64,000 nucleotides of DNA, taken from assembly GCA_965237835.1 (NCBI GenBank), contig OZ250160.1, positions 1,225,439 through 1,289,438 of the forward strand, in the 5' to 3' direction. This DNA comes from Candidatus Poribacteria bacterium (GTDB taxonomy: Bacteria; Poribacteria; WGA-4E; WGA-3G). The position numbers were made by a program, and so were the translations under genes. How positions within the stretch are numbered: the first letter of the stretch is position 1; every line of letters begins with the position of its first letter. Shown here piece after piece: positions 1 through 64,000 of this stretch. The notes under the pieces are model-generated. The model was not told the origin of the DNA. It saw only the letters and a program-made list of their open reading frames with translations, and did no database searches.

Positions 1-456
1 TTGAAAGAACATGTGACACGGTGCCAACGCCATCTGATCCAATTCCGCTGGATTCCACGCGGTAACAATATGTCTGCGACTGTGGGGATCTGTCTTAAGT
101 TGTTCAATTACCTCAGCCAATTGGTCAATTCTGCCGTTTTCTTTTCGCCACCTACGCCATTGGACACCGTAAATACAACCGAGAGCACCCTCGCGTCCCC
201 AGGCAGCAGCGTTGGCATTCCAAATCTGTGTGCCGAGTTTTTGAAATTGCTTAACGTGATCATAGCCGCGCAGGAAGCCAAGAAGTTCCGCTTTGACAGA
301 ACGGAAAGCGAGTTGCTTTGTCGTCACTGCAGGAAACCCATCTTCCAGATTGTATCGCATCTGCATGCCGAAAAGGGCACGCGTCTTACCGTTTCTGCCT
401 TCACGGTCAACACCGGTATCTAATATCTGTTGAAGTCCTTCAAGATACTGTTTCAT
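1..456 (-). CDS. thyA: thymidylate synthase, 3' end truncated by window start
   Basis: Reverse-strand translation from ATG (complement of 454-456) gives MKQYLEGLQQIL...GMQMRYNLEDGFPAVTTKQ...HIVTAWNPAELDQMALAPCHMFFQ, closely matching E. coli ThyA N-terminus; not in ORF track because no stop inside window. Confidence 0.9.
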   Translation of the reverse strand, partial: MKQYLEGLQQILDTGVDREGRNGKTRALFGMQMRYNLEDGFPAVTTKQLAFRSVKAELLGFLRGYDHVKQFQKLGTQIWNANAAAWGREGALGCIYGVQWRRWRKENGRIDQLAEVIEQLKTDPHSRRHIVTAWNPAELDQMALAPCHMFFQ

Positions 457-522
457 ATATATTCTAAGTTCCCTTCAATAATAATGCGCTTTTCTATAAA
501 AACGTATTTGGGGTGCATAAAG

Positions 523-960
523 TTACCGATCTGTACTACCGAACCCGCCACGAGATGGGGCAGCCATCTGTTCTACCTCATTCCATTCTGCTGTATCCAC
601 TCTGACAAAAATCGCTTGTGCAATCCGACTACCCCGTTCAATCGTCACAGGGGCATCGGTGAAATTGTATACTTGGATTTTTAGTTCATCATCTTCGCCA
701 CAATAGTCGTTGTCAACGATACCGACACCTTGCGGCATCATTAAACCGAATTTACGGGGTGTGCTGCTGCGAAGACATACCATCAGCATATAACCGGGCG
801 GTGTTTCCACAATTACGTTTGCGGGGATTAAAACAATACTATGAGGGGCAATCTCAACTGATTCTCTGCAAAGTAGATCAAATCCGACAGACCCTTCAGT
901 TTCATATTTCGGCAATGGAATCGATTTATCAACGCGCTTTATATTTATCTTCATTATCAC
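523..960 (-). CDS. dut: dUTP diphosphatase
   Basis: 145 aa; GSVGFDL, RSS..K, GIVDNDYCGE, SRGGFGSTD motifs typical of dUTPase. Confidence 0.9.
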   Translation of the reverse strand: MIMKINIKRVDKSIPLPKYETEGSVGFDLLCRESVEIAPHSIVLIPANVIVETPPGYMLMVCLRSSTPRKFGLMMPQGVGIVDNDYCGEDDELKIQVYNFTDAPVTIERGSRIAQAIFVRVDTAEWNEVEQMAAPSRGGFGSTDR

Positions 961-1856
961 ACTGCTATCCCTTCTACTTTACATTCAATGCGATAAATGG
1001 ATGTGCTTGCTGTGATAAAAAGGCTTTTCCAAAAATCGCCACCCCAAGCCAGATTAGCACTACGTTCAGGGACGAGTATGATTCCAAGATGTGTTCCATC
1101 AGGCGCGAATATCCAAATTCCATTCGGTCCAGTTACATAAACATTTCCCTTCACATCTACCTTCATCCCATCAGGTTTTCCGTTGTCCCCTTTTTCTTCC
1201 GCAAAGACGCGACCGTTTGCTATTGTGCCATCAGGTTGGACATCAAATGCACGCACATGCATACGTTGGGTGTCATTAATATAAAGGACAGACTCATCGG
1301 GTGAAAAGCAGATACCGTTCGGTTTATCAAAATCATCAACAAGCAGTGTCAACGTTTCGCCATCTGGTGACAAACGGTAAACACCTTGAAAATCAAGTTC
1401 TTTTTCCGATGCAGAGGATATCCCATATGGTGGATCAGTAAAATAGATGCTTTCATCAGATTTCACAACCACATCGTTCGGGCTGTTCAGACGTTTGCCT
1501 TGATAATGCGAAGCAATCGTGAGCACATCTCCATCCGCAGTTGTGCGAGATACCCTTCGGTTGGCGTGCTCACAAGCAATCAGGTGTCCGCCTTTATCGT
1601 AAGTTAAACCGTTTGATTTGCCAGAAGGATCTCTGAAAACTGTCATTCCGTTTTCCGCATCCCATCGCCGCATTTTATTTGCAGGAATATCACTGAAAAG
1701 CAGATACCTTCCGATTGAATGCCAGAGTGGTCCCTCAGTAAATCGGCATCCGGTAGCCAACTGTTCCACAACCGCTGCTGAATCAACTAAATCCAATAAT
1801 CGTGAATCACGGACATCAAGTGCCATATTTTTTCCTTTCAATATATTCAAGGTCAT
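957..1856 (-). CDS. SMP-30/gluconolactonase/LRE family protein
   Basis: 299 aa six-bladed propeller-like sequence (regucalcin/gluconolactonase family); 4-nt overlap with dut suggests operon; TGA stop; alternative start MALDVRD at 1826. Confidence 0.75.
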   Translation of the reverse strand: MTLNILKGKNMALDVRDSRLLDLVDSAAVVEQLATGCRFTEGPLWHSIGRYLLFSDIPANKMRRWDAENGMTVFRDPSGKSNGLTYDKGGHLIACEHANRRVSRTTADGDVLTIASHYQGKRLNSPNDVVVKSDESIYFTDPPYGISSASEKELDFQGVYRLSPDGETLTLLVDDFDKPNGICFSPDESVLYINDTQRMHVRAFDVQPDGTIANGRVFAEEKGDNGKPDGMKVDVKGNVYVTGPNGIWIFAPDGTHLGIILVPERSANLAWGGDFWKSLFITASTSIYRIECKVEGIAV

Positions 1857-1860
1857 TTAG

Positions 1861-1988
1861 TTTTATTATCAGGGAACTCCTCTGTAGGAGCGACTCGACA
1901 AATACCATACGCGCATTTGGCGTTGATTCGCAGGTCGCGACTTTTCGACTAAATTGGACAAAAATCCTAAAACTAAATAGTCCTACAA
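1861..1988. repeat. degenerate family-C MITE-like element (reverse orientation)
   Basis: Shares ctgtaggagcga and tcgcgacttttcg.ctaaa.tggacaaaaa.cctaaaactaaata with elements at 18297, 24241, 37405. Confidence 0.45.
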
Positions 1989-2084
1989 TATCCTTGACAC
2001 TCATTTTTATTCATGATAACATATAATATTAATTGAGTGAAAGATCTAATATTTCAGGGGTTTCCTAACCGAGCAGGAACAAAA

Positions 2085-2158
2085 CGTGCCTGGGGCGACT
2101 CGAACGCCCGACCTTCAGCTTCGGAGGCTGACGCTCTATCCAACTGAGCTACAGGCAC
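2085..2158 (-). tRNA. tRNA-Arg (anticodon CCG)
   Basis: Reverse complement GTGCCTGTAGCTCAGTTGGATAGAGCGTCAGCCTCCGAAGCTGAAGGTCGGGCGTTCGAGTCGCCCCAGGCACG folds as cloverleaf: 7-bp acceptor, D-arm GCTC/GAGC, anticodon loop CTCCGAA, T-arm GGGCG TTCGAGT CGCCC. Confidence 0.85.
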
Positions 2159-2201
2159 AAGTAATAAAAAGTCTTACATAGTTTAACAAATTTAGATATT
2201 T

Positions 2202-3317
2202 TTGTCAAGTTTTTTGTGTAAAGAACTGGAGGAATTCAATATGATGCGTAAATTTCAGCAACATTCATTTGGTAGCACATGCAAACGTCTATTGTCACTT
2301 TTTGCGATTGTCCTCTTTTTATTAACTTTCGTACCCGAAGTAGTAGAAAGCCGCCGCGGGGGTTTTGGGGGTGGTCGTAGTTTTAGCAGGAGTTCAAGTC
2401 GTAGTTCAAGCTCAAGGAGTTACAGCACACCGAAGCGATCTACAAGCAGTAGTTCTTCACGGAGTTCCTATACGAAACCGCGGAGTACAGGTAGCAGCTA
2501 CAGCGGAAACCGTACTACAGGAACAACTTCTACACGCAACAGCACCACAGCACGTCAGAAACAGACTGCAACAAATCGTGCCAAGACGACTAACACAACG
2601 TCAACTCGAAACAGCACTGCTACGCGTAGCCAACAGGGGCGAAAACAGGTCCGTCAACTCAAAGCGGAAAACCGCAGTTTGAAACGCAAAGTCACGACAG
2701 CAAACCGACAAACGTCGCAAGCTCGCAGGCAACAACGTTCAACCATCACAGTTAACAATTTTGGTGGTTACTACCCTATGACTGGTTATTCAATGTATAG
2801 CCTTCAGAGATCTATGATGTTTAACAATCTCCTGTTCGGCATCTATTTCCATGACTACTATAACCATTCGATCCGTCATAGTTACTTATGGCACTATCAC
2901 CATCGAGATTATGACCGATCGCATTGGGATGCCAAAAAGCAGGCTGAGTACGAACATTATAAGGAGTACTACGAAAACCAAGGCGTTGAAGCGAACGCGA
3001 ATTACGTAGATCCGGACACAAATCGTGATGAAGATTTTGCCGCCACTTATGTTGAAGAGAATCCAGATAAGTTTTATGGTGATAATGTTGAGGTGGTAAC
3101 GGTTGATGAACTTCCTGATGAAGCGGCTTTGAAACAGGAACTCATTGCCTCTGCCGAAACACCAACAGTAACGACTAATACGCAGCGAGCATCGCCGTCC
3201 CAAAGGATTATTGTAGAAAAGAGTACCTCAGGCGGAACATGGTTCGTTCTCATATTTGGAGGTCTTCTCATCGTTGGTGGAATCATGCTGGTAATGTACA
3301 ACAAAGGATATTTTTAG
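2202..3317 (+). CDS. hypothetical membrane-anchored protein with S/T/R-rich low-complexity region
   Basis: 371-aa ORF, N-terminal hydrophobic segment, long SSRSS/TTNT low-complexity tract, C-terminal TM helix; likely real start MMRKF near 2241. Confidence 0.45.
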   Translation: MSSFLCKELEEFNMMRKFQQHSFGSTCKRLLSLFAIVLFLLTFVPEVVESRRGGFGGGRSFSRSSSRSSSSRSYSTPKRSTSSSSSRSSYTKPRSTGSSYSGNRTTGTTSTRNSTTARQKQTATNRAKTTNTTSTRNSTATRSQQGRKQVRQLKAENRSLKRKVTTANRQTSQARRQQRSTITVNNFGGYYPMTGYSMYSLQRSMMFNNLLFGIYFHDYYNHSIRHSYLWHYHHRDYDRSHWDAKKQAEYEHYKEYYENQGVEANANYVDPDTNRDEDFAATYVEENPDKFYGDNVEVVTVDELPDEAALKQELIASAETPTVTTNTQRASPSQRIIVEKSTSGGTWFVLIFGGLLIVGGIMLVMYNKGYF

Positions 3318-3325
3318 GTGGTGGC

Positions 3326-3949
3326 ATGGCACTATTTGGTAGAAAAGATGGAAAATCTCTTTTTGGAAACCAGAAAGAGGCAGATGGCAAGAAACCGGAA
3401 CGGCATGAGTTGGTTGACATCCCGATTAATAGCATAATTGAACTCTCTGACATCACTACATATCAGGATACAGGTGATACCTCACATGCCTTTACGCTTT
3501 CCACGCGAAAGAAGTACGATGGCGACGGTCTCCTTCGATATATGTATCACGTCCAAGACGTTGAGGGTGAGCTTGTGGTCGGGGTTGATCACATTGCTGG
3601 AACAAAGGATGAGTACGAAATCTCGCGATGGATTGTTGATGGTGAACAGGAACTTGGGGATCCGTTGCCAGACGAAATGACGTTCTATTATCCGGACCCT
3701 GATAGTGAGGATGAAGAAATCGCCATTGTATACAACCGGCAAGAGATTGTCTCAGCAAAACTCACCGTTACCGATGCGCAAAGACAAGAGGAATTTGCGG
3801 CTGAACTCCATGAATACATCAGTGATAACGAAAAATTGATGTCTATTGAACTCTGCGGTGACTGGCTTACCTTTTACGTTGGTTCACTCATATCCCGTTC
3901 CGACATTGAAATTTATCCTGCAGTTGTAACTGGACAGGTACGTAGTTAA
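3326..3949 (+). CDS. hypothetical protein
   Basis: ORF 3239..3949; probable start MALFGRK at 3326; acidic, no repeats; overlaps stop of upstream gene suggesting coupling. Confidence 0.5.
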   Translation: MALFGRKDGKSLFGNQKEADGKKPERHELVDIPINSIIELSDITTYQDTGDTSHAFTLSTRKKYDGDGLLRYMYHVQDVEGELVVGVDHIAGTKDEYEISRWIVDGEQELGDPLPDEMTFYYPDPDSEDEEIAIVYNRQEIVSAKLTVTDAQRQEEFAAELHEYISDNEKLMSIELCGDWLTFYVGSLISRSDIEIYPAVVTGQVRS

Positions 3950-4160
3950 CCTGAGTTCGATAAAGGATTCAAAGGTAAACGTAGGTTGGGTTGAACGAAT
4001 GTGAAACCATAGGTCAATTTAAGAAAGCACTATACATGCCCGTGCGTGGTAGGTCCGGTTTCCTAACCGAACCCACCGTGCCTGGAGGACCACTAATTGA
4101 CGCATAAGGGTTGAACGGATGTGAAACGTGAAACCCATAGGCGTCAATTTAACGTGTGGA
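3950..4160. repeat. composite repeat: family-H terminus (taacctgagttcgata) plus family-A hairpin element (GGTCCGGTTTCCTAACCGAACC) flanked by gcgtcaatttaa motifs
   Basis: Motifs recur at 11341, 30411, 47481, 48791. Confidence 0.6.
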
Positions 4161-4196
4161 ACACGGATATTTAGATATTTAGTGTTAATTGGGATT

Positions 4197-4290
4197 TATA
4201 CCCAATTAACCCGATTTGTAGCGCGAGGTCTCTGGGTCCTCCTCGCAATGCCGACTTTATCCGAAAACGTCGAATCAAGTTAATTTGCTA
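4197..4290. repeat. family-B MITE-like element
   Basis: TIR cccaattaac...gttaatttgctat, internal hairpin gcgcgaggtctctgggtcctcctcgc; 7 full copies in window. Confidence 0.7.
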
Positions 4291-5070
4291 TTACATCTAC
4301 AGTTGTATGTTTTCAATCTTCAAAGATGCCAAAATCACTCATTAATTATATGTTCCTCTGACCGCTCCCCGCCCTGAAGGGCGAGGGTTCTTTTGAAGGA
4401 ACCCCCGCACGGGTTTCTCAAGGGTTACCGCTACTTGCATATCAAGTCCAGCAGGTATGGGGCCATCTTGCATCTCCTTTTAGGAGGCTTCCCGACTCAA
4501 GTTCGGGCAACACGTGGACAAACACGCGGAGCGGGCCATCTGGCTCACTACGGAAACACCTTAAACCTTATCAGGTGTGACCGATACTTTGACCGCTAAG
4601 TGCGGTTTCAAAACTAACGTTATTAGGAGAGTATCCTATCTTTCAAGGTTTTGGCTCCGTTGAAACGTCTTTTTTCTGTAGTGGATGCGTTTTCTACGTC
4701 TACGCTGCTCTTTACAAAAGAGTGGTTAGGATCAATGGCAAGGTTGCCAAAGTTGTCCATCCTAACCCGTAGATGTTAGAATTATATCACATTTTTTGGC
4801 GAAAGTCAAGTTTTTTTCAACAATGGAGGTCTTGGTTTCCGCTACTACATCCCCGCCTTAAAAGGCGAGGTTTTGTAGCGGAAGATTTGATAAAAAACTT
4901 GTTAAAAAGTTAAAAAAGGCTTGACATACATACTAACATTATAGTACACTATTAATAAACTAGAAATAACTCTGTATTTGACGTTTCTCTAAACAACGTT
5001 ATAGACACGTTTTAACTCATAGTTCGCAACCTTGTTTTGAGCGGACTGTGGTTGACAGGAGGTTTACTTC

Positions 5071-6558
5071 ATGCAGGAAAGATTGATTCTTGAAAAAATT
5101 CGACAGGTACATCGCCGTTTGAGCGTCCAAGGATATTTTCATACACTCGCGGCATTTCTATTATATGGACTTTTGGTGTGTGTACCGGTTGTTATCGTTG
5201 ATAGCGTGGTTACATCTTTTAACATCCCGCCACTGACATTCCTATGGGTGGCATGTGGCATTGTAGTGATTGCTCTGGTCGTCAGACTCATTCGACCAGT
5301 CAATCTGTACGAAGCAGCTCGTGCAATTGATATAGACGCCTCCCTTAAGGATCGTGTTGTAAGTGGTTTGGAACAGATCCAACGTAAATCCAATGAAACG
5401 TTGACTGCTCTGCAAATTCAAGATACATCCAAAAGATTACAAGCAGTTCCAATCAAAAAGGTTGCGCGTTATACTGTCCCACGTGAAACCAAATTTGCAG
5501 CGATTGTGGCAGTATTTCTCATCACTTTCTCGTTTGTAGAGTTTTTCGCACCTCCTGCGACTTCAACGGAAATTGATTATTCGCCGCAAATCGCAGCGGA
5601 AGCTGACACACTGTTGAATACGATTGAAGAGGTGAAAAAAGAGGCAGAACAGGGTGAGGATCAGGAACTCAAAGAAATCTTGGAAGAGATTGAAAAAAGA
5701 ACGCTTGAATTGAAAGAACCGCAGATTGTTCCTAAGGAAGCTCTTAAAAGAATGACCGAATTGAGTGCGCTGCTGAAAACGAAAATTGATCCGCTCAAAA
5801 TGGCGCAGCAGGAAGAACTTATGAAAGGTCTCGGACAGCAGTTCATCGGTAATCCGATCCTTGGCGATTTCGGGCAAAAGTTGAAACGCGGTGATTACGA
5901 AAAAGCAGCTGACGATCTTGACAAAGTGGCAAAAGATGTTCCGAAATATGACCAAGAAAAACGCCAGAACCTATCTGATGAACTCAAACGCGCTGGAAAA
6001 AGCCTAAAAGACACCGACCTTAACGGTCTCGGTGGAAAGTTAGCAGGCGCGGGCGAAGCAATGGAAGGCAACGATTCCGAAGGCACGCAAAAAAATCTTA
6101 GTGCCTCAAGCAAAGAGATTCGCAATTTCGAACTCCTCAAGAACCGTAACCAAAAGTTGACTGATCTGCTCTGTCAATGTGAGGAATGCAAAGCATGCAT
6201 CGCTGCATGTTGCCAAGGTACAGGTATCAATCCAACTACCGGTCTTACAAATATGCTGTCCAATAACCCCAGTGAAAAGGCAGGCAATAAAACTTCCGAA
6301 TCACAATTGGGTCAGCTCACTAATCTTGATTCTACTTTAAATCTTGAACATATTACTGGCGTTCAAGGTGAAGGAAATTCTTCTGTTGAAACCACTAAAG
6401 CATCTGCTGAAGGGCAGGGATCTAATCTCAGTTATAAAGATGCTTATATGAAGTATCAGAAACTTTCTGAAGATGCACTCACCCAAGAACAGATTCCGCT
6501 CGGATATAAGTTCTATGTGAAACGCTACTTTGAATCAATCAAACCGACTGAAGAGTAA
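5071..6558 (+). CDS. hypothetical membrane-anchored coiled-coil protein (paralog of 54406..55872)
   Basis: 495 aa; two N-terminal TM helices, conserved DRVVSGLEQIQ segment shared with 54406 ORF, long charged coiled coil; sits upstream of MoxR-DUF58-BatA cluster. Confidence 0.65.
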   Translation: MQERLILEKIRQVHRRLSVQGYFHTLAAFLLYGLLVCVPVVIVDSVVTSFNIPPLTFLWVACGIVVIALVVRLIRPVNLYEAARAIDIDASLKDRVVSGLEQIQRKSNETLTALQIQDTSKRLQAVPIKKVARYTVPRETKFAAIVAVFLITFSFVEFFAPPATSTEIDYSPQIAAEADTLLNTIEEVKKEAEQGEDQELKEILEEIEKRTLELKEPQIVPKEALKRMTELSALLKTKIDPLKMAQQEELMKGLGQQFIGNPILGDFGQKLKRGDYEKAADDLDKVAKDVPKYDQEKRQNLSDELKRAGKSLKDTDLNGLGGKLAGAGEAMEGNDSEGTQKNLSASSKEIRNFELLKNRNQKLTDLLCQCEECKACIAACCQGTGINPTTGLTNMLSNNPSEKAGNKTSESQLGQLTNLDSTLNLEHITGVQGEGNSSVETTKASAEGQGSNLSYKDAYMKYQKLSEDALTQEQIPLGYKFYVKRYFESIKPTEE

Positions 6559-6573
6559 AGTCGAGTTTTATAC

Positions 6574-6610
6574 AAATCACCGCAGAGATTAATTATCTTT
6601 GCGGTGATTT
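6574..6610 (+). terminator. putative hairpin terminator after 5071..6558
   Basis: aaatcaccgcagagat-taat-atctttgcggtgattt, 14-bp stem 16 nt after stop; weak T-run. Confidence 0.4.
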
Positions 6611-6627
6611 AATGCCTAAACAATACG

Positions 6628-6695
6628 AATACCCTTTAACCTGATTGTAGTGTGAGGTCTCTGGGTTCTCTTCGCAATGCTAACTTTATCACTCT
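6628..6695. repeat. truncated family-B element
   Basis: tgtagtgtgaggtctctgggttctcttcgcaatgctaactttatc matches family-B core; cut off by element at 6705. Confidence 0.5.
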
Positions 6696-6704
6696 TCCCG
6701 CCAA

Positions 6705-7125
6705 GACCCCCTGCTTTAGCTTGTGGGATTCAGGCGGGCAAATAATAGACAGATAAACAAAATGTGCCAGGGTATCACAAACTGCCCAGCGAAAGACAAA
6801 GGTGTAATACCACATCGCAATAACCCTTCAAAGTCGGTGGATAGCGTCCATATCAAGCCAGCGCAGCAATGCGGACTGGAATGCGTGAGCGGAGGCAATC
6901 CCTCCCGAAGTCTACGGACTTGTCGCGTGGCGTGCCTGGTAGAAAGGGCAGCTGTAAAATGGGTGGAACCAGAGCCAACCCACGACACTGCGGAAAACAA
7001 ATCAAACGGGCTGGCTTAGCAGCCCTAAGTGGAGCGGACGGAAGACGTAGCTCAGATCGGCAGTCTGTGAGGAAACACAAGCCCCAACCTTTAGGTTGTG
7101 GGTGCTATGACCACAAGCCATCTAA
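6705..7125 (+). mobile_element. IS200/IS605-family derivative lacking tnpB (left and right subterminal hairpins retained)
   Basis: Left hairpin ccccctgctttagcttgtggg resembles LE motif at 24380/36170/45800; 3' 80 bp (tctgtgaggaaacacaagccccaacctttaggttgtgggtgctatgaccacaag) is near-identical to sequence just downstream of tnpB stop at 12101-12165; short overlapping ORFs here are not credible genes. Confidence 0.6.
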
Positions 7126-7159
7126 TCAAGTTAATTTGGTATAACAGTCAGGGAGAATT

Positions 7160-8143
7160 ATGTCCGAACAAGTTGAACAAAAACATGAAGAATTTCGCCA
7201 GACCTTCCTAAAGATACAAGAGGAAATATCTAAGCGAATCGTCGGTCAAAAGGAAATTATTGAAGGTGTTTTAATCTGCTTAATGACGGGAGGACATGCT
7301 CTATTAGAAGGAGTACCTGGCTTAGGCAAAACACTACTCATCTCAACACTACAGGAAGTTCTTGACCTCAAATTTCAAAGGATACAGTTCACGCCAGATC
7401 TGATGCCAGCTGACATCGTAGGCACTACCATTGTCGCTGAGGATGAGGACAGACGAAAATTTTTTGAATTCCAACCTGGACCCGTCTTTGCAAATCTTGT
7501 CCTTGCAGACGAAATCAATCGTGCAACCCCTAAAACACAATCTGCGATGCTTGAGGCGATGCAGGAAAAATCAGTTACCGTTGCTGGACAACAGCGAAAA
7601 CTTGATTTACCTTTCTTTGTGATGGCAACCCAAAACCCGTTGGAGATGGAAGGCACCTATCCGTTACCAGAAGCACAACTTGACCGCTTCTTTTTCAAAC
7701 TCAAGGTAGAATACCCAACCATTGATGAACTTGATATTATAATGGAACGCACGACGAAGCGCGAAATGCCTTCTGTAGACAAAGTCTGTGATGGAAAGTT
7801 GATTAACGAATTGGAACTGATAGTCCGAGACATTCTCGTTGCAGAAGACGTTCGCAGATACGCCTTGCGGATTGTTTTTGGAACACATCCTGAAGCTGAT
7901 GACGCGCCCGAACTCACGAAAAAATATGTCCGATACGGTTCAAGTCCTCGTGGCGCACAAGCACTGATCCTCGCAAGTAAGGTGCGCGCAATCCTTGATG
8001 GAAGATACAACGTTGCGCGTGAAGATATTCAAGCTGTCGCACTGCCCAGTCTCCGCCATCGTCTAATTCTTAGCTTTGAAGGTGAAGCTGAAGGAATTGA
8101 CCCAGATGGAATCGTCCAGCATCTTTTAGAAGAAATCAATTAA
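7160..8143 (+). CDS. MoxR-family AAA+ ATPase
   Basis: 327 aa; Walker A GVPGLGKT, TPDLMPADIVGT, ATQNP motifs. Confidence 0.9.
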   Translation: MSEQVEQKHEEFRQTFLKIQEEISKRIVGQKEIIEGVLICLMTGGHALLEGVPGLGKTLLISTLQEVLDLKFQRIQFTPDLMPADIVGTTIVAEDEDRRKFFEFQPGPVFANLVLADEINRATPKTQSAMLEAMQEKSVTVAGQQRKLDLPFFVMATQNPLEMEGTYPLPEAQLDRFFFKLKVEYPTIDELDIIMERTTKREMPSVDKVCDGKLINELELIVRDILVAEDVRRYALRIVFGTHPEADDAPELTKKYVRYGSSPRGAQALILASKVRAILDGRYNVAREDIQAVALPSLRHRLILSFEGEAEGIDPDGIVQHLLEEIN

Positions 8144-8158
8144 CCACTCTTGTTAGAG

Positions 8159-8250
8159 GGGTTTGTAACCCCGATTTCATCTTGTAGGAGAGGTTTGTAA
8201 CCCCGATTTTCTTGTAGGAGGGGTTTGTAACCCCGATCCATTCAACAGGT
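8159..8250. repeat. three tandem ~31-bp units each with hairpin GGGGTTTGTAACCCC (family G)
   Basis: cttgt.aga.ggtttgtaaccccgat x3 in the 113-bp moxR/DUF58 spacer. Confidence 0.8.
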
Positions 8251-8256
8251 ATTTAT

Positions 8257-9144
8257 ATGAACGATACACAATCCGCATTCGACAGTGAATTCCTTAAAAA
8301 ACTTGAATACCTCTATATCGTCTCAAAAAAAATCTTTGCAGGACGAATCAAGGCTGAACGTCGCAGCACACGACGGGGCGTTAGTGTAGAATTCGCGGAT
8401 TACCGTAACTACACCCCTGGCGATGACTTCCGTTATATTGATTGGAATGCCTTTGCAAGGTTAGACGAACTCCTCCTAAAACTCTACGAAGAGCGGGAAG
8501 ACCTACACATCTACATCCTCGTTGATGCAAGCCAATCCATGACTTATGGAGAGTTACCAAAACTGATATATGCCAAGCGGGTTGCCGCAGCACTTGCCTA
8601 CATCGGTCTTTCAAACCTGGATCGCATAGGCATTACTGCTTTTAACACCACAGACATGCATCGGTTGCCGACAGAACGTGGAAAAGGAAAAATCTTCACG
8701 GTCCTCAATTTCCTTGATCAGATCAATGGCACTGGAGAAACCGATATGGAACACGCATTCCGCAATTTCGTACACATGACGAAACGCCGCGGATTAGTCG
8801 TCGTGATTTCTGATTTATTTGATCCCAAAGGGTTTACTGCCGGCTTGAATATGCTGAAGTTTCAAAAACATGACCTCTTTGTCATTCACATTATTGACGA
8901 AAAGGAAGCTGAACCAAACCTTCTTGGCGATTACCATCTCGTTGATATTGAAACCGATCAACTCCGACCTGTCACTATCAATGAAAATCACATTAAACGT
9001 TACAAGGCTCTTTTCAATAAATATTGTGATGACCTTGACCGATATTGCACACAACGTGAAATTAGCCTCGTACGGACAATGACAAAAGCACCTTTTGAAG
9101 AACTCATCCTACGAATTTTCCGAATGGGTGGTTTTGTTTCATAA
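8257..9144 (+). CDS. DUF58 domain protein (MoxR partner, vWA-like)
   Basis: 295 aa; GVSVEFADYRNYTPGDDFRYIDWNAFARLDEL and ILVDASQSM motifs. Confidence 0.85.
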   Translation: MNDTQSAFDSEFLKKLEYLYIVSKKIFAGRIKAERRSTRRGVSVEFADYRNYTPGDDFRYIDWNAFARLDELLLKLYEEREDLHIYILVDASQSMTYGELPKLIYAKRVAAALAYIGLSNLDRIGITAFNTTDMHRLPTERGKGKIFTVLNFLDQINGTGETDMEHAFRNFVHMTKRRGLVVVISDLFDPKGFTAGLNMLKFQKHDLFVIHIIDEKEAEPNLLGDYHLVDIETDQLRPVTINENHIKRYKALFNKYCDDLDRYCTQREISLVRTMTKAPFEELILRIFRMGGFVS

Positions 9145-9186
9145 CGGATCAATTTTGACCAATGATTGTCCGGATAAAATCGATTA

Positions 9187-11268
9187 ATGAATTTTTTATC
9201 TCCTACCTCCTTATTTCTATTTGGTCTTGCGATCCCGATAATCGCGCTGTACATTCTTAAGCTGCGGCGGAGACGTGAACCTGTCTCTACCTTGATGTTT
9301 TGGGAACAACTATTCAAAGAGAGACAAACCACATCTCTGTTTCAAAGACTCAAGCATCTCTTATCCCTATTGCTGCAATTGCTGTTTCTGATACTTTTAG
9401 TGCTGGCAGTGGCACGACCACAGTTTGCATTCATTACGAAATCCGCAAGACAACTCATCCTAATTGTTGACCACTCCGCAAGTATGAATGCTGTTCTCAA
9501 ACTTGATCCTGAAAACCCTGATTCCGAATCTCGCTTGGATTCTGCAAAGCAGCAGGCATTACAGATGGTGCAAGGACTCCGTTTTATGGACGAGATGACC
9601 GTCATCAGTTGTCATGAACGTCCTGTAATTCACACGCCATTTACCAATCATCAGAAAACACTCCGACAAGCAATTGAATCGATACAGCCTACCGATATTA
9701 AGACAGATCTCAAGCCAGCGGTAGATTTAGCATATACTGTCGCACAAACAAAACCCAACCCTGAAATCATTATTATGAGCGATTTTCACGCAGTTTCAGA
9801 AGAGACAATCGCACAATTTCAAGATGCACAATCGCAAAGTCAACCATCTGAAGAAGATCAGTCTAAACAACCAACAACTAAACTCCATCTGATTAGGATA
9901 GGTGAAGATAGTGATAATGTTGGCATCACCCAATTTCGTGTCCGCAAAAGTATCGTTAATGCCTTTGATTACGAAACACTATTGACTGTCGTTAACACTT
10001 CTGAGGAAGAAAAGAAGTGTAGTGTTGAGCTATATTTTAACGAGGGCCTCTTTGATGTCCGTCCTTACACACTTGCTCCCGGAGAGAAGAAATCCGAAAT
10101 TTTCAGCAATTTTACTTTTGAAGGTGGGGAACTAAAAGCTGTATTAGATATTACAGATGTTTTACCTACAGATAATGTAGCTTACGCAACACTGCCTAAA
10201 CGTGAACGTCTTTCCGTTTTGCTAGTTACAAATGAAAATCTGTTTCTTGAAAAAGCACTCTCCGTTGATGATAAACTAAACCTTAGTGTTATGACCCCGG
10301 AGGAATATGAGAATGCACCTAAAACCGCGGAGGTTGTTATCTTCGACCGCTTCAGTCCAACGACGCTTGGCGATGGAAATTATATGTTTATCTATCCTCC
10401 CAAAACCGATAATCCGACTGATGATGGTGCAACCAACCCAGTTCTAACTTGGAACATCGGAGAATCACTGGAAACCCCGATTATTACCGATTGGGAACGG
10501 ACACATCCGATTTTGCAACATGTCCATTTGGAGAATGTCCTAATCGGTAAGGCATACGAGGTTACACCACCATCTACTGCCCAGATTTTAGCACGTTCAT
10601 TTGAATCACCTGTGCTGTTCATTGATGTTACACCGAACAGAAAGATTGTCTTTTCTGCTATTAACATCTTGGAGTCTGATCTGCCATTGCGCATCGCATT
10701 TCCTGTCATTATTGCCAACATGCTCCAGTGGTTCCAACAAGATCAAGGGATGCAGGAATATCACATGCACACAGGCGAAGTGCTACGTTATAAGATTGAG
10801 TCGGAGCCTATTCCTGACACAGAAACTAATGTGGAAAACGATGACACTTCTGAATCCACACAAAAGACTGTCCTGATTACCGGTCCTGAAGAGAAAACAT
10901 GGGATGTTGCTGTCGAGAATGATGAGATGCTCTTCGATCAGACACAGCAGGCAGGGTTTTATAAGTTGAGTCTCTCAAATGAACCAGCACCCGATAACCA
11001 AGAAAAACCCACTGCTGACAATCAAGATGAACTTGCAGCCGACAACGAAGAAACAGATGAACCGGTGCAGTCATGGGCAGTCAATCTTGCAAGCGAGACA
11101 GAATCTCACATCGGTATTACTGATGGAATTGAAAACCTATTAGCAGATTCAGAGGTTATAGGGGGCGGTTCATTCTTCCGTTACCCGCCTTGGATATACT
11201 TAGTATTTCTCGCTGTAATCTTAACCGTCGTTGAGTGGTTCCTATATCAGCGAAGAAGGATAGAATAA
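9187..11268 (+). CDS. BatA-like protein: N-terminal double-TM aerotolerance domain + vWA-like region
   Basis: 693 aa; MNFLSPTSLFLFGLAIPIIALYILKLRRRREP...FQRLKHLLSLLLQLLFLILLVLAVARP, C-terminal TM. Confidence 0.7.
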   Translation: MNFLSPTSLFLFGLAIPIIALYILKLRRRREPVSTLMFWEQLFKERQTTSLFQRLKHLLSLLLQLLFLILLVLAVARPQFAFITKSARQLILIVDHSASMNAVLKLDPENPDSESRLDSAKQQALQMVQGLRFMDEMTVISCHERPVIHTPFTNHQKTLRQAIESIQPTDIKTDLKPAVDLAYTVAQTKPNPEIIIMSDFHAVSEETIAQFQDAQSQSQPSEEDQSKQPTTKLHLIRIGEDSDNVGITQFRVRKSIVNAFDYETLLTVVNTSEEEKKCSVELYFNEGLFDVRPYTLAPGEKKSEIFSNFTFEGGELKAVLDITDVLPTDNVAYATLPKRERLSVLLVTNENLFLEKALSVDDKLNLSVMTPEEYENAPKTAEVVIFDRFSPTTLGDGNYMFIYPPKTDNPTDDGATNPVLTWNIGESLETPIITDWERTHPILQHVHLENVLIGKAYEVTPPSTAQILARSFESPVLFIDVTPNRKIVFSAINILESDLPLRIAFPVIIANMLQWFQQDQGMQEYHMHTGEVLRYKIESEPIPDTETNVENDDTSESTQKTVLITGPEEKTWDVAVENDEMLFDQTQQAGFYKLSLSNEPAPDNQEKPTADNQDELAADNEETDEPVQSWAVNLASETESHIGITDGIENLLADSEVIGGGSFFRYPPWIYLVFLAVILTVVEWFLYQRRRIE

Positions 11269-11299
11269 AATCACCTAATCTTCGGGCTGGAGCCCCTAC

Positions 11300-11722
11300 C
11301 TTATGAAGTTTAAGTATTTAAATCGGTAAACCCGATTTCCCCGGGGCTGGTAGGTGCGGTTTCCTAACCGCACCATTAGCGTCAATTTAAGAAAATGTCT
11401 GCGTTTTATAAACACCTCTCAATAACCATGAGGACTGAGATTGTCTTATATTTAGTCCCGTAGGGACGATATGTTTATAGTACCTCGTCCCGCAAACCCA
11501 TCTCTTCAGCTCCGTAGGAGCGATATGTGTATAACGTCTTATATAAACATTCCGCTCCTACGGAGCTCTAAGAGATTAAGGACATCGTTTTCTATAAACA
11601 TTGCGTCCCTACGGGACTAAAGAGAATTCTCATATTTGAAAACCACTAAATTGACGCTTATGGTGCGGTTTCCTAACCGCACCGATAGGTTGGAATCAAG
11701 TTAATATGGTATAACAAGGCTT
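11300..11722. repeat. composite family-A MITE-like element (~420 bp), inverted copy at 30379..30774
   Basis: Ends carry GGTGCGGTTTCCTAACCGCACC hairpins and gcgtcaatttaa/ttaaattgacgc inverted repeats; interior has four ~24-bp palindromic modules; right terminus ttggaatcaagttaatatggtata. Confidence 0.85.
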
Positions 11723-11887
11723 GCATAAATCCGGTTCGGATCAAGGCAAAACGATGGTAACCTATTCCAGAAGATGAACGCATCATTTTCTTTAAAAACG
11801 CTACTATATGCAAACAGACTTGACATATAGTGCTACTATATGCAAACAGACTTGACATATAGTAGCACTATGCGATACTATAAGTGT

Positions 11888-12100
11888 ATGGTAAAAAGAC
11901 AATTCTGGCTCAATCGAATCGAAATTGCTTGGGAACGCCGTTCGGTCGTATGGCTGTCAGGAGTGCGCCGAGTCGGAAAAACTTGCTTATGTCAAACACT
12001 TCCAGATATTGAATATTTTGATTGCGAACTACCTCGCGTAAGGCGATTGATGGAAGATCCGCAAGGATTTCTTGGTAGTATTGGGAACGGAAGGATCGTA
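11888..12100 (+). pseudogene. N-terminal fragment of COG1373 AAA ATPase (DUF4143 family), interrupted by IS
   Basis: MVKRQFWLNRIEIAWERRSVVWLSGVRRVGKT... then frame runs into IS right end. Confidence 0.7.
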
Positions 12101-13440
12101 CTTGGTCATAGCACCCACCACCTAAAGGCGGGGGCTTGTGCTTCACAGACAACAACAATCCCGAAGGATTGACTTATATCGTCTCCACGTGGGGTTCTAA
12201 GCAGCCCCTAAGTATGTTTATAGCAGCATTGATGTCTCTGTCGTGGTGGGAGCCACATTTTGGACATGTCCACTGTCTATCTCTAAGAGAAAGATTATCG
12301 TTATGATACCCGCAATCGGAACAAGGTTTCGTTGTCGCAGTCCACTGTCCAACTTGATGGAACTCACGATTATGTTTGAAACATTTGAACTTCAATATCT
12401 CAACAAACTGATAGAAGGCAAGGTCAGAGACTTTACGTCCCCAAAGCCTTTTCATACCGTCAAGGTTCAGCGTTTCGGTTGCGATGAAGTCAAACCTTCG
12501 GCAAAGGTCGGTGGCAAGTTTCCAATGCCAGTCTCTACGTTGGTTGCTGACTTTGCTATAGAGTATAGCGAGTGCTCTGACAGCACGCCCCCAGTTGCCA
12601 GAACCTCTAACTTTACGACTAACATTTTTGTTAAGGGTTCTCAACTTGTTCAAAGATTGTTTCGAGAATTGTGGGCTCTGTATCTTTTCACCAGTGCTAA
12701 GCGTCAAAAAGGTTTTCAATCCAAAGTCTATCCCTACGCTCTTACCCGTAGCAGACAAGACTTCTTTGCTTGTGTCATCAGTGATAATATAGACCCAGTA
12801 TTCTCCTGCAGCGTCTCGGAGGATTTGGACATAGCGGACATTACCTTGACAGTCGCGGTGCTGATGGAAAGAATACCAGATACGGTCAAACTTCAAAGAT
12901 TGTGTTTTATCATTCCACGTTTTGAAAGAGATACGGAGACGCCCATTCTCAAGTCTGTATCCTGTTGGAAATTTAGCAGAGCGCATCTTGTGTGGTTTTT
13001 TCAATTTAGGCAAACCAACCTTTTTGCCACCATTCTTTTTATAGACAAAAAAACGTTGGTAAGCAGTGTCAAGACGGATGATAACAGCGTCAAGTGTGTC
13101 TCTTGGTATCCAAGCCCAGTGTTTTTTAGTCCGGTTGAGCAACTTCGTCAAATGCGGTTGCAGACGATACCTGCCAGCATATTTACCATAAATGCGGAAG
13201 TACCGTTGCTCAAGACGCAGGAAGTGATTATGCACGGCTGCCAAATCGTCAAGCATATTACCCAAACGTTTGTTTTTACCATGATTGCGTATCTTGTGTT
13301 TGTAGGTGCGCATCGCTTATATCCTTCACATTGCTTTCCGATACTATTCGGTTGGTAGGGACTATCTCAAGCGAGATAGATAGTATTCCCTACCAGCAAT
13401 GCTAAATATAGCATAACATAGATTGGCATTATTTGTCAAC
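12101..13440 (-). mobile_element. IS605-family (IS1341-like, tnpB-only) insertion sequence
   Basis: Intact tnpB, downstream right-end hairpin ccccgcctttaggtggtggg, upstream left-end hairpin cccctacctgaaggcagggg; splits the COG1373 ATPase gene. Confidence 0.75.
12174..13313 (-). CDS. tnpB: IS605 OrfB-family transposase-associated RNA-guided nuclease
   Basis: 379 aa; RuvC-like motifs and C-terminal zinc finger CSDCGYHNDNLSLRDRQWTCPKCGSHHDRDINAAINI; 371-aa antisense ORF is a shadow. Confidence 0.9.
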   Translation of the reverse strand: MRTYKHKIRNHGKNKRLGNMLDDLAAVHNHFLRLEQRYFRIYGKYAGRYRLQPHLTKLLNRTKKHWAWIPRDTLDAVIIRLDTAYQRFFVYKKNGGKKVGLPKLKKPHKMRSAKFPTGYRLENGRLRISFKTWNDKTQSLKFDRIWYSFHQHRDCQGNVRYVQILRDAAGEYWVYIITDDTSKEVLSATGKSVGIDFGLKTFLTLSTGEKIQSPQFSKQSLNKLRTLNKNVSRKVRGSGNWGRAVRALAILYSKVSNQRRDWHWKLATDLCRRFDFIATETLNLDGMKRLWGRKVSDLAFYQFVEILKFKCFKHNREFHQVGQWTATTKPCSDCGYHNDNLSLRDRQWTCPKCGSHHDRDINAAINILRGCLEPHVETI

Positions 13441-13485
13441 AGAAAAAGGAGCGGGCTTTCCTCCCCTACCTGAAGGCAGGGGTCT

Positions 13486-14184
13486 CCAGCCCGAAGATTA
13501 GATGAATTTCAAGAATGGATAGATGCATATTGGGCAAAAGATATCCAAGAACTGTTTCGACTTGAGCGGCGTTATTCGTTTCAGAAATTTGCAGAACTCC
13601 TTATAGCACAGAGCGGTGGTATTTTTGAAGCAACCCGCTTCGCAGCCCCATGTGAGGTAAGTCGTGGCACTATCGCAAACTACCTCTCAATATTAGATGC
13701 TACCTTTGTGGTAAATATAATCCGTCCTTTCAGTTCCCGTCGCTCAACCGAAATTGTTGCGGCACCAAAGGTATATGGATTTGACACAGGTTTTGTCTGT
13801 TATTACCAAGGGTGGTCACAACTGAGACAAGAAGATCGCGGACTACTTTGGGAACACATTGTTCTCAACGAGATTATGGCACATACACAATTACGCAATA
13901 TTCAATACTGGCGTGACAAAAGAGGGCATGAAGTCGATTTTGTACTCACACGCGCACGTGAAATACCAGTTGCTGTTGAGTGTAAGTGGACTGCATCAGG
14001 ATTTTCACCACGACAACTTCTTGCATTTCGTAGACAATATCCGGAGGGGAAGAATTTTGTTGTCGCCCACGATGTAGATCATCCTTTTGCAAAAGAATAT
14101 AATGGAATTTTGGTTAAATTTGTCAATTTGGATTCGTTGATTGATGAAATTTGCACCAGCATGGAAAACTATAAACATGAATAG
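13486..14184 (+). pseudogene. C-terminal fragment of COG1373 ATPase (DUF4143 domain)
   Basis: Open frame from 13486: ...DEFQEWIDAYWAKDIQELFRLERRYSFQKFAELLIAQSGGIFEATRFAAPCEVSRGTIANYLSILDATFV...; central ~100 aa of family missing. Confidence 0.7.
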
Positions 14185-14428
14185 AAAAACATTAAGTTGA
14201 TTGAAACACTCACAAGTGTTAGCAAATTGGTGAAAGCACTGACCAAAGAAATTCAACGACTCAATGATAAAAAACCAGACTTCGAACTTCTTCTTGTATA
14301 TCTTAGAAACGAAACTCATGGTATCTATTTGGCACACACCGCTCTTTCCGATGCACGAAATACACATTATGAATTCCAAAATGCTAAAATTAAGAGTAAA
14401 CCATAGAATTGTAATTTAACCATACAGA

Positions 14429-15367
14429 ATGATACCTCCAATAAATGGAGCACACATGTTAGAAAGGACTGATACCTCAACCGATAATACAAGTGAAACA
14501 CCAATGCTCCAACCAATGGGGGTTGGCGATATTCTGGATACCACATTTAGTCTTTATCGAAAACATTTTCTCATGTTTTTGGGGCTTACAAGTATTTACT
14601 TTTTTGGACTTCTATTAGAATATTCACTAAAAGGGTTTATAACGGAAAAAACCCAAAAAGCCTTAATATCAGCCCTTGCTGCGATGCCTTTTGCAATCGT
14701 AAGTGTAGGTGGCGTAGTCTTCGCAAGTGCAACAGTCTACTTAGGCAACGACACGACCAGTGGTGCTTCACTTCGGCAGGTATTCAGACGGTTTTTTCCG
14801 ATGTTATGGAGTCATCTAATATGGAGATTGACCCTTGTTATTTCATTAGTCAGTTTTACTGCCTTATTGCTTTTGATCGTCCGCAGAAATATAATCGGCA
14901 TGCTTGTCCTATTCGTTTTTCCGTTATGTATTTATTATATGGTATGTTGGGTGTTCCACATGCCAATTGTCCTGCTTGAAGAGCCACGTGTGATGTACGC
15001 TCTGAGGCGAAGTTCTGAACTTGTTCGTAGTAAGTGGTGGCAAATACTTGGAATTCTAATCTTAATTCTTTTAGCGAGTTATGCGATTGCAATCATTTTT
15101 AAGTTATCACTTGGCTTCATCCTCATTTTCACAAAATTGGCTGGCAATACAGACTTAAGAAATATTGTTGAGTGGTCAATACTAGAGACTGTCCTTGATA
15201 GCGACAACTTCCTCTTTTATACAATTATGACATGCACCGATCTAATTATGACTGCCCTTGTTTTTCCAATATGGGTAATTGGGGTCACACTTCTATATTT
15301 TGACAGGCGGGTACGCAAAGAAGGTTATGATATTGAGTTAACTGCAAACAATCCTATAGCCATTTAG
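14429..15367 (+). CDS. hypothetical polytopic membrane protein
   Basis: 312 aa, 6-7 predicted TM helices. Confidence 0.55.
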   Translation: MIPPINGAHMLERTDTSTDNTSETPMLQPMGVGDILDTTFSLYRKHFLMFLGLTSIYFFGLLLEYSLKGFITEKTQKALISALAAMPFAIVSVGGVVFASATVYLGNDTTSGASLRQVFRRFFPMLWSHLIWRLTLVISLVSFTALLLLIVRRNIIGMLVLFVFPLCIYYMVCWVFHMPIVLLEEPRVMYALRRSSELVRSKWWQILGILILILLASYAIAIIFKLSLGFILIFTKLAGNTDLRNIVEWSILETVLDSDNFLFYTIMTCTDLIMTALVFPIWVIGVTLLYFDRRVRKEGYDIELTANNPIAI

Positions 15368-15550
15368 GAACTATCTTGATTTACCTGATTTGTAAATCAA
15401 AGTCACACTGAACCCTAAGAACATTCAGTGTCGATTTAGTGTTTCATTAAATCCACTAAAGGATTCTACATTTATAATTGTCATTGTCATTGTCAAATTG
15501 TCTGTGGTATACTTTTTAAGTTGAAAATGCTTTATCAAAACACTACTGAT

Positions 15551-15639
15551 ACCCAATTAACGTGATTAGAAGTTTTCTCATAGCGGTTAGCATTGCGAGG
15601 CACGGGGACCTCGCGCTACAGATCGGGTTAATTTGGTAT
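15551..15639. repeat. family-B MITE-like element ending ttaatttggtat 36 bp before the 15675 start codon
   Basis: acccaattaacg...attgcgaggcacggggacctcgcgctaca...gggttaatttggtatga. Confidence 0.8.
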
Positions 15640-15674
15640 GAGACTATTAAAACACATACAAATAACACAAAAAT

Positions 15675-18254
15675 ATGGAAATTACACGACCATTTTTACT
15701 ATTACTGTTGCTATTAATACCAGTCCTTTACTACGGTTTTCGACGCAGCCTGGTAGATTTGTCTCGAACCCAGCGACTAATTAGCCTATGTATCAGAATC
15801 ATTATTGTTCTGCTACTTATCCTAAGTGTAGCAGATCTCCAATATCTGAAAACAGGTGATAAACTTACAGTGATGTTTCTGGCAGATATTTCTGATAGCA
15901 TTTCAGAGGATGGCTTAAAAAAATCAACGGAATATATCAGCGAAGCAATCAAATCACGTAATGGGAATCAAGAAACCGGTATTATAGCCTTTACTGAAAA
16001 AGCCGAAATTCTTGAAGACCCTGATATTCAAGATCAGGAAAAGTCGGAAGGGGAATTTAAACTCGTTGAAATCAAGAAAACTTGGTTGGATGAGAATGAG
16101 GATGTTGGCGACACTACGAATATCGCACAAGCAATTGAAACGGCATGGAGTGTTTTCCCCGCGAATGCAAACAAAAGGATTGTCCTGATAACGGATGGTA
16201 TTGAAACACAGGGGGATGCTATTCACACTGGACTGCGTGGGAAAGACTTCGGTATACAGATTGACACGGTGCCTATTTATCCAAGCGATGAACCGGAGGT
16301 AATGGTACAGCGAATTGAGGCACCGGCACAGGTCAAACAAGGGGCACCCTTTAATCTTGAAGTGCTTATCCACAGCAATCATGAAGATATTGCAGAAATC
16401 CGTCTATCTAAAAACAAGTTTGAGGCAGCCAAAAAAGAGGTCCGTCTCGTTGAAGGCGAAAATCGCGTTGTTTTTACTGAAACATCTATGGAAAGCGGAA
16501 CATTAACCTATGACGCAATTTGTCGCACGACACAAGACACCCGCTATGACAACAATCGTGCATTCGGTATCGTTTCAGTTTCTGGTAAACCTAGAGTCTT
16601 GCTCATTGATGAGAACGAATCCCAAACTCGATACTTAATGCGTGTTCTTGAAGATGCTAAGATCCGTGTTGATGTGCGCAACGGATTAGGCGTTCCGAAT
16701 GAACTTGCTGATCTCCAAAACTATGAACTTATTGTCTTTAGCGATGTTCCCGCTAACCGTCTAAACGAGAAACAGATGGAACTTATCCGCACTTATGTCC
16801 AAGACCTTGGAGGCGGATTTATGATGCTCGGTAGTGAGAACAGTTATGGATTGGGTGGCTACTACAAGACCCCAATTGAAGAAATTTTACCTGTTCGAAC
16901 CGACACCGAAAAGAAGAAGGAAACCCCCTCCTTAGCAATGGTGCTCGTGATTGACAAGTCAGGAAGTATGGGTGGTACCAAGATAGAATTAGCAAAAGAG
17001 GCAGCACGTGCAACCGTGGAACTGCTCGGTCCGCGCGATAAAATCGGAATTATCGCTTTTGATGGTTCACCCTTCTGGATTACAGAGATGCATGATGCCT
17101 CTGACAAACAATTCATATCAAATCAGGTTGGTTCAATCGTAGCAAGTGGCGGCACAAATCTCTATCCGGCACTGCAACAGGCATATTATGCACTAACAGA
17201 GACAACTGCCAAACTCAAGCACGTCATCGTTCTTAGCGATGGACACTCACAAGGTGGGGATTGGTATGGTATTGCCAATTCTATGCATTCAGAACAGATC
17301 ACTATTTCTTCAGTCGGTATCGGTAGTGGTGCAGACATGAATCTGTTAGGTAACCTTGCCAAGTGGGGTGGTGGACGCGACTATTTCACGCAAGACCCTT
17401 ATAATATCCCGCAAATCTTTGCTAAGGAAACCGTAACCGCTTCCAAATCAGCTATCATTGACGAACCGTTCATCCCCCAACGTATCAAACCGACCCAAGT
17501 TTTGAGTGGGATTGACCTTGGACTCGCGCCTTTCCTACTCGGGTACGTATCAACCCAACCACGCCCCACCGCTGAAATTTTCCTTGTTTCCGATCGTGGT
17601 GATCCAATTCTGGCAAGTTGGCAATACGGTTTAGGGAAATCTGTCGCATTCACCTCTGATGCAAAAGCTCGATGGGCAACGGATTGGTTAGAATGGCCCG
17701 GCTACGGTAAGTTCTGGACTCAACTTGTCCGTGATACAATGCGAAAAACAACACTCAGCAATTTTCAAGCAGAAATCACCAAAGAAAAGGGAGTAGCACA
17801 TCTTGCGATTGATGCGCTCAGTGAAGAAGGTCAGTTCCTGAACGAATTGGACAGCGAAATTTCACTTATCGGTCCCGATCTCAAAAAGAAGCAACTAACA
17901 ATCTCACAAACCTCACCCGGACGATATGAACTTGATTTTCCAACGCAAGATGTCGGTCCCTATTTCCTGAACATCATGCAAAAACAAGGAAGCGAAATTG
18001 TTAATACCCAAGTAACTGGCACTGTCGTTTCCTATCCTGAAGAATATATTGTTCACAACGCGAATGAATCGCTTCTAACACAACTCTCATCTGTGTCTGG
18101 TGGAAAATTCAACATTTCTGCTGAGGACGCATTCCGTTCCCCCGAAAATCCTGTAACGCTTCGGATTCATCTGTGGCGTCCCTTCCTTATCGTCGCGTTA
18201 ATCCTTTTACTCATTGATATTGCACTGCGCCGTATTGATATGAGACGTTCCTAA
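15675..18254 (+). CDS. large BatA_N + von Willebrand factor A domain protein with GATase1-like region
   Basis: 859 aa; N-terminal double-TM aerotolerance domain; vWA MIDAS region MVLVIDKSGSMGG...GGTNLYPAL; C-terminal TM. Confidence 0.8.
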   Translation: MEITRPFLLLLLLLIPVLYYGFRRSLVDLSRTQRLISLCIRIIIVLLLILSVADLQYLKTGDKLTVMFLADISDSISEDGLKKSTEYISEAIKSRNGNQETGIIAFTEKAEILEDPDIQDQEKSEGEFKLVEIKKTWLDENEDVGDTTNIAQAIETAWSVFPANANKRIVLITDGIETQGDAIHTGLRGKDFGIQIDTVPIYPSDEPEVMVQRIEAPAQVKQGAPFNLEVLIHSNHEDIAEIRLSKNKFEAAKKEVRLVEGENRVVFTETSMESGTLTYDAICRTTQDTRYDNNRAFGIVSVSGKPRVLLIDENESQTRYLMRVLEDAKIRVDVRNGLGVPNELADLQNYELIVFSDVPANRLNEKQMELIRTYVQDLGGGFMMLGSENSYGLGGYYKTPIEEILPVRTDTEKKKETPSLAMVLVIDKSGSMGGTKIELAKEAARATVELLGPRDKIGIIAFDGSPFWITEMHDASDKQFISNQVGSIVASGGTNLYPALQQAYYALTETTAKLKHVIVLSDGHSQGGDWYGIANSMHSEQITISSVGIGSGADMNLLGNLAKWGGGRDYFTQDPYNIPQIFAKETVTASKSAIIDEPFIPQRIKPTQVLSGIDLGLAPFLLGYVSTQPRPTAEIFLVSDRGDPILASWQYGLGKSVAFTSDAKARWATDWLEWPGYGKFWTQLVRDTMRKTTLSNFQAEITKEKGVAHLAIDALSEEGQFLNELDSEISLIGPDLKKKQLTISQTSPGRYELDFPTQDVGPYFLNIMQKQGSEIVNTQVTGTVVSYPEEYIVHNANESLLTQLSSVSGGKFNISAEDAFRSPENPVTLRIHLWRPFLIVALILLLIDIALRRIDMRRS

Positions 18255-18279
18255 ACCTATTGTACATTAACGTGAGTTC

Positions 18280-18610
18280 GATAAACAGATTCAACAGGGT
18301 TATTTAGTTTTAGGCTTTTTGTCCATTTTAGACGAAAAGTCGCGATTCGGAGATCGCTCCTACAGCGGAAAGTCTTAGATTGAAAACCTAAATATTCGGA
18401 GAACTAAATAGCCCTGCAGATTCAATGACTACTGCTTTGTCCACCTAATTTTTGTGGTTTGTAGGTCGGGTAGAGCGTCCGCGAAACCCTCTGCTCTACC
18501 CGACCTACAATATTTTGGTGGACATAGCACTACTGTCCGTTGGGTAGAACGGAATCCACAATAAAATCCGACACAAAAAAGTGATTCATCCTCCATTTAA
18601 GATGTTTTAG
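18280..18610. repeat. nested repeats: family-H element (ttaacgtgagttcgata terminus) containing a family-C element (18297..18414)
   Basis: 18541-18610 is reverse complement of 52470-52540; family-C core gtcgcgattcggagatcgctcctacagcggaaag. Confidence 0.75.
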
Positions 18611-18612
18611 GA

Positions 18613-19974
18613 TTAAATTGAATAGATCATTCGACTCGCTTCTTCAAATTCAGGTTCAAGCGGGTCAGTGGATAGGTATAACTTTTGATATGGTTCATAA
18701 AGTTGGATATAACTCCAATTTACGCCACAAAGAACTTTTCCATTATTAACAAGTTTGATAAATCTACCGCGAAATTTAGCACGTGTGTTTTGAGGGGGGG
18801 CATGCATAGCGCGGCGAATCTGAGAATCATCTAAAATCCGTTCAGTCAACCCTCGTTTTTCGGCTTTGTAGAAAATGCTGTCATCTTGTCGAATGTTGTG
18901 GTATTCCAAATCTAAACGTTTCACTTCAGCGGAATCCCAGCCTATAGAACGGTGGTTGACGTAGGTTTCAATCCATTTTCGCTTGATGACCCAATCAAGT
19001 TCACGATCCAACTGCATTGGATCATCTTCAAGACAAGTCATAACATATTCCCAACGCGCCATAACTTCATCGGTCGTTGGATCAGATTCTGCCTGCTCAA
19101 GATACTTTTTTGCACACTCAAAGTATTGCCATTGAAGCTCAATTGCAGATAGCCGTTTCCCGTTCTCGAGTTCAATTAGTCGTTTGCAGGATATATCTTC
19201 AGATATTTCGTGAATGGCTTGCACAGAATTACGGAGTGCAAACCTTTCATTGATAAAATGATCCTCAATCATACGGAGGATAATCCCAGTTGTTCCGACT
19301 TTCAAAAATGTTGAAAATTCGGACATATTAGAATCACCTACGATGACATGCAATCGTCTATATTTCTCTCTGTCAGCGTGGGGTTCGTCTCGTGTGTTGA
19401 TAATGCCACGAGCGGTAGTTGTAGCGATGGAAATTTCTTCTCGGATATGTTGTGCGCGTTGCGAAATCTCATAGTAGCCTTGATCACTATGTTTGACTTT
19501 TCCCGCGCCCGAGAAAATTTGCCGAGTGACAAAAAAAGGGATGAGTTGTGATGCCAACTGCCGAAAACTAACTTTTTCGCGCTCCATCAGATAGTTTTCA
19601 TGACATCCGTAGGTATTGCCTACTGTATCTAAGTTATTTTTAAATATTGAGATTTTACCTCGAAACCCATCAGTACGCATCCTGCGTTCAGCAGTGGTGG
19701 CAAGCCGTGTGACGATTCGTTCCCCTGCTTTATCGTGTGCGACCAGTTCAATTACGTCATCACATTCAGGAGTGGCATATTCAGGATGGCATCCAATGTC
19801 TTGATAAAACCGTGCGCCGTTTTCCAAAAACACATCCGGATACATTCTCCCAGAAATTATTTCACGAAACAGATACATCACGACATTCTGAACAGTAAGT
19901 TTTTTGCTTTTGTTTTTCTCTGGGGTACAGATTATCCCGTATTCGGTTTCCAATCCGTATATTCTACGATGCAT
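18613..19974 (-). CDS. pafA: Pup-protein ligase
   Basis: 453 aa; MHRRIYGLETEYG, NGARFYQDIGCHPEYATPECD, NTRDEPHADREKYRRLHVIVGDSNMSE; lacks the Dop-specific insertion. Confidence 0.9.
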   Translation of the reverse strand: MHRRIYGLETEYGIICTPEKNKSKKLTVQNVVMYLFREIISGRMYPDVFLENGARFYQDIGCHPEYATPECDDVIELVAHDKAGERIVTRLATTAERRMRTDGFRGKISIFKNNLDTVGNTYGCHENYLMEREKVSFRQLASQLIPFFVTRQIFSGAGKVKHSDQGYYEISQRAQHIREEISIATTTARGIINTRDEPHADREKYRRLHVIVGDSNMSEFSTFLKVGTTGIILRMIEDHFINERFALRNSVQAIHEISEDISCKRLIELENGKRLSAIELQWQYFECAKKYLEQAESDPTTDEVMARWEYVMTCLEDDPMQLDRELDWVIKRKWIETYVNHRSIGWDSAEVKRLDLEYHNIRQDDSIFYKAEKRGLTERILDDSQIRRAMHAPPQNTRAKFRGRFIKLVNNGKVLCGVNWSYIQLYEPYQKLYLSTDPLEPEFEEASRMIYSI

Positions 19975-20674
19975 GGTTAAAAATCTCAGTTATCTCTTCA
20001 ACAGAAAACCGGCGAAATTTACGACGACCTGCAGCTGAATCAAGACACGCAACTTCAATGGTCTCTGGTGTTATCTGATACGGTTCCGACTCTTCACCCT
20101 CAATGGATTCAAAAGTTTTTGAGGCAAGTTGTAACGCATCGGCTAATTCCAAACCCTCAGCATAAGTCTCATTAAGTATCTCAGTAATAGAACCTGCTCT
20201 GCCTCCTATTACAGCAAACTTTTCCTTTTCCTCATAGGTACCATCAAAGGTCATCCTATAAATCTGACTTCTATTAATAGGATTTCTATCCACCTCGCAT
20301 ACGAGCAGTTCAACCTCAAGCGGTTTCACGTCCCATGCGTGGGCAATTGCCCCCATGTGTTGTGAATAGAGGTTCGTCAACCATTTCCCAGTGACATCTT
20401 CTCGATAATAGGTATACCCTTTCACTTCTGCTTCACGTATACCTGCCACTCTTAGTGCTTCATATTCGGAAACACGACCGGTTGAAGCGAGTGCAATTTT
20501 GTCATAAATTTCAGAAATCTTAAATATGGTTCTACGGGGGTTTTCGGCAACCATCAGAAGGCCGTTGTTATACTCTAAAACAATCACTTCCTTCGCTTGT
20601 TCAATTCCATGATCGACAAAAACCCTTTTATCTTCCCAAATTTGATCAGGTGACACGTAATAAGGCGTTGACAT
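19964..20674 (-). CDS. prcA: 20S proteasome alpha subunit
   Basis: 236 aa, bacterial PrcA-like; immediately downstream of prcB. Confidence 0.85.
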   Translation of the reverse strand: MSTPYYVSPDQIWEDKRVFVDHGIEQAKEVIVLEYNNGLLMVAENPRRTIFKISEIYDKIALASTGRVSEYEALRVAGIREAEVKGYTYYREDVTGKWLTNLYSQHMGAIAHAWDVKPLEVELLVCEVDRNPINRSQIYRMTFDGTYEEKEKFAVIGGRAGSITEILNETYAEGLELADALQLASKTFESIEGEESEPYQITPETIEVACLDSAAGRRKFRRFSVEEITEIFNHAS

Positions 20675-20715
20675 TTATCTCCTTGAATTTAAGAAAACTT
20701 GATGATGTAGACCTA

Positions 20716-21504
20716 CTATTGCTCTAAGCGAGAAATTAACTCTTGGAACAATCCTGCAACAGTATCGTCCGAAACATCGGAAATACCTTCTTCAGTAATT
20801 ACTGTCAGCGTTGGAAAGATTTTCCTAATTAAATCGGGTCCTCCAGTCGCAATATCCTCGTCTGCAGCGTCCCAAAGTGCCTCAACGACTGCTTTTAAGG
20901 CGGCTTGTTCAGACATATCCGATTGATACACCTTTTTTAAAGTTGAACGCGCATCTTTCCCACCGGAACCGATAGCATAATAGGCGTCTTCCTCATAACG
21001 TCCGCCAAGTGCATCATATTTAAAAATTCGCCCCTTTTGTTGTTTTAGGTCATAGCCAGCAAAAATCGGCAGGACAACCAGCCCTTGCATAGCTAAACTT
21101 AAATTCGTTCTAACGAGGCTTGACAGATAGTTGGCTTGCCCATCCAGACTTAAAGAAATTCCCTCTATCTTTTCGTAAAATTCAACTTGAACTTGGAAAA
21201 GTTTTGCTGTTTCAAAACAGGGCCCCGCTACACCAGCGACAGCAATTGCAGAGTGTTTATCAATTTTAAACACTTTCTGAATCCGACGTTCCCCGACTTG
21301 GTAACCTTCGGTAGCTTGACGGTCCCCAGCGATTATGACACCATTATCGTATACAAGTGCCAGAACAGTAGTCCCTTCCAAAAAATTATGGGGGTAGGAC
21401 TCCCGCATCCCATTGAGTCGGTCCCAATCAGCTACCTTATCAGGGTATCGGTTTTTCAGAATTTGTAAAAAATCGGTATTTCCATAGTCATGGTGTTTGA
21501 GCAA
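20716..21504 (-). CDS. prcB: 20S proteasome beta subunit with propeptide
   Basis: 262 aa; propeptide then active-site threonine context EG/TTVLALVY; GGPDLIRKIFPT conserved. Confidence 0.9.
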   Translation of the reverse strand: MLKHHDYGNTDFLQILKNRYPDKVADWDRLNGMRESYPHNFLEGTTVLALVYDNGVIIAGDRQATEGYQVGERRIQKVFKIDKHSAIAVAGVAGPCFETAKLFQVQVEFYEKIEGISLSLDGQANYLSSLVRTNLSLAMQGLVVLPIFAGYDLKQQKGRIFKYDALGGRYEEDAYYAIGSGGKDARSTLKKVYQSDMSEQAALKAVVEALWDAADEDIATGGPDLIRKIFPTLTVITEEGISDVSDDTVAGLFQELISRLEQ

Positions 21505-21506
21505 TC

Positions 21507-21704
21507 CTACTGCCCTCCCCGCTGGATATAGTTTTCGACGAATTCCTCTGAATTTTCTTCTAAAATCTCATCGATTTCATCAAGAAGTGCATCTAAATCC
21601 TCAGTCAAATCGTCGACGTTTTCATTGAGTTCGGGATTGGGTTGGATCTCCTCATTTTCATTGGTGGGATGATCTCGGTATTCTTGCTGTTTTTCGCGTG
21701 GCAT
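21507..21704 (-). CDS. pup: prokaryotic ubiquitin-like protein Pup
   Basis: 65 aa, acidic, ...DLTEDLDALLDEIDEILEENSEEFVENYIQRGGQ; C-terminal GGQ as in Pup. Confidence 0.85.
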   Translation of the reverse strand: MPREKQQEYRDHPTNENEEIQPNPELNENVDDLTEDLDALLDEIDEILEENSEEFVENYIQRGGQ

Positions 21705-21796
21705 GTTGTACTCCTTTTCAATTCTGGCAACGGATACCCGTATGCCTCTATGTTTTCGAACATAATTCCATCAGGGAAAACTTTTTATCAACAAGA

Positions 21797-23284
21797 TTAT
21801 TTGCAGTTTGCTCGGATTTGGTTGACGAGTTCAACGACGGTACAAGAGTTCAGCAGTTCACCGATAATGGCTTGCGTGCCAAAGTGTGGACGGTCCATCA
21901 TAATCTTATCATAGCCGGTTGGACCGTTGAAAACGATTGAATTCCAGCTTACACTGTGAATGTCATTCGGAAATTTTCGTAAACATGTTCCTCGAAAATA
22001 TGCGCGCGTATCTAAAGGTGGATGTTGAATTGCATGGACTATTTCCTCCTGAGTTAAGATACGTTCAATATGTCCATTCTTGAGTAATCGTGCATAAAGT
22101 CCTTTATCTGGACGTAGGTCATGATACTGAAGGTCAAGCATACGAACGCGTGGGTCAGTCCATTTGAAATCGTGTCGCGCAATATAAGCATCAATAAGCT
22201 TTTTCTTAATAATCCAATCTAAATGCTGTCCTAAACTCATCGGGTCAGTTTTTAACCCATTTAGGACAAAATCCCATTTCTCCAAAACATCTTCAACTAT
22301 AGGTGTGCGTTCCTCATCCGTGAGATGTTTATGTGCCAGTTCAAGATATGCTTGCTGAATTTCTATAGCTGACCATTTACGATCATCTTTAAGTTCAATC
22401 TTGTTCTTGCATGACAAATCACGCGAAACAGATTTTACCATCGCAACAGGATCTTGTAAAGCGAATTGCTTACCGACAACACCTTTCTCAATTAATTGCA
22501 GGACGATAGACGTAATACCAACTTTCAGATAGATAGAGAATTCGGACAAGTTTGAATCGCCTACGATAACATGCAACCGACGATAAAACTTTGAATCTGC
22601 GTGCGGTTCGTCTCGAGTGTTGATCAAAGGACGTTCAACCATTGTGCTCAGACCGACCTCTTTTTCAAAGAAATCTGCGCGTTGTGAAATCTGATATTCG
22701 GTTTCGTCCGCTCCGTTTTCTACCCCCACCTTCCCACTTCCGGTAATTATCTGACGTGTAACGAGGAAAGGCGTGAACCCATCAACTATATCCGAAAACG
22801 GAATTTTACGTGACATCAAGTAATTTTCATGTGAACCGTAACTATGTCCTTTGTAGTCAGTATTGTTTTTATAGATAATTATCTCTTGATTATCCAATAG
22901 CAGTTGTTCGGCAGCAAGACGACTCAAATCTAAAATGAGTTCTCCAGCTTTTTCGTATTTGACCAAGTCGCGAGCATTTGAACATTCAGGTGTGCAATAT
23001 TCAGGGTGTGCGTGATCAACATAATATCTACCACCGTTCACCAAAATATCGTTTATTACACTGTTGTTCCCATCTTCTACTGGCGGGTTTTCGCCTTCCG
23101 CTATAAATCCACGTGCGTCTATCAATGGACTTTCTTGCGCGTAATCCCACGAAATTGTTGGAATGTTACGGCTTTTGTACGCGTTTACAACTAAGGTTGA
23201 AGCCGCTATAGGGTCTTGCTCTCGCGCATTTTTGACAGAGATGCCGAACTCAGTTTCGGTGCCTATAATTGTTGGTACTGCCAT
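21797..23284 (-). CDS. dop: Pup deamidase/depupylase
   Basis: 495 aa; GTETEFG, Dop-specific insertion (SWDYAQESPLIDARGF), YVDHAHPEYCTPEC, NTRDEPHAD. Confidence 0.9.
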   Translation of the reverse strand: MAVPTIIGTETEFGISVKNAREQDPIAASTLVVNAYKSRNIPTISWDYAQESPLIDARGFIAEGENPPVEDGNNSVINDILVNGGRYYVDHAHPEYCTPECSNARDLVKYEKAGELILDLSRLAAEQLLLDNQEIIIYKNNTDYKGHSYGSHENYLMSRKIPFSDIVDGFTPFLVTRQIITGSGKVGVENGADETEYQISQRADFFEKEVGLSTMVERPLINTRDEPHADSKFYRRLHVIVGDSNLSEFSIYLKVGITSIVLQLIEKGVVGKQFALQDPVAMVKSVSRDLSCKNKIELKDDRKWSAIEIQQAYLELAHKHLTDEERTPIVEDVLEKWDFVLNGLKTDPMSLGQHLDWIIKKKLIDAYIARHDFKWTDPRVRMLDLQYHDLRPDKGLYARLLKNGHIERILTQEEIVHAIQHPPLDTRAYFRGTCLRKFPNDIHSVSWNSIVFNGPTGYDKIMMDRPHFGTQAIIGELLNSCTVVELVNQIRANCK

Positions 23285-24410
23285 TAGTGATACTCACGAC
23301 GGAAACCAAAGCCGTGTGCTTCTTTTAGCACACAACCATCCTCTGTGATTCCTGCTTCCGTCTCTCGTGCCTCAAACAGAGGTCTTACTTGGACTCCACA
23401 GGCGTTTATACTCTCTGTCTATCCGACAGCAAGGTGTTTTAGGTTTATTGCAGCGTTGACATCTCTATCTATTTGATAGTCGCATTGACTGCAATGATAA
23501 GTTCTCTCTGATAGCGTCAAGTCATCTTTTTTGTGTCTACAACTACTACAAGTTTTGCTTGATGCATAGAATTGCGGTGCTTCTAATACAGGTATTCCGA
23601 AAGCATCTGCTTTCGTTTTTAGCTTATTTAGAAACCCGCCTAACGCTGAATCTGATAACGCCTTTGCTAACTTTCTATTCTTTAGCATGTTTGTCACCTT
23701 GAGTGTTTCTATGCTGATAGCACCTGCACGACGGATAATATCGGTAGTTGCTTTGTGGTGCACATCGTTTCTGATACAAGCGATACGATAGTGGATACGT
23801 TCTACCTTGTGTTTTTGTTTAGACCAGTTATTTGATCTAAACACTTTACGGCTCAACTTTCGTTGATCTCGTTTGAGTTTTCTCTCATAGCGTTTTAGGG
23901 GTCTTGGATTATCATACTTAGTCCCATCACTCAAGGTTGCCATTGTTGTTAAGAGTTCACCACGATTGGAAGTTGTCTTGATCTAAACCTGCCTTGAAAT
24001 CTGACAACGCTTGATTATATGCAAATCTCGCATAGCCACATTGTTGTGAAAACCAGCGTCTTTGCTTAAAAGTGGGATCTAAAGTTATTTTGTGTGTTTT
24101 GTATGGCATATCTGACTCCCATAGGTTTCTGACTCCCTCGTCAAAGGTGTGGTAGGTGTTGACGCACCCACCACTGAGTCAGTCTTATAATTATACCACA
24201 AAATACATGTAAATGTCAAGCGTTTTTTGACCCACAACCAGGGTTATTTAGTTTTAGACTTTTTGTCCATTTTAGACGAAAAGTCGCGATTCGGAGATCG
24301 CTCCTACAGGGGAAAGTCTTAGATTGAAAATCTAAATATTCGGAGAACTAAATAGCCCTGGACCCACAACTAAAGCAGTGGGATTGTCAGCTAATTCCCT
24401 TCACTTTCGG
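23285..24410 (-). mobile_element. degenerate IS605-family element filling the arc-dop spacer, with a nested family-C MITE (24241..24358)
   Basis: Right-end module (taaacgcctgtggagtcc...gtgtgctaaaagaagcacac hairpin) abuts dop start codon; left-end hairpin (cactgctttagttgtgggtc) abuts arc stop codon. Confidence 0.65.
23419..24115 (-). pseudogene. tnpB: tnpB with internal deletion (N-terminal 57 codons then stop; C-terminal 174-codon ORF)
   Basis: C-terminal ORF has RuvC-II/III and zinc finger (CSSCRHKKDDLTLSERTYHCSQCDYQIDRDVNAAIN); reverse complement of 24000-24115 encodes MPYKTHKITLDPTFKQRRWFSQQCGYARFAYNQALSDF... then stop. Confidence 0.7.
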
Positions 24411-24432
24411 AATCAAGTGGAATCATCAAACG

Positions 24433-26238
24433 TTAGAGATATGTCCCGCCTGTGCTCACTCGCACATCAGGACGTGCCTGTGGTTCATTGATTAAGGCTC
24501 GAATGTTGACAATTTTCTCACCTTTCCTGCCAGATATTTTTGCCCAATCATCTGGATTAGTTGTATTTGGAAGGTCTTCATTTTCATGGTACTCTTCCCG
24601 AATAGCAGTCTTCAGATCATGCAGAGAAATTCCTTTTTCTTTCCCTTCTGAACTGATTAGACGTTTAATCGCTATTTTCTTTGCCCGTGAAACAATGTTT
24701 TGAATCATCGCACCGCTAACGAAATCTTTGAAAAAGAGAGTCTCGCGTTCGCCGCGGGTGTATGTTACTTCAATAAACCTATTCTCATCTGTGGTCGCGT
24801 ACATTTCGTCTACAGCCGCAGATATGAGGTATTCTGAAACGTCATCAGTATTTCCATCAAACTTTTCTATTTCTTTTTTCGCAAACGGAAGATCCGGCGT
24901 TAAATAGATACCAAAAATATCCTTAGCACCGTCAATATTCGGACGGTCAATCTTGATTTTGATGTCAAGTCTTCCCGGTCTCAAAACAGCGGGATCCAGA
25001 AGGTCCTGTCGATTACTTGCGCCGATAACAATAACATCACGTAAATTTTCTACGCCATCAATTTCTGCGAGAAACTGTGGTACCAGTGTAGACTCCATGT
25101 CTGATGAGATACCTATGCCGCGTGATCGGAACAGTGAGTCCATTTCGTCGAAGAAGATAACTACTGGGAAACCCTCTTTTGATTTTTCACGTGCTTTTAG
25201 GAACACCTCTCGTATCTTTCGTTCAGTTTCACCGACATACTTATTGAGAATTTCTGGTCCCTTAATATTTATAAAATACCCTCTAATATCATCTCTATCG
25301 GTCTGTTGACGAATACGTTCTGCGAGGCAATTGGCAACCGCTCGCGCAATTAATGTTTTTCCACAGCCTGGCGGTCCATACAGGAGTACACCTTTTGGCG
25401 GCATAAGATCAAATTCGCGGTACTCATCTGGATAAAGATAAGGCATTTCAATGGCGTCTCGAATCGCCTCTATCTGTGTATCCAAACCACCGATGTCAGC
25501 ATAACTAATATCTGGAACTTCTTCGAGCAGTAGGTCATCAAGTTCGCGTTTTGGAAGTTTTTCAAGTAGCATACCGCTGGTATGATTCAATAAGACGCTG
25601 TCGCCGGTCTTCAAAGTTTCGTTTTTCAACGCTGCAGAAACGCGCACGACTTGTTCTTCATCTGTTCTGAGGTTGACAATAGCGCGGTCAGATTCAAGTA
25701 CCTCTTTTATCTTAACAACATCACCGTGTTTCTCAGGCTGTTTGATTGCGATGACATTTAAGCCACTATTCACGATGACTTCTTGTCCTACTTGTATTTG
25801 ATCGGCTTTTATGGCAGGATCAAGATTCACACGCCATTTTTTTCCGCTGATATCTACATCAATAGTGTTGTCATCGTTCGCACTAAGGAAGATGCCGTAG
25901 TTGTTTGGAGGGGCACTGAGTTGCTTAACCTTCTCTTTTAGGAGTTCAAGTTTCTCTTTTGCTTCTTGAAGGGTACTTGTGATTTTTCGGTTGCGTCTGT
26001 GCGCCTGCATAAGTTCGCGCGTCATTTCATAGAGACGTGCGTCTACATCTTCATCAGGAGCTGCTCTGAGTTGTCTTCTCAGGTCACCGACTTCGTTCTC
26101 AAGCATCTCTATCTGCCAATTTAACTCACGTATTAACTGTGGATAGTCAACCGAATCTGATTTGATCCCTTCAATATCGGGACCTTTCAATATATCAGAT
26201 GAAGTCTCTATTTTGCTTGCCATACAAGAATTTCTCAC
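24433..26238 (-). CDS. arc: proteasome-associated AAA ATPase (ARC/Mpa)
   Basis: 601 aa; N-terminal coiled coil, AAA+ GPPGCGKT; C-terminal ...GGTYL resembles GQYL docking motif. Confidence 0.9.
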   Translation of the reverse strand: MRNSCMASKIETSSDILKGPDIEGIKSDSVDYPQLIRELNWQIEMLENEVGDLRRQLRAAPDEDVDARLYEMTRELMQAHRRNRKITSTLQEAKEKLELLKEKVKQLSAPPNNYGIFLSANDDNTIDVDISGKKWRVNLDPAIKADQIQVGQEVIVNSGLNVIAIKQPEKHGDVVKIKEVLESDRAIVNLRTDEEQVVRVSAALKNETLKTGDSVLLNHTSGMLLEKLPKRELDDLLLEEVPDISYADIGGLDTQIEAIRDAIEMPYLYPDEYREFDLMPPKGVLLYGPPGCGKTLIARAVANCLAERIRQQTDRDDIRGYFINIKGPEILNKYVGETERKIREVFLKAREKSKEGFPVVIFFDEMDSLFRSRGIGISSDMESTLVPQFLAEIDGVENLRDVIVIGASNRQDLLDPAVLRPGRLDIKIKIDRPNIDGAKDIFGIYLTPDLPFAKKEIEKFDGNTDDVSEYLISAAVDEMYATTDENRFIEVTYTRGERETLFFKDFVSGAMIQNIVSRAKKIAIKRLISSEGKEKGISLHDLKTAIREEYHENEDLPNTTNPDDWAKISGRKGEKIVNIRALINEPQARPDVRVSTGGTYL

Positions 26239-26382
26239 TTTCCATTGAAAAGATTGATGGTATGGTAGAAAAAAGGTTGGATTACATTAAACCAACCTTA
26301 GTGCATAAAAGTATAGCATGTTGAAAATATTACATCAAGGAAAAACACAAGTGGCATTTGGTTTTGAACAAAGTATCGCTAT

Positions 26383-26445
26383 AAATCGGGTTACAAACCC
26401 CTTGAATAAGAAATATCGGGATTACAAATCTCTCATACAAGAGTC
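26383..26445. repeat. two family-G hairpin units (reverse orientation)
   Basis: aaatcgggttacaaaccccttgaa / atcgggattacaaatctctcatacaag are reverse complements of the units at 8159-8250. Confidence 0.6.
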
Positions 26446-26460
26446 TTCTGATTAATAATC

Positions 26461-27573
26461 TTAATTTTCGTCGTCAGGTTCTGGGGTTGTATCATCAACA
26501 TCTGGGATGGATCCTGCTCCAGATTCAGAAACTGCACCGAGGTTCTCACGGATTTTTTTGTCAAGCTCCGCCATAATTTCCGGATGCTGCTCCAAATAGG
26601 TTTTCGCATTATTCCGACCTTGACCTATCCGTTCGTTGTTATATGAGAACCATGAACCTCTTTTCTCAACCAACTCTGCATCAACAGCGATATCCAAAAT
26701 GGTTCCCTCTTTGGAAATTCCCTTGCCAAAAGTCACATCAAATTCTGCTTCTTTGAAAGGGGGGGCAACCTTGTTTTTCACCACCTTGACAAGGACTCTG
26801 TTTCCAAGCACATCAGTGCCTTCTTTTATCTGTGTGGCACGACGAATTTCTAATCGGACAGAGGTATGAAACTTCAGTGCAAGTCCGCCTGGGGTTATAT
26901 CAGGATTACCAAATATGATACCTATCTTTTGGCGAATCTGGTTGGTAAAAATGACGCACGTTTTCGATTTGCTTGTCACACTCGATAGTTTTCTTAAAGC
27001 CTTAGACATCAAACGCGGGAGCAATCCGACATGTGCATCACCCATCTCACCTTCAACTTCTGCTTGGGGTGTCAATGCGGCAACAGAATCAATAATGACA
27101 ACATCAATTGCACCACTCCGTATAAGGGTTTCCACAATCTCTAATGCTTGTTCGCCAGAATCTGGCTGTGAAATCAGGACATTTTCAAGGTTGACACCGA
27201 TATTTCGCGCGTAAGTTGTGTCTAATGCGTGTTCAACGTCAATAAAAGCCGCTATTCCACCCAGTTTCTGTGCTTCAGCGACGATGTGGAGTGCTAGCGT
27301 GGTTTTTCCTGTCCCCTCATGTCCAAAAATTTCGATAATTCTTCCTCTTGGCACTCCACCAACGCCTAACGCTATATCAAGCGAAAGGGCTCCGGTAGGG
27401 ATAACTTCCACAGGTACCACTTCGTTGTCTGTAAAACGCATAATTGCACCTTTTCCGTAAGCACGTTCTACCTGAGAAATGGCATCGTCAACTGCCTTCT
27501 TTTTCTTTTCAGCTTTCTTTTGTTCTTCCGGACTTTTTTCATTTTCCGGCTTTTTGCGATCATCATTTGCCAT
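26461..27573 (-). CDS. recA: recombinase RecA
   Basis: Walker [19 protein letters not shown], conserved C-terminal domain; start taken at MANDDRKK (27573) because the upstream extension overlaps thpR. Confidence 0.9.
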
Positions 27574-28171
27574 TTTCGACTTTCTCCCTGCCCAACTGAT
27601 AATTTTGTATTGGGGTATAGACTGCACCACTGGGTCGCAACTCACTTTTGACAAGTGTGATTTTATCCACTGTCAGGAATGCCCCCTCAATTGTTTCAAA
27701 TTTTTTAAATAATTTGATATAAGTACTCAAATTCACTTGGTTTTTTAACCGTGCGAGTGTTAAATGCGGATGAAACCGATTTTCATTCGAAAAACCCAAC
27801 TTTACCAATTCATCGTCAATTGTACTCGCCAACGTTGATAATTGGATTGTCCCGCGTTTGATACCTACCCATAATACACGAGGTTGCACTAAATTTGGAA
27901 ATGCGCCAACTCCACCAATTTCTATAGAAAATGGTTTTTGTTGTCCTGCTGTCCTATGTAAAGATGCGTCTATCTGATTGACACTGTTGTTCTCTACCTC
28001 TCCGATAAACTTCAATGTCAGATGAATATTTCTGGGTTTCGTCCAGGATGCTCTTTCAATCTTCGGGCGAAATGCCTCCTGAATCTCTGTTAATAAATCC
28101 TGAATACTTTCTGGTATCTCAACAGCAACAAAACACCGAATAGACTCAGGTTGCATTAGAATTGACCTCAA
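27563..28171 (-). CDS. thpR: RNA 2',3'-cyclic phosphodiesterase (2'-5' RNA ligase family, LigT/ThpR)
   Basis: 202 aa; two H-x-T-x motifs (HLTLKF, HLTLARL); TGA stop. Confidence 0.8.
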
Positions 28172-28184
28172 ATTGCATGTCTAT

Positions 28185-28772
28185 CTAAACTGAAAATGCC
28201 TTTCTGTTGCCATATAAAATCTCTAAACCAGAGGCAACCGTTAACAACAAAGGTAGGTACATCATAAAATAAATAGGGCCGTGGTGTTGTATAACATTAT
28301 CTGAATCACGAAATAGAATAAGTAAAATCAAACTTATTACTATGACGATAACTTGAGAAGAAGTTTTGTATTTACCCCATCGATTTGCCGATATTACCTC
28401 ACCATGTTTTGCAACAAATACGACACGGAATGCAGTGACAATTACTTCACGTCCAATAATGACTAACACCATCCATAATGGAATTAGCCGTGCACCATCG
28501 CCTAAATATTCATGTTGAAAAAGATAAAGACTTATTAAAGCAGCCCCGACTAAAATTTTATCAACAAGTGAGTCCATAAAGCTGCCAAAACTGGTAATTC
28601 CTTGCTTCCGTGCAATTTTTCCATCAAAATAATCCGTTAAGGCAGCTAACCCAAAAACGATAGCCGCAGGGAGCATCAATTTGGATCGAAAACATAGGAT
28701 GAACGGCAACGTTAACAGCAAACGAGAAAATGTAAGGAGATTTGCCAGTCGTAAATAATCAGGAAAATTCAT
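28185..28772 (-). CDS. pgsA: CDP-alcohol phosphatidyltransferase (phosphatidylglycerophosphate synthase-like)
   Basis: 195 aa; DYFDGKIARKQGITSFGSFMDSLVDKI = D-G-x2-A-R-x8-G-x3-D-x3-D motif. Confidence 0.8.
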   Translation of the reverse strand: MNFPDYLRLANLLTFSRLLLTLPFILCFRSKLMLPAAIVFGLAALTDYFDGKIARKQGITSFGSFMDSLVDKILVGAALISLYLFQHEYLGDGARLIPLWMVLVIIGREVIVTAFRVVFVAKHGEVISANRWGKYKTSSQVIVIVISLILLILFRDSDNVIQHHGPIYFMMYLPLLLTVASGLEILYGNRKAFSV

Positions 28773-28778
28773 ATATAC

Positions 28779-29579
28779 TTAATTATCGGTAAGATCAATT
28801 ACCTCAGCATCTTTTGGAAAAACCATCTTAAAAATGTTTGGTGGCAACTTTTTATCTCGTTTAATATTAGACAATTTCATAACTACGCTGCGACGATTTC
28901 CATCTTCATATACAGTTACATAACCAAATTGTACGGGTAACCACTCACCCTCTTTGATCCATAATTCAAGCATCTCCTTAATATCTTGAGTTTCTTGTTT
29001 TTGCTGAATATCCGCAGTTTCTTGTCTTTGTCCAACATTTCTATTCAACAGTTCTGGTTTAGGAGTCAACTGAAGTTGATGTACCCCTTTAGCGTTCGCT
29101 GCTTCATCTGGAACTAATTTCATATCCCAGTTTTTTGATAAATCCTCAAGAGATGCACCTGTTCCGGGTAGTATCTCACGTCGTTGGGAATTACTCAACT
29201 TCTGTTTATTGACTTCATTGAGGAGTGGTACATAAGACCATACGTAAGCACCATCTAAAACGATTTTTTTTATGACTTTATCAGGGTTTTTAAGAGCGAC
29301 ATACTCCATGTGCAGCAGGTTTGGCATACCGAATGTAAATCGTCCACGACTTACACTTTTTCTGGTTTTATATAGGGTTGTCTCCTCAAACTCTGCACTG
29401 AAGTTCTTAGACTTCTCGTAAGCAGTTCTGAAATTCTCAAAGATTTCGTCAACCGTATAGGAATATCCAGTGTTCACAAAACACAGAAATAGTAAAACAA
29501 AACTACAATATAGGCGTTTCAAGATGCCTCTCCTTTTTTGACAACGTGAAATTTCTATTTTCGCTATATAGTTTACCAT
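28779..29579 (-). CDS. LolA-like outer-membrane lipoprotein carrier/sorting family protein
   Basis: 266 aa with signal-peptide-like hydrophobic segment; LolA-fold-like pattern; assignment tentative. Confidence 0.5.
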   Translation of the reverse strand: MVNYIAKIEISRCQKRRGILKRLYCSFVLLFLCFVNTGYSYTVDEIFENFRTAYEKSKNFSAEFEETTLYKTRKSVSRGRFTFGMPNLLHMEYVALKNPDKVIKKIVLDGAYVWSYVPLLNEVNKQKLSNSQRREILPGTGASLEDLSKNWDMKLVPDEAANAKGVHQLQLTPKPELLNRNVGQRQETADIQQKQETQDIKEMLELWIKEGEWLPVQFGYVTVYEDGNRRSVVMKLSNIKRDKKLPPNIFKMVFPKDAEVIDLTDN

Positions 29580-29856
29580 ACGCTATTCTACATGTCAATG
29601 TTATTTTTACTGTGGTATATAAGTGTTTTGTCATCTGAATCGCGGGTTATGCGGATTGCACAGATAGATAGGTACAGTATTGCTTCTCTTGTAGGTTCCC
29701 GATAATTACTGAGTCCTGTTAACAAAAAGATTCACAAGTGCACAACTTGAATGAAACCCACTTTTTTGAAAGCTTTTATGAAAAAGGCAATCGGTTGCCG
29801 AGCGAGACAGCATTGGCGTACGAGTATTTTAAGCTGTACCGAGATATGTTTTCAGA

Positions 29857-30192
29857 GGAGCGTTCTTTGCGCGCACTATGTGAACGCGAAGTGAACGGTA
29901 AAAAAAGATCAATTTCACAAATGGGACGTTGGTCAAAAGAGGAGCATTCTTTGCGCGCGCTATGTCACCTGGATGTCACCGGTAAAAAAAGATCTGAACG
30001 CGTTTTTAAACGTTGGTCAAGAGAGGAGCGTTCTTTGCGCGCGCTATGTCACCTGGATGTCACCGGTAAAAAAAGATCTGAACGCGTTTTTAAACGTTGG
30101 TCAAGAGAGGAGCGTTCTTTGCGCGCGCTATGTCACCTGGATGTCACCGGTAAAAAAGATCTAAACGCGTTTTTAAACGTTGGTCAAGTGAA
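29857..30192. repeat. 84-bp tandem repeat x4
   Basis: ggagcgttctttgcgcgcgctatgtcacctggatgtcaccggtaaaaaaagatctgaacgcgtttttaaacgttggtcaagaga; copy 1 diverged, last copy has 1-nt deletion. Confidence 0.9.
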
Positions 30193-30378
30193 CACAATTG
30201 GCAGGAACGAGTTGCGACTTATGATGCTGAGGTAGAACTTTCGTTTGTGATAAATCTGTCGCAGAAGTTTAAGTAGTGGAAGTATCTAAAACCTCGCGCG
30301 TATGGCTGGTCTAAGTGTTTAGCAAGGTGAAATTAAAATGTCTATTATGTTATATATAAATTTACATAATAGACTAAT

Positions 30379-30774
30379 ACCAAATTAACTTGATTCCAAT
30401 CTATCGGTGCGGCTTCCTAACCGCACCATAAGCGTCAATTTAGTGGTTTTCAAATATGAGAATTCTCTTTAGTCCCGTAGGGACGCAATGTTTATAGAAA
30501 ACGATGTCCTTAATCTCTTAGAGTTCCGTAGGAGCGGAATGTTTATATAAGACGTTATACACATATCGCTCCTACGGAGCTGAAGAGATGGGTTTGCGGG
30601 ACGAGGTACTATAAACATATCGTCCCTACGGGACTAAATATAAGACAATCTCAGTCCTCATGCTTATTGAGAGGTGTTTATAAAACGCAGACATTTTCTT
30701 AAATTGACGCTAATGGTGCGGTTTCCTAACCGCACCTACCGTCCTGAAAATAAGACAAATCCCGTTAATAAGGT
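30379..30774. repeat. composite family-A MITE-like element, reverse-complement copy of 11300..11722
   Basis: Near-identical over ~390 bp in inverted orientation; termini ataccaaattaac and cccgttaat. Confidence 0.85.
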
Positions 30775-31039
30775 TGGCAGAACTGACAATGATCCAGTCG
30801 TTAGAGTTAGATCACAAGCATCTACAGCAATCCCAGAAAATCCGAAAATCTCGCTCATTATCCGCACAGATGTACCGCGTGAGATGGAGACAGCAATACA
30901 TGCAATTTTAGCTGCACGCGGCAAACGCAAAGAAACCGCTCCAGGAACAGAATGGTTTATTACACACCCAAGCGAAGTCGAAGAAATTCATGCATTTATT
31001 CAAGGAGGAACTTCAAATACCTGTTCCATTTCCCAATAG
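30775..31039 (+). pseudogene. 5'-truncated T5orf172 (GIY-YIG-like) domain gene; N-terminus replaced by MITE sequence
   Basis: ...KVGRTDNDPVVRVRSQ...LIIRTDVPREMETAIHAILAARGKRKETAPGTEWF matches T5orf172 core; ORF 30674 start lies inside MITE. Confidence 0.55.
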
Positions 31040-31435
31040 TTTTCGATTAATATTTAGAAAATCGGACTTGCAAAGCTCTCCTACAAGAATCCTATATCAA
31101 AAAAATTTGACTTCTGCGATAAGATAATGTATAATTTATTAGAAATTTAATTTTTATCCACAAACATATTATGTTAATGCTATTTTTCTGCAACCATCAC
31201 CATTCAATCCATTCCTGAGTAGGGCGGATTAGAATGATGAGGTGATTATTCCATACATCATAGTGGACTTGAAGCAAGCGAAACTTGCTTGAACCCTGGT
31301 AAACTAACCGCTCTCCTTCGCGCCGATTTATCGGCACGTTGAGATTACGGCGTATCTTGTTTATCAGGTTTTTTTGTTACGAGGGACCTTTACAAGGAAA
31401 GTTTTAATATTGAAATTGCTTGGGAGCAACGCATA

Positions 31436-32899
31436 ATGGAAAAGTTTACTAAACCCTCCGGAACGAACGAAAAGTTTACTAAACCCTCCGGAACGAACGA
31501 TTTTCTGCCTGAACAGATGGTTCAACGAAATTTCGTTGAGAAAATCGTTTGTGAAACGTTTGAAAGTTATGGATATGCACAGATTCAGACACCACTGTTT
31601 GAATCCTTCGCGCTTTTATCCGCGCAGTCCGGCGAAGAGATACGTCACAAAATGTTTACGTTTGTTGGTCCAGATCGGGTAGATTATGCGCTGAGACCTG
31701 AACTCACCGCACCTGTCTGTAGAATCATTGCAAATGATGATCTACAACATCTGCCATATCCCTATAAATTATATTACATCGGACAATGTGTGCGTCAAGA
31801 ACCGAAGACCGACAACCCAGAGGTTAGGCGCGAATTTCGACAGGCAGGGGTAGAACTGATTGGTCCCGGATCGGCACTTGCAGACGCAGAGATTATTACA
31901 CTACCTGTCCGCATCCTTGAGAAACTCAACATTTCAGGGACGAAGTTGAAAATCGGTAATACCGGTGTATTTCGTGAGATTTTTAAACAGGTAGCCCTTG
32001 ATCCAAAAGATCATAGTGAGGTGATATTAGATATTGATCATCTTTCTCGGCTGCGGGTGGAAAGCCAATTTTTGGATTTGGATACGCTTAGTGATGAACT
32101 CAATATGTTGCGGCGTTTGCAAGGACCTGACTACCAAGGTGACCACAAGATTGAGACATCCACTATTCAGGAATTAACAGAAAGCAGTGCTGCTACTTGG
32201 GTAGAGAAGTTGCCGATGATTGCTGAGGACACCTATAAGGCGAGATGGCACCGATATTTCAATATCTCAGAAGATATTGCACAACGTTGTATTGATGTCT
32301 CAAAGATCAGTGGCGATAAGGATACGGTCATGTCAGCGTGGGAAACGATTCTTGGTGATACAGCACAGGAAGTTCGCCAAGAGCTGCGGACACTTTGCAA
32401 ATGTTTGGAAAACTATGAAATTACCGACTTTGAAATCAATTTGGGTATTACGCGCGGGTTTGATTTTTATACGGGGACAGTTTTTCAGATTGAATTGTCG
32501 GAGAAAAACTTACCAATCTGCGGTGGCGGAAGATATGATCGGTTGATTGAAAGTTTTGGCGGACCGTCACTTCCGGGGGCAGGATTTGCGTTCCAATTTG
32601 ATTCGCTGATGGAGGCGTTTACTGAAACGCAGCGAGAAACGGTTCAAGCGAAAAAGGATTACTTTATTGCGACAACATCCACGGATCTAATGCCTATAGC
32701 GCAACGTCTTGCTGAAAAACTGAGACGTTCCGACAAAATCGTAGAGGTGGATTTAATGGATCGTGACATAAAAGCTCAGCATGACTATGCTGTCCAAGCA
32801 AATTATGATTATCTGATCCGCTTAAACTCGAATGAATCGATGTGGCGAATAGACCTGAAAACTGACAATACAGAAGAGGTGACTATCAAAGACCTTTAA
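31436..32899 (+). CDS. hisZ: ATP phosphoribosyltransferase regulatory subunit (HisRS paralog retaining anticodon-binding-like domain)
   Basis: 487 aa; class-II aaRS HisRS-like catalytic core without HisRS signature; directly upstream of hisG; in-frame 30-bp tandem duplication at 31439-31498. Confidence 0.75.
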   Translation: MEKFTKPSGTNEKFTKPSGTNDFLPEQMVQRNFVEKIVCETFESYGYAQIQTPLFESFALLSAQSGEEIRHKMFTFVGPDRVDYALRPELTAPVCRIIANDDLQHLPYPYKLYYIGQCVRQEPKTDNPEVRREFRQAGVELIGPGSALADAEIITLPVRILEKLNISGTKLKIGNTGVFREIFKQVALDPKDHSEVILDIDHLSRLRVESQFLDLDTLSDELNMLRRLQGPDYQGDHKIETSTIQELTESSAATWVEKLPMIAEDTYKARWHRYFNISEDIAQRCIDVSKISGDKDTVMSAWETILGDTAQEVRQELRTLCKCLENYEITDFEINLGITRGFDFYTGTVFQIELSEKNLPICGGGRYDRLIESFGGPSLPGAGFAFQFDSLMEAFTETQRETVQAKKDYFIATTSTDLMPIAQRLAEKLRRSDKIVEVDLMDRDIKAQHDYAVQANYDYLIRLNSNESMWRIDLKTDNTEEVTIKDL

Positions 32900-32935
32900 A
32901 TGGATATAGACGAATACGAAACCTTCCTATATCTA

Positions 32936-33018
32936 ATATCAAATTAACTTGATTCGAAGTTTTCTGATAAAGTCAGCATTGCGAGGCACGGGGACCTCGC
33001 GCTACGAATTGGGTATAA
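32936..33018. repeat. family-B MITE-like element 17 bp upstream of hisG start
   Basis: atcaaattaacttgattcgaagttttctgataaagtcagcattgcgaggcacggggacctcgcgctacgaattgggtataaa. Confidence 0.8.
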
Positions 33019-33034
33019 AGCGAGGAAACCGATT

Positions 33035-33805
33035 ATGGAAACAGAACGGATGTTGAATCTACTTTTGCCGAAAGGCACTATACAGTCTGAAACACTTGAG
33101 ACGTTTCAGCGCGCAGGCTACGAATTAAACGGATACAAGTCAACCGATCGGTCTTATCGTGCTACCTTTCAAAACGATAGCGAATTCCAGATAAAGATTT
33201 CTCGTCCGCAAGAGATACCGGTTTATGTTGGCATGGATGATTTTTATGATTTGGGAATCACTGGACAAGATTGGGTTGAAGAGACCGATGCGGATGTTGA
33301 GGAGATTCTTCCGTTGGACTATGGGTTTGTTAGTATTGTTCTTGCTGTTCGCGAAGAACGGAAGGACATCAATACTTTCACGGATTTGGTGAACCTTGCG
33401 GATAGAAACATTCGCATTTCTACGGAATATCTGAACATCGCGGAGAAATATATCCTTGAAAAGACAGAAAACCGCGTAGCACCTGCGATTCTAACCCCAT
33501 GGAAGCGATTGAACACCCTCGGGACTTACCAGTCCCCCATCACACTCATGCTGTCTTTCGGCGCAACAGAGGGGAAACCGCCTGAAGAGGCGGATGCTAT
33601 CATTGACAATTGTAGTTCAGCACGCACGCTTAAGGCAAACTACCTCAAGATAATTGAAGTGCTACGTGAATCCGAATCTACGCTGATTGCAAATCCGAAA
33701 TCGCTCAAGGATCCATGGAAACGTGAAAAGATTGAAGAACTGAAGCAGACATTAGAAAAAGGATTGCGGAGACGGCGAAGTCAAGCACTTCCCGGACACA
33801 TTTAA
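33035..33805 (+). CDS. hisG: ATP phosphoribosyltransferase
   Basis: 256 aa HisG-like N-terminal and catalytic regions. Confidence 0.8.
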   Translation: METERMLNLLLPKGTIQSETLETFQRAGYELNGYKSTDRSYRATFQNDSEFQIKISRPQEIPVYVGMDDFYDLGITGQDWVEETDADVEEILPLDYGFVSIVLAVREERKDINTFTDLVNLADRNIRISTEYLNIAEKYILEKTENRVAPAILTPWKRLNTLGTYQSPITLMLSFGATEGKPPEEADAIIDNCSSARTLKANYLKIIEVLRESESTLIANPKSLKDPWKREKIEELKQTLEKGLRRRRSQALPGHI

Positions 33806-33817
33806 GGAGCAAAAATT

Positions 33818-35146
33818 ATGGCGACCATTAAACCGCGCGTCCCCCGTGGCATGAGAGATATATTGCCTGAACAGATGATTCGTAGACAATATGTTATAGA
33901 TGTTATTCGCGATGTATTTGAGGAATTTGGGTTTGAACCGTTACAGACTCCCGCGCTCGAATTGTCTGAAGTGCTCACAGGTAAATATGGACCGGACGCA
34001 GAAAAGCTGATTTATCAAGCTGGACATACTGGTGGTAAAGAGGATATCTCATTACGCTACGATCTTTCTGTCCCGCTCTGCCGTGTTGTAGCGATGTATC
34101 CGCAATTGCCGAAACCGTTTAAACGGTATCAAATTGATCCTGTGTGGCGCGCAGAACGTCCGCAAAAGGGACGTTATCGCCAATTTTTCCAGTGCGATGC
34201 AGATACCGTTGGAAGCGATAGTATGTTAGCTGACGCGGAAAATGTTAATCTCATTTATCAAGTCCTTTTCCGTCTCGGTTTTTATGACTTTGAGATTAAT
34301 ATCAACAACCGGAAACTAATTACCGGGATAGGGGAATTCACTGGCGTGCCTACTGAACAACTTGGCGGCCTCTATCGCGCTATTGATAAATTGGATAAGA
34401 TCGGTTTGGATGGTGTCACCACAGAATTACGAGAAAATGAGATTCCGGAGGATGTTATTGCAAACTTGCTTAAGTTGATCCAAATTGAGGGACCTTCAAA
34501 GGTAGTGCTGGATGAACTTTATGAACAACTCGGACATCTGGATATAGCTCGGGAAGGCATCGCTGAATTGGGTGAGTTAATCCGTTATCTTATGATATTT
34601 GGCGTTCCAGAGGAGATATACAGGGTGAACGTTGCTATGGTGCGCGGTTTGGAATACTATACCGGACCAATTTATGAGACGGTAGTTAAAGAACCGAAAA
34701 TTGGCAGCATCACAGGTGGCGGTAGGTATGATGAACTGATCGGTAGTTTTGGTAAACAGAGTTTTCCTGCAACCGGTACAAGTTTCGGCATTGAGCGGAT
34801 TATTGACGTAATGGAAGAATTTGATATGTTTCCGTCTACTGTGAGGAAAACGGTGACGCAAGTATTAATGACCGTTTTTGATGATGATCTGATGGAAGAA
34901 TCTCTTAAATTAGCGACTCGGCTACGTCAAGGCGGTATCCGAACAGAGGTCTATTTCCGTCCTACGCGAATTAGTACGCAAATGAAATATGCCAATGCGA
35001 AAGGTATCCCTTACGTTGTTATTCTGGGTTCGGATGAGTTAGCTGCAGGCACTGCTGCTGTTCGGGATTTGGCAACCAGAGAACAAGAAGATGTTCCATT
35101 GGATAAGGTTGTTGATCGGATTAAGCAGTTGATAGAGAAAACGTAA
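33818..35146 (+). CDS. hisS: histidine--tRNA ligase
   Basis: 442 aa; class II motifs, GGRYDELIGSFG, anticodon-binding domain. Confidence 0.9.
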   Translation: MATIKPRVPRGMRDILPEQMIRRQYVIDVIRDVFEEFGFEPLQTPALELSEVLTGKYGPDAEKLIYQAGHTGGKEDISLRYDLSVPLCRVVAMYPQLPKPFKRYQIDPVWRAERPQKGRYRQFFQCDADTVGSDSMLADAENVNLIYQVLFRLGFYDFEININNRKLITGIGEFTGVPTEQLGGLYRAIDKLDKIGLDGVTTELRENEIPEDVIANLLKLIQIEGPSKVVLDELYEQLGHLDIAREGIAELGELIRYLMIFGVPEEIYRVNVAMVRGLEYYTGPIYETVVKEPKIGSITGGGRYDELIGSFGKQSFPATGTSFGIERIIDVMEEFDMFPSTVRKTVTQVLMTVFDDDLMEESLKLATRLRQGGIRTEVYFRPTRISTQMKYANAKGIPYVVILGSDELAAGTAAVRDLATREQEDVPLDKVVDRIKQLIEKT

Positions 35147-35159
35147 TGAGAGTGTAACC

Positions 35160-35312
35160 TAATTCTAACGTGAGTTTGATATATAGCAAATTCTAAACAT
35201 AAACGGACATTTTCATAGGGGTTAGGTAACCTAACCCCTACGGGCGAGAAGACCTCGCCCCTACGAGAAGCCCGACATCTTGTTTTATCAAACTCACGTT
35301 AATTCTAAACAG
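35160..35312. repeat. family-H MITE-like element
   Basis: TIRs ttaattctaacgtgagtttgata / tatcaaactcacgttaattctaa; internal hairpins ggggttaggtaacctaacccc and gggcgagaagacctcgccc. Confidence 0.8.
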
Positions 35313-35798
35313 ATGAGGGCTGCTCTTGTACCACAGGAATAACATAACTTCGAATCGTAAAACCATCTAATGTCTCAGTTTCTACACGATGTTCGGGGAC
35401 TGTGCGGTGATCAAATACGACGTAGTATCCTTCTGTAGCACCTTCAGATTTGAGATAGGCAGCAAGTTGTCTTTTACCAACTTGATAGCGGTGGTTACTT
35501 TCCCAAATCTTGGTTTCAATGATGTATTTTTGCGCGTTGTGAAGGATAAGCAGGTCTATCCTGCCGCGCCCGGTTTGGACTTCAAGGTACATTGCACCTT
35601 GTACGATTCGAACGAACTGATCCAGATATGTATAGAGGAGATATTGTCCTACGAACTCTTTTGGCGTATCTGGCACATGTAAGATTTTGAAACCAGCCCG
35701 TGCAATAAAAGCCTGAAAGTTATCAAGCAGCGTTGCCATTTCAATTTTTCCATCGGTTGTAAGGTAATCAATGAAATCTGTATCTTGACATCTCCCAC
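35305..35798 (-). pseudogene. C-terminal PD-(D/E)XK nuclease-like domain of a split AAA-ATPase-like protein
   Basis: 144-aa ORF is open upstream to the IS-derivative boundary (...DTDFIDYLTTDGKIEMATLLDNFQ...); such domains normally follow the AAA-ATPase-like domain in one polypeptide. Confidence 0.6.
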
Positions 35799-36200
35799 AC
35801 CTAAAGGAGTGGGATTCTTAGGTCTTATATCAGTCCTTAATGTTTCTGAATGCCTTGTTCCTGCTTCTGCATCCACTGCTCCGTAGTTGAGTCTAACACG
35901 GACTCCACAGGCGTTTAGACTCTCCCAGTGTCCCCAGGCGAGTTATTAGTGAATGTGGTAGGGATGTTGTCCTAACAACATATATTAGTTTTTCTCTACC
36001 ACATTCTAATGTTTTGAGTGATTTCGCACCAGCACCACACACCTTATCACGGATGGGGACAGGACTCAACACAGGTAAGTGTTGAGGTGATAACCCTGTC
36101 CAACGATGCTACATATAGTATATGCTATTTCGGTGCAAATGTCAAGCGTTTTTTGACCCACAGCTAAAGCAGTGGGATTGTTAGTTAATTCCCTTCATTT
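35795..36200 (-). mobile_element. tnpB-less IS605-family derivative inserted into the AAA-ATPase-like/PD-(D/E)XK gene
   Basis: Hairpins cccactcctttaggtgtggg and cccactgctttagctgtggg at the ends; gactccacaggcgtttagactc right-end module; ~85% identical to inverted copy 45790..46075. Confidence 0.7.
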
Positions 36201-37318
36201 TCGGGAAAATAGTGCCCTTCGATCCCGTTAATAAGAGGCAGGAAAGCTTGTATGATGCACTGCTGATAAATCGGGTTCACAATCTCACACATGCCGTCTG
36301 TCCCTTTTGTAATCACACCGTAAGTTGTGAGTTGATTAATAATATCATTTTGTCGGTTATACTGCACGCCTCTCTCATAAGAAACGATTTTCATGAGTAG
36401 GTTTTCAAAACGAGGGTCTCTTCGGATATTGGTAAGCAGATGTCTGATGTTGACATTATCTTCCTCAAGTAGGACAGAAAGTCCGGTAGAAAAGTTTGAC
36501 ATCGTTATTGTTTCAGTTTTGGGAATGGCTAACTCTTCAGTAAGGATTTGCGCGAATCGATTGACGAGGAACGGTTGCCCAGCAGTTTGTTTATGGAGTG
36601 CTTCAACAACTTCAGGCGAGAAGTCTTGTCCAGTTTCATCTGTATACTGTGTGAACAACTCTTGCACCTGTTGGCGGGTGAAGTTGGGCAAGTAAAACTC
36701 GTCCTGGATATTGAATGGAGAAACGGACCTATCATAGTTAAGTTGCGTGATGCTCTTGACCCCGACGATACCGACACTATGAGGGCAGCGCATCTCATCG
36801 GAAAGGTAAATGTCGCGTAGCGCATGAAGAAAATCACTTAAAACAGTCTGTGGAATGCCATCAAACTCGTCTATAATGACGACAACCTTCTGATTACCAA
36901 GATCATTATTCAAAATGCTTGAGAACTGTTCAAAGAACTCCATCATTGAAAGGTGATTTGTGATCTGCACGTTTTCAAGAAATTGTGTAAGTGTGTCAGA
37001 AGGAGTATCTCCCCGCTTTTGGAGTACTTGCTCAATCTCCTTACGTATCCTTTTGCAAAGAGCCTCGTAAAAATCGGAAGAGGAGAGGTTTTTATAAGTT
37101 TCAAAATTGAGTTGAATTGGAAAATAGATTGACGATTCGGTTACAAGTGTGTCAACTGCCATTCTGAAAAAGGTCGTCTTGCCAGTTTGACGTGGCGCAA
37201 AGAGAACGATGTACCGCCCTTCTTTGACGCGTATGAGAAAATCGTCAATCTCCTTGCTACGAGGTACAACATAATGTTGTCCTGGATACACACGACCTTG
37301 GGTTCCAAAACGTCTCAT
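36185..37318 (-). CDS. AAA-ATPase-like domain protein (N-terminal part of split gene; last 7 codons are IS-derived)
   Basis: 377 aa; P-loop FAPRQTGKTT; C-terminal ...FPENEGN encoded by gggaattaac repeat end. Confidence 0.7.
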   Translation of the reverse strand: MRRFGTQGRVYPGQHYVVPRSKEIDDFLIRVKEGRYIVLFAPRQTGKTTFFRMAVDTLVTESSIYFPIQLNFETYKNLSSSDFYEALCKRIRKEIEQVLQKRGDTPSDTLTQFLENVQITNHLSMMEFFEQFSSILNNDLGNQKVVVIIDEFDGIPQTVLSDFLHALRDIYLSDEMRCPHSVGIVGVKSITQLNYDRSVSPFNIQDEFYLPNFTRQQVQELFTQYTDETGQDFSPEVVEALHKQTAGQPFLVNRFAQILTEELAIPKTETITMSNFSTGLSVLLEEDNVNIRHLLTNIRRDPRFENLLMKIVSYERGVQYNRQNDIINQLTTYGVITKGTDGMCEIVNPIYQQCIIQAFLPLINGIEGHYFPENEGN

Positions 37319-37404
37319 TTTTTCACCATTTTCGATATTAATTCTTAACGGTTTATTGTATCACATCATTGCTTGAAAGTCTATAGAAAATTAAGGTAGT
37401 AGCA

Positions 37405-37523
37405 GGGTTATTTAGTTTTAGGCTTTTTGTCCATTTTAGACGAAAAGTCGCGATTCGGAGATCGCTCCTACAGCGGAAAGTCTTAGATTGAAAACCTAAA
37501 TATTCGGAGAACTAAATAGCCCT
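37405..37523. repeat. family-C MITE-like element
   Basis: Near-identical to 18297..18414 and 24241..24358. Confidence 0.85.
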
Positions 37524-37555
37524 GAAGATAGTAGTCGCACTCCGCGTGCCGTAAT

Positions 37556-37644
37556 AGCAAATTAACTTGATTTGAAGTTTTCCGATAAAGTCAGCATTGC
37601 GAGGCACGGGGACCTCGCGCTACAAATGGGGTTAATTGGGTATA
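37556..37644. repeat. family-B MITE-like element 22 bp upstream of 37666 start
   Basis: caaattaacttgatttgaagttttccgataaagtcagcattgcgaggcacggggacctcgcgctacaaatggggttaattgggtataaa. Confidence 0.8.
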
Positions 37645-37665
37645 AAATAAAAAGAGAGAAAGATT

Positions 37666-38841
37666 ATGAAATTTTACAAACGTTCACGTATCCTTTGGAG
37701 TATTTTTCTACTCGGTTTGATTGTTCAGGTGGTGCAACTGACGATTGCAGGGTGTAGTCACACTTCTCCTTACTACCATCCGGATATCTTTGTCGCTGAG
37801 AAACAGGATATTGTAAAGGAAGAGAACTTACACTACAGAATCTTACTTCTTGGCGACGGTGGGCAACCGAAAACAGATGAACCTGTGCTAAAAACATTAC
37901 AGGTATGGGCAGAAAAAATGCCTAAGAAAACCAGCGTTATTTTTTTAGGGGACAATATGTACCCTGATGGGATGACAGAGCAAAAGCAACACGAAGCTTC
38001 AACTCGGCTCGGTCCACAACTTGAGGTTGTCAAATCTTCTGGGACGCACGGATTGTTCATTCCCGGTAACCACGATTGGTCGAACGGAAAAGAGGTGGGG
38101 TATAGCGCGCTTCTTGCACAAGAGAAATATATTAATGCAACCCTATCCCGCGATCCAAAATTCCTGCCGCGAGGCGGTTCTCCGGGACCGATTGCGCTGG
38201 AACTTCCAGAGTCGGCACCTATTGTTCGGATCATTGTGCTTGATACGCAGTGGTGGCTGCATCAACACGAAAAGCCGAAAAAAGCCGCGGAGACAATTAT
38301 AGCAGAACTCAAAACTTTGTTGGATTCTGAATTGCCTATCATTGTTGTTGGACACCATCCATTGCAGAGTTATGGGGTACACGGTGGTTTCTACGACTGG
38401 AAGGCACACCTATTTCCGGGTAGAGTAGCGAAAAAATGGCTTTGGGTGCCTGTGCCTATCGTTGGTTCTCTGTATCCGTTGGCTCGGTGGCATCTGGTAA
38501 AATCGGATCAGGACCTCAACAGTGTGAGTAATAGATATATGGTGGCGCAATTCAATGCCGCTCTTTCTACTGCCAAGAAGACACCTCTTTTAATATATGC
38601 TTCTGGACATGACCATTCTCTTCAGGTTTTGAAGGGAGATGTCACGGATTACCTACTTGTAAGCGGACTTGGCTCCAGTGATAAGGCGACAGAGGTGGGT
38701 CATGGGAATAATACGTTATTTGCGCATCAGCACTCAGGCTTTATGGCAATAGATTTTCTCACAGATGGAAAGGTATTGTTACGGGTGGTAGAACCCGGCA
38801 GTAAGAATGTATTGTTCCACCATTGGCTGAAAACAGATTGA
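37666..38841 (+). CDS. secreted calcineurin-like metallophosphoesterase
   Basis: 391 aa; signal peptide/lipobox-like N-terminus, LLGDGG, FLGDNMYPDG, GNHDW, GHDH motifs; TGA stop. Confidence 0.8.
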   Translation: MKFYKRSRILWSIFLLGLIVQVVQLTIAGCSHTSPYYHPDIFVAEKQDIVKEENLHYRILLLGDGGQPKTDEPVLKTLQVWAEKMPKKTSVIFLGDNMYPDGMTEQKQHEASTRLGPQLEVVKSSGTHGLFIPGNHDWSNGKEVGYSALLAQEKYINATLSRDPKFLPRGGSPGPIALELPESAPIVRIIVLDTQWWLHQHEKPKKAAETIIAELKTLLDSELPIIVVGHHPLQSYGVHGGFYDWKAHLFPGRVAKKWLWVPVPIVGSLYPLARWHLVKSDQDLNSVSNRYMVAQFNAALSTAKKTPLLIYASGHDHSLQVLKGDVTDYLLVSGLGSSDKATEVGHGNNTLFAHQHSGFMAIDFLTDGKVLLRVVEPGSKNVLFHHWLKTD

Positions 38842-39041
38842 TATCTTACAAGTTTTATATATAGTAAAACCTACAATTAATTGGACATTGTCATTCGGCG
38901 CTTACAAAGCATCCTACATTTTTAACCTTTAGTCGCAACCAGGAGGTCGCTCGGACAGAATGTAAGAGGCGCAATGAATTGCGCGACTACTAACGCTGTA
39001 AACCCAAAGAAATGTCTATTTATTTCTAAGCTTCACTATAT

Positions 39042-39326
39042 TTATTCTGCTTTTTGACCTTCCTTGCGAGCGTACTTCAGAAATTCCATATTGTGTAGAT
39101 AAGGTGCAATATCTTCCAATTGCATACGTATTTCGTTTAAATCTGTAGCTGCCTGATTCAGATCTGTTTTTACCTGTTGATATGTTTGCCGTGCCTTCTT
39201 GGGATGGTACCCGCTTTTTTTTAGAAAATGATCTGTGACTACTTTTACTGTAACAAGTACGGTAATGGTTAAGCTTCCCATAACAATCAGTGTAATGTTC
39301 GCAAGTAAGGTGATGATTGTTTGCAT
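39042..39326 (-). CDS. small membrane-anchored coiled-coil protein (paralog of 39341..39577)
   Basis: 94 aa, N-terminal TM helix then charged helix. Confidence 0.45.
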   Translation of the reverse strand: MQTIITLLANITLIVMGSLTITVLVTVKVVTDHFLKKSGYHPKKARQTYQQVKTDLNQAATDLNEIRMQLEDIAPYLHNMEFLKYARKEGQKAE

Positions 39327-39340
39327 GCGTTTTCTCTCCT

Positions 39341-39577
39341 CTACTCAGAGATACCTTTAGTTATCTGAACGAGTTCTCGTAGTTGTGTCTTCAGTGCATC
39401 AATTTCGTCCTTAACCTGCGTTACCTGTTTATGTAACGCCTCTATATCGCGTTGTGATGCCCCTTGACGAAGCCCGCGTTTCTTTTCCGAATAAGATGTC
39501 CCCATAGATACACACCCAAGTACCGTCAACGCAAGACTACCACAAACTATTGCAACGATGAGTATTATTCCTCCCAT
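39341..39577 (-). CDS. small membrane-anchored coiled-coil protein
   Basis: 78 aa, same architecture as the adjacent ORF. Confidence 0.45.
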   Translation of the reverse strand: MGGIILIVAIVCGSLALTVLGCVSMGTSYSEKKRGLRQGASQRDIEALHKQVTQVKDEIDALKTQLRELVQITKGISE

Positions 39578-39929
39578 TTTTTATCCTCCATTGTGATTGT
39601 ATAATTGAAAATTATTCCACTCTGTAGGCACGAAATATCATCAGTGAATTCGACATTGATTACCACTTTGAAGCGCACATGCCCACGTGCGAAATTTGCA
39701 AATAATTGGTTTCTGTTGATTTAGAGTATATTAAGTCATAAAAAGATAGTATAATTTCAGATTAATAAAATTCTTGAAAATGTCAATCGTTTTTTCTATT
39801 CAGTATTGCTCGCGCTACAAATCAGGTTAATATGATAAGTCAAGAAGGATAAATTCCAATAAACTATTGAGGTTATTTTGTGTCTAAACATAACATGTTT
39901 TACACGAAAAGCCAGAATGGAGGTAAAAG

Positions 39930-40703
39930 ATGCTTACGCGTAAACAGAAATTAGAATTCTATGAAAATGGTTATATAAAAGTTCCTGGTGTCGTGCCGAA
40001 GTTAATGATAGATGCTGCTCGCAAGACAATCAATCATTCTATCGGTGCTGTTGGACTGCATGAGGGGGACTTAGAAAAGTTTCGTGCACAATCGTATTGC
40101 AGCGAGATTAGGAAGGCACCGCAAATTGTGGATATTTTCAGTAAAACACCTATCCAAAATATCGCTGAATCGATGTTAGGTGAGGGAAATGTGCAAGTGC
40201 CAGGTTCAGGACAGATAGCACTTCGGTTTCCGATGCCGTTAGACCGCGATGCAAATGAACCACGCGGACACCTTGATGGATTAGGCAATGGATCAAACGG
40301 AATGGCGAAGGGTGTTTATCGGCGCGGTTTTACAGCGTTAGCAGTGGTATATCTGGCAGATGTTCCTGAACCGTATAGCGGTAACTTCACGGTATGGCCC
40401 AAAACACACAGTTTCTTTGCGGACTATTTTAAAAAGGAAGGGCATGAGGTTTTAGCAAATGGAATGCCACGACCAGAACTTCCTGAAGGTCCCACACAAA
40501 TAGTCGGCAAGGCTGGAGATGTCGTTCTGACACATCACCAGGTCGTCCACTCAGCAGCGCCGAATGCGTCCCCAGATGTCCGTTACGCGGTTATTTTTCG
40601 TGTGCGGCATGTTGACTGTGCCGAAAACAGTTATGATAGTTATACCGATATTTGGCGTGAATGGCCGGGAATTCAGGAAGCATTAGACGCGGCAAATAAC
40701 TAA
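39930..40703 (+). CDS. phytanoyl-CoA dioxygenase (PhyH) family Fe(II)/2-oxoglutarate oxygenase
   Basis: 257 aa; YENGYIKVPGV N-terminus, H-x-D and distal His typical of PhyH fold. Confidence 0.7.
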   Translation: MLTRKQKLEFYENGYIKVPGVVPKLMIDAARKTINHSIGAVGLHEGDLEKFRAQSYCSEIRKAPQIVDIFSKTPIQNIAESMLGEGNVQVPGSGQIALRFPMPLDRDANEPRGHLDGLGNGSNGMAKGVYRRGFTALAVVYLADVPEPYSGNFTVWPKTHSFFADYFKKEGHEVLANGMPRPELPEGPTQIVGKAGDVVLTHHQVVHSAAPNASPDVRYAVIFRVRHVDCAENSYDSYTDIWREWPGIQEALDAANN

Positions 40704-40762
40704 ACTTGCAGCTTAGGGAGAAATAAGAAACGGTTGCCCTGCGGAAATGCTTGTGTATAGTT

Positions 40763-41587
40763 CTATTTTGCGTTTTTAATTTCTCCCCATGTCATGCTCA
40801 ATTTGTCCACAGGTTCGACTGCAAATGGATCCCCATTGGATAAATAGAGGCTTTCCACCTCATCTGCAGAAAGTGCTCGGTGGAACATTAGGAACTCATC
40901 CATCAATCCTTTGAATGTCCACGACGCGGGAGTCGCGACACCATTAAATGCTGTGGCTTCAGAACCAACCCCGATGAATCCGTACCGTTGTAATTTCGGT
41001 CCGATCATTTTATTAGTAGTAGCTGTGGCTTCCTCTACATCCACTTTACCATCAACATAGATCCGCTTCATATCGGCATTAAAAGTTGCCACGACATGAT
41101 GCCATTGATCATCCGTAACTTTAACATTACCGTGCCAATCCTTTATAGGACAACAGACATCAAAAGCGATAAAGTCCGTTTGATCGATTGCAGCATCTCC
41201 AGCTGCAAAACGGAAATAGTCGCTTCGATCCCAAGAGGCAATCATCCCTCTATCAGCAGTCTTAATCCATACCGCGATGCTAAGTTCCGGTATACCTTCG
41301 GTATAATTGAGATTTCGCACTGAGATATATTCGGTTGCCCCACCAGGAAATTCCATACATTCGTTAAATTTTCCCTCGTCCACAATCTTGAGATCGTTAC
41401 CGTGGAGGAAGCCGTCATTCTCATTTCCGGACACATCTAAGATATCTTCACCCTTAAGGGAGGCATCGTCAAAACTATAATAGATGACCAGGTCTTTATC
41501 ACTTATGCTCCGCGCGTGGACAGTCAACGCAAGTACTGTTAGAATTAGTGTTAGCGTCAATAGTTGGAAAATCAAAGAGGTTTTCAT
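40763..41587 (-). CDS. secreted LamG/concanavalin A-like lectin domain protein (paralog 1)
   Basis: 274 aa, signal peptide; ~60% identical to 42209..43033 ORF. Confidence 0.7.
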   Translation of the reverse strand: MKTSLIFQLLTLTLILTVLALTVHARSISDKDLVIYYSFDDASLKGEDILDVSGNENDGFLHGNDLKIVDEGKFNECMEFPGGATEYISVRNLNYTEGIPELSIAVWIKTADRGMIASWDRSDYFRFAAGDAAIDQTDFIAFDVCCPIKDWHGNVKVTDDQWHHVVATFNADMKRIYVDGKVDVEEATATTNKMIGPKLQRYGFIGVGSEATAFNGVATPASWTFKGLMDEFLMFHRALSADEVESLYLSNGDPFAVEPVDKLSMTWGEIKNAK

Positions 41588-41602
41588 TTTAGGTCTCCTT
41601 AG

Positions 41603-41644
41603 TTATAGACAATTATAGACAAATTATAGACAATTATAGACACC
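41603..41644. promoter_or_regulatory. four direct ttatagaca iterons (10/11-bp spacing) immediately upstream of LamG paralog 1
   Basis: agttatagacaattatagacaaattatagacaattatagacacc, 16-57 bp upstream of the ATG; one copy (attatagaca, 43089-43098) plus ttataatta x2 upstream of paralog 2. Confidence 0.5.
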
Positions 41645-42208
41645 TTTATTAGGTGTATTAACTAAAGTCCCGTAGGTTGATTTGAACGAAACCCATCTCA
41701 TGTGATACCCATCAATTTACGTGGTGAGTGTTGGAATGTAAGATGTAACATTGCTGGTAGTAACACATTTCAATATGAACATTTAGCCGTATAGGTGGTA
41801 ATTGTTCCGTTCCCTACAGCGGAGCAATATATCTATTGAAAAGTCCTACTTGCTTCCGAGCCAACGGTACAAATTGAATACAATTCCTAAAACAACATAG
41901 TGTTTAAAAGTTCAATGACGATAATGATTTGCCTGTTTAGGCGGTACTAAAGTTGGGCAATTTACGCGCCATTCAGGTAGACTTCTCAAGGTAATGTCTG
42001 TTTTCACCAAAAACCTGTTATATTTTCTGCGATTTTGCTGATTGGAAGAACTCCCTGAAAAATACATCTTGGCATGGCAGTCCGAGCGGGGCGACAGATG
42101 TATAGAAGATAATTAAGTTAATGTCTAAGATGTTTCCATTTTACCTCTCTACACATTGAAGTCCTTTAAAATTTGTCCAAACTTTAGTAGGTGGTAACTT
42201 GGGTTATT

Positions 42209-43033
42209 TTATTTCGTGCTCTTAATCTTTCCCCACGTAATACTCAATTTCTCCGCGGGTTCAATAGCAAATGGATTCCCAGACGCATTCGCAAGACTTC
42301 CAACCTCCTCTGCAGAAAGTGCTCGGTGGAACATTAGGAACTCATCCATCAACCCTTTGAAAGCCCAAAAAGGTCCAGTGGTTCCATCAAAAGTCACAGC
42401 TTCTGAACCAATTCCGATAAATCCGTAACGTGTCACAGCCTTTCCTATCATTTTGTTGTTTGTGTCTGTGGGTACCTCCACATCCAATTCACCGTCAACG
42501 TATATCCGTTTCATCTCAGCATCAAAGGTTGCAACAAGATGATGCCAATTGTCATCAGTGACATCAATTTTACTCCACCAATCCTTTATAGGGCAACAAA
42601 CATCAAAAGCAACAAAGGTTGTGGCTGCGTTCCCACCTATGTCATCGCCTACAGCAAAACGGAAGAATTCACTTCGATCCCAAGAGGCAATCAGACCTCT
42701 TTGCGCTGTCTTAACCCATACCGCGAGCGACAGTTCCGGAAATACGTCGGTATAATGATGGTTTCGCACCGCAATGTAATCAGATGCCGCCCCCGGAAAC
42801 TCCATACCATCGTTAACTTTGCCCTCAACAATTTTGAGATTGCTGCCGTTGAGCAAACCGTGATTCTCATTTCCGGATCCGTCCAAGATATCTCCATCTT
42901 TATGGGTGTCCTCGTTGAAACTGTAATAGATGATGAGTTCATCTGTGCTGATTCCCTGCGCGTGGGCAGTCAACGTTGTAACAGTCAGTATTAGCGTTAG
43001 CGTCAAAAGTGTAATAAAAAAATAGGTTTTCAT
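42209..43033 (-). CDS. secreted LamG/concanavalin A-like lectin domain protein (paralog 2)
   Basis: Start taken at MKTYFFITLL (43033); signal peptide. Confidence 0.7.
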   Translation of the reverse strand: MKTYFFITLLTLTLILTVTTLTAHAQGISTDELIIYYSFNEDTHKDGDILDGSGNENHGLLNGSNLKIVEGKVNDGMEFPGAASDYIAVRNHHYTDVFPELSLAVWVKTAQRGLIASWDRSEFFRFAVGDDIGGNAATTFVAFDVCCPIKDWWSKIDVTDDNWHHLVATFDAEMKRIYVDGELDVEVPTDTNNKMIGKAVTRYGFIGIGSEAVTFDGTTGPFWAFKGLMDEFLMFHRALSAEEVGSLANASGNPFAIEPAEKLSITWGKIKSTK

Positions 43034-43187
43034 TTCAGTTCTCCTTTTATAATTATTATAATTAATAGGCGCGTTTACAAGCGCGCAGATTATAGACAGT
43101 TTAAGAATATCCACCCACACCTAACAACAATAGTTGCCTCGCTACGTTCTTAATCCATGTAATGCGAGAAGTTACCTAAACATTGCA

Positions 43188-43994
43188 TTACCCTTTCAAA
43201 AAATCTCCAGGGATGCGCGATCCGGGATAATTCCCATTTTCATCTCGATTAGCAATCGGTTCAGGAATCTCGTGATCCCAATAGTCAGGGACGGTGTTTG
43301 GTCTGCTATGCCATGCAAGGATCAAGGTTCGGCGTTTATCAGTATGATTTTTGTGGGCAGCGTGCAAGAGCCTTGCATCTGCGATCACCAATGATCCCGC
43401 TTTTGCGTACACATCTACCTGGTCTGGGTGATCACTGAACATGATGGGATGGTTCTCATCAACAAACCGTGCCCCTTGTTCATGTGCGGGTACTAACTCA
43501 TCATGCAAATCAATGCGCTTGAGATGTGTGCCGGGAACCACCTTTAGGCAACCATTTTCAGGTGTAGTATCTGCCAGATAGTAATTAAGAAAGATGGTTT
43601 GGGGCCAGGGTGCACAACTGAGCGGGTCATTCCAACGCATCCAGTCTTGATGCCAATAGAGTGCGGGTCCGCCAGATTCTTTCGTTAAGATAATAATTCC
43701 GCCAGAAGCCATGAAATCTCCGAAACCTATCTGTTCCAGCGCGTCCCAGGATGGTTGCCATTTCAGTAACTTCTCAATGTAAGGGTTATCTGCTCCGCGT
43801 ACATTCACGTGTTGTCCTTGATAGACTAAATCCGCAGGTTCAACGTGGTTTGTGATGAGTCGTTCCGATTCATCGTGCAGTTCCTGCAAGAATTCATCTG
43901 TCAAAATATCGTCAACAATGCAGAAACCGTCACGCAGCATCTGTTCCCGTTTTTCTAAAGCGACTTCAGGTATCATCCAATTAATGCTCCTCAA
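43188..43994 (-). CDS. PhyH-family dioxygenase
   Basis: 268 aa; WHQD (H-x-D) and LLHAAHKN His motif; alternative start MIPEV at 43976. Confidence 0.75.
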   Translation of the reverse strand: MRSINWMIPEVALEKREQMLRDGFCIVDDILTDEFLQELHDESERLITNHVEPADLVYQGQHVNVRGADNPYIEKLLKWQPSWDALEQIGFGDFMASGGIIILTKESGGPALYWHQDWMRWNDPLSCAPWPQTIFLNYYLADTTPENGCLKVVPGTHLKRIDLHDELVPAHEQGARFVDENHPIMFSDHPDQVDVYAKAGSLVIADARLLHAAHKNHTDKRRTLILAWHSRPNTVPDYWDHEIPEPIANRDENGNYPGSRIPGDFLKG

Positions 43995-44126
43995 GTTTGA
44001 AATTATCCAATTTTACACAAAATTGATTGAAAATACAACATTTTTTTTTATTTTCGGTTTGAGAAGTCTAAATTACAGTGTAAGGCTAGTCAAGAGTTGT
44101 AATTCTTAATGAAGGAAGTATCGTTG

Positions 44127-44155
44127 TTGAAATTCATTATGTTCCATGCTATACT
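44127..44155 (+). promoter_or_regulatory. sigma70-like promoter (TTGAAA-17-TATACT) for the MNT-HEPN gene
   Basis: -35 TTGAAA 44127-44132, 17-nt spacer, -10 TATACT 44150-44155, ~38 bp upstream of ATG. Confidence 0.5.
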
Positions 44156-44193
44156 TTCAAAAAAGGAGACATTGGTCAAAGGAGACATTGGTC

Positions 44194-44928
44194 ATGGTAA
44201 CTCAAAAAGACATTCAAGCCACATGTGACGACATCGTGCGTGAATTTGCGCCTCTTCAGATTATTCTGTTTGGCTCTTATGCGTATGGTACACCTTCGGA
44301 CGACTCGGATGTTGATTTGCTGGTAGTGATGGATATTCCTGAATCGGAAACACGACGTCAAGCGGTGAAAATTCAGGAACGTCTCCCGCGTCGTTTCAGT
44401 ATGGATCTGCTTGTACGTTCATCGGATGAGATGGCATTTCGCATTTCACATAACGACTGGTTTCTCCGAGAGATCACAGAAAGAGGTAAAATACTATTTG
44501 GAAATGTTAGTTTTTTCACGAAACCCTTCAAAAAGAAAGAAGGCGATATGAATCCATTAACACTTGAGTGGGTCCAGAAAGCCGAAGACTTTTATGCTAT
44601 AGCAAAAGAGAATCAGTTCCAGCGTGATCCGATTCATGATATTATCTACTTTTATGCGCAACAGTGTGCCGAAAATTATCTTAAGGCCTGGTTGCAAGAA
44701 GCGAATATACCCTTTTCAAAGATACACAATTTGAAAGAGTTGTTAGTTTTGATTGTACCTATGATCCCTGCTTGGTCAGTTTGGGAAACAGATCTATCAA
44801 CGCTTTCTAAACATGCTGTAGAATTCCGATATCCCGGAAAGTGGGCAACTGTGAATGACGTTCAGTATGCAATGAAAATCTGTGTTCAGGTTCGGGAAGC
44901 GGTGCGGGAAACGTTGAAACTATCGTAA
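44194..44928 (+). CDS. fused nucleotidyltransferase (MNT) - HEPN domain protein
   Basis: GSYAYGTPSDDSDVDLLVV nucleotidyltransferase motif at the N-terminus; helical HEPN-like C-terminal half; 16-bp RBS-containing duplication at 44163-44194. Confidence 0.7.
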   Translation: MVTQKDIQATCDDIVREFAPLQIILFGSYAYGTPSDDSDVDLLVVMDIPESETRRQAVKIQERLPRRFSMDLLVRSSDEMAFRISHNDWFLREITERGKILFGNVSFFTKPFKKKEGDMNPLTLEWVQKAEDFYAIAKENQFQRDPIHDIIYFYAQQCAENYLKAWLQEANIPFSKIHNLKELLVLIVPMIPAWSVWETDLSTLSKHAVEFRYPGKWATVNDVQYAMKICVQVREAVRETLKLS

Positions 44929-44954
44929 ATTCAAATAGAAAGGCAGGTTAGTCT

Positions 44955-45770
44955 GTGAACGCCGGAAAAACAATCAATATACCTAAGCTTGAACTTTCTC
45001 CTCAGGAACGGGCTGAAAGCAAGCTTACACCAGAGAACCTTGATGCTGCCACGCGTCTTTTACGCGAGACAGGATTAGTTGTTATTGAGAGTGTTCTCCC
45101 ACGCGATTGGATAGAAGAGGTTAACGTTGCGATGCAAGCAGGGCTTGATATGGAAGAAGATGACCAAAACGGTGAAAACCCGATGTTGAAAATGCCGTTC
45201 ATGGATGCACGTATTATTGACAACCCTTTTGCAATGCCGATAATGAAAGCTGCGATGGGTGAGAAGATTTTCGCGTATTTGCCCTACGGATGCAACTCAA
45301 CCTCTCCAGGATCCGAGATACAATGGATTCATAGAGATTCTGGTCAGCTCTTCCCAGAATTACCGTTCGCGTTGCCTGTTTCAACAATTGTTGTGAACAT
45401 TCCACTCGTTGATTTTACAGTTGAAAACGGTGCTACAGAGGTATGGCCCGGGTCACATCTTATCGTTGATGACGTGGCAGTACGCAATACACCGTACAAC
45501 GTTTGTGAGGAAACTCGTGCGGCACAACTCCCGTCTTTTCAGTTAGTGATGCCTGCGGGTTCGGTTGTGGTGCGTGATATGCGGTGCTGGCACCGAGCAA
45601 TGCCGAATCGAACACAAATTCACCGTCCTATGCTCGCTCTCGTCTATTTCCGAAGGTTTCATCATTCACCCAATGCACCGAACATATTCAACGCACGGGT
45701 TTCAGAAGAAATATGGATGGATATGTCCGAAGATGCACAAGAAGTTTATCGATTTCAGGCGCACGATTAG
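44955..45770 (+). CDS. PhyH-family dioxygenase
   Basis: 271 aa; WIHRDSG (H-x-D), WHRAMPN distal His. Confidence 0.7.
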   Translation: MNAGKTINIPKLELSPQERAESKLTPENLDAATRLLRETGLVVIESVLPRDWIEEVNVAMQAGLDMEEDDQNGENPMLKMPFMDARIIDNPFAMPIMKAAMGEKIFAYLPYGCNSTSPGSEIQWIHRDSGQLFPELPFALPVSTIVVNIPLVDFTVENGATEVWPGSHLIVDDVAVRNTPYNVCEETRAAQLPSFQLVMPAGSVVVRDMRCWHRAMPNRTQIHRPMLALVYFRRFHHSPNAPNIFNARVSEEIWMDMSEDAQEVYRFQAHD

Positions 45771-45789
45771 GAGGAAAATATGAAGGGAA

Positions 45790-46075
45790 TTATCTGACAA
45801 TCCCACTGCTTTAGCCGTGGGTCAAAAAACTTATGACATTTGCACCAAAACATGTTAGACTATATGTCCCATCGTGGATAGGGTTTCCACCCCGGACAAC
45901 CTGTATGGGTCCTATCCCTCACCTGTGGAAAGGTGTGTGATGCTGTGCGAAATCACTTAAAACATTAGAATGTGGTAGAGAAAAACTAATGTCCGTTGTT
46001 ACTACAACGACCCTACCACATTCGCTAACAACCTACCGTGGGATACACGGAAAGTTACGCCTGTGGAGTACAAAT
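45790..46075 (+). mobile_element. tnpB-less IS605-family derivative (inverted copy of 35880..36200)
   Basis: caatcccactgctttagccgtgggtc hairpin, cgcctgtggagtac right-end module; family-B element inserted at its right end. Confidence 0.65.
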
Positions 46076-46077
46076 AA

Positions 46078-46168
46078 GACCCAATTAACCCAATTCGTAG
46101 CGTGAGGTCCCCGTGCCTCACAATGCTTGACTTTATCAGAAAACTTCAAATCAAGTTAATTTGGTATA
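46078..46168. repeat. family-B MITE-like element
   Basis: cccaattaacccaattcgtagcgtgaggtccccgtgcctcacaatgc...caagttaatttggtataat. Confidence 0.8.
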
Positions 46169-46186
46169 ATAGCAAAACTGAAATGT

Positions 46187-46378
46187 GTGAAACGGTCTTC
46201 AATCAACAAAGGAAAGCAAAACGATATTGAGAAGGATATGGAGTTAGTTATTTTTGTTTCATCTATTGTAATTTCGGCTATTCTCATCATGATACGTGGA
46301 GAACTCAAGGATATTGGTGAAAGTCTACACGAGATTGGGAAACATCTTGACCGAATTAATAGGAAAGATGGAAGTTGA
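46187..46378 (+). CDS. small hypothetical membrane protein
   Basis: 63 aa, one TM helix; weak. Confidence 0.3.
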   Translation: MKRSSINKGKQNDIEKDMELVIFVSSIVISAILIMIRGELKDIGESLHEIGKHLDRINRKDGS

Positions 46379-46512
46379 CAAACAGACAGAATCGAGCGGT
46401 GAAACTACGCAGTCGATCTCTCTGCCCGATCCTCTGTTAGGACAGTTGGCTCACAGTATTCCTTAACCTGCACATCTGAAATTTGCGGTTGGGTAGAACG
46501 CAGCTAAACCAA

Positions 46513-47364
46513 ATGGCACAAAATTACGATAATATGGCAAAAAATCTGTTAACAGATTATGCCACCGAAATCTCACAGTTTGTACTCGGTGTGAAAGATG
46601 TTAAAGTCCTTGAAAATCTTGACACTGAACAACAGACTATTATAGGACAACACACTGATAGCACAAAACGTGTCCGTGTCAATAACCACGAAGTTATTTT
46701 GCACATAGAGCTGCAACTCCGCGATAGCACGCGCAAACCGATGTGGGCACGAAACGCAGCGTATCACGGATACCTCGTCGGTGAACATCAGATGCCTGTC
46801 TACTCCAACGTCATCTATTTCCATCCAAATGCTGGAAGGAATGACACCGGAATATACGAATATAGTTGGCGCGGTTACAAATACACCTTGCACTACAAAG
46901 TGATACGACTTATTGAGATAGACGGTCAATCGGTTTTGGAAATGCAGGCACCAGGCATGCTGCCATTTACGCCTCTCATGAAACCGCCTACGGGGATGAA
47001 CGCTGAACAGTGGGTGCAACAATGTGTTGATGCGACAACTGCCGCCTCTGTCGATCAGCGAACACATGCAGATTTACTTTATGCTATTTATCTCTTCGGA
47101 TGCATAGCACACGATCCTGAACTTTTTAAACGAATTATACCGGAGGAAATTATGCGAGAATCTAAGGCTTTTCAACTTATCTTAAGAGAGACTACCATCA
47201 AACATATCTTGGCATTATTGCAGGTGAAATTCCAGGCAGAAGCAGTGAGTGCGCTAACACCAGCACTTGAAAACATTGACGATTTACAACGTCTTGAACA
47301 GTTGCTTCTTGATGCAGCGCAGGTAGAAAGCCTTGAAGCCTTCACACAAATGCTACAGGAGTAG
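46513..47364 (+). CDS. Rpn-family (YhgA-like) PD-(D/E)XK recombination-promoting nuclease/putative transposase with DUF4351-like C-terminus
   Basis: N-terminal PD-(D/E)XK region; C-terminal LQRLEQLLLDAAQVESLEAFTQMLQE resembles DUF4351. Confidence 0.65.
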   Translation: MAQNYDNMAKNLLTDYATEISQFVLGVKDVKVLENLDTEQQTIIGQHTDSTKRVRVNNHEVILHIELQLRDSTRKPMWARNAAYHGYLVGEHQMPVYSNVIYFHPNAGRNDTGIYEYSWRGYKYTLHYKVIRLIEIDGQSVLEMQAPGMLPFTPLMKPPTGMNAEQWVQQCVDATTAASVDQRTHADLLYAIYLFGCIAHDPELFKRIIPEEIMRESKAFQLILRETTIKHILALLQVKFQAEAVSALTPALENIDDLQRLEQLLLDAAQVESLEAFTQMLQE

Positions 47365-47433
47365 ATTGAACGGTAGCAACAGAATAGACATCTACTTGTA
47401 AGCGCACTGTTAATAGTGTCCAAGAATTATAGT

Positions 47434-47724
47434 TTATGAAGTTTAAGTATTTAATTCGGTAAAGCCGGTTTTCCCCAGGGCCGGTAGGTGCGGTTTCCTA
47501 ACCGCACCATAAGCGTCAATTTAGTGATCCTCCAGGTCCGGTAGGTGCGGTTAGGAAACCGCCCCGTTTCGTTTTCGCAACTGATTATCGGACGCATATT
47601 CCATAAGTTCCGGTGTGGTTACAAACCGCACCTACCGGGTTGGGGACCGCTAAATTGACGCATAAGGGGCGGTTTCCTAACCGCACCGATAGATTGGAAT
47701 CCCGTTAATTTGGTATAAGACCTC
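47434..47724. repeat. family-A MITE-like element with two GGTGCGGTTTCCTAACCGCACC-type hairpins
   Basis: Same termini as 11300 and 48762 elements; ends cccgttaatttggtata. Confidence 0.8.
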
Positions 47725-47830
47725 ATTCGGAGGCACGAGAGACGGAAGCAGGAATCACATAGGAGAGTTGTGTGCAAAAGAAGCACACGGCTTTAGCCGT
47801 CGTGAGTATCACACGTACTCTGCTTATTCA
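47722..47830 (+). repeat. solo IS605 right-end (omega-RNA-scaffold-like) module
   Basis: ggcacgagagacggaagcaggaatcaca.agga...gttgtgtgcaaaagaagcacacggcttt...cgtcgtgagtatcac ~85% identical to reverse complement of 23286-23385 (upstream of dop); supplies the first ~22 codons of ORF 47772. Confidence 0.65.
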
Positions 47831-47837
47831 TCCAGAT

Positions 47838-48704
47838 ATGTCCGATATTGATAGAGAACACGGGTTTGCCAATATCAATGGTCCTTCGCTTGTTCGTGTG
47901 CCAGAGTGGGTAGAAAACCCGTTGGGTAAATACTATCTCTACTTTGCACACCATCGCGGCACTTATATCCGTTTGGCTTATGCTGATGAAATTGAGGGAC
48001 CCTATACCGTCTATCGTTTTGGCACATTGCATCGTGATAACACTGTCTTTCGGGGATGCGACCACATTGCTTCACCAGATGTTCATATAGATGAGGAAAA
48101 CCGCCGCTTTATTATGTATTTTCACGGAAATTATCGCGGTGGACAAGCAACATGTTGGGCGACATCTCCAGATGGCATTTATTACACAGCAACGGAATCG
48201 TTAGAGAAGCAGCAAGGACCTTATTTTCGTGTCTTTTGGTGGAAAGGTCTTCCTTATGCAACAAATCACAACATGCTAAACCGCGGTAAGACTGCTGAAT
48301 GGACGACTGTGTTTGAAAGACGCGCTGCTCCGCTTTTTCCTGGAGAACCGGGTAAAGGTAGAGATGGAACCCCACGGCATACTGCTAATCATCTTGTGGG
48401 GGATACGTTGACCGTTTATTATTCGCTTTACGGGGATACTCCGGAACGGATTTTAAAAAGCACAGTGGAGCTGACAGAAGATTGGAACGATTGGCATCCA
48501 TCCGCACCGACAGAGGTTATCGCACCAAAATACGATTTTGAGGGGGTGGATATTCCGATTGTTCCTTCAACGAATGGGCTTGACAGGGAACGTGTGCATC
48601 AACTCCGTGACCCAGATATCTATTGTGAGGATGGGGAGATGTGGCTTCTCTATTCTGTGGCTGGTGAACAGGGCATCGCGATTACGAAACTTTCTTCTGA
48701 ATAG
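47838..48704 (+). CDS. putative glycoside hydrolase-like beta-propeller protein
   Basis: Start moved to MSDIDREHG (47838) because 47772-47837 is repeat-derived; five-bladed propeller-like motifs (LRDPDIYCEDGEMWLLYSVAG); family uncertain. Confidence 0.5.
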   Translation: MSDIDREHGFANINGPSLVRVPEWVENPLGKYYLYFAHHRGTYIRLAYADEIEGPYTVYRFGTLHRDNTVFRGCDHIASPDVHIDEENRRFIMYFHGNYRGGQATCWATSPDGIYYTATESLEKQQGPYFRVFWWKGLPYATNHNMLNRGKTAEWTTVFERRAAPLFPGEPGKGRDGTPRHTANHLVGDTLTVYYSLYGDTPERILKSTVELTEDWNDWHPSAPTEVIAPKYDFEGVDIPIVPSTNGLDRERVHQLRDPDIYCEDGEMWLLYSVAGEQGIAITKLSSE

Positions 48705-48761
48705 TTTTAGGAGGAGGAACTTTGTAGTGCTGTTTATTATAACTTGCAATGCTAACGTAAT

Positions 48762-49153
48762 AATACCAAATTAACGGGATTTATCTTATTTTCCGGACGG
48801 TAGGTGCGGTTTCCTAACCGAACCATAGGCGTCAATTTAGTGCGTCTGATACACCTTTCGCCTCTCCGAGGCTTTGGTAAATCACATCTTAGCACCAGCG
48901 GTGCGACAGGTATATAGAAAACGGTGTAAAAAGTCTCTTGAACCCCAGCGGGGTGACAGGTGTCTGACAACATGTGCCCATATACACCTTTCGCCCCGCT
49001 GGGGCTTGAGTTTGGTATGGATCGTGGTCTATACACATTCCGCCCCGCTGGGGCTAAGATATTCAAAATATAGGTTTATTTCCTTAAATTGACGCCTATG
49101 GTGCGGTTTCCTAACCGAACCGATAGATTGGAATCAAGTTAATTTGGTATAAA
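48762..49153. repeat. family-A MITE-like element with internal CCCCAGCGGGG palindromic modules
   Basis: Termini ataccaaattaacgggatt...GGTGCGGTTTCCTAACCGAACC and reverse; interior differs from the 11300 copy. Confidence 0.8.
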
Positions 49154-49259
49154 GAGGGTTTCTCATACTCGGAAAGTCCTTAAATTGACACATAAGGGTA
49201 GAGCGAAGCGACACCCGACGGACGATATATCTAAGTTGATGCATAAGGTGGCAAAAACT

Positions 49260-50396
49260 TTACATACCCATCAAAACCCGTAACCGATTAACCGTTTTTA
49301 TGACTTCATCGGCGACGATGTTCACCTCTTCCATCGTGTTGTAACGTCCTAAACCGAAACGGACAGTAGTTACCGCCAATTCATTGGGAATGCCCATTGC
49401 AACTAACACGTGTGATGCGGTGACAGATTCGGAATCACAGGCTGAACCTGTTGATACTGCAACACTTTTAAGCCCCATCAAGAGCGCATGACTTTGTACC
49501 CTCGCAAAACAGAGATTCAAGTTCCCCAACAAACGTTTTTCAGGATGACCGTTGAGATGGATGTCTGTTAACTGAGATGCTAATTTTTGATGGAGTGCAT
49601 CGCGCAAAGGTGCAACGATTTTTTCCTCCGTTTTCATTTCCATTGCAGTTTGACATGCTTCACACGCAGTACCTAAACCGACAATCCCTGCTATATTTAA
49701 TGTTCCGGGTCGGATACCATCTTCCTGACCGCCGCCATAAAAATGCGGTTTCAGACGATTTTCACCCTGAATGTAAAGTGCCCCGATGCCTTTCGGACCA
49801 TAAATTTTATGGGCAGTAATTGATGCCATATCAAGTCCCAACACATCCACATTCGATTCAAGTTTTCCGATGCCTTGCACCGCATCTGAATGAAAGAGTA
49901 CGCCGTGTTTAGCAGCGATAGCAGCGATTTCACGGATTGGATTGATAGTACCTACCTCGTTATTAGCGTACATGAAACTCATCAAAATAGTCTTTGATGT
50001 GATGGCAGCTTCAACATCGCCAGGGTCTACCATCCCATACCTATCTACAGGTAAATAGGTGGTTTCAAAACCTTCTGTGTCTAAGGCGTGACATGTATCA
50101 AGTACTGCGTGGTGCTCCGCCGTGCTGGTGATGATGTGGTTCCCTTTATTTTTATGTGCGTAGGCAGTTCCTCTAATCGCAAGATTGTCAGATTCTGTTG
50201 CACCACTTGTGAAAATTATCTCTTCTGGTGAGCAGCAAAGTAGATTTGCGACTTGGTGTCTCGCCTTGTCCACTGCATCCTTGGCGTCAACACCGAACGG
50301 ATGTGTACTGGCTGCATTGCCAAAATGTGTGGTTAAATACGGCAGCATTGCGTCTAACACTTCTGGCGCGATTGGTGTTGTTGCATGGTTGTCCAT
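49260..50396 (-). CDS. cysteine desulfurase (class V aminotransferase, NifS/IscS-like)
   Basis: MDNHATTP start, SGATESDN, PLP-lysine context SITAHKIYGPKG. Confidence 0.85.
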   Translation of the reverse strand: MDNHATTPIAPEVLDAMLPYLTTHFGNAASTHPFGVDAKDAVDKARHQVANLLCCSPEEIIFTSGATESDNLAIRGTAYAHKNKGNHIITSTAEHHAVLDTCHALDTEGFETTYLPVDRYGMVDPGDVEAAITSKTILMSFMYANNEVGTINPIREIAAIAAKHGVLFHSDAVQGIGKLESNVDVLGLDMASITAHKIYGPKGIGALYIQGENRLKPHFYGGGQEDGIRPGTLNIAGIVGLGTACEACQTAMEMKTEEKIVAPLRDALHQKLASQLTDIHLNGHPEKRLLGNLNLCFARVQSHALLMGLKSVAVSTGSACDSESVTASHVLVAMGIPNELAVTTVRFGLGRYNTMEEVNIVADEVIKTVNRLRVLMGM

Positions 50397-50486
50397 GTAG
50401 ATGAGGTTGCTCACGCTATCATTCCTTATGCGAAAGACACACAGTACTTCTTTGGGTGAAGACATACTGAGTGTGCCTATTACTAT

Positions 50487-51524
50487 TTAAAGACGGTCTC
50501 TGAACATGTCCATCAATCCATCAGGCGGATCAAATGGTAGTTCAATAATGGTGTTAGTCAAACCGCTATAATAGATACCGAGGAGCAGATTGAATTCCGC
50601 GAGCGATTGAGGCAGATTCGTTGGATGTTTCTTGCTGTCATCGTCAAGCCAATCAAACATAGCTTCTGTTAAATTGGTTTGAGCGACTGCGTTTTGGTCA
50701 CCGTAACTCAGATTTCCACCTTCATATCCACCGTCTGGTGTGTAACGTTCCCAACTTTCAAAACGCCAGTGGACAAACCCTTTTTCGCCAAAGACACAGA
50801 CGCGCTTATGTCGACTACTGCCTGTTTCCGGCAATACACGCGGTGCCATCTCCGGTCCGAAAGCAACTGAGACTTGCACACCGTTTTCATAGGTGACCAA
50901 TCCTGTTGCGTTTGCGGGTGAAGGTTGTGCTCCATCCAGATTGCCAGTCCCTGCGATTTGTCCCATCACTCTCACAGGTTGAGAGTTGTCAATATAGGAG
51001 GAGACTAACTGAAGTACGTGCGGTGCTTGGTCTACGGGTGCGTTACGTGCGCTTGCTTCAATAAACTTAATTGCACCTATTTTGCCTTCTGCTACATCCC
51101 GTTTTAATTCAATATTTTTGGGATGGAAGTTGAGTTGTGTGTTGATAGCGATCTTGGTTTTGGTGCGTTTGGAGAGTTCGTGAATTTGCCGCCAGTCTTC
51201 GCTCTCAACCGCGATCGGTTTTTCAATAACCACCGCGGGGACACCATGTTCTGAAGCCTGATTCAGCAGAGGATACCGTATCCGTTCATTGGAACCGCGC
51301 AAGACTGGTGCAGTCACAATGTGTAAAAGATCGGGTTTTTCCTTGGAGAGCATCTCATCAAAGTCGGTATATCGGGCATCAATACCGAAATTTTCGCCGA
51401 ACTCGTTAAGTAGGTCTTCCTTCATATCGCAGATAGCGGCGAGTTTTCCGCCTTTAACATTATCATAGGCACGGGCGTGCGCACGCGCACGTCCACGACA
51501 TCCTAAAATTGCACACTTGTACAT
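50487..51524 (-). CDS. Gfo/Idh/MocA family oxidoreductase
   Basis: 345 aa; N-terminal Rossmann AILGCRGRA... Confidence 0.7.
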   Translation of the reverse strand: MYKCAILGCRGRARAHARAYDNVKGGKLAAICDMKEDLLNEFGENFGIDARYTDFDEMLSKEKPDLLHIVTAPVLRGSNERIRYPLLNQASEHGVPAVVIEKPIAVESEDWRQIHELSKRTKTKIAINTQLNFHPKNIELKRDVAEGKIGAIKFIEASARNAPVDQAPHVLQLVSSYIDNSQPVRVMGQIAGTGNLDGAQPSPANATGLVTYENGVQVSVAFGPEMAPRVLPETGSSRHKRVCVFGEKGFVHWRFESWERYTPDGGYEGGNLSYGDQNAVAQTNLTEAMFDWLDDDSKKHPTNLPQSLAEFNLLLGIYYSGLTNTIIELPFDPPDGLMDMFRDRL

Positions 51525-51539
51525 AACAATTCTCCAATA

Positions 51540-52070
51540 GTATTAACCTATACATTTCCGAACAGTGTTAGACATTGTTCTTCTTGCATAGTTTGCAAGT
51601 TGCTTATAGAAAGCAACCAGGGTTTATCTACCAAAGCACGTAGAAAGATTCCACGTGCGCCATTGAGGTCTCTGTCCATCGTCATACCGAAGTTGTCTTT
51701 GATGATTTTCTGATGATTTTCTTTCCACCGAGTGTCCTGATTATCTCACCCATCCATGAAATTGTTTTTGATGTATAGGCTTCTGAAACATCAATCACGA
51801 TAACCCCTGCTTCTTTTGCTTTATGCTTTAGAAACGCTTTAAATCTAAAGTGTGAAAGCGTCAGCATCTGCCTAATAGTTTTTTATGTAGTTTCCGTGAA
51901 CCCCGGTGGGTCATCTGTGATGTCTCAAAAGTTGTATCTATGCTGACCTCCTTCAGTCCGTATAAAATCGATCTTACCCGCATTTGCCAAACGCCTTAGA
52001 TGATCAGGCGTCCAGTCAAGTATCTCACTTGTTTTCTTTGCTGAAATATAGGGCATAGTCAGATTGTACC
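51540..52070 (-). pseudogene. degraded IS607-like remnant: tnpA MerR-type HTH fragment plus tnpB fragments
   Basis: Reverse-strand MPYISAKKTSEILDWTPDHLRRLANAGKIDFIRTEGGQHRY then stop; downstream frame ...VIVIDVSEAYTSKT (TnpB RuvC-II motif); multiple stops. Confidence 0.5.
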
Positions 52071-52384
52071 ATATTTTGTCCGTAAATCTCCAGAAAAAAT
52101 GTTACTGTTACCGAACCCTATGAAGATTCATCCAATGCCCATGTTATACCAAATCTGATAAATAAAATACCATTACAGAGTATTTAGGACATTTTAAAGC
52201 GCATCTTATGTTACGTCCAAGAGGCGCGTGAATTGCGCGAGGACAAACGGGTTTTTTGTTAATGTGATGCCATCATTCAGAAATGGTATTAGTTTAGGGA
52301 ATTATGAGTATATGTTGCACATGTATGTTTATCAGATGCGAAAATTAGAGCAGCATTGTTGAAAACCTGCAATATGGAAATTTA

Positions 52385-52585
52385 ACATAACGTGAGTTCG
52401 ATATTTGATTCCAAGTGCCTGTCCAAAAGATAAAAAAGAGTTGGGTTTCACTCATTTTTCTGTCCTTTCAGTCTAAATGGAGGATGAATCACGCTTTTAT
52501 GTCGGATTTTATTGTGGATTCCGTTCTACCCAACCTACAGTAGGCATTGAATCTTTTTATCGAACTCACGTTAACATACATTTAC
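52385..52585. repeat. family-H MITE-like element
   Basis: TIRs ttaacataacgtgagttcgata / tatcgaactcacgttaacata; interior shared (reverse complement) with 18541-18610. Confidence 0.75.
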
Positions 52586-52587
52586 CC

Positions 52588-53316
52588 TCAAGTTCCTGAA
52601 ATGATGACGCATACAGTATCCATTGTCATAGCAACGAGCCAGTGAATCGCCGCGCCATAGATAAAAGAACGGGTTTCTAATGCGAGTACACCAAGCAGTA
52701 CGCCTGCAATAATTGAACCGAGTGCTTCGGGCAAAGGTTTGGAAAAGTGCATCACAGCGAATGGAATTGTCTGGATTAAAATACTGTAGTTTCCAAATCT
52801 TTTCTCTAATCCAAAGAGCATAAATCCGCGAAAGAAGAATTCCCACGAAAACATGTAAACACCATAGGCAAGTTGGTAGGGTAGGAATGCTGTCCAACTA
52901 CTTGCAACTGCCTTGCAAAACGGATACTTAGCTAAAAATGGTGGATACACTTTAACTGCTATGATAACCACAGGTATCATCAGAATCCATGCCGCAAATG
53001 TCACACCCCAACCGAGTTTCTGCTTTCCCAAACGAATTCCGTAATCACTCAGTTTCTGTTTTGTCCCAAATAAAGCAAGAAGGATAGGAATCAGTAACAA
53101 CGAAATTGCTGTGCTCAAAAACCAGTAGTAGTAAGGGTGGCTTTCTACCAACGGCAGGTTATCAAAATAGGTTGCTAAATTAGTGCGAAAAAAACCTGTT
53201 TTGTTATATCTTTTATGTAGTGTCAATAAAAGAGCAGAACTGAGTAAAATGATCGTTGTTTGGCTTTCCCAACCTTGTAGATATTTTTGTCTTAATGTTT
53301 GTATATATGATTTCAT
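52588..53316 (-). CDS. CPBP-family (CAAX-like) intramembrane metalloprotease
   Basis: 242 aa; EFFFRGFM (EExxxR-like), FAVMHF, AIHW His motifs; TGA stop. Confidence 0.75.
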   Translation of the reverse strand: MKSYIQTLRQKYLQGWESQTTIILLSSALLLTLHKRYNKTGFFRTNLATYFDNLPLVESHPYYYWFLSTAISLLLIPILLALFGTKQKLSDYGIRLGKQKLGWGVTFAAWILMIPVVIIAVKVYPPFLAKYPFCKAVASSWTAFLPYQLAYGVYMFSWEFFFRGFMLFGLEKRFGNYSILIQTIPFAVMHFSKPLPEALGSIIAGVLLGVLALETRSFIYGAAIHWLVAMTMDTVCVIISGT

Positions 53317-53395
53317 CTTGACTCACTGTCCGTTTTGAGTTATTATACCGTGACGAGAAGAAATTAGCAATTGGTAGGAATAGAAGAATCACAAG

Positions 53396-54433
53396 ATGTT
53401 TGCACCAAAGCAGATTAACCGTATCTTAATCATCAGACTTGCACCGCTGGGGGAAACGGTATTAACAACACCTGTCATCCGAGCCTTACGTCAACATTTT
53501 CGATATGCCCACATCGCATACATGGCAGCACCGACACGAGAGGATTTGGTATCTGCAAACCCACACTTGAATGAGGTTTTAACTTATCAGTCTTCAGTAC
53601 CAAAACTTATTTATCAGTTTGTCAGAAGAAAGTTTGATATGGTGGTAGTTTTACAACCGACCTTCCGCTTGGTGCTTCACACATTCCTTGCCAGAATTCC
53701 GTTCCGCGTAGGGTTCGAAACCAATACTGGTGGGAAAAGGCTTTTGCACATCTCAGTGCCAAATAATACTGCCCAACACGAAACGCAGCGTTATCTTGAT
53801 GTTGTGCGTGCGCTTGATATTGAGATTACTGACGATGAACCTGAGGTTTTTGTTGATGATGCGGGTAAGGTATGGTGCGATGATTTTCTTCAAAACAGAA
53901 ATCTGAATGATGGCAAGTCGGTTATTGGTCTCAATCCTGGTGCAGCGACATCTTACCGCAGGTGGTCTGCGGACAATTTTGCTATTCTCGGCGATATGCT
54001 TCATGATGCGTACGGTGCCCATATCATCATCACAGCAGGACCGCGAGAGGGTGAACTTGCGCATCAGGTCGCAAAGCAAATGGTGTATTCACCAATTATT
54101 GTCAATGACACAACCCCGATGCAACTTGCTGCACTCTTGGAACGGTGTCATCTTTATATTAGCAACGATACGGGACCGATGCATCTGAGCACAGCAGTGA
54201 AAACCCCGACGATTGCGTTATTCGGCGGGTCAAACCCGACTCAGTGGGGACCCCCCTGGGAAAAACATACTGTGATTGCGCGACAAGGGTGTGAGTTTAT
54301 GCAAACACTATCACCTAAGGAGTGGGACGAACATGCCGATGCTGCACGTCAAAATCTCAATGCTATTAAACCTGAGATGGTTTTTGATGCTACGGAGAAG
54401 ATGAAATGGAAAACCCAAGACATGTCATCATAG
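53396..54433 (+). CDS. glycosyltransferase family 9 (LPS heptosyltransferase-like)
   Basis: 345 aa GT9 fold; ILIIRLAPLGETVLTTP N-terminus. Confidence 0.75.
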   Translation: MFAPKQINRILIIRLAPLGETVLTTPVIRALRQHFRYAHIAYMAAPTREDLVSANPHLNEVLTYQSSVPKLIYQFVRRKFDMVVVLQPTFRLVLHTFLARIPFRVGFETNTGGKRLLHISVPNNTAQHETQRYLDVVRALDIEITDDEPEVFVDDAGKVWCDDFLQNRNLNDGKSVIGLNPGAATSYRRWSADNFAILGDMLHDAYGAHIIITAGPREGELAHQVAKQMVYSPIIVNDTTPMQLAALLERCHLYISNDTGPMHLSTAVKTPTIALFGGSNPTQWGPPWEKHTVIARQGCEFMQTLSPKEWDEHADAARQNLNAIKPEMVFDATEKMKWKTQDMSS

Positions 54434-55872
54434 ACTGCTTAAAAGCCCTTCAAATACGGGCGCGCATACACACGATCATTCGCACAGTGACACAAACCCT
54501 CTTTTTGGCAATGTGTCTTCTTGCCGTACTATATGTAGGTATTCGTCTTGTTCTTTTTCCATTTTCTATGACACTTGTAACGCTTTTTGTGCTTATCGGA
54601 GCAGTTTTGTTCGGTATCTGTTTCGGCTTTAGAAATCGTAGAACACTGTCTGAGATTGCATGTTTTGTTGATGAACATTTGGAACTCAAGGAACGTGTCA
54701 GCACATCATTAGAATTGATACAGGAAAACCGACAACATGAGTTGGTAGAACTCCAAATACTTGATTCTGCAGAAGGTGTTGGAAAATTAGATTCAGCAAG
54801 GATTATGCCTTACGTTGCACCTCCTTTGCTAAAGTGGGTTTTGTTTCCGATGTTAATAATTGCGCTCTCTTTTACTGTGCCGCGTCAATATGAACTGCCT
54901 CAGCCGCCAACAGTCGCAGAACATGGAGCGATTGACAAGGCAATTGAAAACCTTTCAGATGAATTGACGAATATTGACAACCCGAATATCCGAGAAAAGA
55001 TTCATAAAACGATAGAAAGATTGAATAACGCTAAAGATGTTGCCACAGTCAATGAAGAACTGCGTGCCTTAAATAGTGAGGTACGGAAACAGAAATCAGA
55101 ATTTCCTGATGAGTCGGCAATAGCACAAGCCACACAAGCAACTCAACACTTCAACGGCATGGATTCCACCGCACTCACAAACGAACTTGAACGTCTTGCA
55201 GGACAAGCGAAACTTACACCTGAACTCCGCGCTGAACTCGCAAAACTCTTTGCAAAATTGGCGGAGAGTGTTCCGGAAGGGGAACTAAATAGCGCATTAG
55301 ATCAGATTCAGGGTAAAGAAGTTTCACCAGACACATTACAGGACATTGTTGATGCCCTTCTCCAACTTGATCAACTCAACCAACTTGAAGCACAACTGAC
55401 AGAGAGCAGAAAAGACATAGCATTAGCTAGTATTGAAACAGATCAATCTACCGGCGGGGTTGCCAATAGCGATGGTGCACCGGGACAAGAATCGGGGAAT
55501 TACGAGGCACAAGGCACGCAAGTGTCAGACGATGCTTCCGAATTTTCACCCTCTGTTGATGACACTATACCTATTTCTGATGATAATGATAACGTAAAAC
55601 CGCTCACTGGCGATAAAACACCATCATTGAAGATAATAGGTAATGAACTAAAATTAAATTCAGAGACTGCATCAGGTATACAGAGTTTTACAAGAGTCTT
55701 CACTGGAAAAGCAGGTAATGCTGTAGATGAACCTGACTATATGCCGTTTAGCGATGTGGTTCTTATAACTCAACGTGAGTATGCTCAGGCTATTGAGAAC
55801 AATCGAATCCCTACGCGATACCGATCACAAATTAAAGCCTATCTGGAGGCAATTGCTAAAATTGATGAATAG
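54406..55872 (+). CDS. hypothetical membrane-anchored coiled-coil protein (paralog of 5071..6558)
   Basis: 488 aa; two N-terminal TM helices, shared ERVSTSLELIQ segment and C-terminal ...YLEAIAKIDE vs ...YFESIKPTEE. Confidence 0.6.
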   Translation: MENPRHVIIDCLKALQIRARIHTIIRTVTQTLFLAMCLLAVLYVGIRLVLFPFSMTLVTLFVLIGAVLFGICFGFRNRRTLSEIACFVDEHLELKERVSTSLELIQENRQHELVELQILDSAEGVGKLDSARIMPYVAPPLLKWVLFPMLIIALSFTVPRQYELPQPPTVAEHGAIDKAIENLSDELTNIDNPNIREKIHKTIERLNNAKDVATVNEELRALNSEVRKQKSEFPDESAIAQATQATQHFNGMDSTALTNELERLAGQAKLTPELRAELAKLFAKLAESVPEGELNSALDQIQGKEVSPDTLQDIVDALLQLDQLNQLEAQLTESRKDIALASIETDQSTGGVANSDGAPGQESGNYEAQGTQVSDDASEFSPSVDDTIPISDDNDNVKPLTGDKTPSLKIIGNELKLNSETASGIQSFTRVFTGKAGNAVDEPDYMPFSDVVLITQREYAQAIENNRIPTRYRSQIKAYLEAIAKIDE

Positions 55873-56539
55873 TAAGGTGATCCGAGTTATTATCGCTATA
55901 GGGATGATAGTATCAATTTATCTTCTTTTAAGACATTACGGAATAACCGAGAACATTGATCCTAAGAATACCCATAAAATGAAAGAATGGGTTTCGGGTT
56001 TCGGAATAATCGCACCGTTAATCTATATCTGCATTTACGTTGTTGCGACACTTTTCTTTTTACCGGGTCTTCCTGTAACAGTGATCGGAGGCATTGCCTT
56101 TGGTCCGGTGTGGGGTGTTGTTTATGTATGGACTGGTGCGACTATTGGAGTATCCCTTGCTTTCCTTGTTTCACGTTATGTAGCACGCGGACTTGTTGAA
56201 AGTTGGGTTGCAGGTAACACACAATTTGGAAAAATAGATGAAAAGGTGGAACAACAAGGGTGGCGTATATTGATGTTGACGCGTTTAGTCCCTATTTTTC
56301 CTTTTAATTTACAAAACTATGCTTATGGTTTAACCAAAATAAAGTTTCCGACCTATGTGCTTGTTTCAGCGATTTTTATGTTGCCCGGAACTATAGCATA
56401 CGTTCAGATCGGTGGTGCGCTTGTCAGTGGCGAAGGGAGTCTGTTGAAGACTTTCGTTTATTTATCTATTGCTGCTGTTCTCATACTCTTAGTTTCTCTC
56501 ATTCCGAAATTTCTACGTAAACGTCAAGCAGATTTATAG
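55865..56539 (+). CDS. TVP38/TMEM64 (DedA-like) family membrane protein
   Basis: Start MNSKVIR overlaps upstream stop (ATGAATAG); VTVIGGIAFGPVWGVVYVWTGATIG motif. Confidence 0.7.
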   Translation: MNSKVIRVIIAIGMIVSIYLLLRHYGITENIDPKNTHKMKEWVSGFGIIAPLIYICIYVVATLFFLPGLPVTVIGGIAFGPVWGVVYVWTGATIGVSLAFLVSRYVARGLVESWVAGNTQFGKIDEKVEQQGWRILMLTRLVPIFPFNLQNYAYGLTKIKFPTYVLVSAIFMLPGTIAYVQIGGALVSGEGSLLKTFVYLSIAAVLILLVSLIPKFLRKRQADL

Positions 56540-57901
56540 CGATTTACTTTCTTTGCGAATTAACGTCTCTACAGCAGTGAGTGCTTCAGTCCGCGTCTGG
56601 ATCTCTCCATAAAACTGTTGATCCTCAATTTGTTTCAACAACGTTCCAATTTCCCTTCCTTCCTTCAGTTGAAACTCCCGAATCAGATCCTCACCCGTGA
56701 TAAGTCGTCCCTGTTTGAGAATTGGTAGTAGATGTTCGTAATAGGTGTCTACGATTTGTTTAAGGACTTGTTCGGAAATCGGATGCATGGCTGCCGAGAA
56801 TAGAAGTACGCCCCACCAATCGGCTGCCGAACTTCTCAAAAAATTGATTATCTGCTTCTTTGTCAATTTTCTATCTGAAAGGTGTTGATACCCATTAACG
56901 AGACACTTCATAAACTGATCTGCTTTTCGACTCAGTTGAAGTTGATTGCCAACGCCTTTGAGATTTTTCTGCAGAAGTATACAGAGTTTGATTAATGACC
57001 GCCTATTTGCTTCTAAACCTAATTCTTCGATAAGATAGGTATTGATTACATTTTTATAGGAGCAAAGCGGTTCAGGAATTGGATTATCCTCAAAGTTTTC
57101 TAATGGATGCCACAAGGCACGTGTTTGTTCTATATCTGGAAAAACGTGTGCTAACAAACCTATCTCAAGCATTTTCTGCAGATAGGTGTTTGATTTCTCA
57201 ACATTGAGTATTTTCAAAAATTCATACCGAATCCGTTCCTTTGAAACACTCGGTAATAAATGTTGATGTTTTTGAACTAAGTTAGTGGATTTTTGAGGTA
57301 TTTGAAAATCCAACTGTGCAGCGAATCGAAAAATTCGTAATAGACGTAGCGGATCGTCAAGTATGACTTGTTCACTTGGAAACCGTAGTTGACGTGTTGC
57401 TAAGTCATTAGTGCCGTTGCATGGATCAATTATTTCAAGATGACTGGATTCCATTATCGATTCAAGTGGAATCGCCATTGCATTGATTGTTAGATCGCGC
57501 AAACGTAGGTCATCCGTGAGAGATGCGGCTCGAAATTGTGTGAAGTCTATGCTCAATTCCGTTGTTGTAAGATGCGGTGTTCTAACAATAACGCGAGCGG
57601 TAGGTGGTTGTTCTTCAAGCGGAACAAAAGGTCCCTTGATGCTGTCAGCGAACATTTTAGCAAAGGGAATGGCATTTGATTTCAAAGTGAAATCAAAATC
57701 TGTTATTGGTCGGTTGAGCAGCATATCCCGCACACTACCCCCTACAAGATAGAGTTGGACCCTATGCTTCTTAGCTAAACCGTCCAGTTCTCGTATTAAA
57801 GGCATGTTACGTAATTGTTGGGATTCAAGGGCTTCTTTATTCATTGGTTGCACGTGCTTTCCGCCGTTGTGCTTTGCGTGAGCGGAATAAAATACCATCA
57901 A
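56534..57901 (-). CDS. cca: CCA tRNA nucleotidyltransferase / poly(A) polymerase family enzyme with HD domain
   Basis: 455 aa; LYLVGGSVRDMLL...DFDF, RRDLTINAMA motifs. Confidence 0.8.
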   Translation of the reverse strand: MMVFYSAHAKHNGGKHVQPMNKEALESQQLRNMPLIRELDGLAKKHRVQLYLVGGSVRDMLLNRPITDFDFTLKSNAIPFAKMFADSIKGPFVPLEEQPPTARVIVRTPHLTTTELSIDFTQFRAASLTDDLRLRDLTINAMAIPLESIMESSHLEIIDPCNGTNDLATRQLRFPSEQVILDDPLRLLRIFRFAAQLDFQIPQKSTNLVQKHQHLLPSVSKERIRYEFLKILNVEKSNTYLQKMLEIGLLAHVFPDIEQTRALWHPLENFEDNPIPEPLCSYKNVINTYLIEELGLEANRRSLIKLCILLQKNLKGVGNQLQLSRKADQFMKCLVNGYQHLSDRKLTKKQIINFLRSSAADWWGVLLFSAAMHPISEQVLKQIVDTYYEHLLPILKQGRLITGEDLIREFQLKEGREIGTLLKQIEDQQFYGEIQTRTEALTAVETLIRKESKSL

Positions 57902-58472
57902 GATAGAGATGTGTTGCGTAACCGATGAATCCAGCTACATAGAATGCAAGACCGCTCCGCAAGGTATCGGGAAGACTCTCCCACGTTATCAACGAATCAA
58001 ATAAATCAGGCAGATCTTTCCATCCAGTTCCCCAATTCGGGTACTCCATATAGATTGGGATTACCAGAAACAAACTTGGCAGCAAAATCATGGTAATTTT
58101 TGAATGAGTCCATCCGCGATGCTTGCTAAGAATTGGGAGCATCGCAAATAACCCTAAAAGTGCCGCCTCTAAGTACCTGTGCAGGAAGAAAATGAGCGAA
58201 GCATTCAGAACAAACAGGACACTATAAAAGATTTTTTGGCTTTTGCTCTTAATATCTACATCGGGCCACAATCCGAACAGCAATGCAATAGCGAAACAGC
58301 CAAGGATTCCCAGTGGACCCGTTGAAATAGTTGGATTCCAGTCAAATGGTAACTCGTATAAGATTGAAACAGAGATTGTTGCTATAAGCGAAACCCCGAA
58401 AAAGGTGCTGTAGGCAGCCAATCCACCGCGCCAATGTTCTCGAAACATACTCATAATATTATAGTATAACAT
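57837..58472 (-). CDS. YdjM/DUF457-like membrane-bound metal-dependent hydrolase
   Basis: 211 aa polytopic; HRGWTHS motif. Confidence 0.55.
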   Translation of the reverse strand: MLYYNIMSMFREHWRGGLAAYSTFFGVSLIATISVSILYELPFDWNPTISTGPLGILGCFAIALLFGLWPDVDIKSKSQKIFYSVLFVLNASLIFFLHRYLEAALLGLFAMLPILSKHRGWTHSKITMILLPSLFLVIPIYMEYPNWGTGWKDLPDLFDSLITWESLPDTLRSGLAFYVAGFIGYATHLYLDGILFRSRKAQRRKARATNE

Positions 58473-58585
58473 GCGCTATTGAAAAGTAAAAAGTATTTTG
58501 TTGTAAAGATCTTGCTGATCACTTGATAAATTTGGTATAATACATTGAATTAAATAGGTTCAAAAACACCGAGTTTTCCGCTAAT

Positions 58586-58676
58586 ACCAAATTAACTTGA
58601 TTCAAAGTTTTTTTGATATAGCACACGGTTGCGAGGCACGGGGACCTCGCGCTACAAATCGCGTTAATTTGGTATT
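58586..58676. repeat. family-B MITE-like element with perfect 13-bp TIRs flanked by TA
   Basis: cTA ATACCAAATTAAC ... GTTAATTTGGTAT TAg. Confidence 0.85.
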
Positions 58677-58849
58677 AGCCACTACTACATCCCCGCCTTG
58701 AAAGGCGAGGTTTTGTAGCGGGAAACCTGATAAAACTTTACTCTGTATCAAATTTAATTTTTCACAAGGCTATTGGTTATGCTATACTTAAGTTTGATTA
58801 CTACAAAGGTCAAATTCTATTCGGTACTGATAGCGAAGGATGGAAGCGA

Positions 58850-59188
58850 ATGACACATACGAATACACAGGATTCCAACTACGACTGGGCATCAACACAG
58901 TACACCGATAAGGAAGCTTCGTTGTTGGTGATAATCCAAGAAAATTCACGATTGCCGGAAAGTGATCAATTGCGCTATCAGCAGTTATGGCGCAAATGTG
59001 AAAATGAAACTATAAGCGATGATGAACTCGTTGAGTATCAGATGCTGCTGAGTCAATTGGAAGATCGAAACCTGAAACGGATTGAAGCTCTCATGGCTTT
59101 AGCGCGATCCAGAGGAAATACATTAGAGGAAATTATTGCAGAATTAGGGATAAACAAACGCATTTTGATTATGGTGAAAAGGCGATGA
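58850..59188 (+). CDS. hypothetical protein, translationally coupled to downstream DUF3179 gene
   Basis: 112 aa; stop overlaps next start (ATGA); TGA stop. Confidence 0.5.
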   Translation: MTHTNTQDSNYDWASTQYTDKEASLLVIIQENSRLPESDQLRYQQLWRKCENETISDDELVEYQMLLSQLEDRNLKRIEALMALARSRGNTLEEIIAELGINKRILIMVKRR

Positions 59189-60273
59189 CAACCTTTAAAT
59201 CTCAAAACACCAACGCTACATTCAGCAAAAACACGTTTCATTATCTGAATATCTGCTTCTCCATCTCCACACTACTACTCTTTGTTACTCTCTACGCAAC
59301 CGCAGCGGATTACGACAAAGATCCAATCCGAACCCTATTACCCTTTGATGCAATCCCTGCTATTACGAAGCCGCAATTTGTACCTGCTATCAAAGCAAAA
59401 TTAGACGCAGATTCCCCTGTCATCGGTGTAACATTCAACGACGAAAGCCATGCGTATTCACTCTATCTGCTGAACGGACACGAGATCGTAAACGATGTAG
59501 TCGGCGGACAGAAAATCGCTACTACATGGTGACCACTCTGCAAAACGGCTATCGTGTATAGCCGGGAACTTGACGGTAAGACCTATACTTTCGGTGTCAG
59601 TGGAAAATTATGGCGAGATGCTTTGTTGATGTACGACCATCAAACACGTTCCCTGTGGTCGCATATAACTGGTGAAGCAATTCAGGGACCACTCAAAGGT
59701 AAGAAGTTGAAGCCACTCGCCTCCATGCCACAGATTGCATGGAAAACATGGATGGCAAATTACCCCAATACAAAAGTTCTATCTGTTTCATATAGAGGTA
59801 GAATGAGAGAAAGCATAGATCAAGATTCTTATGCAGGCTATCACTCCAGAAAAGACACAGGCGTGAGCGGAACGAAATACACTGATGATAGACTGCCCAA
59901 TAAATCTCTCGTGATTGGTGTTCAGGTTACTGATAATAATGGAATGATACACTATCGTGCCTATCCGCTCACACAATTTTCAGATACAGCAGTAACCAAT
60001 GACACGGTTAACGAAGTACCGTTATTAATCTTCCACGATAAAGATTCATTTGCAACGGCAGCTTTCAAGCGTAAAGTAGGTGATAGTACCCTAACCTTTA
60101 CACTGAAGGGTGACTATTTCGCGCAAGACAACTCCGGCACACAATGGAATCTAATTACAGGTGAAGCAACATCAGGTAAACACAAGGGCGCGCGTTTAGA
60201 AAGGTTACCTGCTGTCAATATCTACTGGTTCGCTTGGGCACGTTACTATCCTAAAACAACGATTTACCGTTAA
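59185..60273 (+). CDS. DUF3179 family protein with in-frame TGA (59530..59532) at the first Cys of the conserved C-P-L-C motif: candidate selenoprotein (or pseudogene)
   Basis: ORFs 59185..59532 and 59554..60273 share one frame and are separated only by TGA: ...GGQKIATTW-TGA-PLCKTAIVYSRELDGKTYTFGVSGKLWRDALLMYDHQTRSLW...; hairpin cggctat-cgtgt-atagccg at 59546-59564. Confidence 0.55.
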
Positions 60274-60280
60274 CTAACTT

Positions 60281-61042
60281 TCAATCGTCTAATTCAACAA
60301 CTTCGCCTGCCATATCACGATGCATTGTCGGACGGATAACCAATTCTGGTATGTTACTCCGTTGTGGTAAGGTTGCAATGAGAAGAATTGCCGATGAGGT
60401 TTCAGCGACGTCTACCATCGTAGTGCGCGCATCAGCATCTGGGGGGATCGGTCGTTTATCCAGAATAGGCGTTGCCACCTCGCCAGGGATTATGACACTT
60501 GCTCGGATACCTGTATTCCTTAAATCGTTATTAAGAAACTCGGTGAAGTTGATTACCCCCGCCTTTGCTGCCCCGTAAGCAAATCCACTAAAAGGACCAG
60601 GCGTAACCGCTGCAAGTGAGGAAATGTTGATAATCGTTCCCGATTTCGCTTTCAGCATTGCTGGCACAACTGCTTGCGTCCAGAAAAACGTCCCGATCAG
60701 ATTTGAATCAATGACCGAGCGTACCTCCTCAGGTGTTGTATTGAGAAGTCGCCGATTGTATGAACTGTGTCCAGCATTGTTCACCAACACATCAATTTGA
60801 CCAAATTTCTCAAGCACACTGCTAACTATGTGTTGAACAGCATCGCAGTCGGCGACATTAACTGCGTAACTTTCTGCTATTCCACCCGCTGCTTTTATTT
60901 CAGATGTAACAGTCTCTAACTTTGATGCTGTTCTGCCGACAATCACAACTGTCGCACCCTCTTGTGCCATTTTTCGGGCAGCATCGCCACCAATTCCGCT
61001 TCCGCCTCCTGTGATGATACACACGTGTTCCTTTAATTTCAT
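60281..61042 (-). CDS. SDR-family short-chain dehydrogenase/reductase
   Basis: TGGGSGIGG, NNAG, YGAAKAG catalytic motif. Confidence 0.85.
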   Translation of the reverse strand: MKLKEHVCIITGGGSGIGGDAARKMAQEGATVVIVGRTASKLETVTSEIKAAGGIAESYAVNVADCDAVQHIVSSVLEKFGQIDVLVNNAGHSSYNRRLLNTTPEEVRSVIDSNLIGTFFWTQAVVPAMLKAKSGTIINISSLAAVTPGPFSGFAYGAAKAGVINFTEFLNNDLRNTGIRASVIIPGEVATPILDKRPIPPDADARTTMVDVAETSSAILLIATLPQRSNIPELVIRPTMHRDMAGEVVELDD

Positions 61043-61632
61043 TCTTTACCTCCACTTGGTAAAATACGTTGGACAGCCGCCTTCACCTCTTTTGAAAACG
61101 ATTCCAGTTCATACTGTTCCTCCGAGATCTTTTCACGATGTTCATCAAACGGATATCCTCCCTTACCCGATTCATTGAAATAGGCACTGAGTTGGTACCT
61201 TTGAAAAATGTTCATGCGTGGATAATCTTCTGTCCACGGGCTTGCATCGTGAAGCAGATTCGTTGAGAAAATCGCGACATCCCCTGCTTGCATTGGAAGC
61301 GTAATTGAGGTCGGTGGATCGTGTTTTACAGGTAGATTCTCAGGTGTCTGAAATAGGGATTTATGGCTACCCGGAACAAGGCAAAATCCGGTTTCTGGCG
61401 GGACGTCTACTAATGCAACCCACGTGGCGATATGGTTACAATAGATATAACCTGCGGCAGCTTGATAATCGTTATGAGGATTACGAAACCCAGGTGGAAA
61501 TTTAAATCCGCTGTCATCACGATGAAAGTGTTGAGGAAAGTCATGCTTTGTCATCATAGTGAAATTGTAGTGAAAGAGGCGCGGCGCATTCATGGTTAAT
61601 CCAGCTACAACTCGCATAATATCGGGATTCAT
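61039..61632 (-). CDS. PhyH-family dioxygenase, apparently 5'-truncated or frameshifted
   Basis: 197 aa with HRDDSG (H-x-D) and LLHDASP; lacks ~70 N-terminal residues; upstream region shows PhyH-like N-terminal peptides in other frames. Confidence 0.5.
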   Translation of the reverse strand: MNPDIMRVVAGLTMNAPRLFHYNFTMMTKHDFPQHFHRDDSGFKFPPGFRNPHNDYQAAAGYIYCNHIATWVALVDVPPETGFCLVPGSHKSLFQTPENLPVKHDPPTSITLPMQAGDVAIFSTNLLHDASPWTEDYPRMNIFQRYQLSAYFNESGKGGYPFDEHREKISEEQYELESFSKEVKAAVQRILPSGGKE

Positions 61633-61745
61633 CGCAAGGTCTTGAAAAAGGGGATGCCCATATTGTACCTGCCATCAATAGGCGGTGCCGAAAGTGCTTT
61701 TTCAAGGGATGCTTGCTGTGGCGCATCAAGGAACGGACGCCCACC

Positions 61746-61876
61746 ATTGGCTTTTCGTTTGTCTTACAGTGCCTCTTCACCATCGGCGTTTTATAGTGCC
61801 TGCGAAGTTTCGAACGCAGTCAGCAGTGCAGCCAATGATGTCCGCAACTTCGCGCGGTGTTTTCGGATTTTCCGTG
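61746..61876 (-). pseudogene. IS630/Tc1-mariner-family transposase N-terminal HTH fragment
   Basis: Reverse-strand MRWHAIWLLADTENPKTPREVADIIGCTADCVRNFAGTIKRRW then stop resembles IS630 HTH region; no remaining transposase body. Confidence 0.4.
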
Positions 61877-62841
61877 TCAGCAAGGAGCCAAATCGCATGC
61901 CACCGCATCCGTTCCCGTAGGCATTCACATTCCAGATACCTTTGTTTAAGTGCTTCTATTGAAAATGAGGTGAAACTCCGTGTTTAGTGTTTTTCATGTG
62001 TTTAGAGTAGCAGATTAAAAAAAATAAAACAAGAATAATTCTGTTAATTTGGTATGATTTTATACAACATGTCATGTAATTCATTTTAAGACATATTATG
62101 AATATATATATAAAATAATTTGATTAAAATTAAGTTTAATGTTAAATTAAGTTTAATGTTAAATTAATGTCTATTCAATATGAGACTTCAAGTGTCGGAG
62201 TAGCGAACCAAAACCTTGTACACACATAGAATAGGTGTTGGTAAATACGTACAACATAGACAAACTGATATGTTCCGTTATGGAGTCCTTATTTATTAAT
62301 ATAAAGACAAATAAAAATTAGTTTGATATTAAATTAGTTTTAACTTATACTTAATTGTAAGTAGTAAGTCTACTTTCACGAGTTCGCGAGTATTTTTCCA
62401 CTGATTCCCCCTGTTTGAGGAGTTTATGAGGATTAAAAAATAAATTAAGTAATTCGGGCTTGACCCTCAACCTCGGTAGGTTCGGTTTCCTAACCGCACC
62501 GAACTCTACAAGGCAACTGGAAATTACCCGATTAAATTCTTAATCTTCATTTAGGAGGTCCGAAATAGGTAAAAACACCAGAGCCATTCAGTTTTCAAGT
62601 TTTCACTATATTTTAGAGAAGATCGCGATTCGGAGATCGCTCCTACAGAAGAGAGACTTGAGCATCAGATGAGAACTACCGGACAATTGAATGGCTCTGG
62701 TAAAAACACCCTCCTATCTATACCGAAACTCACCTTATTTCGGACACCGAAAATGTGTCCCTACGAAGTTAAGGTATTGAGATGGTAGCAAGAAAAAGAG
62801 GCGTGAGCGTCCTGTAAGAAAAGTATGAAGGAGAATTAATA

Positions 62842-64000
62842 ATGAAAATATCTATGCAAATAATATATTTTTTTGCAAGTTTAGTTTTAGTACTCTTTGT
62901 CCCTTGTTTTGCTTTTGTGCCAACCACGGTAGCGGATCCAGGTGGTCCGGAAGGTGGTTTTACCTATTATTTAGCAGCGTGGGATGGTAGTTCTACCTAC
63001 TCCGATGGTAAATTCTTTCTTACGAACGATTTACGCGGGTCAACATTGGTTGATTTAGAAAATGATGCTAATGGTTATCTTCCGATAATTTTTGATTTTG
63101 GTGTGCCTATATATGGCAACCCCGATGGCACTGGATTTCCTGTGATATCAGACATTACGTTGGTTGATGTTCAAAAAAGTAGTGATTCAAGTTCTATACT
63201 GGATCATGGTGTCGTCATTGAAAGAGTGAGTCCGCTTCATGAACCTGAAAAGTTCCTTGTAGACATTAGAGTGCCTAATAGTCTTTTTGACGATTTGCCA
63301 ATAACGGTTATATTAGAGGTGCCAGAGAACACAATATATAACGAAGATGGTGTGGGGAATGTTGCCTATGGACCAATAGAGTTAAATATCTTTGGGAGAT
63401 TTTCATTTAGCGTAAAAGATGTATCATATTATTTAGCAGCGTGGGATGGTAGTCCTACCTACTCCGATGGAAAATTCTTACTTGGGAACGATTTGCGAGT
63501 ATCAACATTGGTTGATTTAGAAAATGATGCTAATGGTTACCTTCCGATAATTTTTGATTTTGGTGTGCCTATATATGGCAATCCTGATGGCACTGGATTT
63601 CCTGTGATATCAGACATTACGTTGGTTGATGTTCAAAAAAGTAGTGATTCAAGTTCTATACCGGGTCATGGTGTCGTCATTGAAAGAGTGAGTCCGCTTC
63701 CTGAACCTGAAAAGCTTCTTGTAGACATTAGAGTGCCTAATAGTCTTTTTGACGATTTGCCAATAACGGTTATATTAGAGGTGCCAGAGAACACAATATA
63801 TAACGAAGATGGTGTGGGGAATGTTGCCTATGGACCAATAGAGTTAAATATCTTTGGGAGATTTTCATTTAGCGTAAAAGATGTATCATATTATTTAGCA
63901 GCGTGGGATGGTAGTCCTACCTACTCCGATGGAAAATTCTTGCTTGGGAACGATTTGCGAGTATCAACATTGGTTGATTTAGAAAATGATGCTAATGGTT
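62842..64000 (+). CDS. secreted repetitive protein, 3' end beyond window; contains 462-bp near-identical tandem repeats
   Basis: ATG at 62842, RBS aaggag; signal peptide MKISMQIIYFFASLVLVLFVPCFAFVPTTVADP; repeat unit starts at 62968, 63430, 63892 (YYLAAWDGS.TYSDGKF...); not in ORF track because no stop in window. Confidence 0.75.
   Translation, partial: MKISMQIIYFFASLVLVLFVPCFAFVPTTVADPGGPEGGFTYYLAAWDGSSTYSDGKFFLTNDLRGSTLVDLENDANGYLPIIFDFGVPIYGNPDGTGFPVISDITLVDVQKSSDSSSILDHGVVIERVSPLHEPEKFLVDIRVPNSLFDDLPITVILEVPENTIYNEDGVGNVAYGPIELNIFGRFSFSVKDVSYYLAAWDGSPTYSDGKFLLGNDLRVSTLVDLENDANGYLPIIFDFGVPIYGNPDGTGFPVISDITLVDVQKSSDSSSIPGHGVVIERVSPLPEPEKLLVDIRVPNSLFDDLPITVILEVPENTIYNEDGVGNVAYGPIELNIFGRFSFSVKDVSYYLAAWDGSPTYSDGKFLLGNDLRVSTLVDLENDANG

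Follow-up and report, generated by a model that had tools for sequence, protein, structure and literature searches.

Does the forward-strand region 59185-60273 of this Poribacteria DNA encode one protein, two proteins, or the remains of a disabled gene? Two open reading frames (59185..59532 and 59554..60273) lie there in one frame, with a TGA codon at 59530-59532 as their sole interruption. A preliminary description had reported this arrangement, together with a small hairpin downstream, and had read it as a candidate new selenoprotein of the U-x-x-C type; the frames, the TGA and the hairpin were all found where it had placed them. Our analysis of the window, by which we mean the whole 64-kb stretch of DNA, and of homologous loci makes it very likely that the region is a single, undamaged gene in which a conserved hairpin helps the internal TGA to be decoded as selenocysteine (Sec). 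The features are collected in Table 1.

Table 1. Positions in the window of the DUF3179 gene and of its proposed elements
Feature	Position	Strand	Basis
DUF3179 gene, probable selenoprotein of 362 residues, Sec at residue 116	59185..60273	+	PF11376 full profile; ORF pair intact in 80/80 Poribacteria loci
Putative signal peptide or N-terminal membrane anchor, residues 1-41	59185..59307	+	Hydrophobic core ICFSISTLLLFVTLYATAA, then DYDKD; boundary inferred
Repeat 1 of the predicted duplicated beta domain, residues ~71-199, with H99-E100-x-x-N103-D104 and U116-P-L-C119	59395..59781	+	hhalign, AF2 model, conserved columns
In-frame UGA, probable Sec codon, residue 116	59530..59532	+	TGA in 79/80 Poribacteria and 7/7 distant split homologues; Cys in 70/75 distant full-length homologues
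U-P-L-C motif (Sec116-Pro-Leu-Cys119), predicted beta-hairpin turn	59530..59541	+	Pro, Leu and Cys in 81/81 sequences; AF2 model
Putative SECIS hairpin, cggctat-cgtgt-atagccg	59546..59564	+	Perfect 7-bp stem; frozen synonymous sites; compensatory changes; bSECIS model
GTG (Val124), probable false start codon within the SECIS loop	59554..59556	+	Called by gene callers; 239-aa truncated product
Repeat 2 of the predicted duplicated beta domain, residues ~235-361, without the Cys/Sec motif	59887..60267	+	hhalign, AF2 model

The reading frame and its product

Translation across the TGA yields ...IATTW-[TGA]-PLCKTAIVYSR... within a 362-aa joined product. When Cys was placed at the TGA, this product matched the DUF3179 family (PF11376) over profile positions 2-292 of 292 with a score of 261.5 bits (E 1.3e-77; gathering-threshold cut-off, 27 bits), which bears out the family assignment made from the letters of the sequence. 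The start codon ATG 59185 and the TGA that closes the preceding ORF overlap as ATGA, and the gene ends with TAA at 60271-60273. Residues 115-119 form W-U-P-L-C, with Sec first in a conserved (C/U)-P-L-(C/T) motif. The N-terminal 41 residues are probably a signal peptide or membrane anchor, since their conservation is 0.66 compared with 0.83-0.90 elsewhere in the protein, and since classical signal or lipoprotein-type leaders are found at the N-terminus of a Cys-containing orthologue (P0001) and of most distant homologues.

Elsewhere in the window TGA is an ordinary stop codon. Of 41 genes with Pfam support, 6 end in TGA, as does the 112-aa ORF directly upstream, in agreement with the figure of about seven genes given previously. 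A scan of the window for genes split by an in-frame TGA returned the codon at 59530 as the sole plausible case; the remaining candidates were all antisense or shadow ORFs and were rejected.

Conservation of the TGA codon and of its coding context

Codon 116 is TGA in 79 of 80 Poribacteria species-representative genomes and TGT, encoding Cys, in the other one. In all 80 loci an ORF that opens with ATG runs for 93 codons or more upstream of the site, and 241-295 stop-free codons follow downstream. Amino-acid conservation within Poribacteria is 0.90 upstream of the TGA and 0.83 downstream, and both halves of the gene are under strong purifying selection. An additional disabling mutation, named previously as a possible sign of a pseudogene, was found in none of the genomes: the ORFs are intact throughout, and neither the 79 TGA genomes nor the distant homologues described below contain a second stop or a frameshift. 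OZ244616.1, a complete Poribacteria chromosome that is near-identical (97% at this locus), also carries the TGA form.

The pattern recurs at greater distance. Seven distant split homologues from unrelated metagenomes (39-46% identity) all have TGA at the column of codon 116; a second tandem paralogue was observed at one of these distant loci. The complementary comparison involved 75 full-length homologues (29-50% identity), in which Cys occupies the TGA column in 70 sequences and the second motif position in 65. Their consensus, T-[YWF]-C-P-L-C, agrees with the T-Y/W-C-P-L-C motif that the preliminary description had given for the family. About 10% of the Cys forms have A, T, V or S instead of the second Cys, and one Sec form has Ala there.

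The stretch from the TGA to the downstream GTG behaves like coding DNA. Pro-Leu-Cys follows the TGA in 81 of 81 sequences despite synonymous changes in each codon (CCA/CCG/CCT/CCC; CTC/CTT/TTG; TGC/TGT). The retention of amino acids under synonymous substitution argues that this stretch is translated.

A conserved hairpin downstream of the TGA

The hairpin begins 13 nt past the TGA. Nucleotides 59546-59552 pair with 59558-59564 and enclose an apical loop, CGUGU (59553-59557), which contains an invariant G59554-U59555 and lies 20 nt from the UGA. The element alone folds at -7.9 kcal/mol, and a 66-nt segment that includes it has a folding z-score of -0.53 relative to shuffled sequences, a value that is statistically unremarkable. 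Its significance derives from conservation and not from folding energy alone. Synonymous codon entropy drops to 0.32 bits at the hairpin codons (121-127) compared with 1.15-1.21 bits elsewhere in the gene, and every one of the six-codon windows with the lowest synonymous entropy overlaps the hairpin. The string GCT-ATC-GTG-TAT is invariant in 81 of 81 sequences, among which the alternation of G-C and G-U is the only common variant of the stem. The hairpin is retained even in the sole Poribacteria genome with TGT at codon 116 (L054; OY730443.1).

All seven distant split homologues place a hairpin at the same offset from the TGA, with the G and U of the loop invariant, the fold of one of them (L082) being shifted in register by 2 nt. 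In their alignment 93% of cells are paired and three pairs are altered on both sides: A-U to G-C in four sequences, C-G to G-C, and U-A to C-G. Since the hairpin is nearly invariant within Poribacteria, this covariation support comes from the seven distant sequences only.

The bSECIS model, as given in the legend of Fig. 2 of PMC13188914, describes a loop of 3-9 nt, an upper stem of 4-16 bp, a minimum free energy of -7.5 kcal/mol or lower, a G among the first two loop nucleotides with a U after it (usually G[G/U]), and a UGA-loop distance of 16-37 nt. The Poribacteria hairpin lies within these bounds in every respect (loop 5 nt, stem 7 bp, spacing 20 nt, -7.9 kcal/mol). The likeness to bacterial SECIS elements that had been suggested from position and size is thereby placed on firmer ground, together with the frozen synonymous sites and the compensatory changes. 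No SECIS-type family was recovered by Rfam scans of the window at gathering thresholds or of positions 59450-59700 under permissive settings, the latter giving nothing but one chance hit, below threshold and on the other strand.

Read-through at the TGA and selection at the RNA level on the hairpin are shown comparatively, by patterns in aligned sequences. By analogy with the established bacterial mechanism, the inserted residue would be Sec and its insertion would be mediated by SelB. In such a scheme the UGA would be bypassed as a stop, and the hairpin, embedded in the coding sequence, would act as a bacterial SECIS element whose apical loop, with its invariant GU, binds SelB carrying Sec-tRNA(Sec). 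Delivery by this Sec-specific elongation factor would place selenocysteine at residue 116. The predicted product, exported and 362 residues long, has a signal peptide followed by two homologous beta domains of Rieske/NirD-like type.

Neither selA, selB, selD nor tRNA-Sec was found within the 64-kb window by a tRNA scan and a Pfam search of about 50 ORFs. A class-V aminotransferase gene (49260-50465) is the sole loosely selenium- or sulfur-related gene in the window and was not counted as evidence. Published work has scored Ca. Poribacteria WGA-3G as positive for the SelA, SelB and SelD COGs and has reported Sec-type hydrogenases in Poribacteria. The literature supports the presence of Sec machinery at the level of the phylum only. 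We found in it no demonstration of selenium, by 75Se labelling or mass spectrometry, in any DUF3179 protein.

Alternative explanations of the TGA

Comparison of sequences effectively refutes the reading in which a disabling mutation or a miscall of TGC/TGT accounts for the TGA and the hairpin arose by chance. The folding energy of the hairpin is indeed ordinary, and gene callers and NCBI do annotate only the truncated C-terminal part of the gene. However, the same codon recurs in 79 of 80 independently assembled species genomes and in all seven distant metagenomic homologues, in frames that are otherwise undamaged and selectively maintained on both sides, and the probability left to this explanation is negligible. 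It is also very improbable that translation stops at the TGA, releasing a 115-aa N-terminal fragment, and restarts at GTG 59554 to give a 239-aa C-terminal one. A conserved in-frame GTG does lie 21 nt downstream and is chosen everywhere by automatic annotation, but the seven codons that separate TGA from GTG vary synonymously while the residues they encode (Pro-Leu-Cys-Lys-Thr-Ala-Ile) are kept, as expected of translated sequence, and the GTG itself is buried inside the conserved hairpin loop. Furthermore, such a split would remove the most conserved motif of the family, and the Cys orthologue (L054/P0001) and the 75 distant homologues are single chains.

The remaining alternative accepts that the UGA is recoded and assigns it to another residue: Cys inserted by a SelC*-type tRNA (tRNA-ReC), or Trp or Cys inserted by a near-cognate tRNA, with the hairpin promoting read-through. 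Sequence analysis does not distinguish inserted residues, the window holds no Sec machinery, and tRNA-ReC, which reads UGA as Cys through the SelB/SECIS route, is mentioned in PMC13582414. Against this stand the fit of the hairpin, with its invariant loop GU, to the SelB-type SECIS model, the prior listing of DUF3179 as a selenoprotein family, and the presence in the phylum of SelA, SelB and SelD COGs and of other predicted selenoproteins. Cys is moreover simply obtainable through TGT, as L054 illustrates; the maintenance of UGA in 79 species when TGT was available points to an advantage of Sec. We therefore give non-Sec recoding a small probability and retain decoding as selenocysteine as the preferred reading.

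Predicted fold, internal duplication and possible function

[quoted passage not shown] On the evidence of this alignment and this model, DUF3179 consists of a duplicated beta domain that is predicted to be Rieske/NirD-like, with the motif in the first repeat only. The motif is located between strands 94-101 and 106-111 of the model, in a beta-hairpin turn. The preliminary description had anticipated a thiol-oxidoreductase-like protein; in the thioredoxin sense this does not fit, since the predicted fold is all-beta and the motif is placed in a turn and not at the N-terminus of a helix. No thioredoxin-fold proteins were present among the structural matches to the model.

A PDB search with the profile of 75 sequences found no match with E up to 1, NCBIfam has no model for the product, and we found no characterised homologue or solved structure of DUF3179 in the literature or in the PDB profile search. 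As a side observation, hhalign of the family profile against a single approximate Rieske ferredoxin sequence gave a probability of 0.14, which is not significant, and Rieske homology by profile is a lead only. The Rieske ligand pattern C-x-H...C-x-x-H is absent from the alignment of 75 homologues, in which only (U/C)-P-L-C is conserved. The motif contains no His and is followed by no second ligand box 15-20 residues downstream, and repeat 2 is devoid of any motif of Cys or His.

For function, the chances seem to us about even that Sec116 is the nucleophile in a redox centre outside the cytoplasm, forming and breaking a selenenylsulfide bond with Cys119 in each cycle. Some members of the family do without the second motif residue (UxxA, UxxT, CxxA/T/V), an observation that speaks for catalysis by the first residue and against a strict chelate with two ligands. 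Alternatively, Sec116 and Cys119, probably with His99, might form a mononuclear metal site left over from the cluster loop of a Rieske-type protein, in which case the product would be a periplasmic metal-handling or electron-transfer protein instead of a selenenylsulfide redox enzyme. We regard this composite proposal as possible though somewhat doubtful: the CxH...CxxH pattern is missing, and a strict chelate would poorly tolerate the replacements recorded at the second Cys in both Cys and Sec forms. A broader evolutionary scenario is, in our judgement, rather unlikely as a whole. In it, DUF3179 would have arisen by tandem duplication of a Rieske/NirD-like domain, and its one (U/C)-P-L-C hairpin, descended from a Rieske cluster-binding loop, would have become an extracytoplasmic redox or metal centre based on selenium. 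If true, the fixation of the Sec form across nearly all Poribacteria would mean that these sponge symbionts depend on selenium for a core function in the periplasm.

Genomic context and annotation

The neighbourhood of the gene is syntenic, with neighbours on the opposite strand: a convergent SDR gene in 77 of 80 loci and a PhyH-like gene in 58 of 80. The upstream 112-aa ORF occurs in 17 of 80 loci only and is without a family match. Gene context across the 80 loci provided no functional hint. The PhyH-like gene at 61039-61632, which covers profile positions 90-211 only, was considered as a further split gene and rejected because its orthologues align end to end (~92% identity) and its upstream frame contains several stops.

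The main value of the result concerns annotation. Public records represent the Poribacteria DUF3179 gene as two fragments or as a truncated protein of 214-240 aa, as do many metagenomic contigs, and nearly all database homologues start with MYSR... or VYSR... precisely at the codon corresponding to GTG 59554. The true product would be an exported selenoprotein of ~340-430 aa and not a fragment initiated at a false GTG. Poribacteria would consequently gain a well-conserved selenoprotein, the literature searched on the phylum naming Sec-type hydrogenases only, and the hairpin would provide a clean, evolutionarily validated example of a SECIS element. For a family without assigned function, the internal duplication and the Rieske/NirD-like fold supply two structural leads. 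Knowledge of selenocysteine decoding itself is unchanged.

Comparison with known systems

The Poribacteria hairpin shares several features with bacterial SECIS elements that follow the bSECISearch consensus, such as those of E. coli fdhF/fdnG: it is an intragenic stem-loop immediately 3' of the UGA, G precedes U in its small apical loop, 20 nt separate UGA and loop, and its stability is adequate. It differs from them in its short, perfect 7-bp stem, in the lack of a conserved lower stem or bulged U, and in having neither sequence similarity to the E. coli elements nor an Rfam match.

At the protein level, thioredoxin-fold UxxC/CxxU selenoproteins (thioredoxin, glutaredoxin, DsbA-like, Prx-like) share with DUF3179 a Sec-Cys pair spaced by two residues, a Sec in place of a conserved Cys, and a possible selenenylsulfide. 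Their motif is positioned at the start of a helix, whereas that of DUF3179 is predicted in a beta-hairpin turn of an all-beta protein. Rieske [2Fe-2S] ferredoxins and cluster-less NirD proteins (e.g., 2qpz, 1vm9, 3c0d, 2jo6) offer a candidate structural parallel, but DUF3179 lacks the CxH...CxxH ligand set, is duplicated in tandem, is predicted to be exported, and has no significant sequence similarity to them.

The closest precedent is the family itself. A DUF3179 domain-containing protein (pfam11376, UxxC/T) is tabulated among selenoprotein families by PMC9312934 (2022) and PMC13188914 (2026), both of which credit the family to Zhang & Gladyshev 2007 (PMC1976440), where it was probably called 'OS_HP1', a name assigned here by elimination. 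The site-specific recoding put forward in the preliminary description is strongly upheld by comparative evidence, and its claim of a new form is not. The fold, origin and distribution of DUF3179 are not described in the catalogues that list it, and PMC9312934 and PMC13188914 make no mention of Poribacteria in connection with the family. With the catalogued members our gene has in common a full-length Pfam match, Sec as the first residue of an x-x-C motif, a SECIS-like hairpin directly downstream, and Cys homologues at the Sec column; it differs in its host lineage, the Poribacteria, 79 of 80 species genomes of which carry the TGA form. Given that U-x-x-C forms of DUF3179 were already catalogued, the gene is a well supported but ordinary example from the sponge-symbiont Poribacteria, and not a new selenoprotein form.

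Evidence for read-through of an in-frame TGA in a DUF3179 gene

The open reading frames at window positions 59185..59532 and 59554..60273 share one frame and are separated solely by the TGA at 59530-59532, as the preliminary description had it. Translation across this codon reads ...GGQKIATTW-[TGA]-PLCKTAIVYSRELDGK... With Cys placed at the TGA (residue 116), the 362-residue product matches positions 2-292 of the 292 in the PF11376 (DUF3179) profile with a score of 261.5 bits (cut-off, 27 bits), which bears out the family assignment made there. TGA had also been held to be a real stop in about seven other genes. It terminates 6 of the 41 Pfam-supported genes of the window, including the convergent SDR gene directly downstream, and likewise the 112-aa ORF directly upstream, the TGA of which shares bases with the start codon of the DUF3179 gene (ATG); therefore, TGA is not reassigned genome-wide. 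A systematic scan of the window revealed no other credible split by an in-frame TGA.

When one genome per species was scanned, 80 orthologous loci were recovered, all from metagenome-assembled genomes of Candidatus Poribacteria (sponge symbionts), the best being OZ244616.1 with 97% identity at the DUF3179 locus. Homologs with TGA at the same site, which the preliminary description proposed to seek, were found: TGA occupies exactly the codon of residue 116 in 79 of these loci, with TGT in the remaining one (L054), and it recurs in all seven distant truncated homologs considered below. Nor was there any additional disabling mutation of the kind that had been named as a mark of a pseudogene, since in every one of the 80 loci an ATG-initiated ORF of at least 93 codons precedes the TGA and a run of 241-295 codons free of stops follows it. 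Mean amino-acid conservation was 0.90 before the TGA (residues 45-115) versus 0.83 after it (residues 117-362). Furthermore, Pro-Leu-Cys directly follows the TGA in 81/81 sequences and is specified by varied synonymous codons (CCA/CCG/CCT/CCC, CTC/CTT/TTG and TGC/TGT).

The best 120 database protein matches are nearly all 214-240 residues long, and their coverage of the query is confined to its C-terminal 59-66%. The short matches retrieved begin with MYSR..., a start that corresponds to the GTG at 59554, or, a few to roughly two dozen residues downstream of it, with MWRDALL... or MYDHQ... The only full-length protein among these 120 is P0001, the orthologue encoded at L054, which has Cys (TTWCPLCK). 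NCBI records continue to list Poribacteria orthologues as truncated proteins (P0027 and P0031).

Such records would fit a pseudogene, a sequencing error at the TGA, or two separate polypeptides. The presence of TGA in 79 of 80 loci, the intact flanking ORFs, the conservation on both sides and the synonymous variation of the Pro-Leu-Cys codons together exclude all three. The stretch that separates the presumed stop from the presumed restart, judged by its pattern of substitution, is evolving as protein-coding sequence, which counts in particular against two polypeptides. Recoding of the TGA, interpreted as that of a selenoprotein gene, is supported with high confidence.

The hairpin downstream of the TGA

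The hairpin cggctat-cgtgt-atagccg does lie at 59546-59564, starting 13 nt past the TGA, and its supposed resemblance to bacterial SECIS elements holds for each criterion of the published model. [quoted passage not shown] Taken alone, the 66-nt segment containing it is unremarkable, with a folding z-score of -0.53 versus shuffles.

In an ungapped alignment of the 81 Poribacteria sequences, third-codon positions beside the hairpin vary freely, with up to four bases, and those within it are fixed (ACG in 78/81; GCT, ATC, GTG and TAT in 81/81 each). The sole frequently variable stem position is C/T opposite G, pairing being kept as G-C or G-U. Synonymous codon entropy is 0.32 bits in the seven hairpin codons versus 1.15-1.21 bits in the remainder of the gene, and every one of the lowest-scoring six-codon windows in the gene overlaps the hairpin. 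Codon bias was rejected as the cause, because the same amino acids take several codons elsewhere in the gene.

The contigs were located for seven truncated cluster representatives whose matched C-terminal part is 39-46% identical to P0001. In each of the seven, a DUF3179 fragment lies upstream and ends in TGA at the same column, and six have the hairpin at the same offset; in L082, one of these distant homologs, the register of the fold is shifted by 2 nt. Stem pairs changed on both sides from A-U to G-C in four homologs, from C-G to G-C in one and from U-A to C-G in one, and the loop keeps its G and U throughout. Across an alignment of 13 sequences, 93% of cells are paired in the named structure, versus 14-50% when partners are slid by 1-3 columns, and three stem pairs show double changes. 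The comparative patterns provide evidence that the hairpin acts as a functional RNA.

L054 (OY730443.1) is the only Cys orthologue among the 80 species and retains the complete hairpin sequence, which suggests a recent Sec-to-Cys conversion; its genome (4.0 Mb) is among the smaller of the closed chromosomes retrieved. At another locus, L083, a tandem DUF3179 paralogue (2723-3900) directly follows one distant Sec-form gene and carries a signal peptide and an in-frame TGA (ATW-[TGA]-PICWTAVVYSR) of its own. The frame of this paralogue appears to shift after ~230 residues, which may be an assembly error; contig coverage is only ~2x.

The inserted residue and the known family

Searching 1.84 billion cluster representatives yielded 9046 relatives. 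Among 75 full-length relatives with 29-50% identity to P0001, the TGA column is Cys in 70, in line with the family motif given in the preliminary description, and is followed by Pro in 69, Leu in 70 and Cys in 65. Some Cys forms have Ala, Thr, Val or Ser in place of this second motif Cys, and one Sec form (L086) has Ala there.

No tRNA-Sec was found within the 64-kb window, and a Pfam scan of ~50 ORFs in it detected no SelA, SelB or SelD domain. Support for Sec machinery is drawn from the literature and pertains to the phylum: Ca. Poribacteria WGA-3G is listed with two COG1921 (SelA), one COG3276 (SelB) and one COG0709 (SelD) (Slaby et al. 2017, Table S4; column order as read here), and a 2026 study places Poribacteria among phyla with Sec-type group 4 [NiFeSe] hydrogenases. 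We infer that Sec is inserted at the UGA; the alternative is Cys, delivered by a UGA-recoding tRNA of the SelC* type (mentioned in PMC13582414).

The preliminary description regarded a DUF3179 selenoprotein as a candidate new form. That novelty is lost, as the 'DUF3179 domain-containing protein, pfam11376, UxxC/T' appears in the selenoprotein tables of PMC9312934 (2022) and PMC13188914 (2026), both citing Zhang & Gladyshev 2007 on Olavius algarvensis symbionts, in which its older name was probably OS_HP1 (by elimination from their Table 2). The Poribacteria orthologues are therefore new members of a known selenoprotein family; what merits some attention is that the Sec form is near-universally fixed in one phylum, with clean SECIS evidence.

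Other genes of the window

The MoxR-containing gene set looks like an aerotolerance (Bat)-like operon, with the TnpB gene and a fragment of a DUF4143 gene interrupting it. The PhyH and Laminin_G_3 genes all lie inside 22 kb; the last PhyH copy has a Pfam match confined to the C-terminal half of the profile and is kept at that length in 58/80 loci, at ~92% identity. Upstream of it, a minus-strand frame is broken by several stops and contains a helix-turn-helix-like fragment (...RMRWHAIWLLADTENPKTPREVADIIGC...) that may be a decayed transposase.

Features of the window surrounding the DUF3179 gene
Feature	Position	Strand	Remark
MoxR AAA ATPase, DUF58 protein and BatA/VWA-domain genes	7160-18254	+	includes 859-aa VWA protein
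IS605-family OrfB/TnpB, full-length	12174-13313	-	379 aa; OrfB_IS605 and Cas12f1-like TNB domains
Long antisense shadow ORF	12243-13358		at the TnpB gene
Pup-proteasome gene cluster	18613-26238	-
Pup-ligase family genes (two)	21797-23284; 18613-19974	-	Pup-proteasome cluster
Proteasome subunits (two)	20716-21504; 19964-20674	-	Pup-proteasome cluster
IS605-type OrfB/TnpB fragment, truncated	23419-23943		between ATPase and first Pup-ligase gene
AAA ATPase with proteasomal OB domains	24433-26238	-	Pup-proteasome cluster
HisRS-like gene, hisG, canonical hisS, in a row	31436-35146	+	HisRS-like: 487 aa, tRNA-synt_His domain only, HisZ-like; hisS with anticodon-binding domain
PhyH (phytanoyl-CoA dioxygenase) paralogues (four)	39930-40703; 43188-43994; 44955-45770; 61039-61632
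Laminin_G_3 proteins (two)	40763-41587; 42209-43120
Region without convincing gene	61633-62817		~1.2 kb; holds the helix-turn-helix-like fragment
Long ORF	from near 62818		continues past window end

Fold and possible function

A literature search found no characterized DUF3179 member; the family is named in three papers there, two being the selenoprotein reviews. No solved structure matched by sequence, and no NCBIfam model matched the protein. P0001 (71% identical) was modeled with AlphaFold2 from the alignment of 75 sequences; the model is confident, with a pLDDT of 91.3 and a pTM of 0.88, and is beta nearly throughout. The two halves of the family alignment match each other by profile (probability 99.9, E 4e-35); DUF3179 thus consists of one ~130-residue domain duplicated in tandem, with the (U/C)-P-L-C motif restricted to the first copy. 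Fold and duplication are two structural leads for the family.

In 21 of the 80 Poribacteria orthologues (L002, L004, L014, L019, L022, L026 and 15 more), a collagen-like G-x-y insertion of ~18-39 residues, such as GADGIDGHAGADGQPGADGQDGADGG, lies just ahead of the second repeat; the flag PF01391 (Collagen) is attached to some copies in the databases. No such insertion is present in the window copy.

Signal-peptide or lipoprotein-type leaders open P0001 and most distant homologs, and probably the window protein as well; the motif therefore probably works outside the cytoplasm. We give an even chance to a selenenylsulfide redox center with Sec116 as nucleophile. The main rival, a metal site of His, Sec and Cys that would derive from a Rieske loop, is somewhat less likely; the ligand pattern CxH...CxxH of Rieske proteins is absent from the family. 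A redox center in DUF3179 would also differ in setting from those of thioredoxin-fold enzymes, in which the motif stands at the start of a helix, whereas the model places that of DUF3179 in a turn joining two strands.
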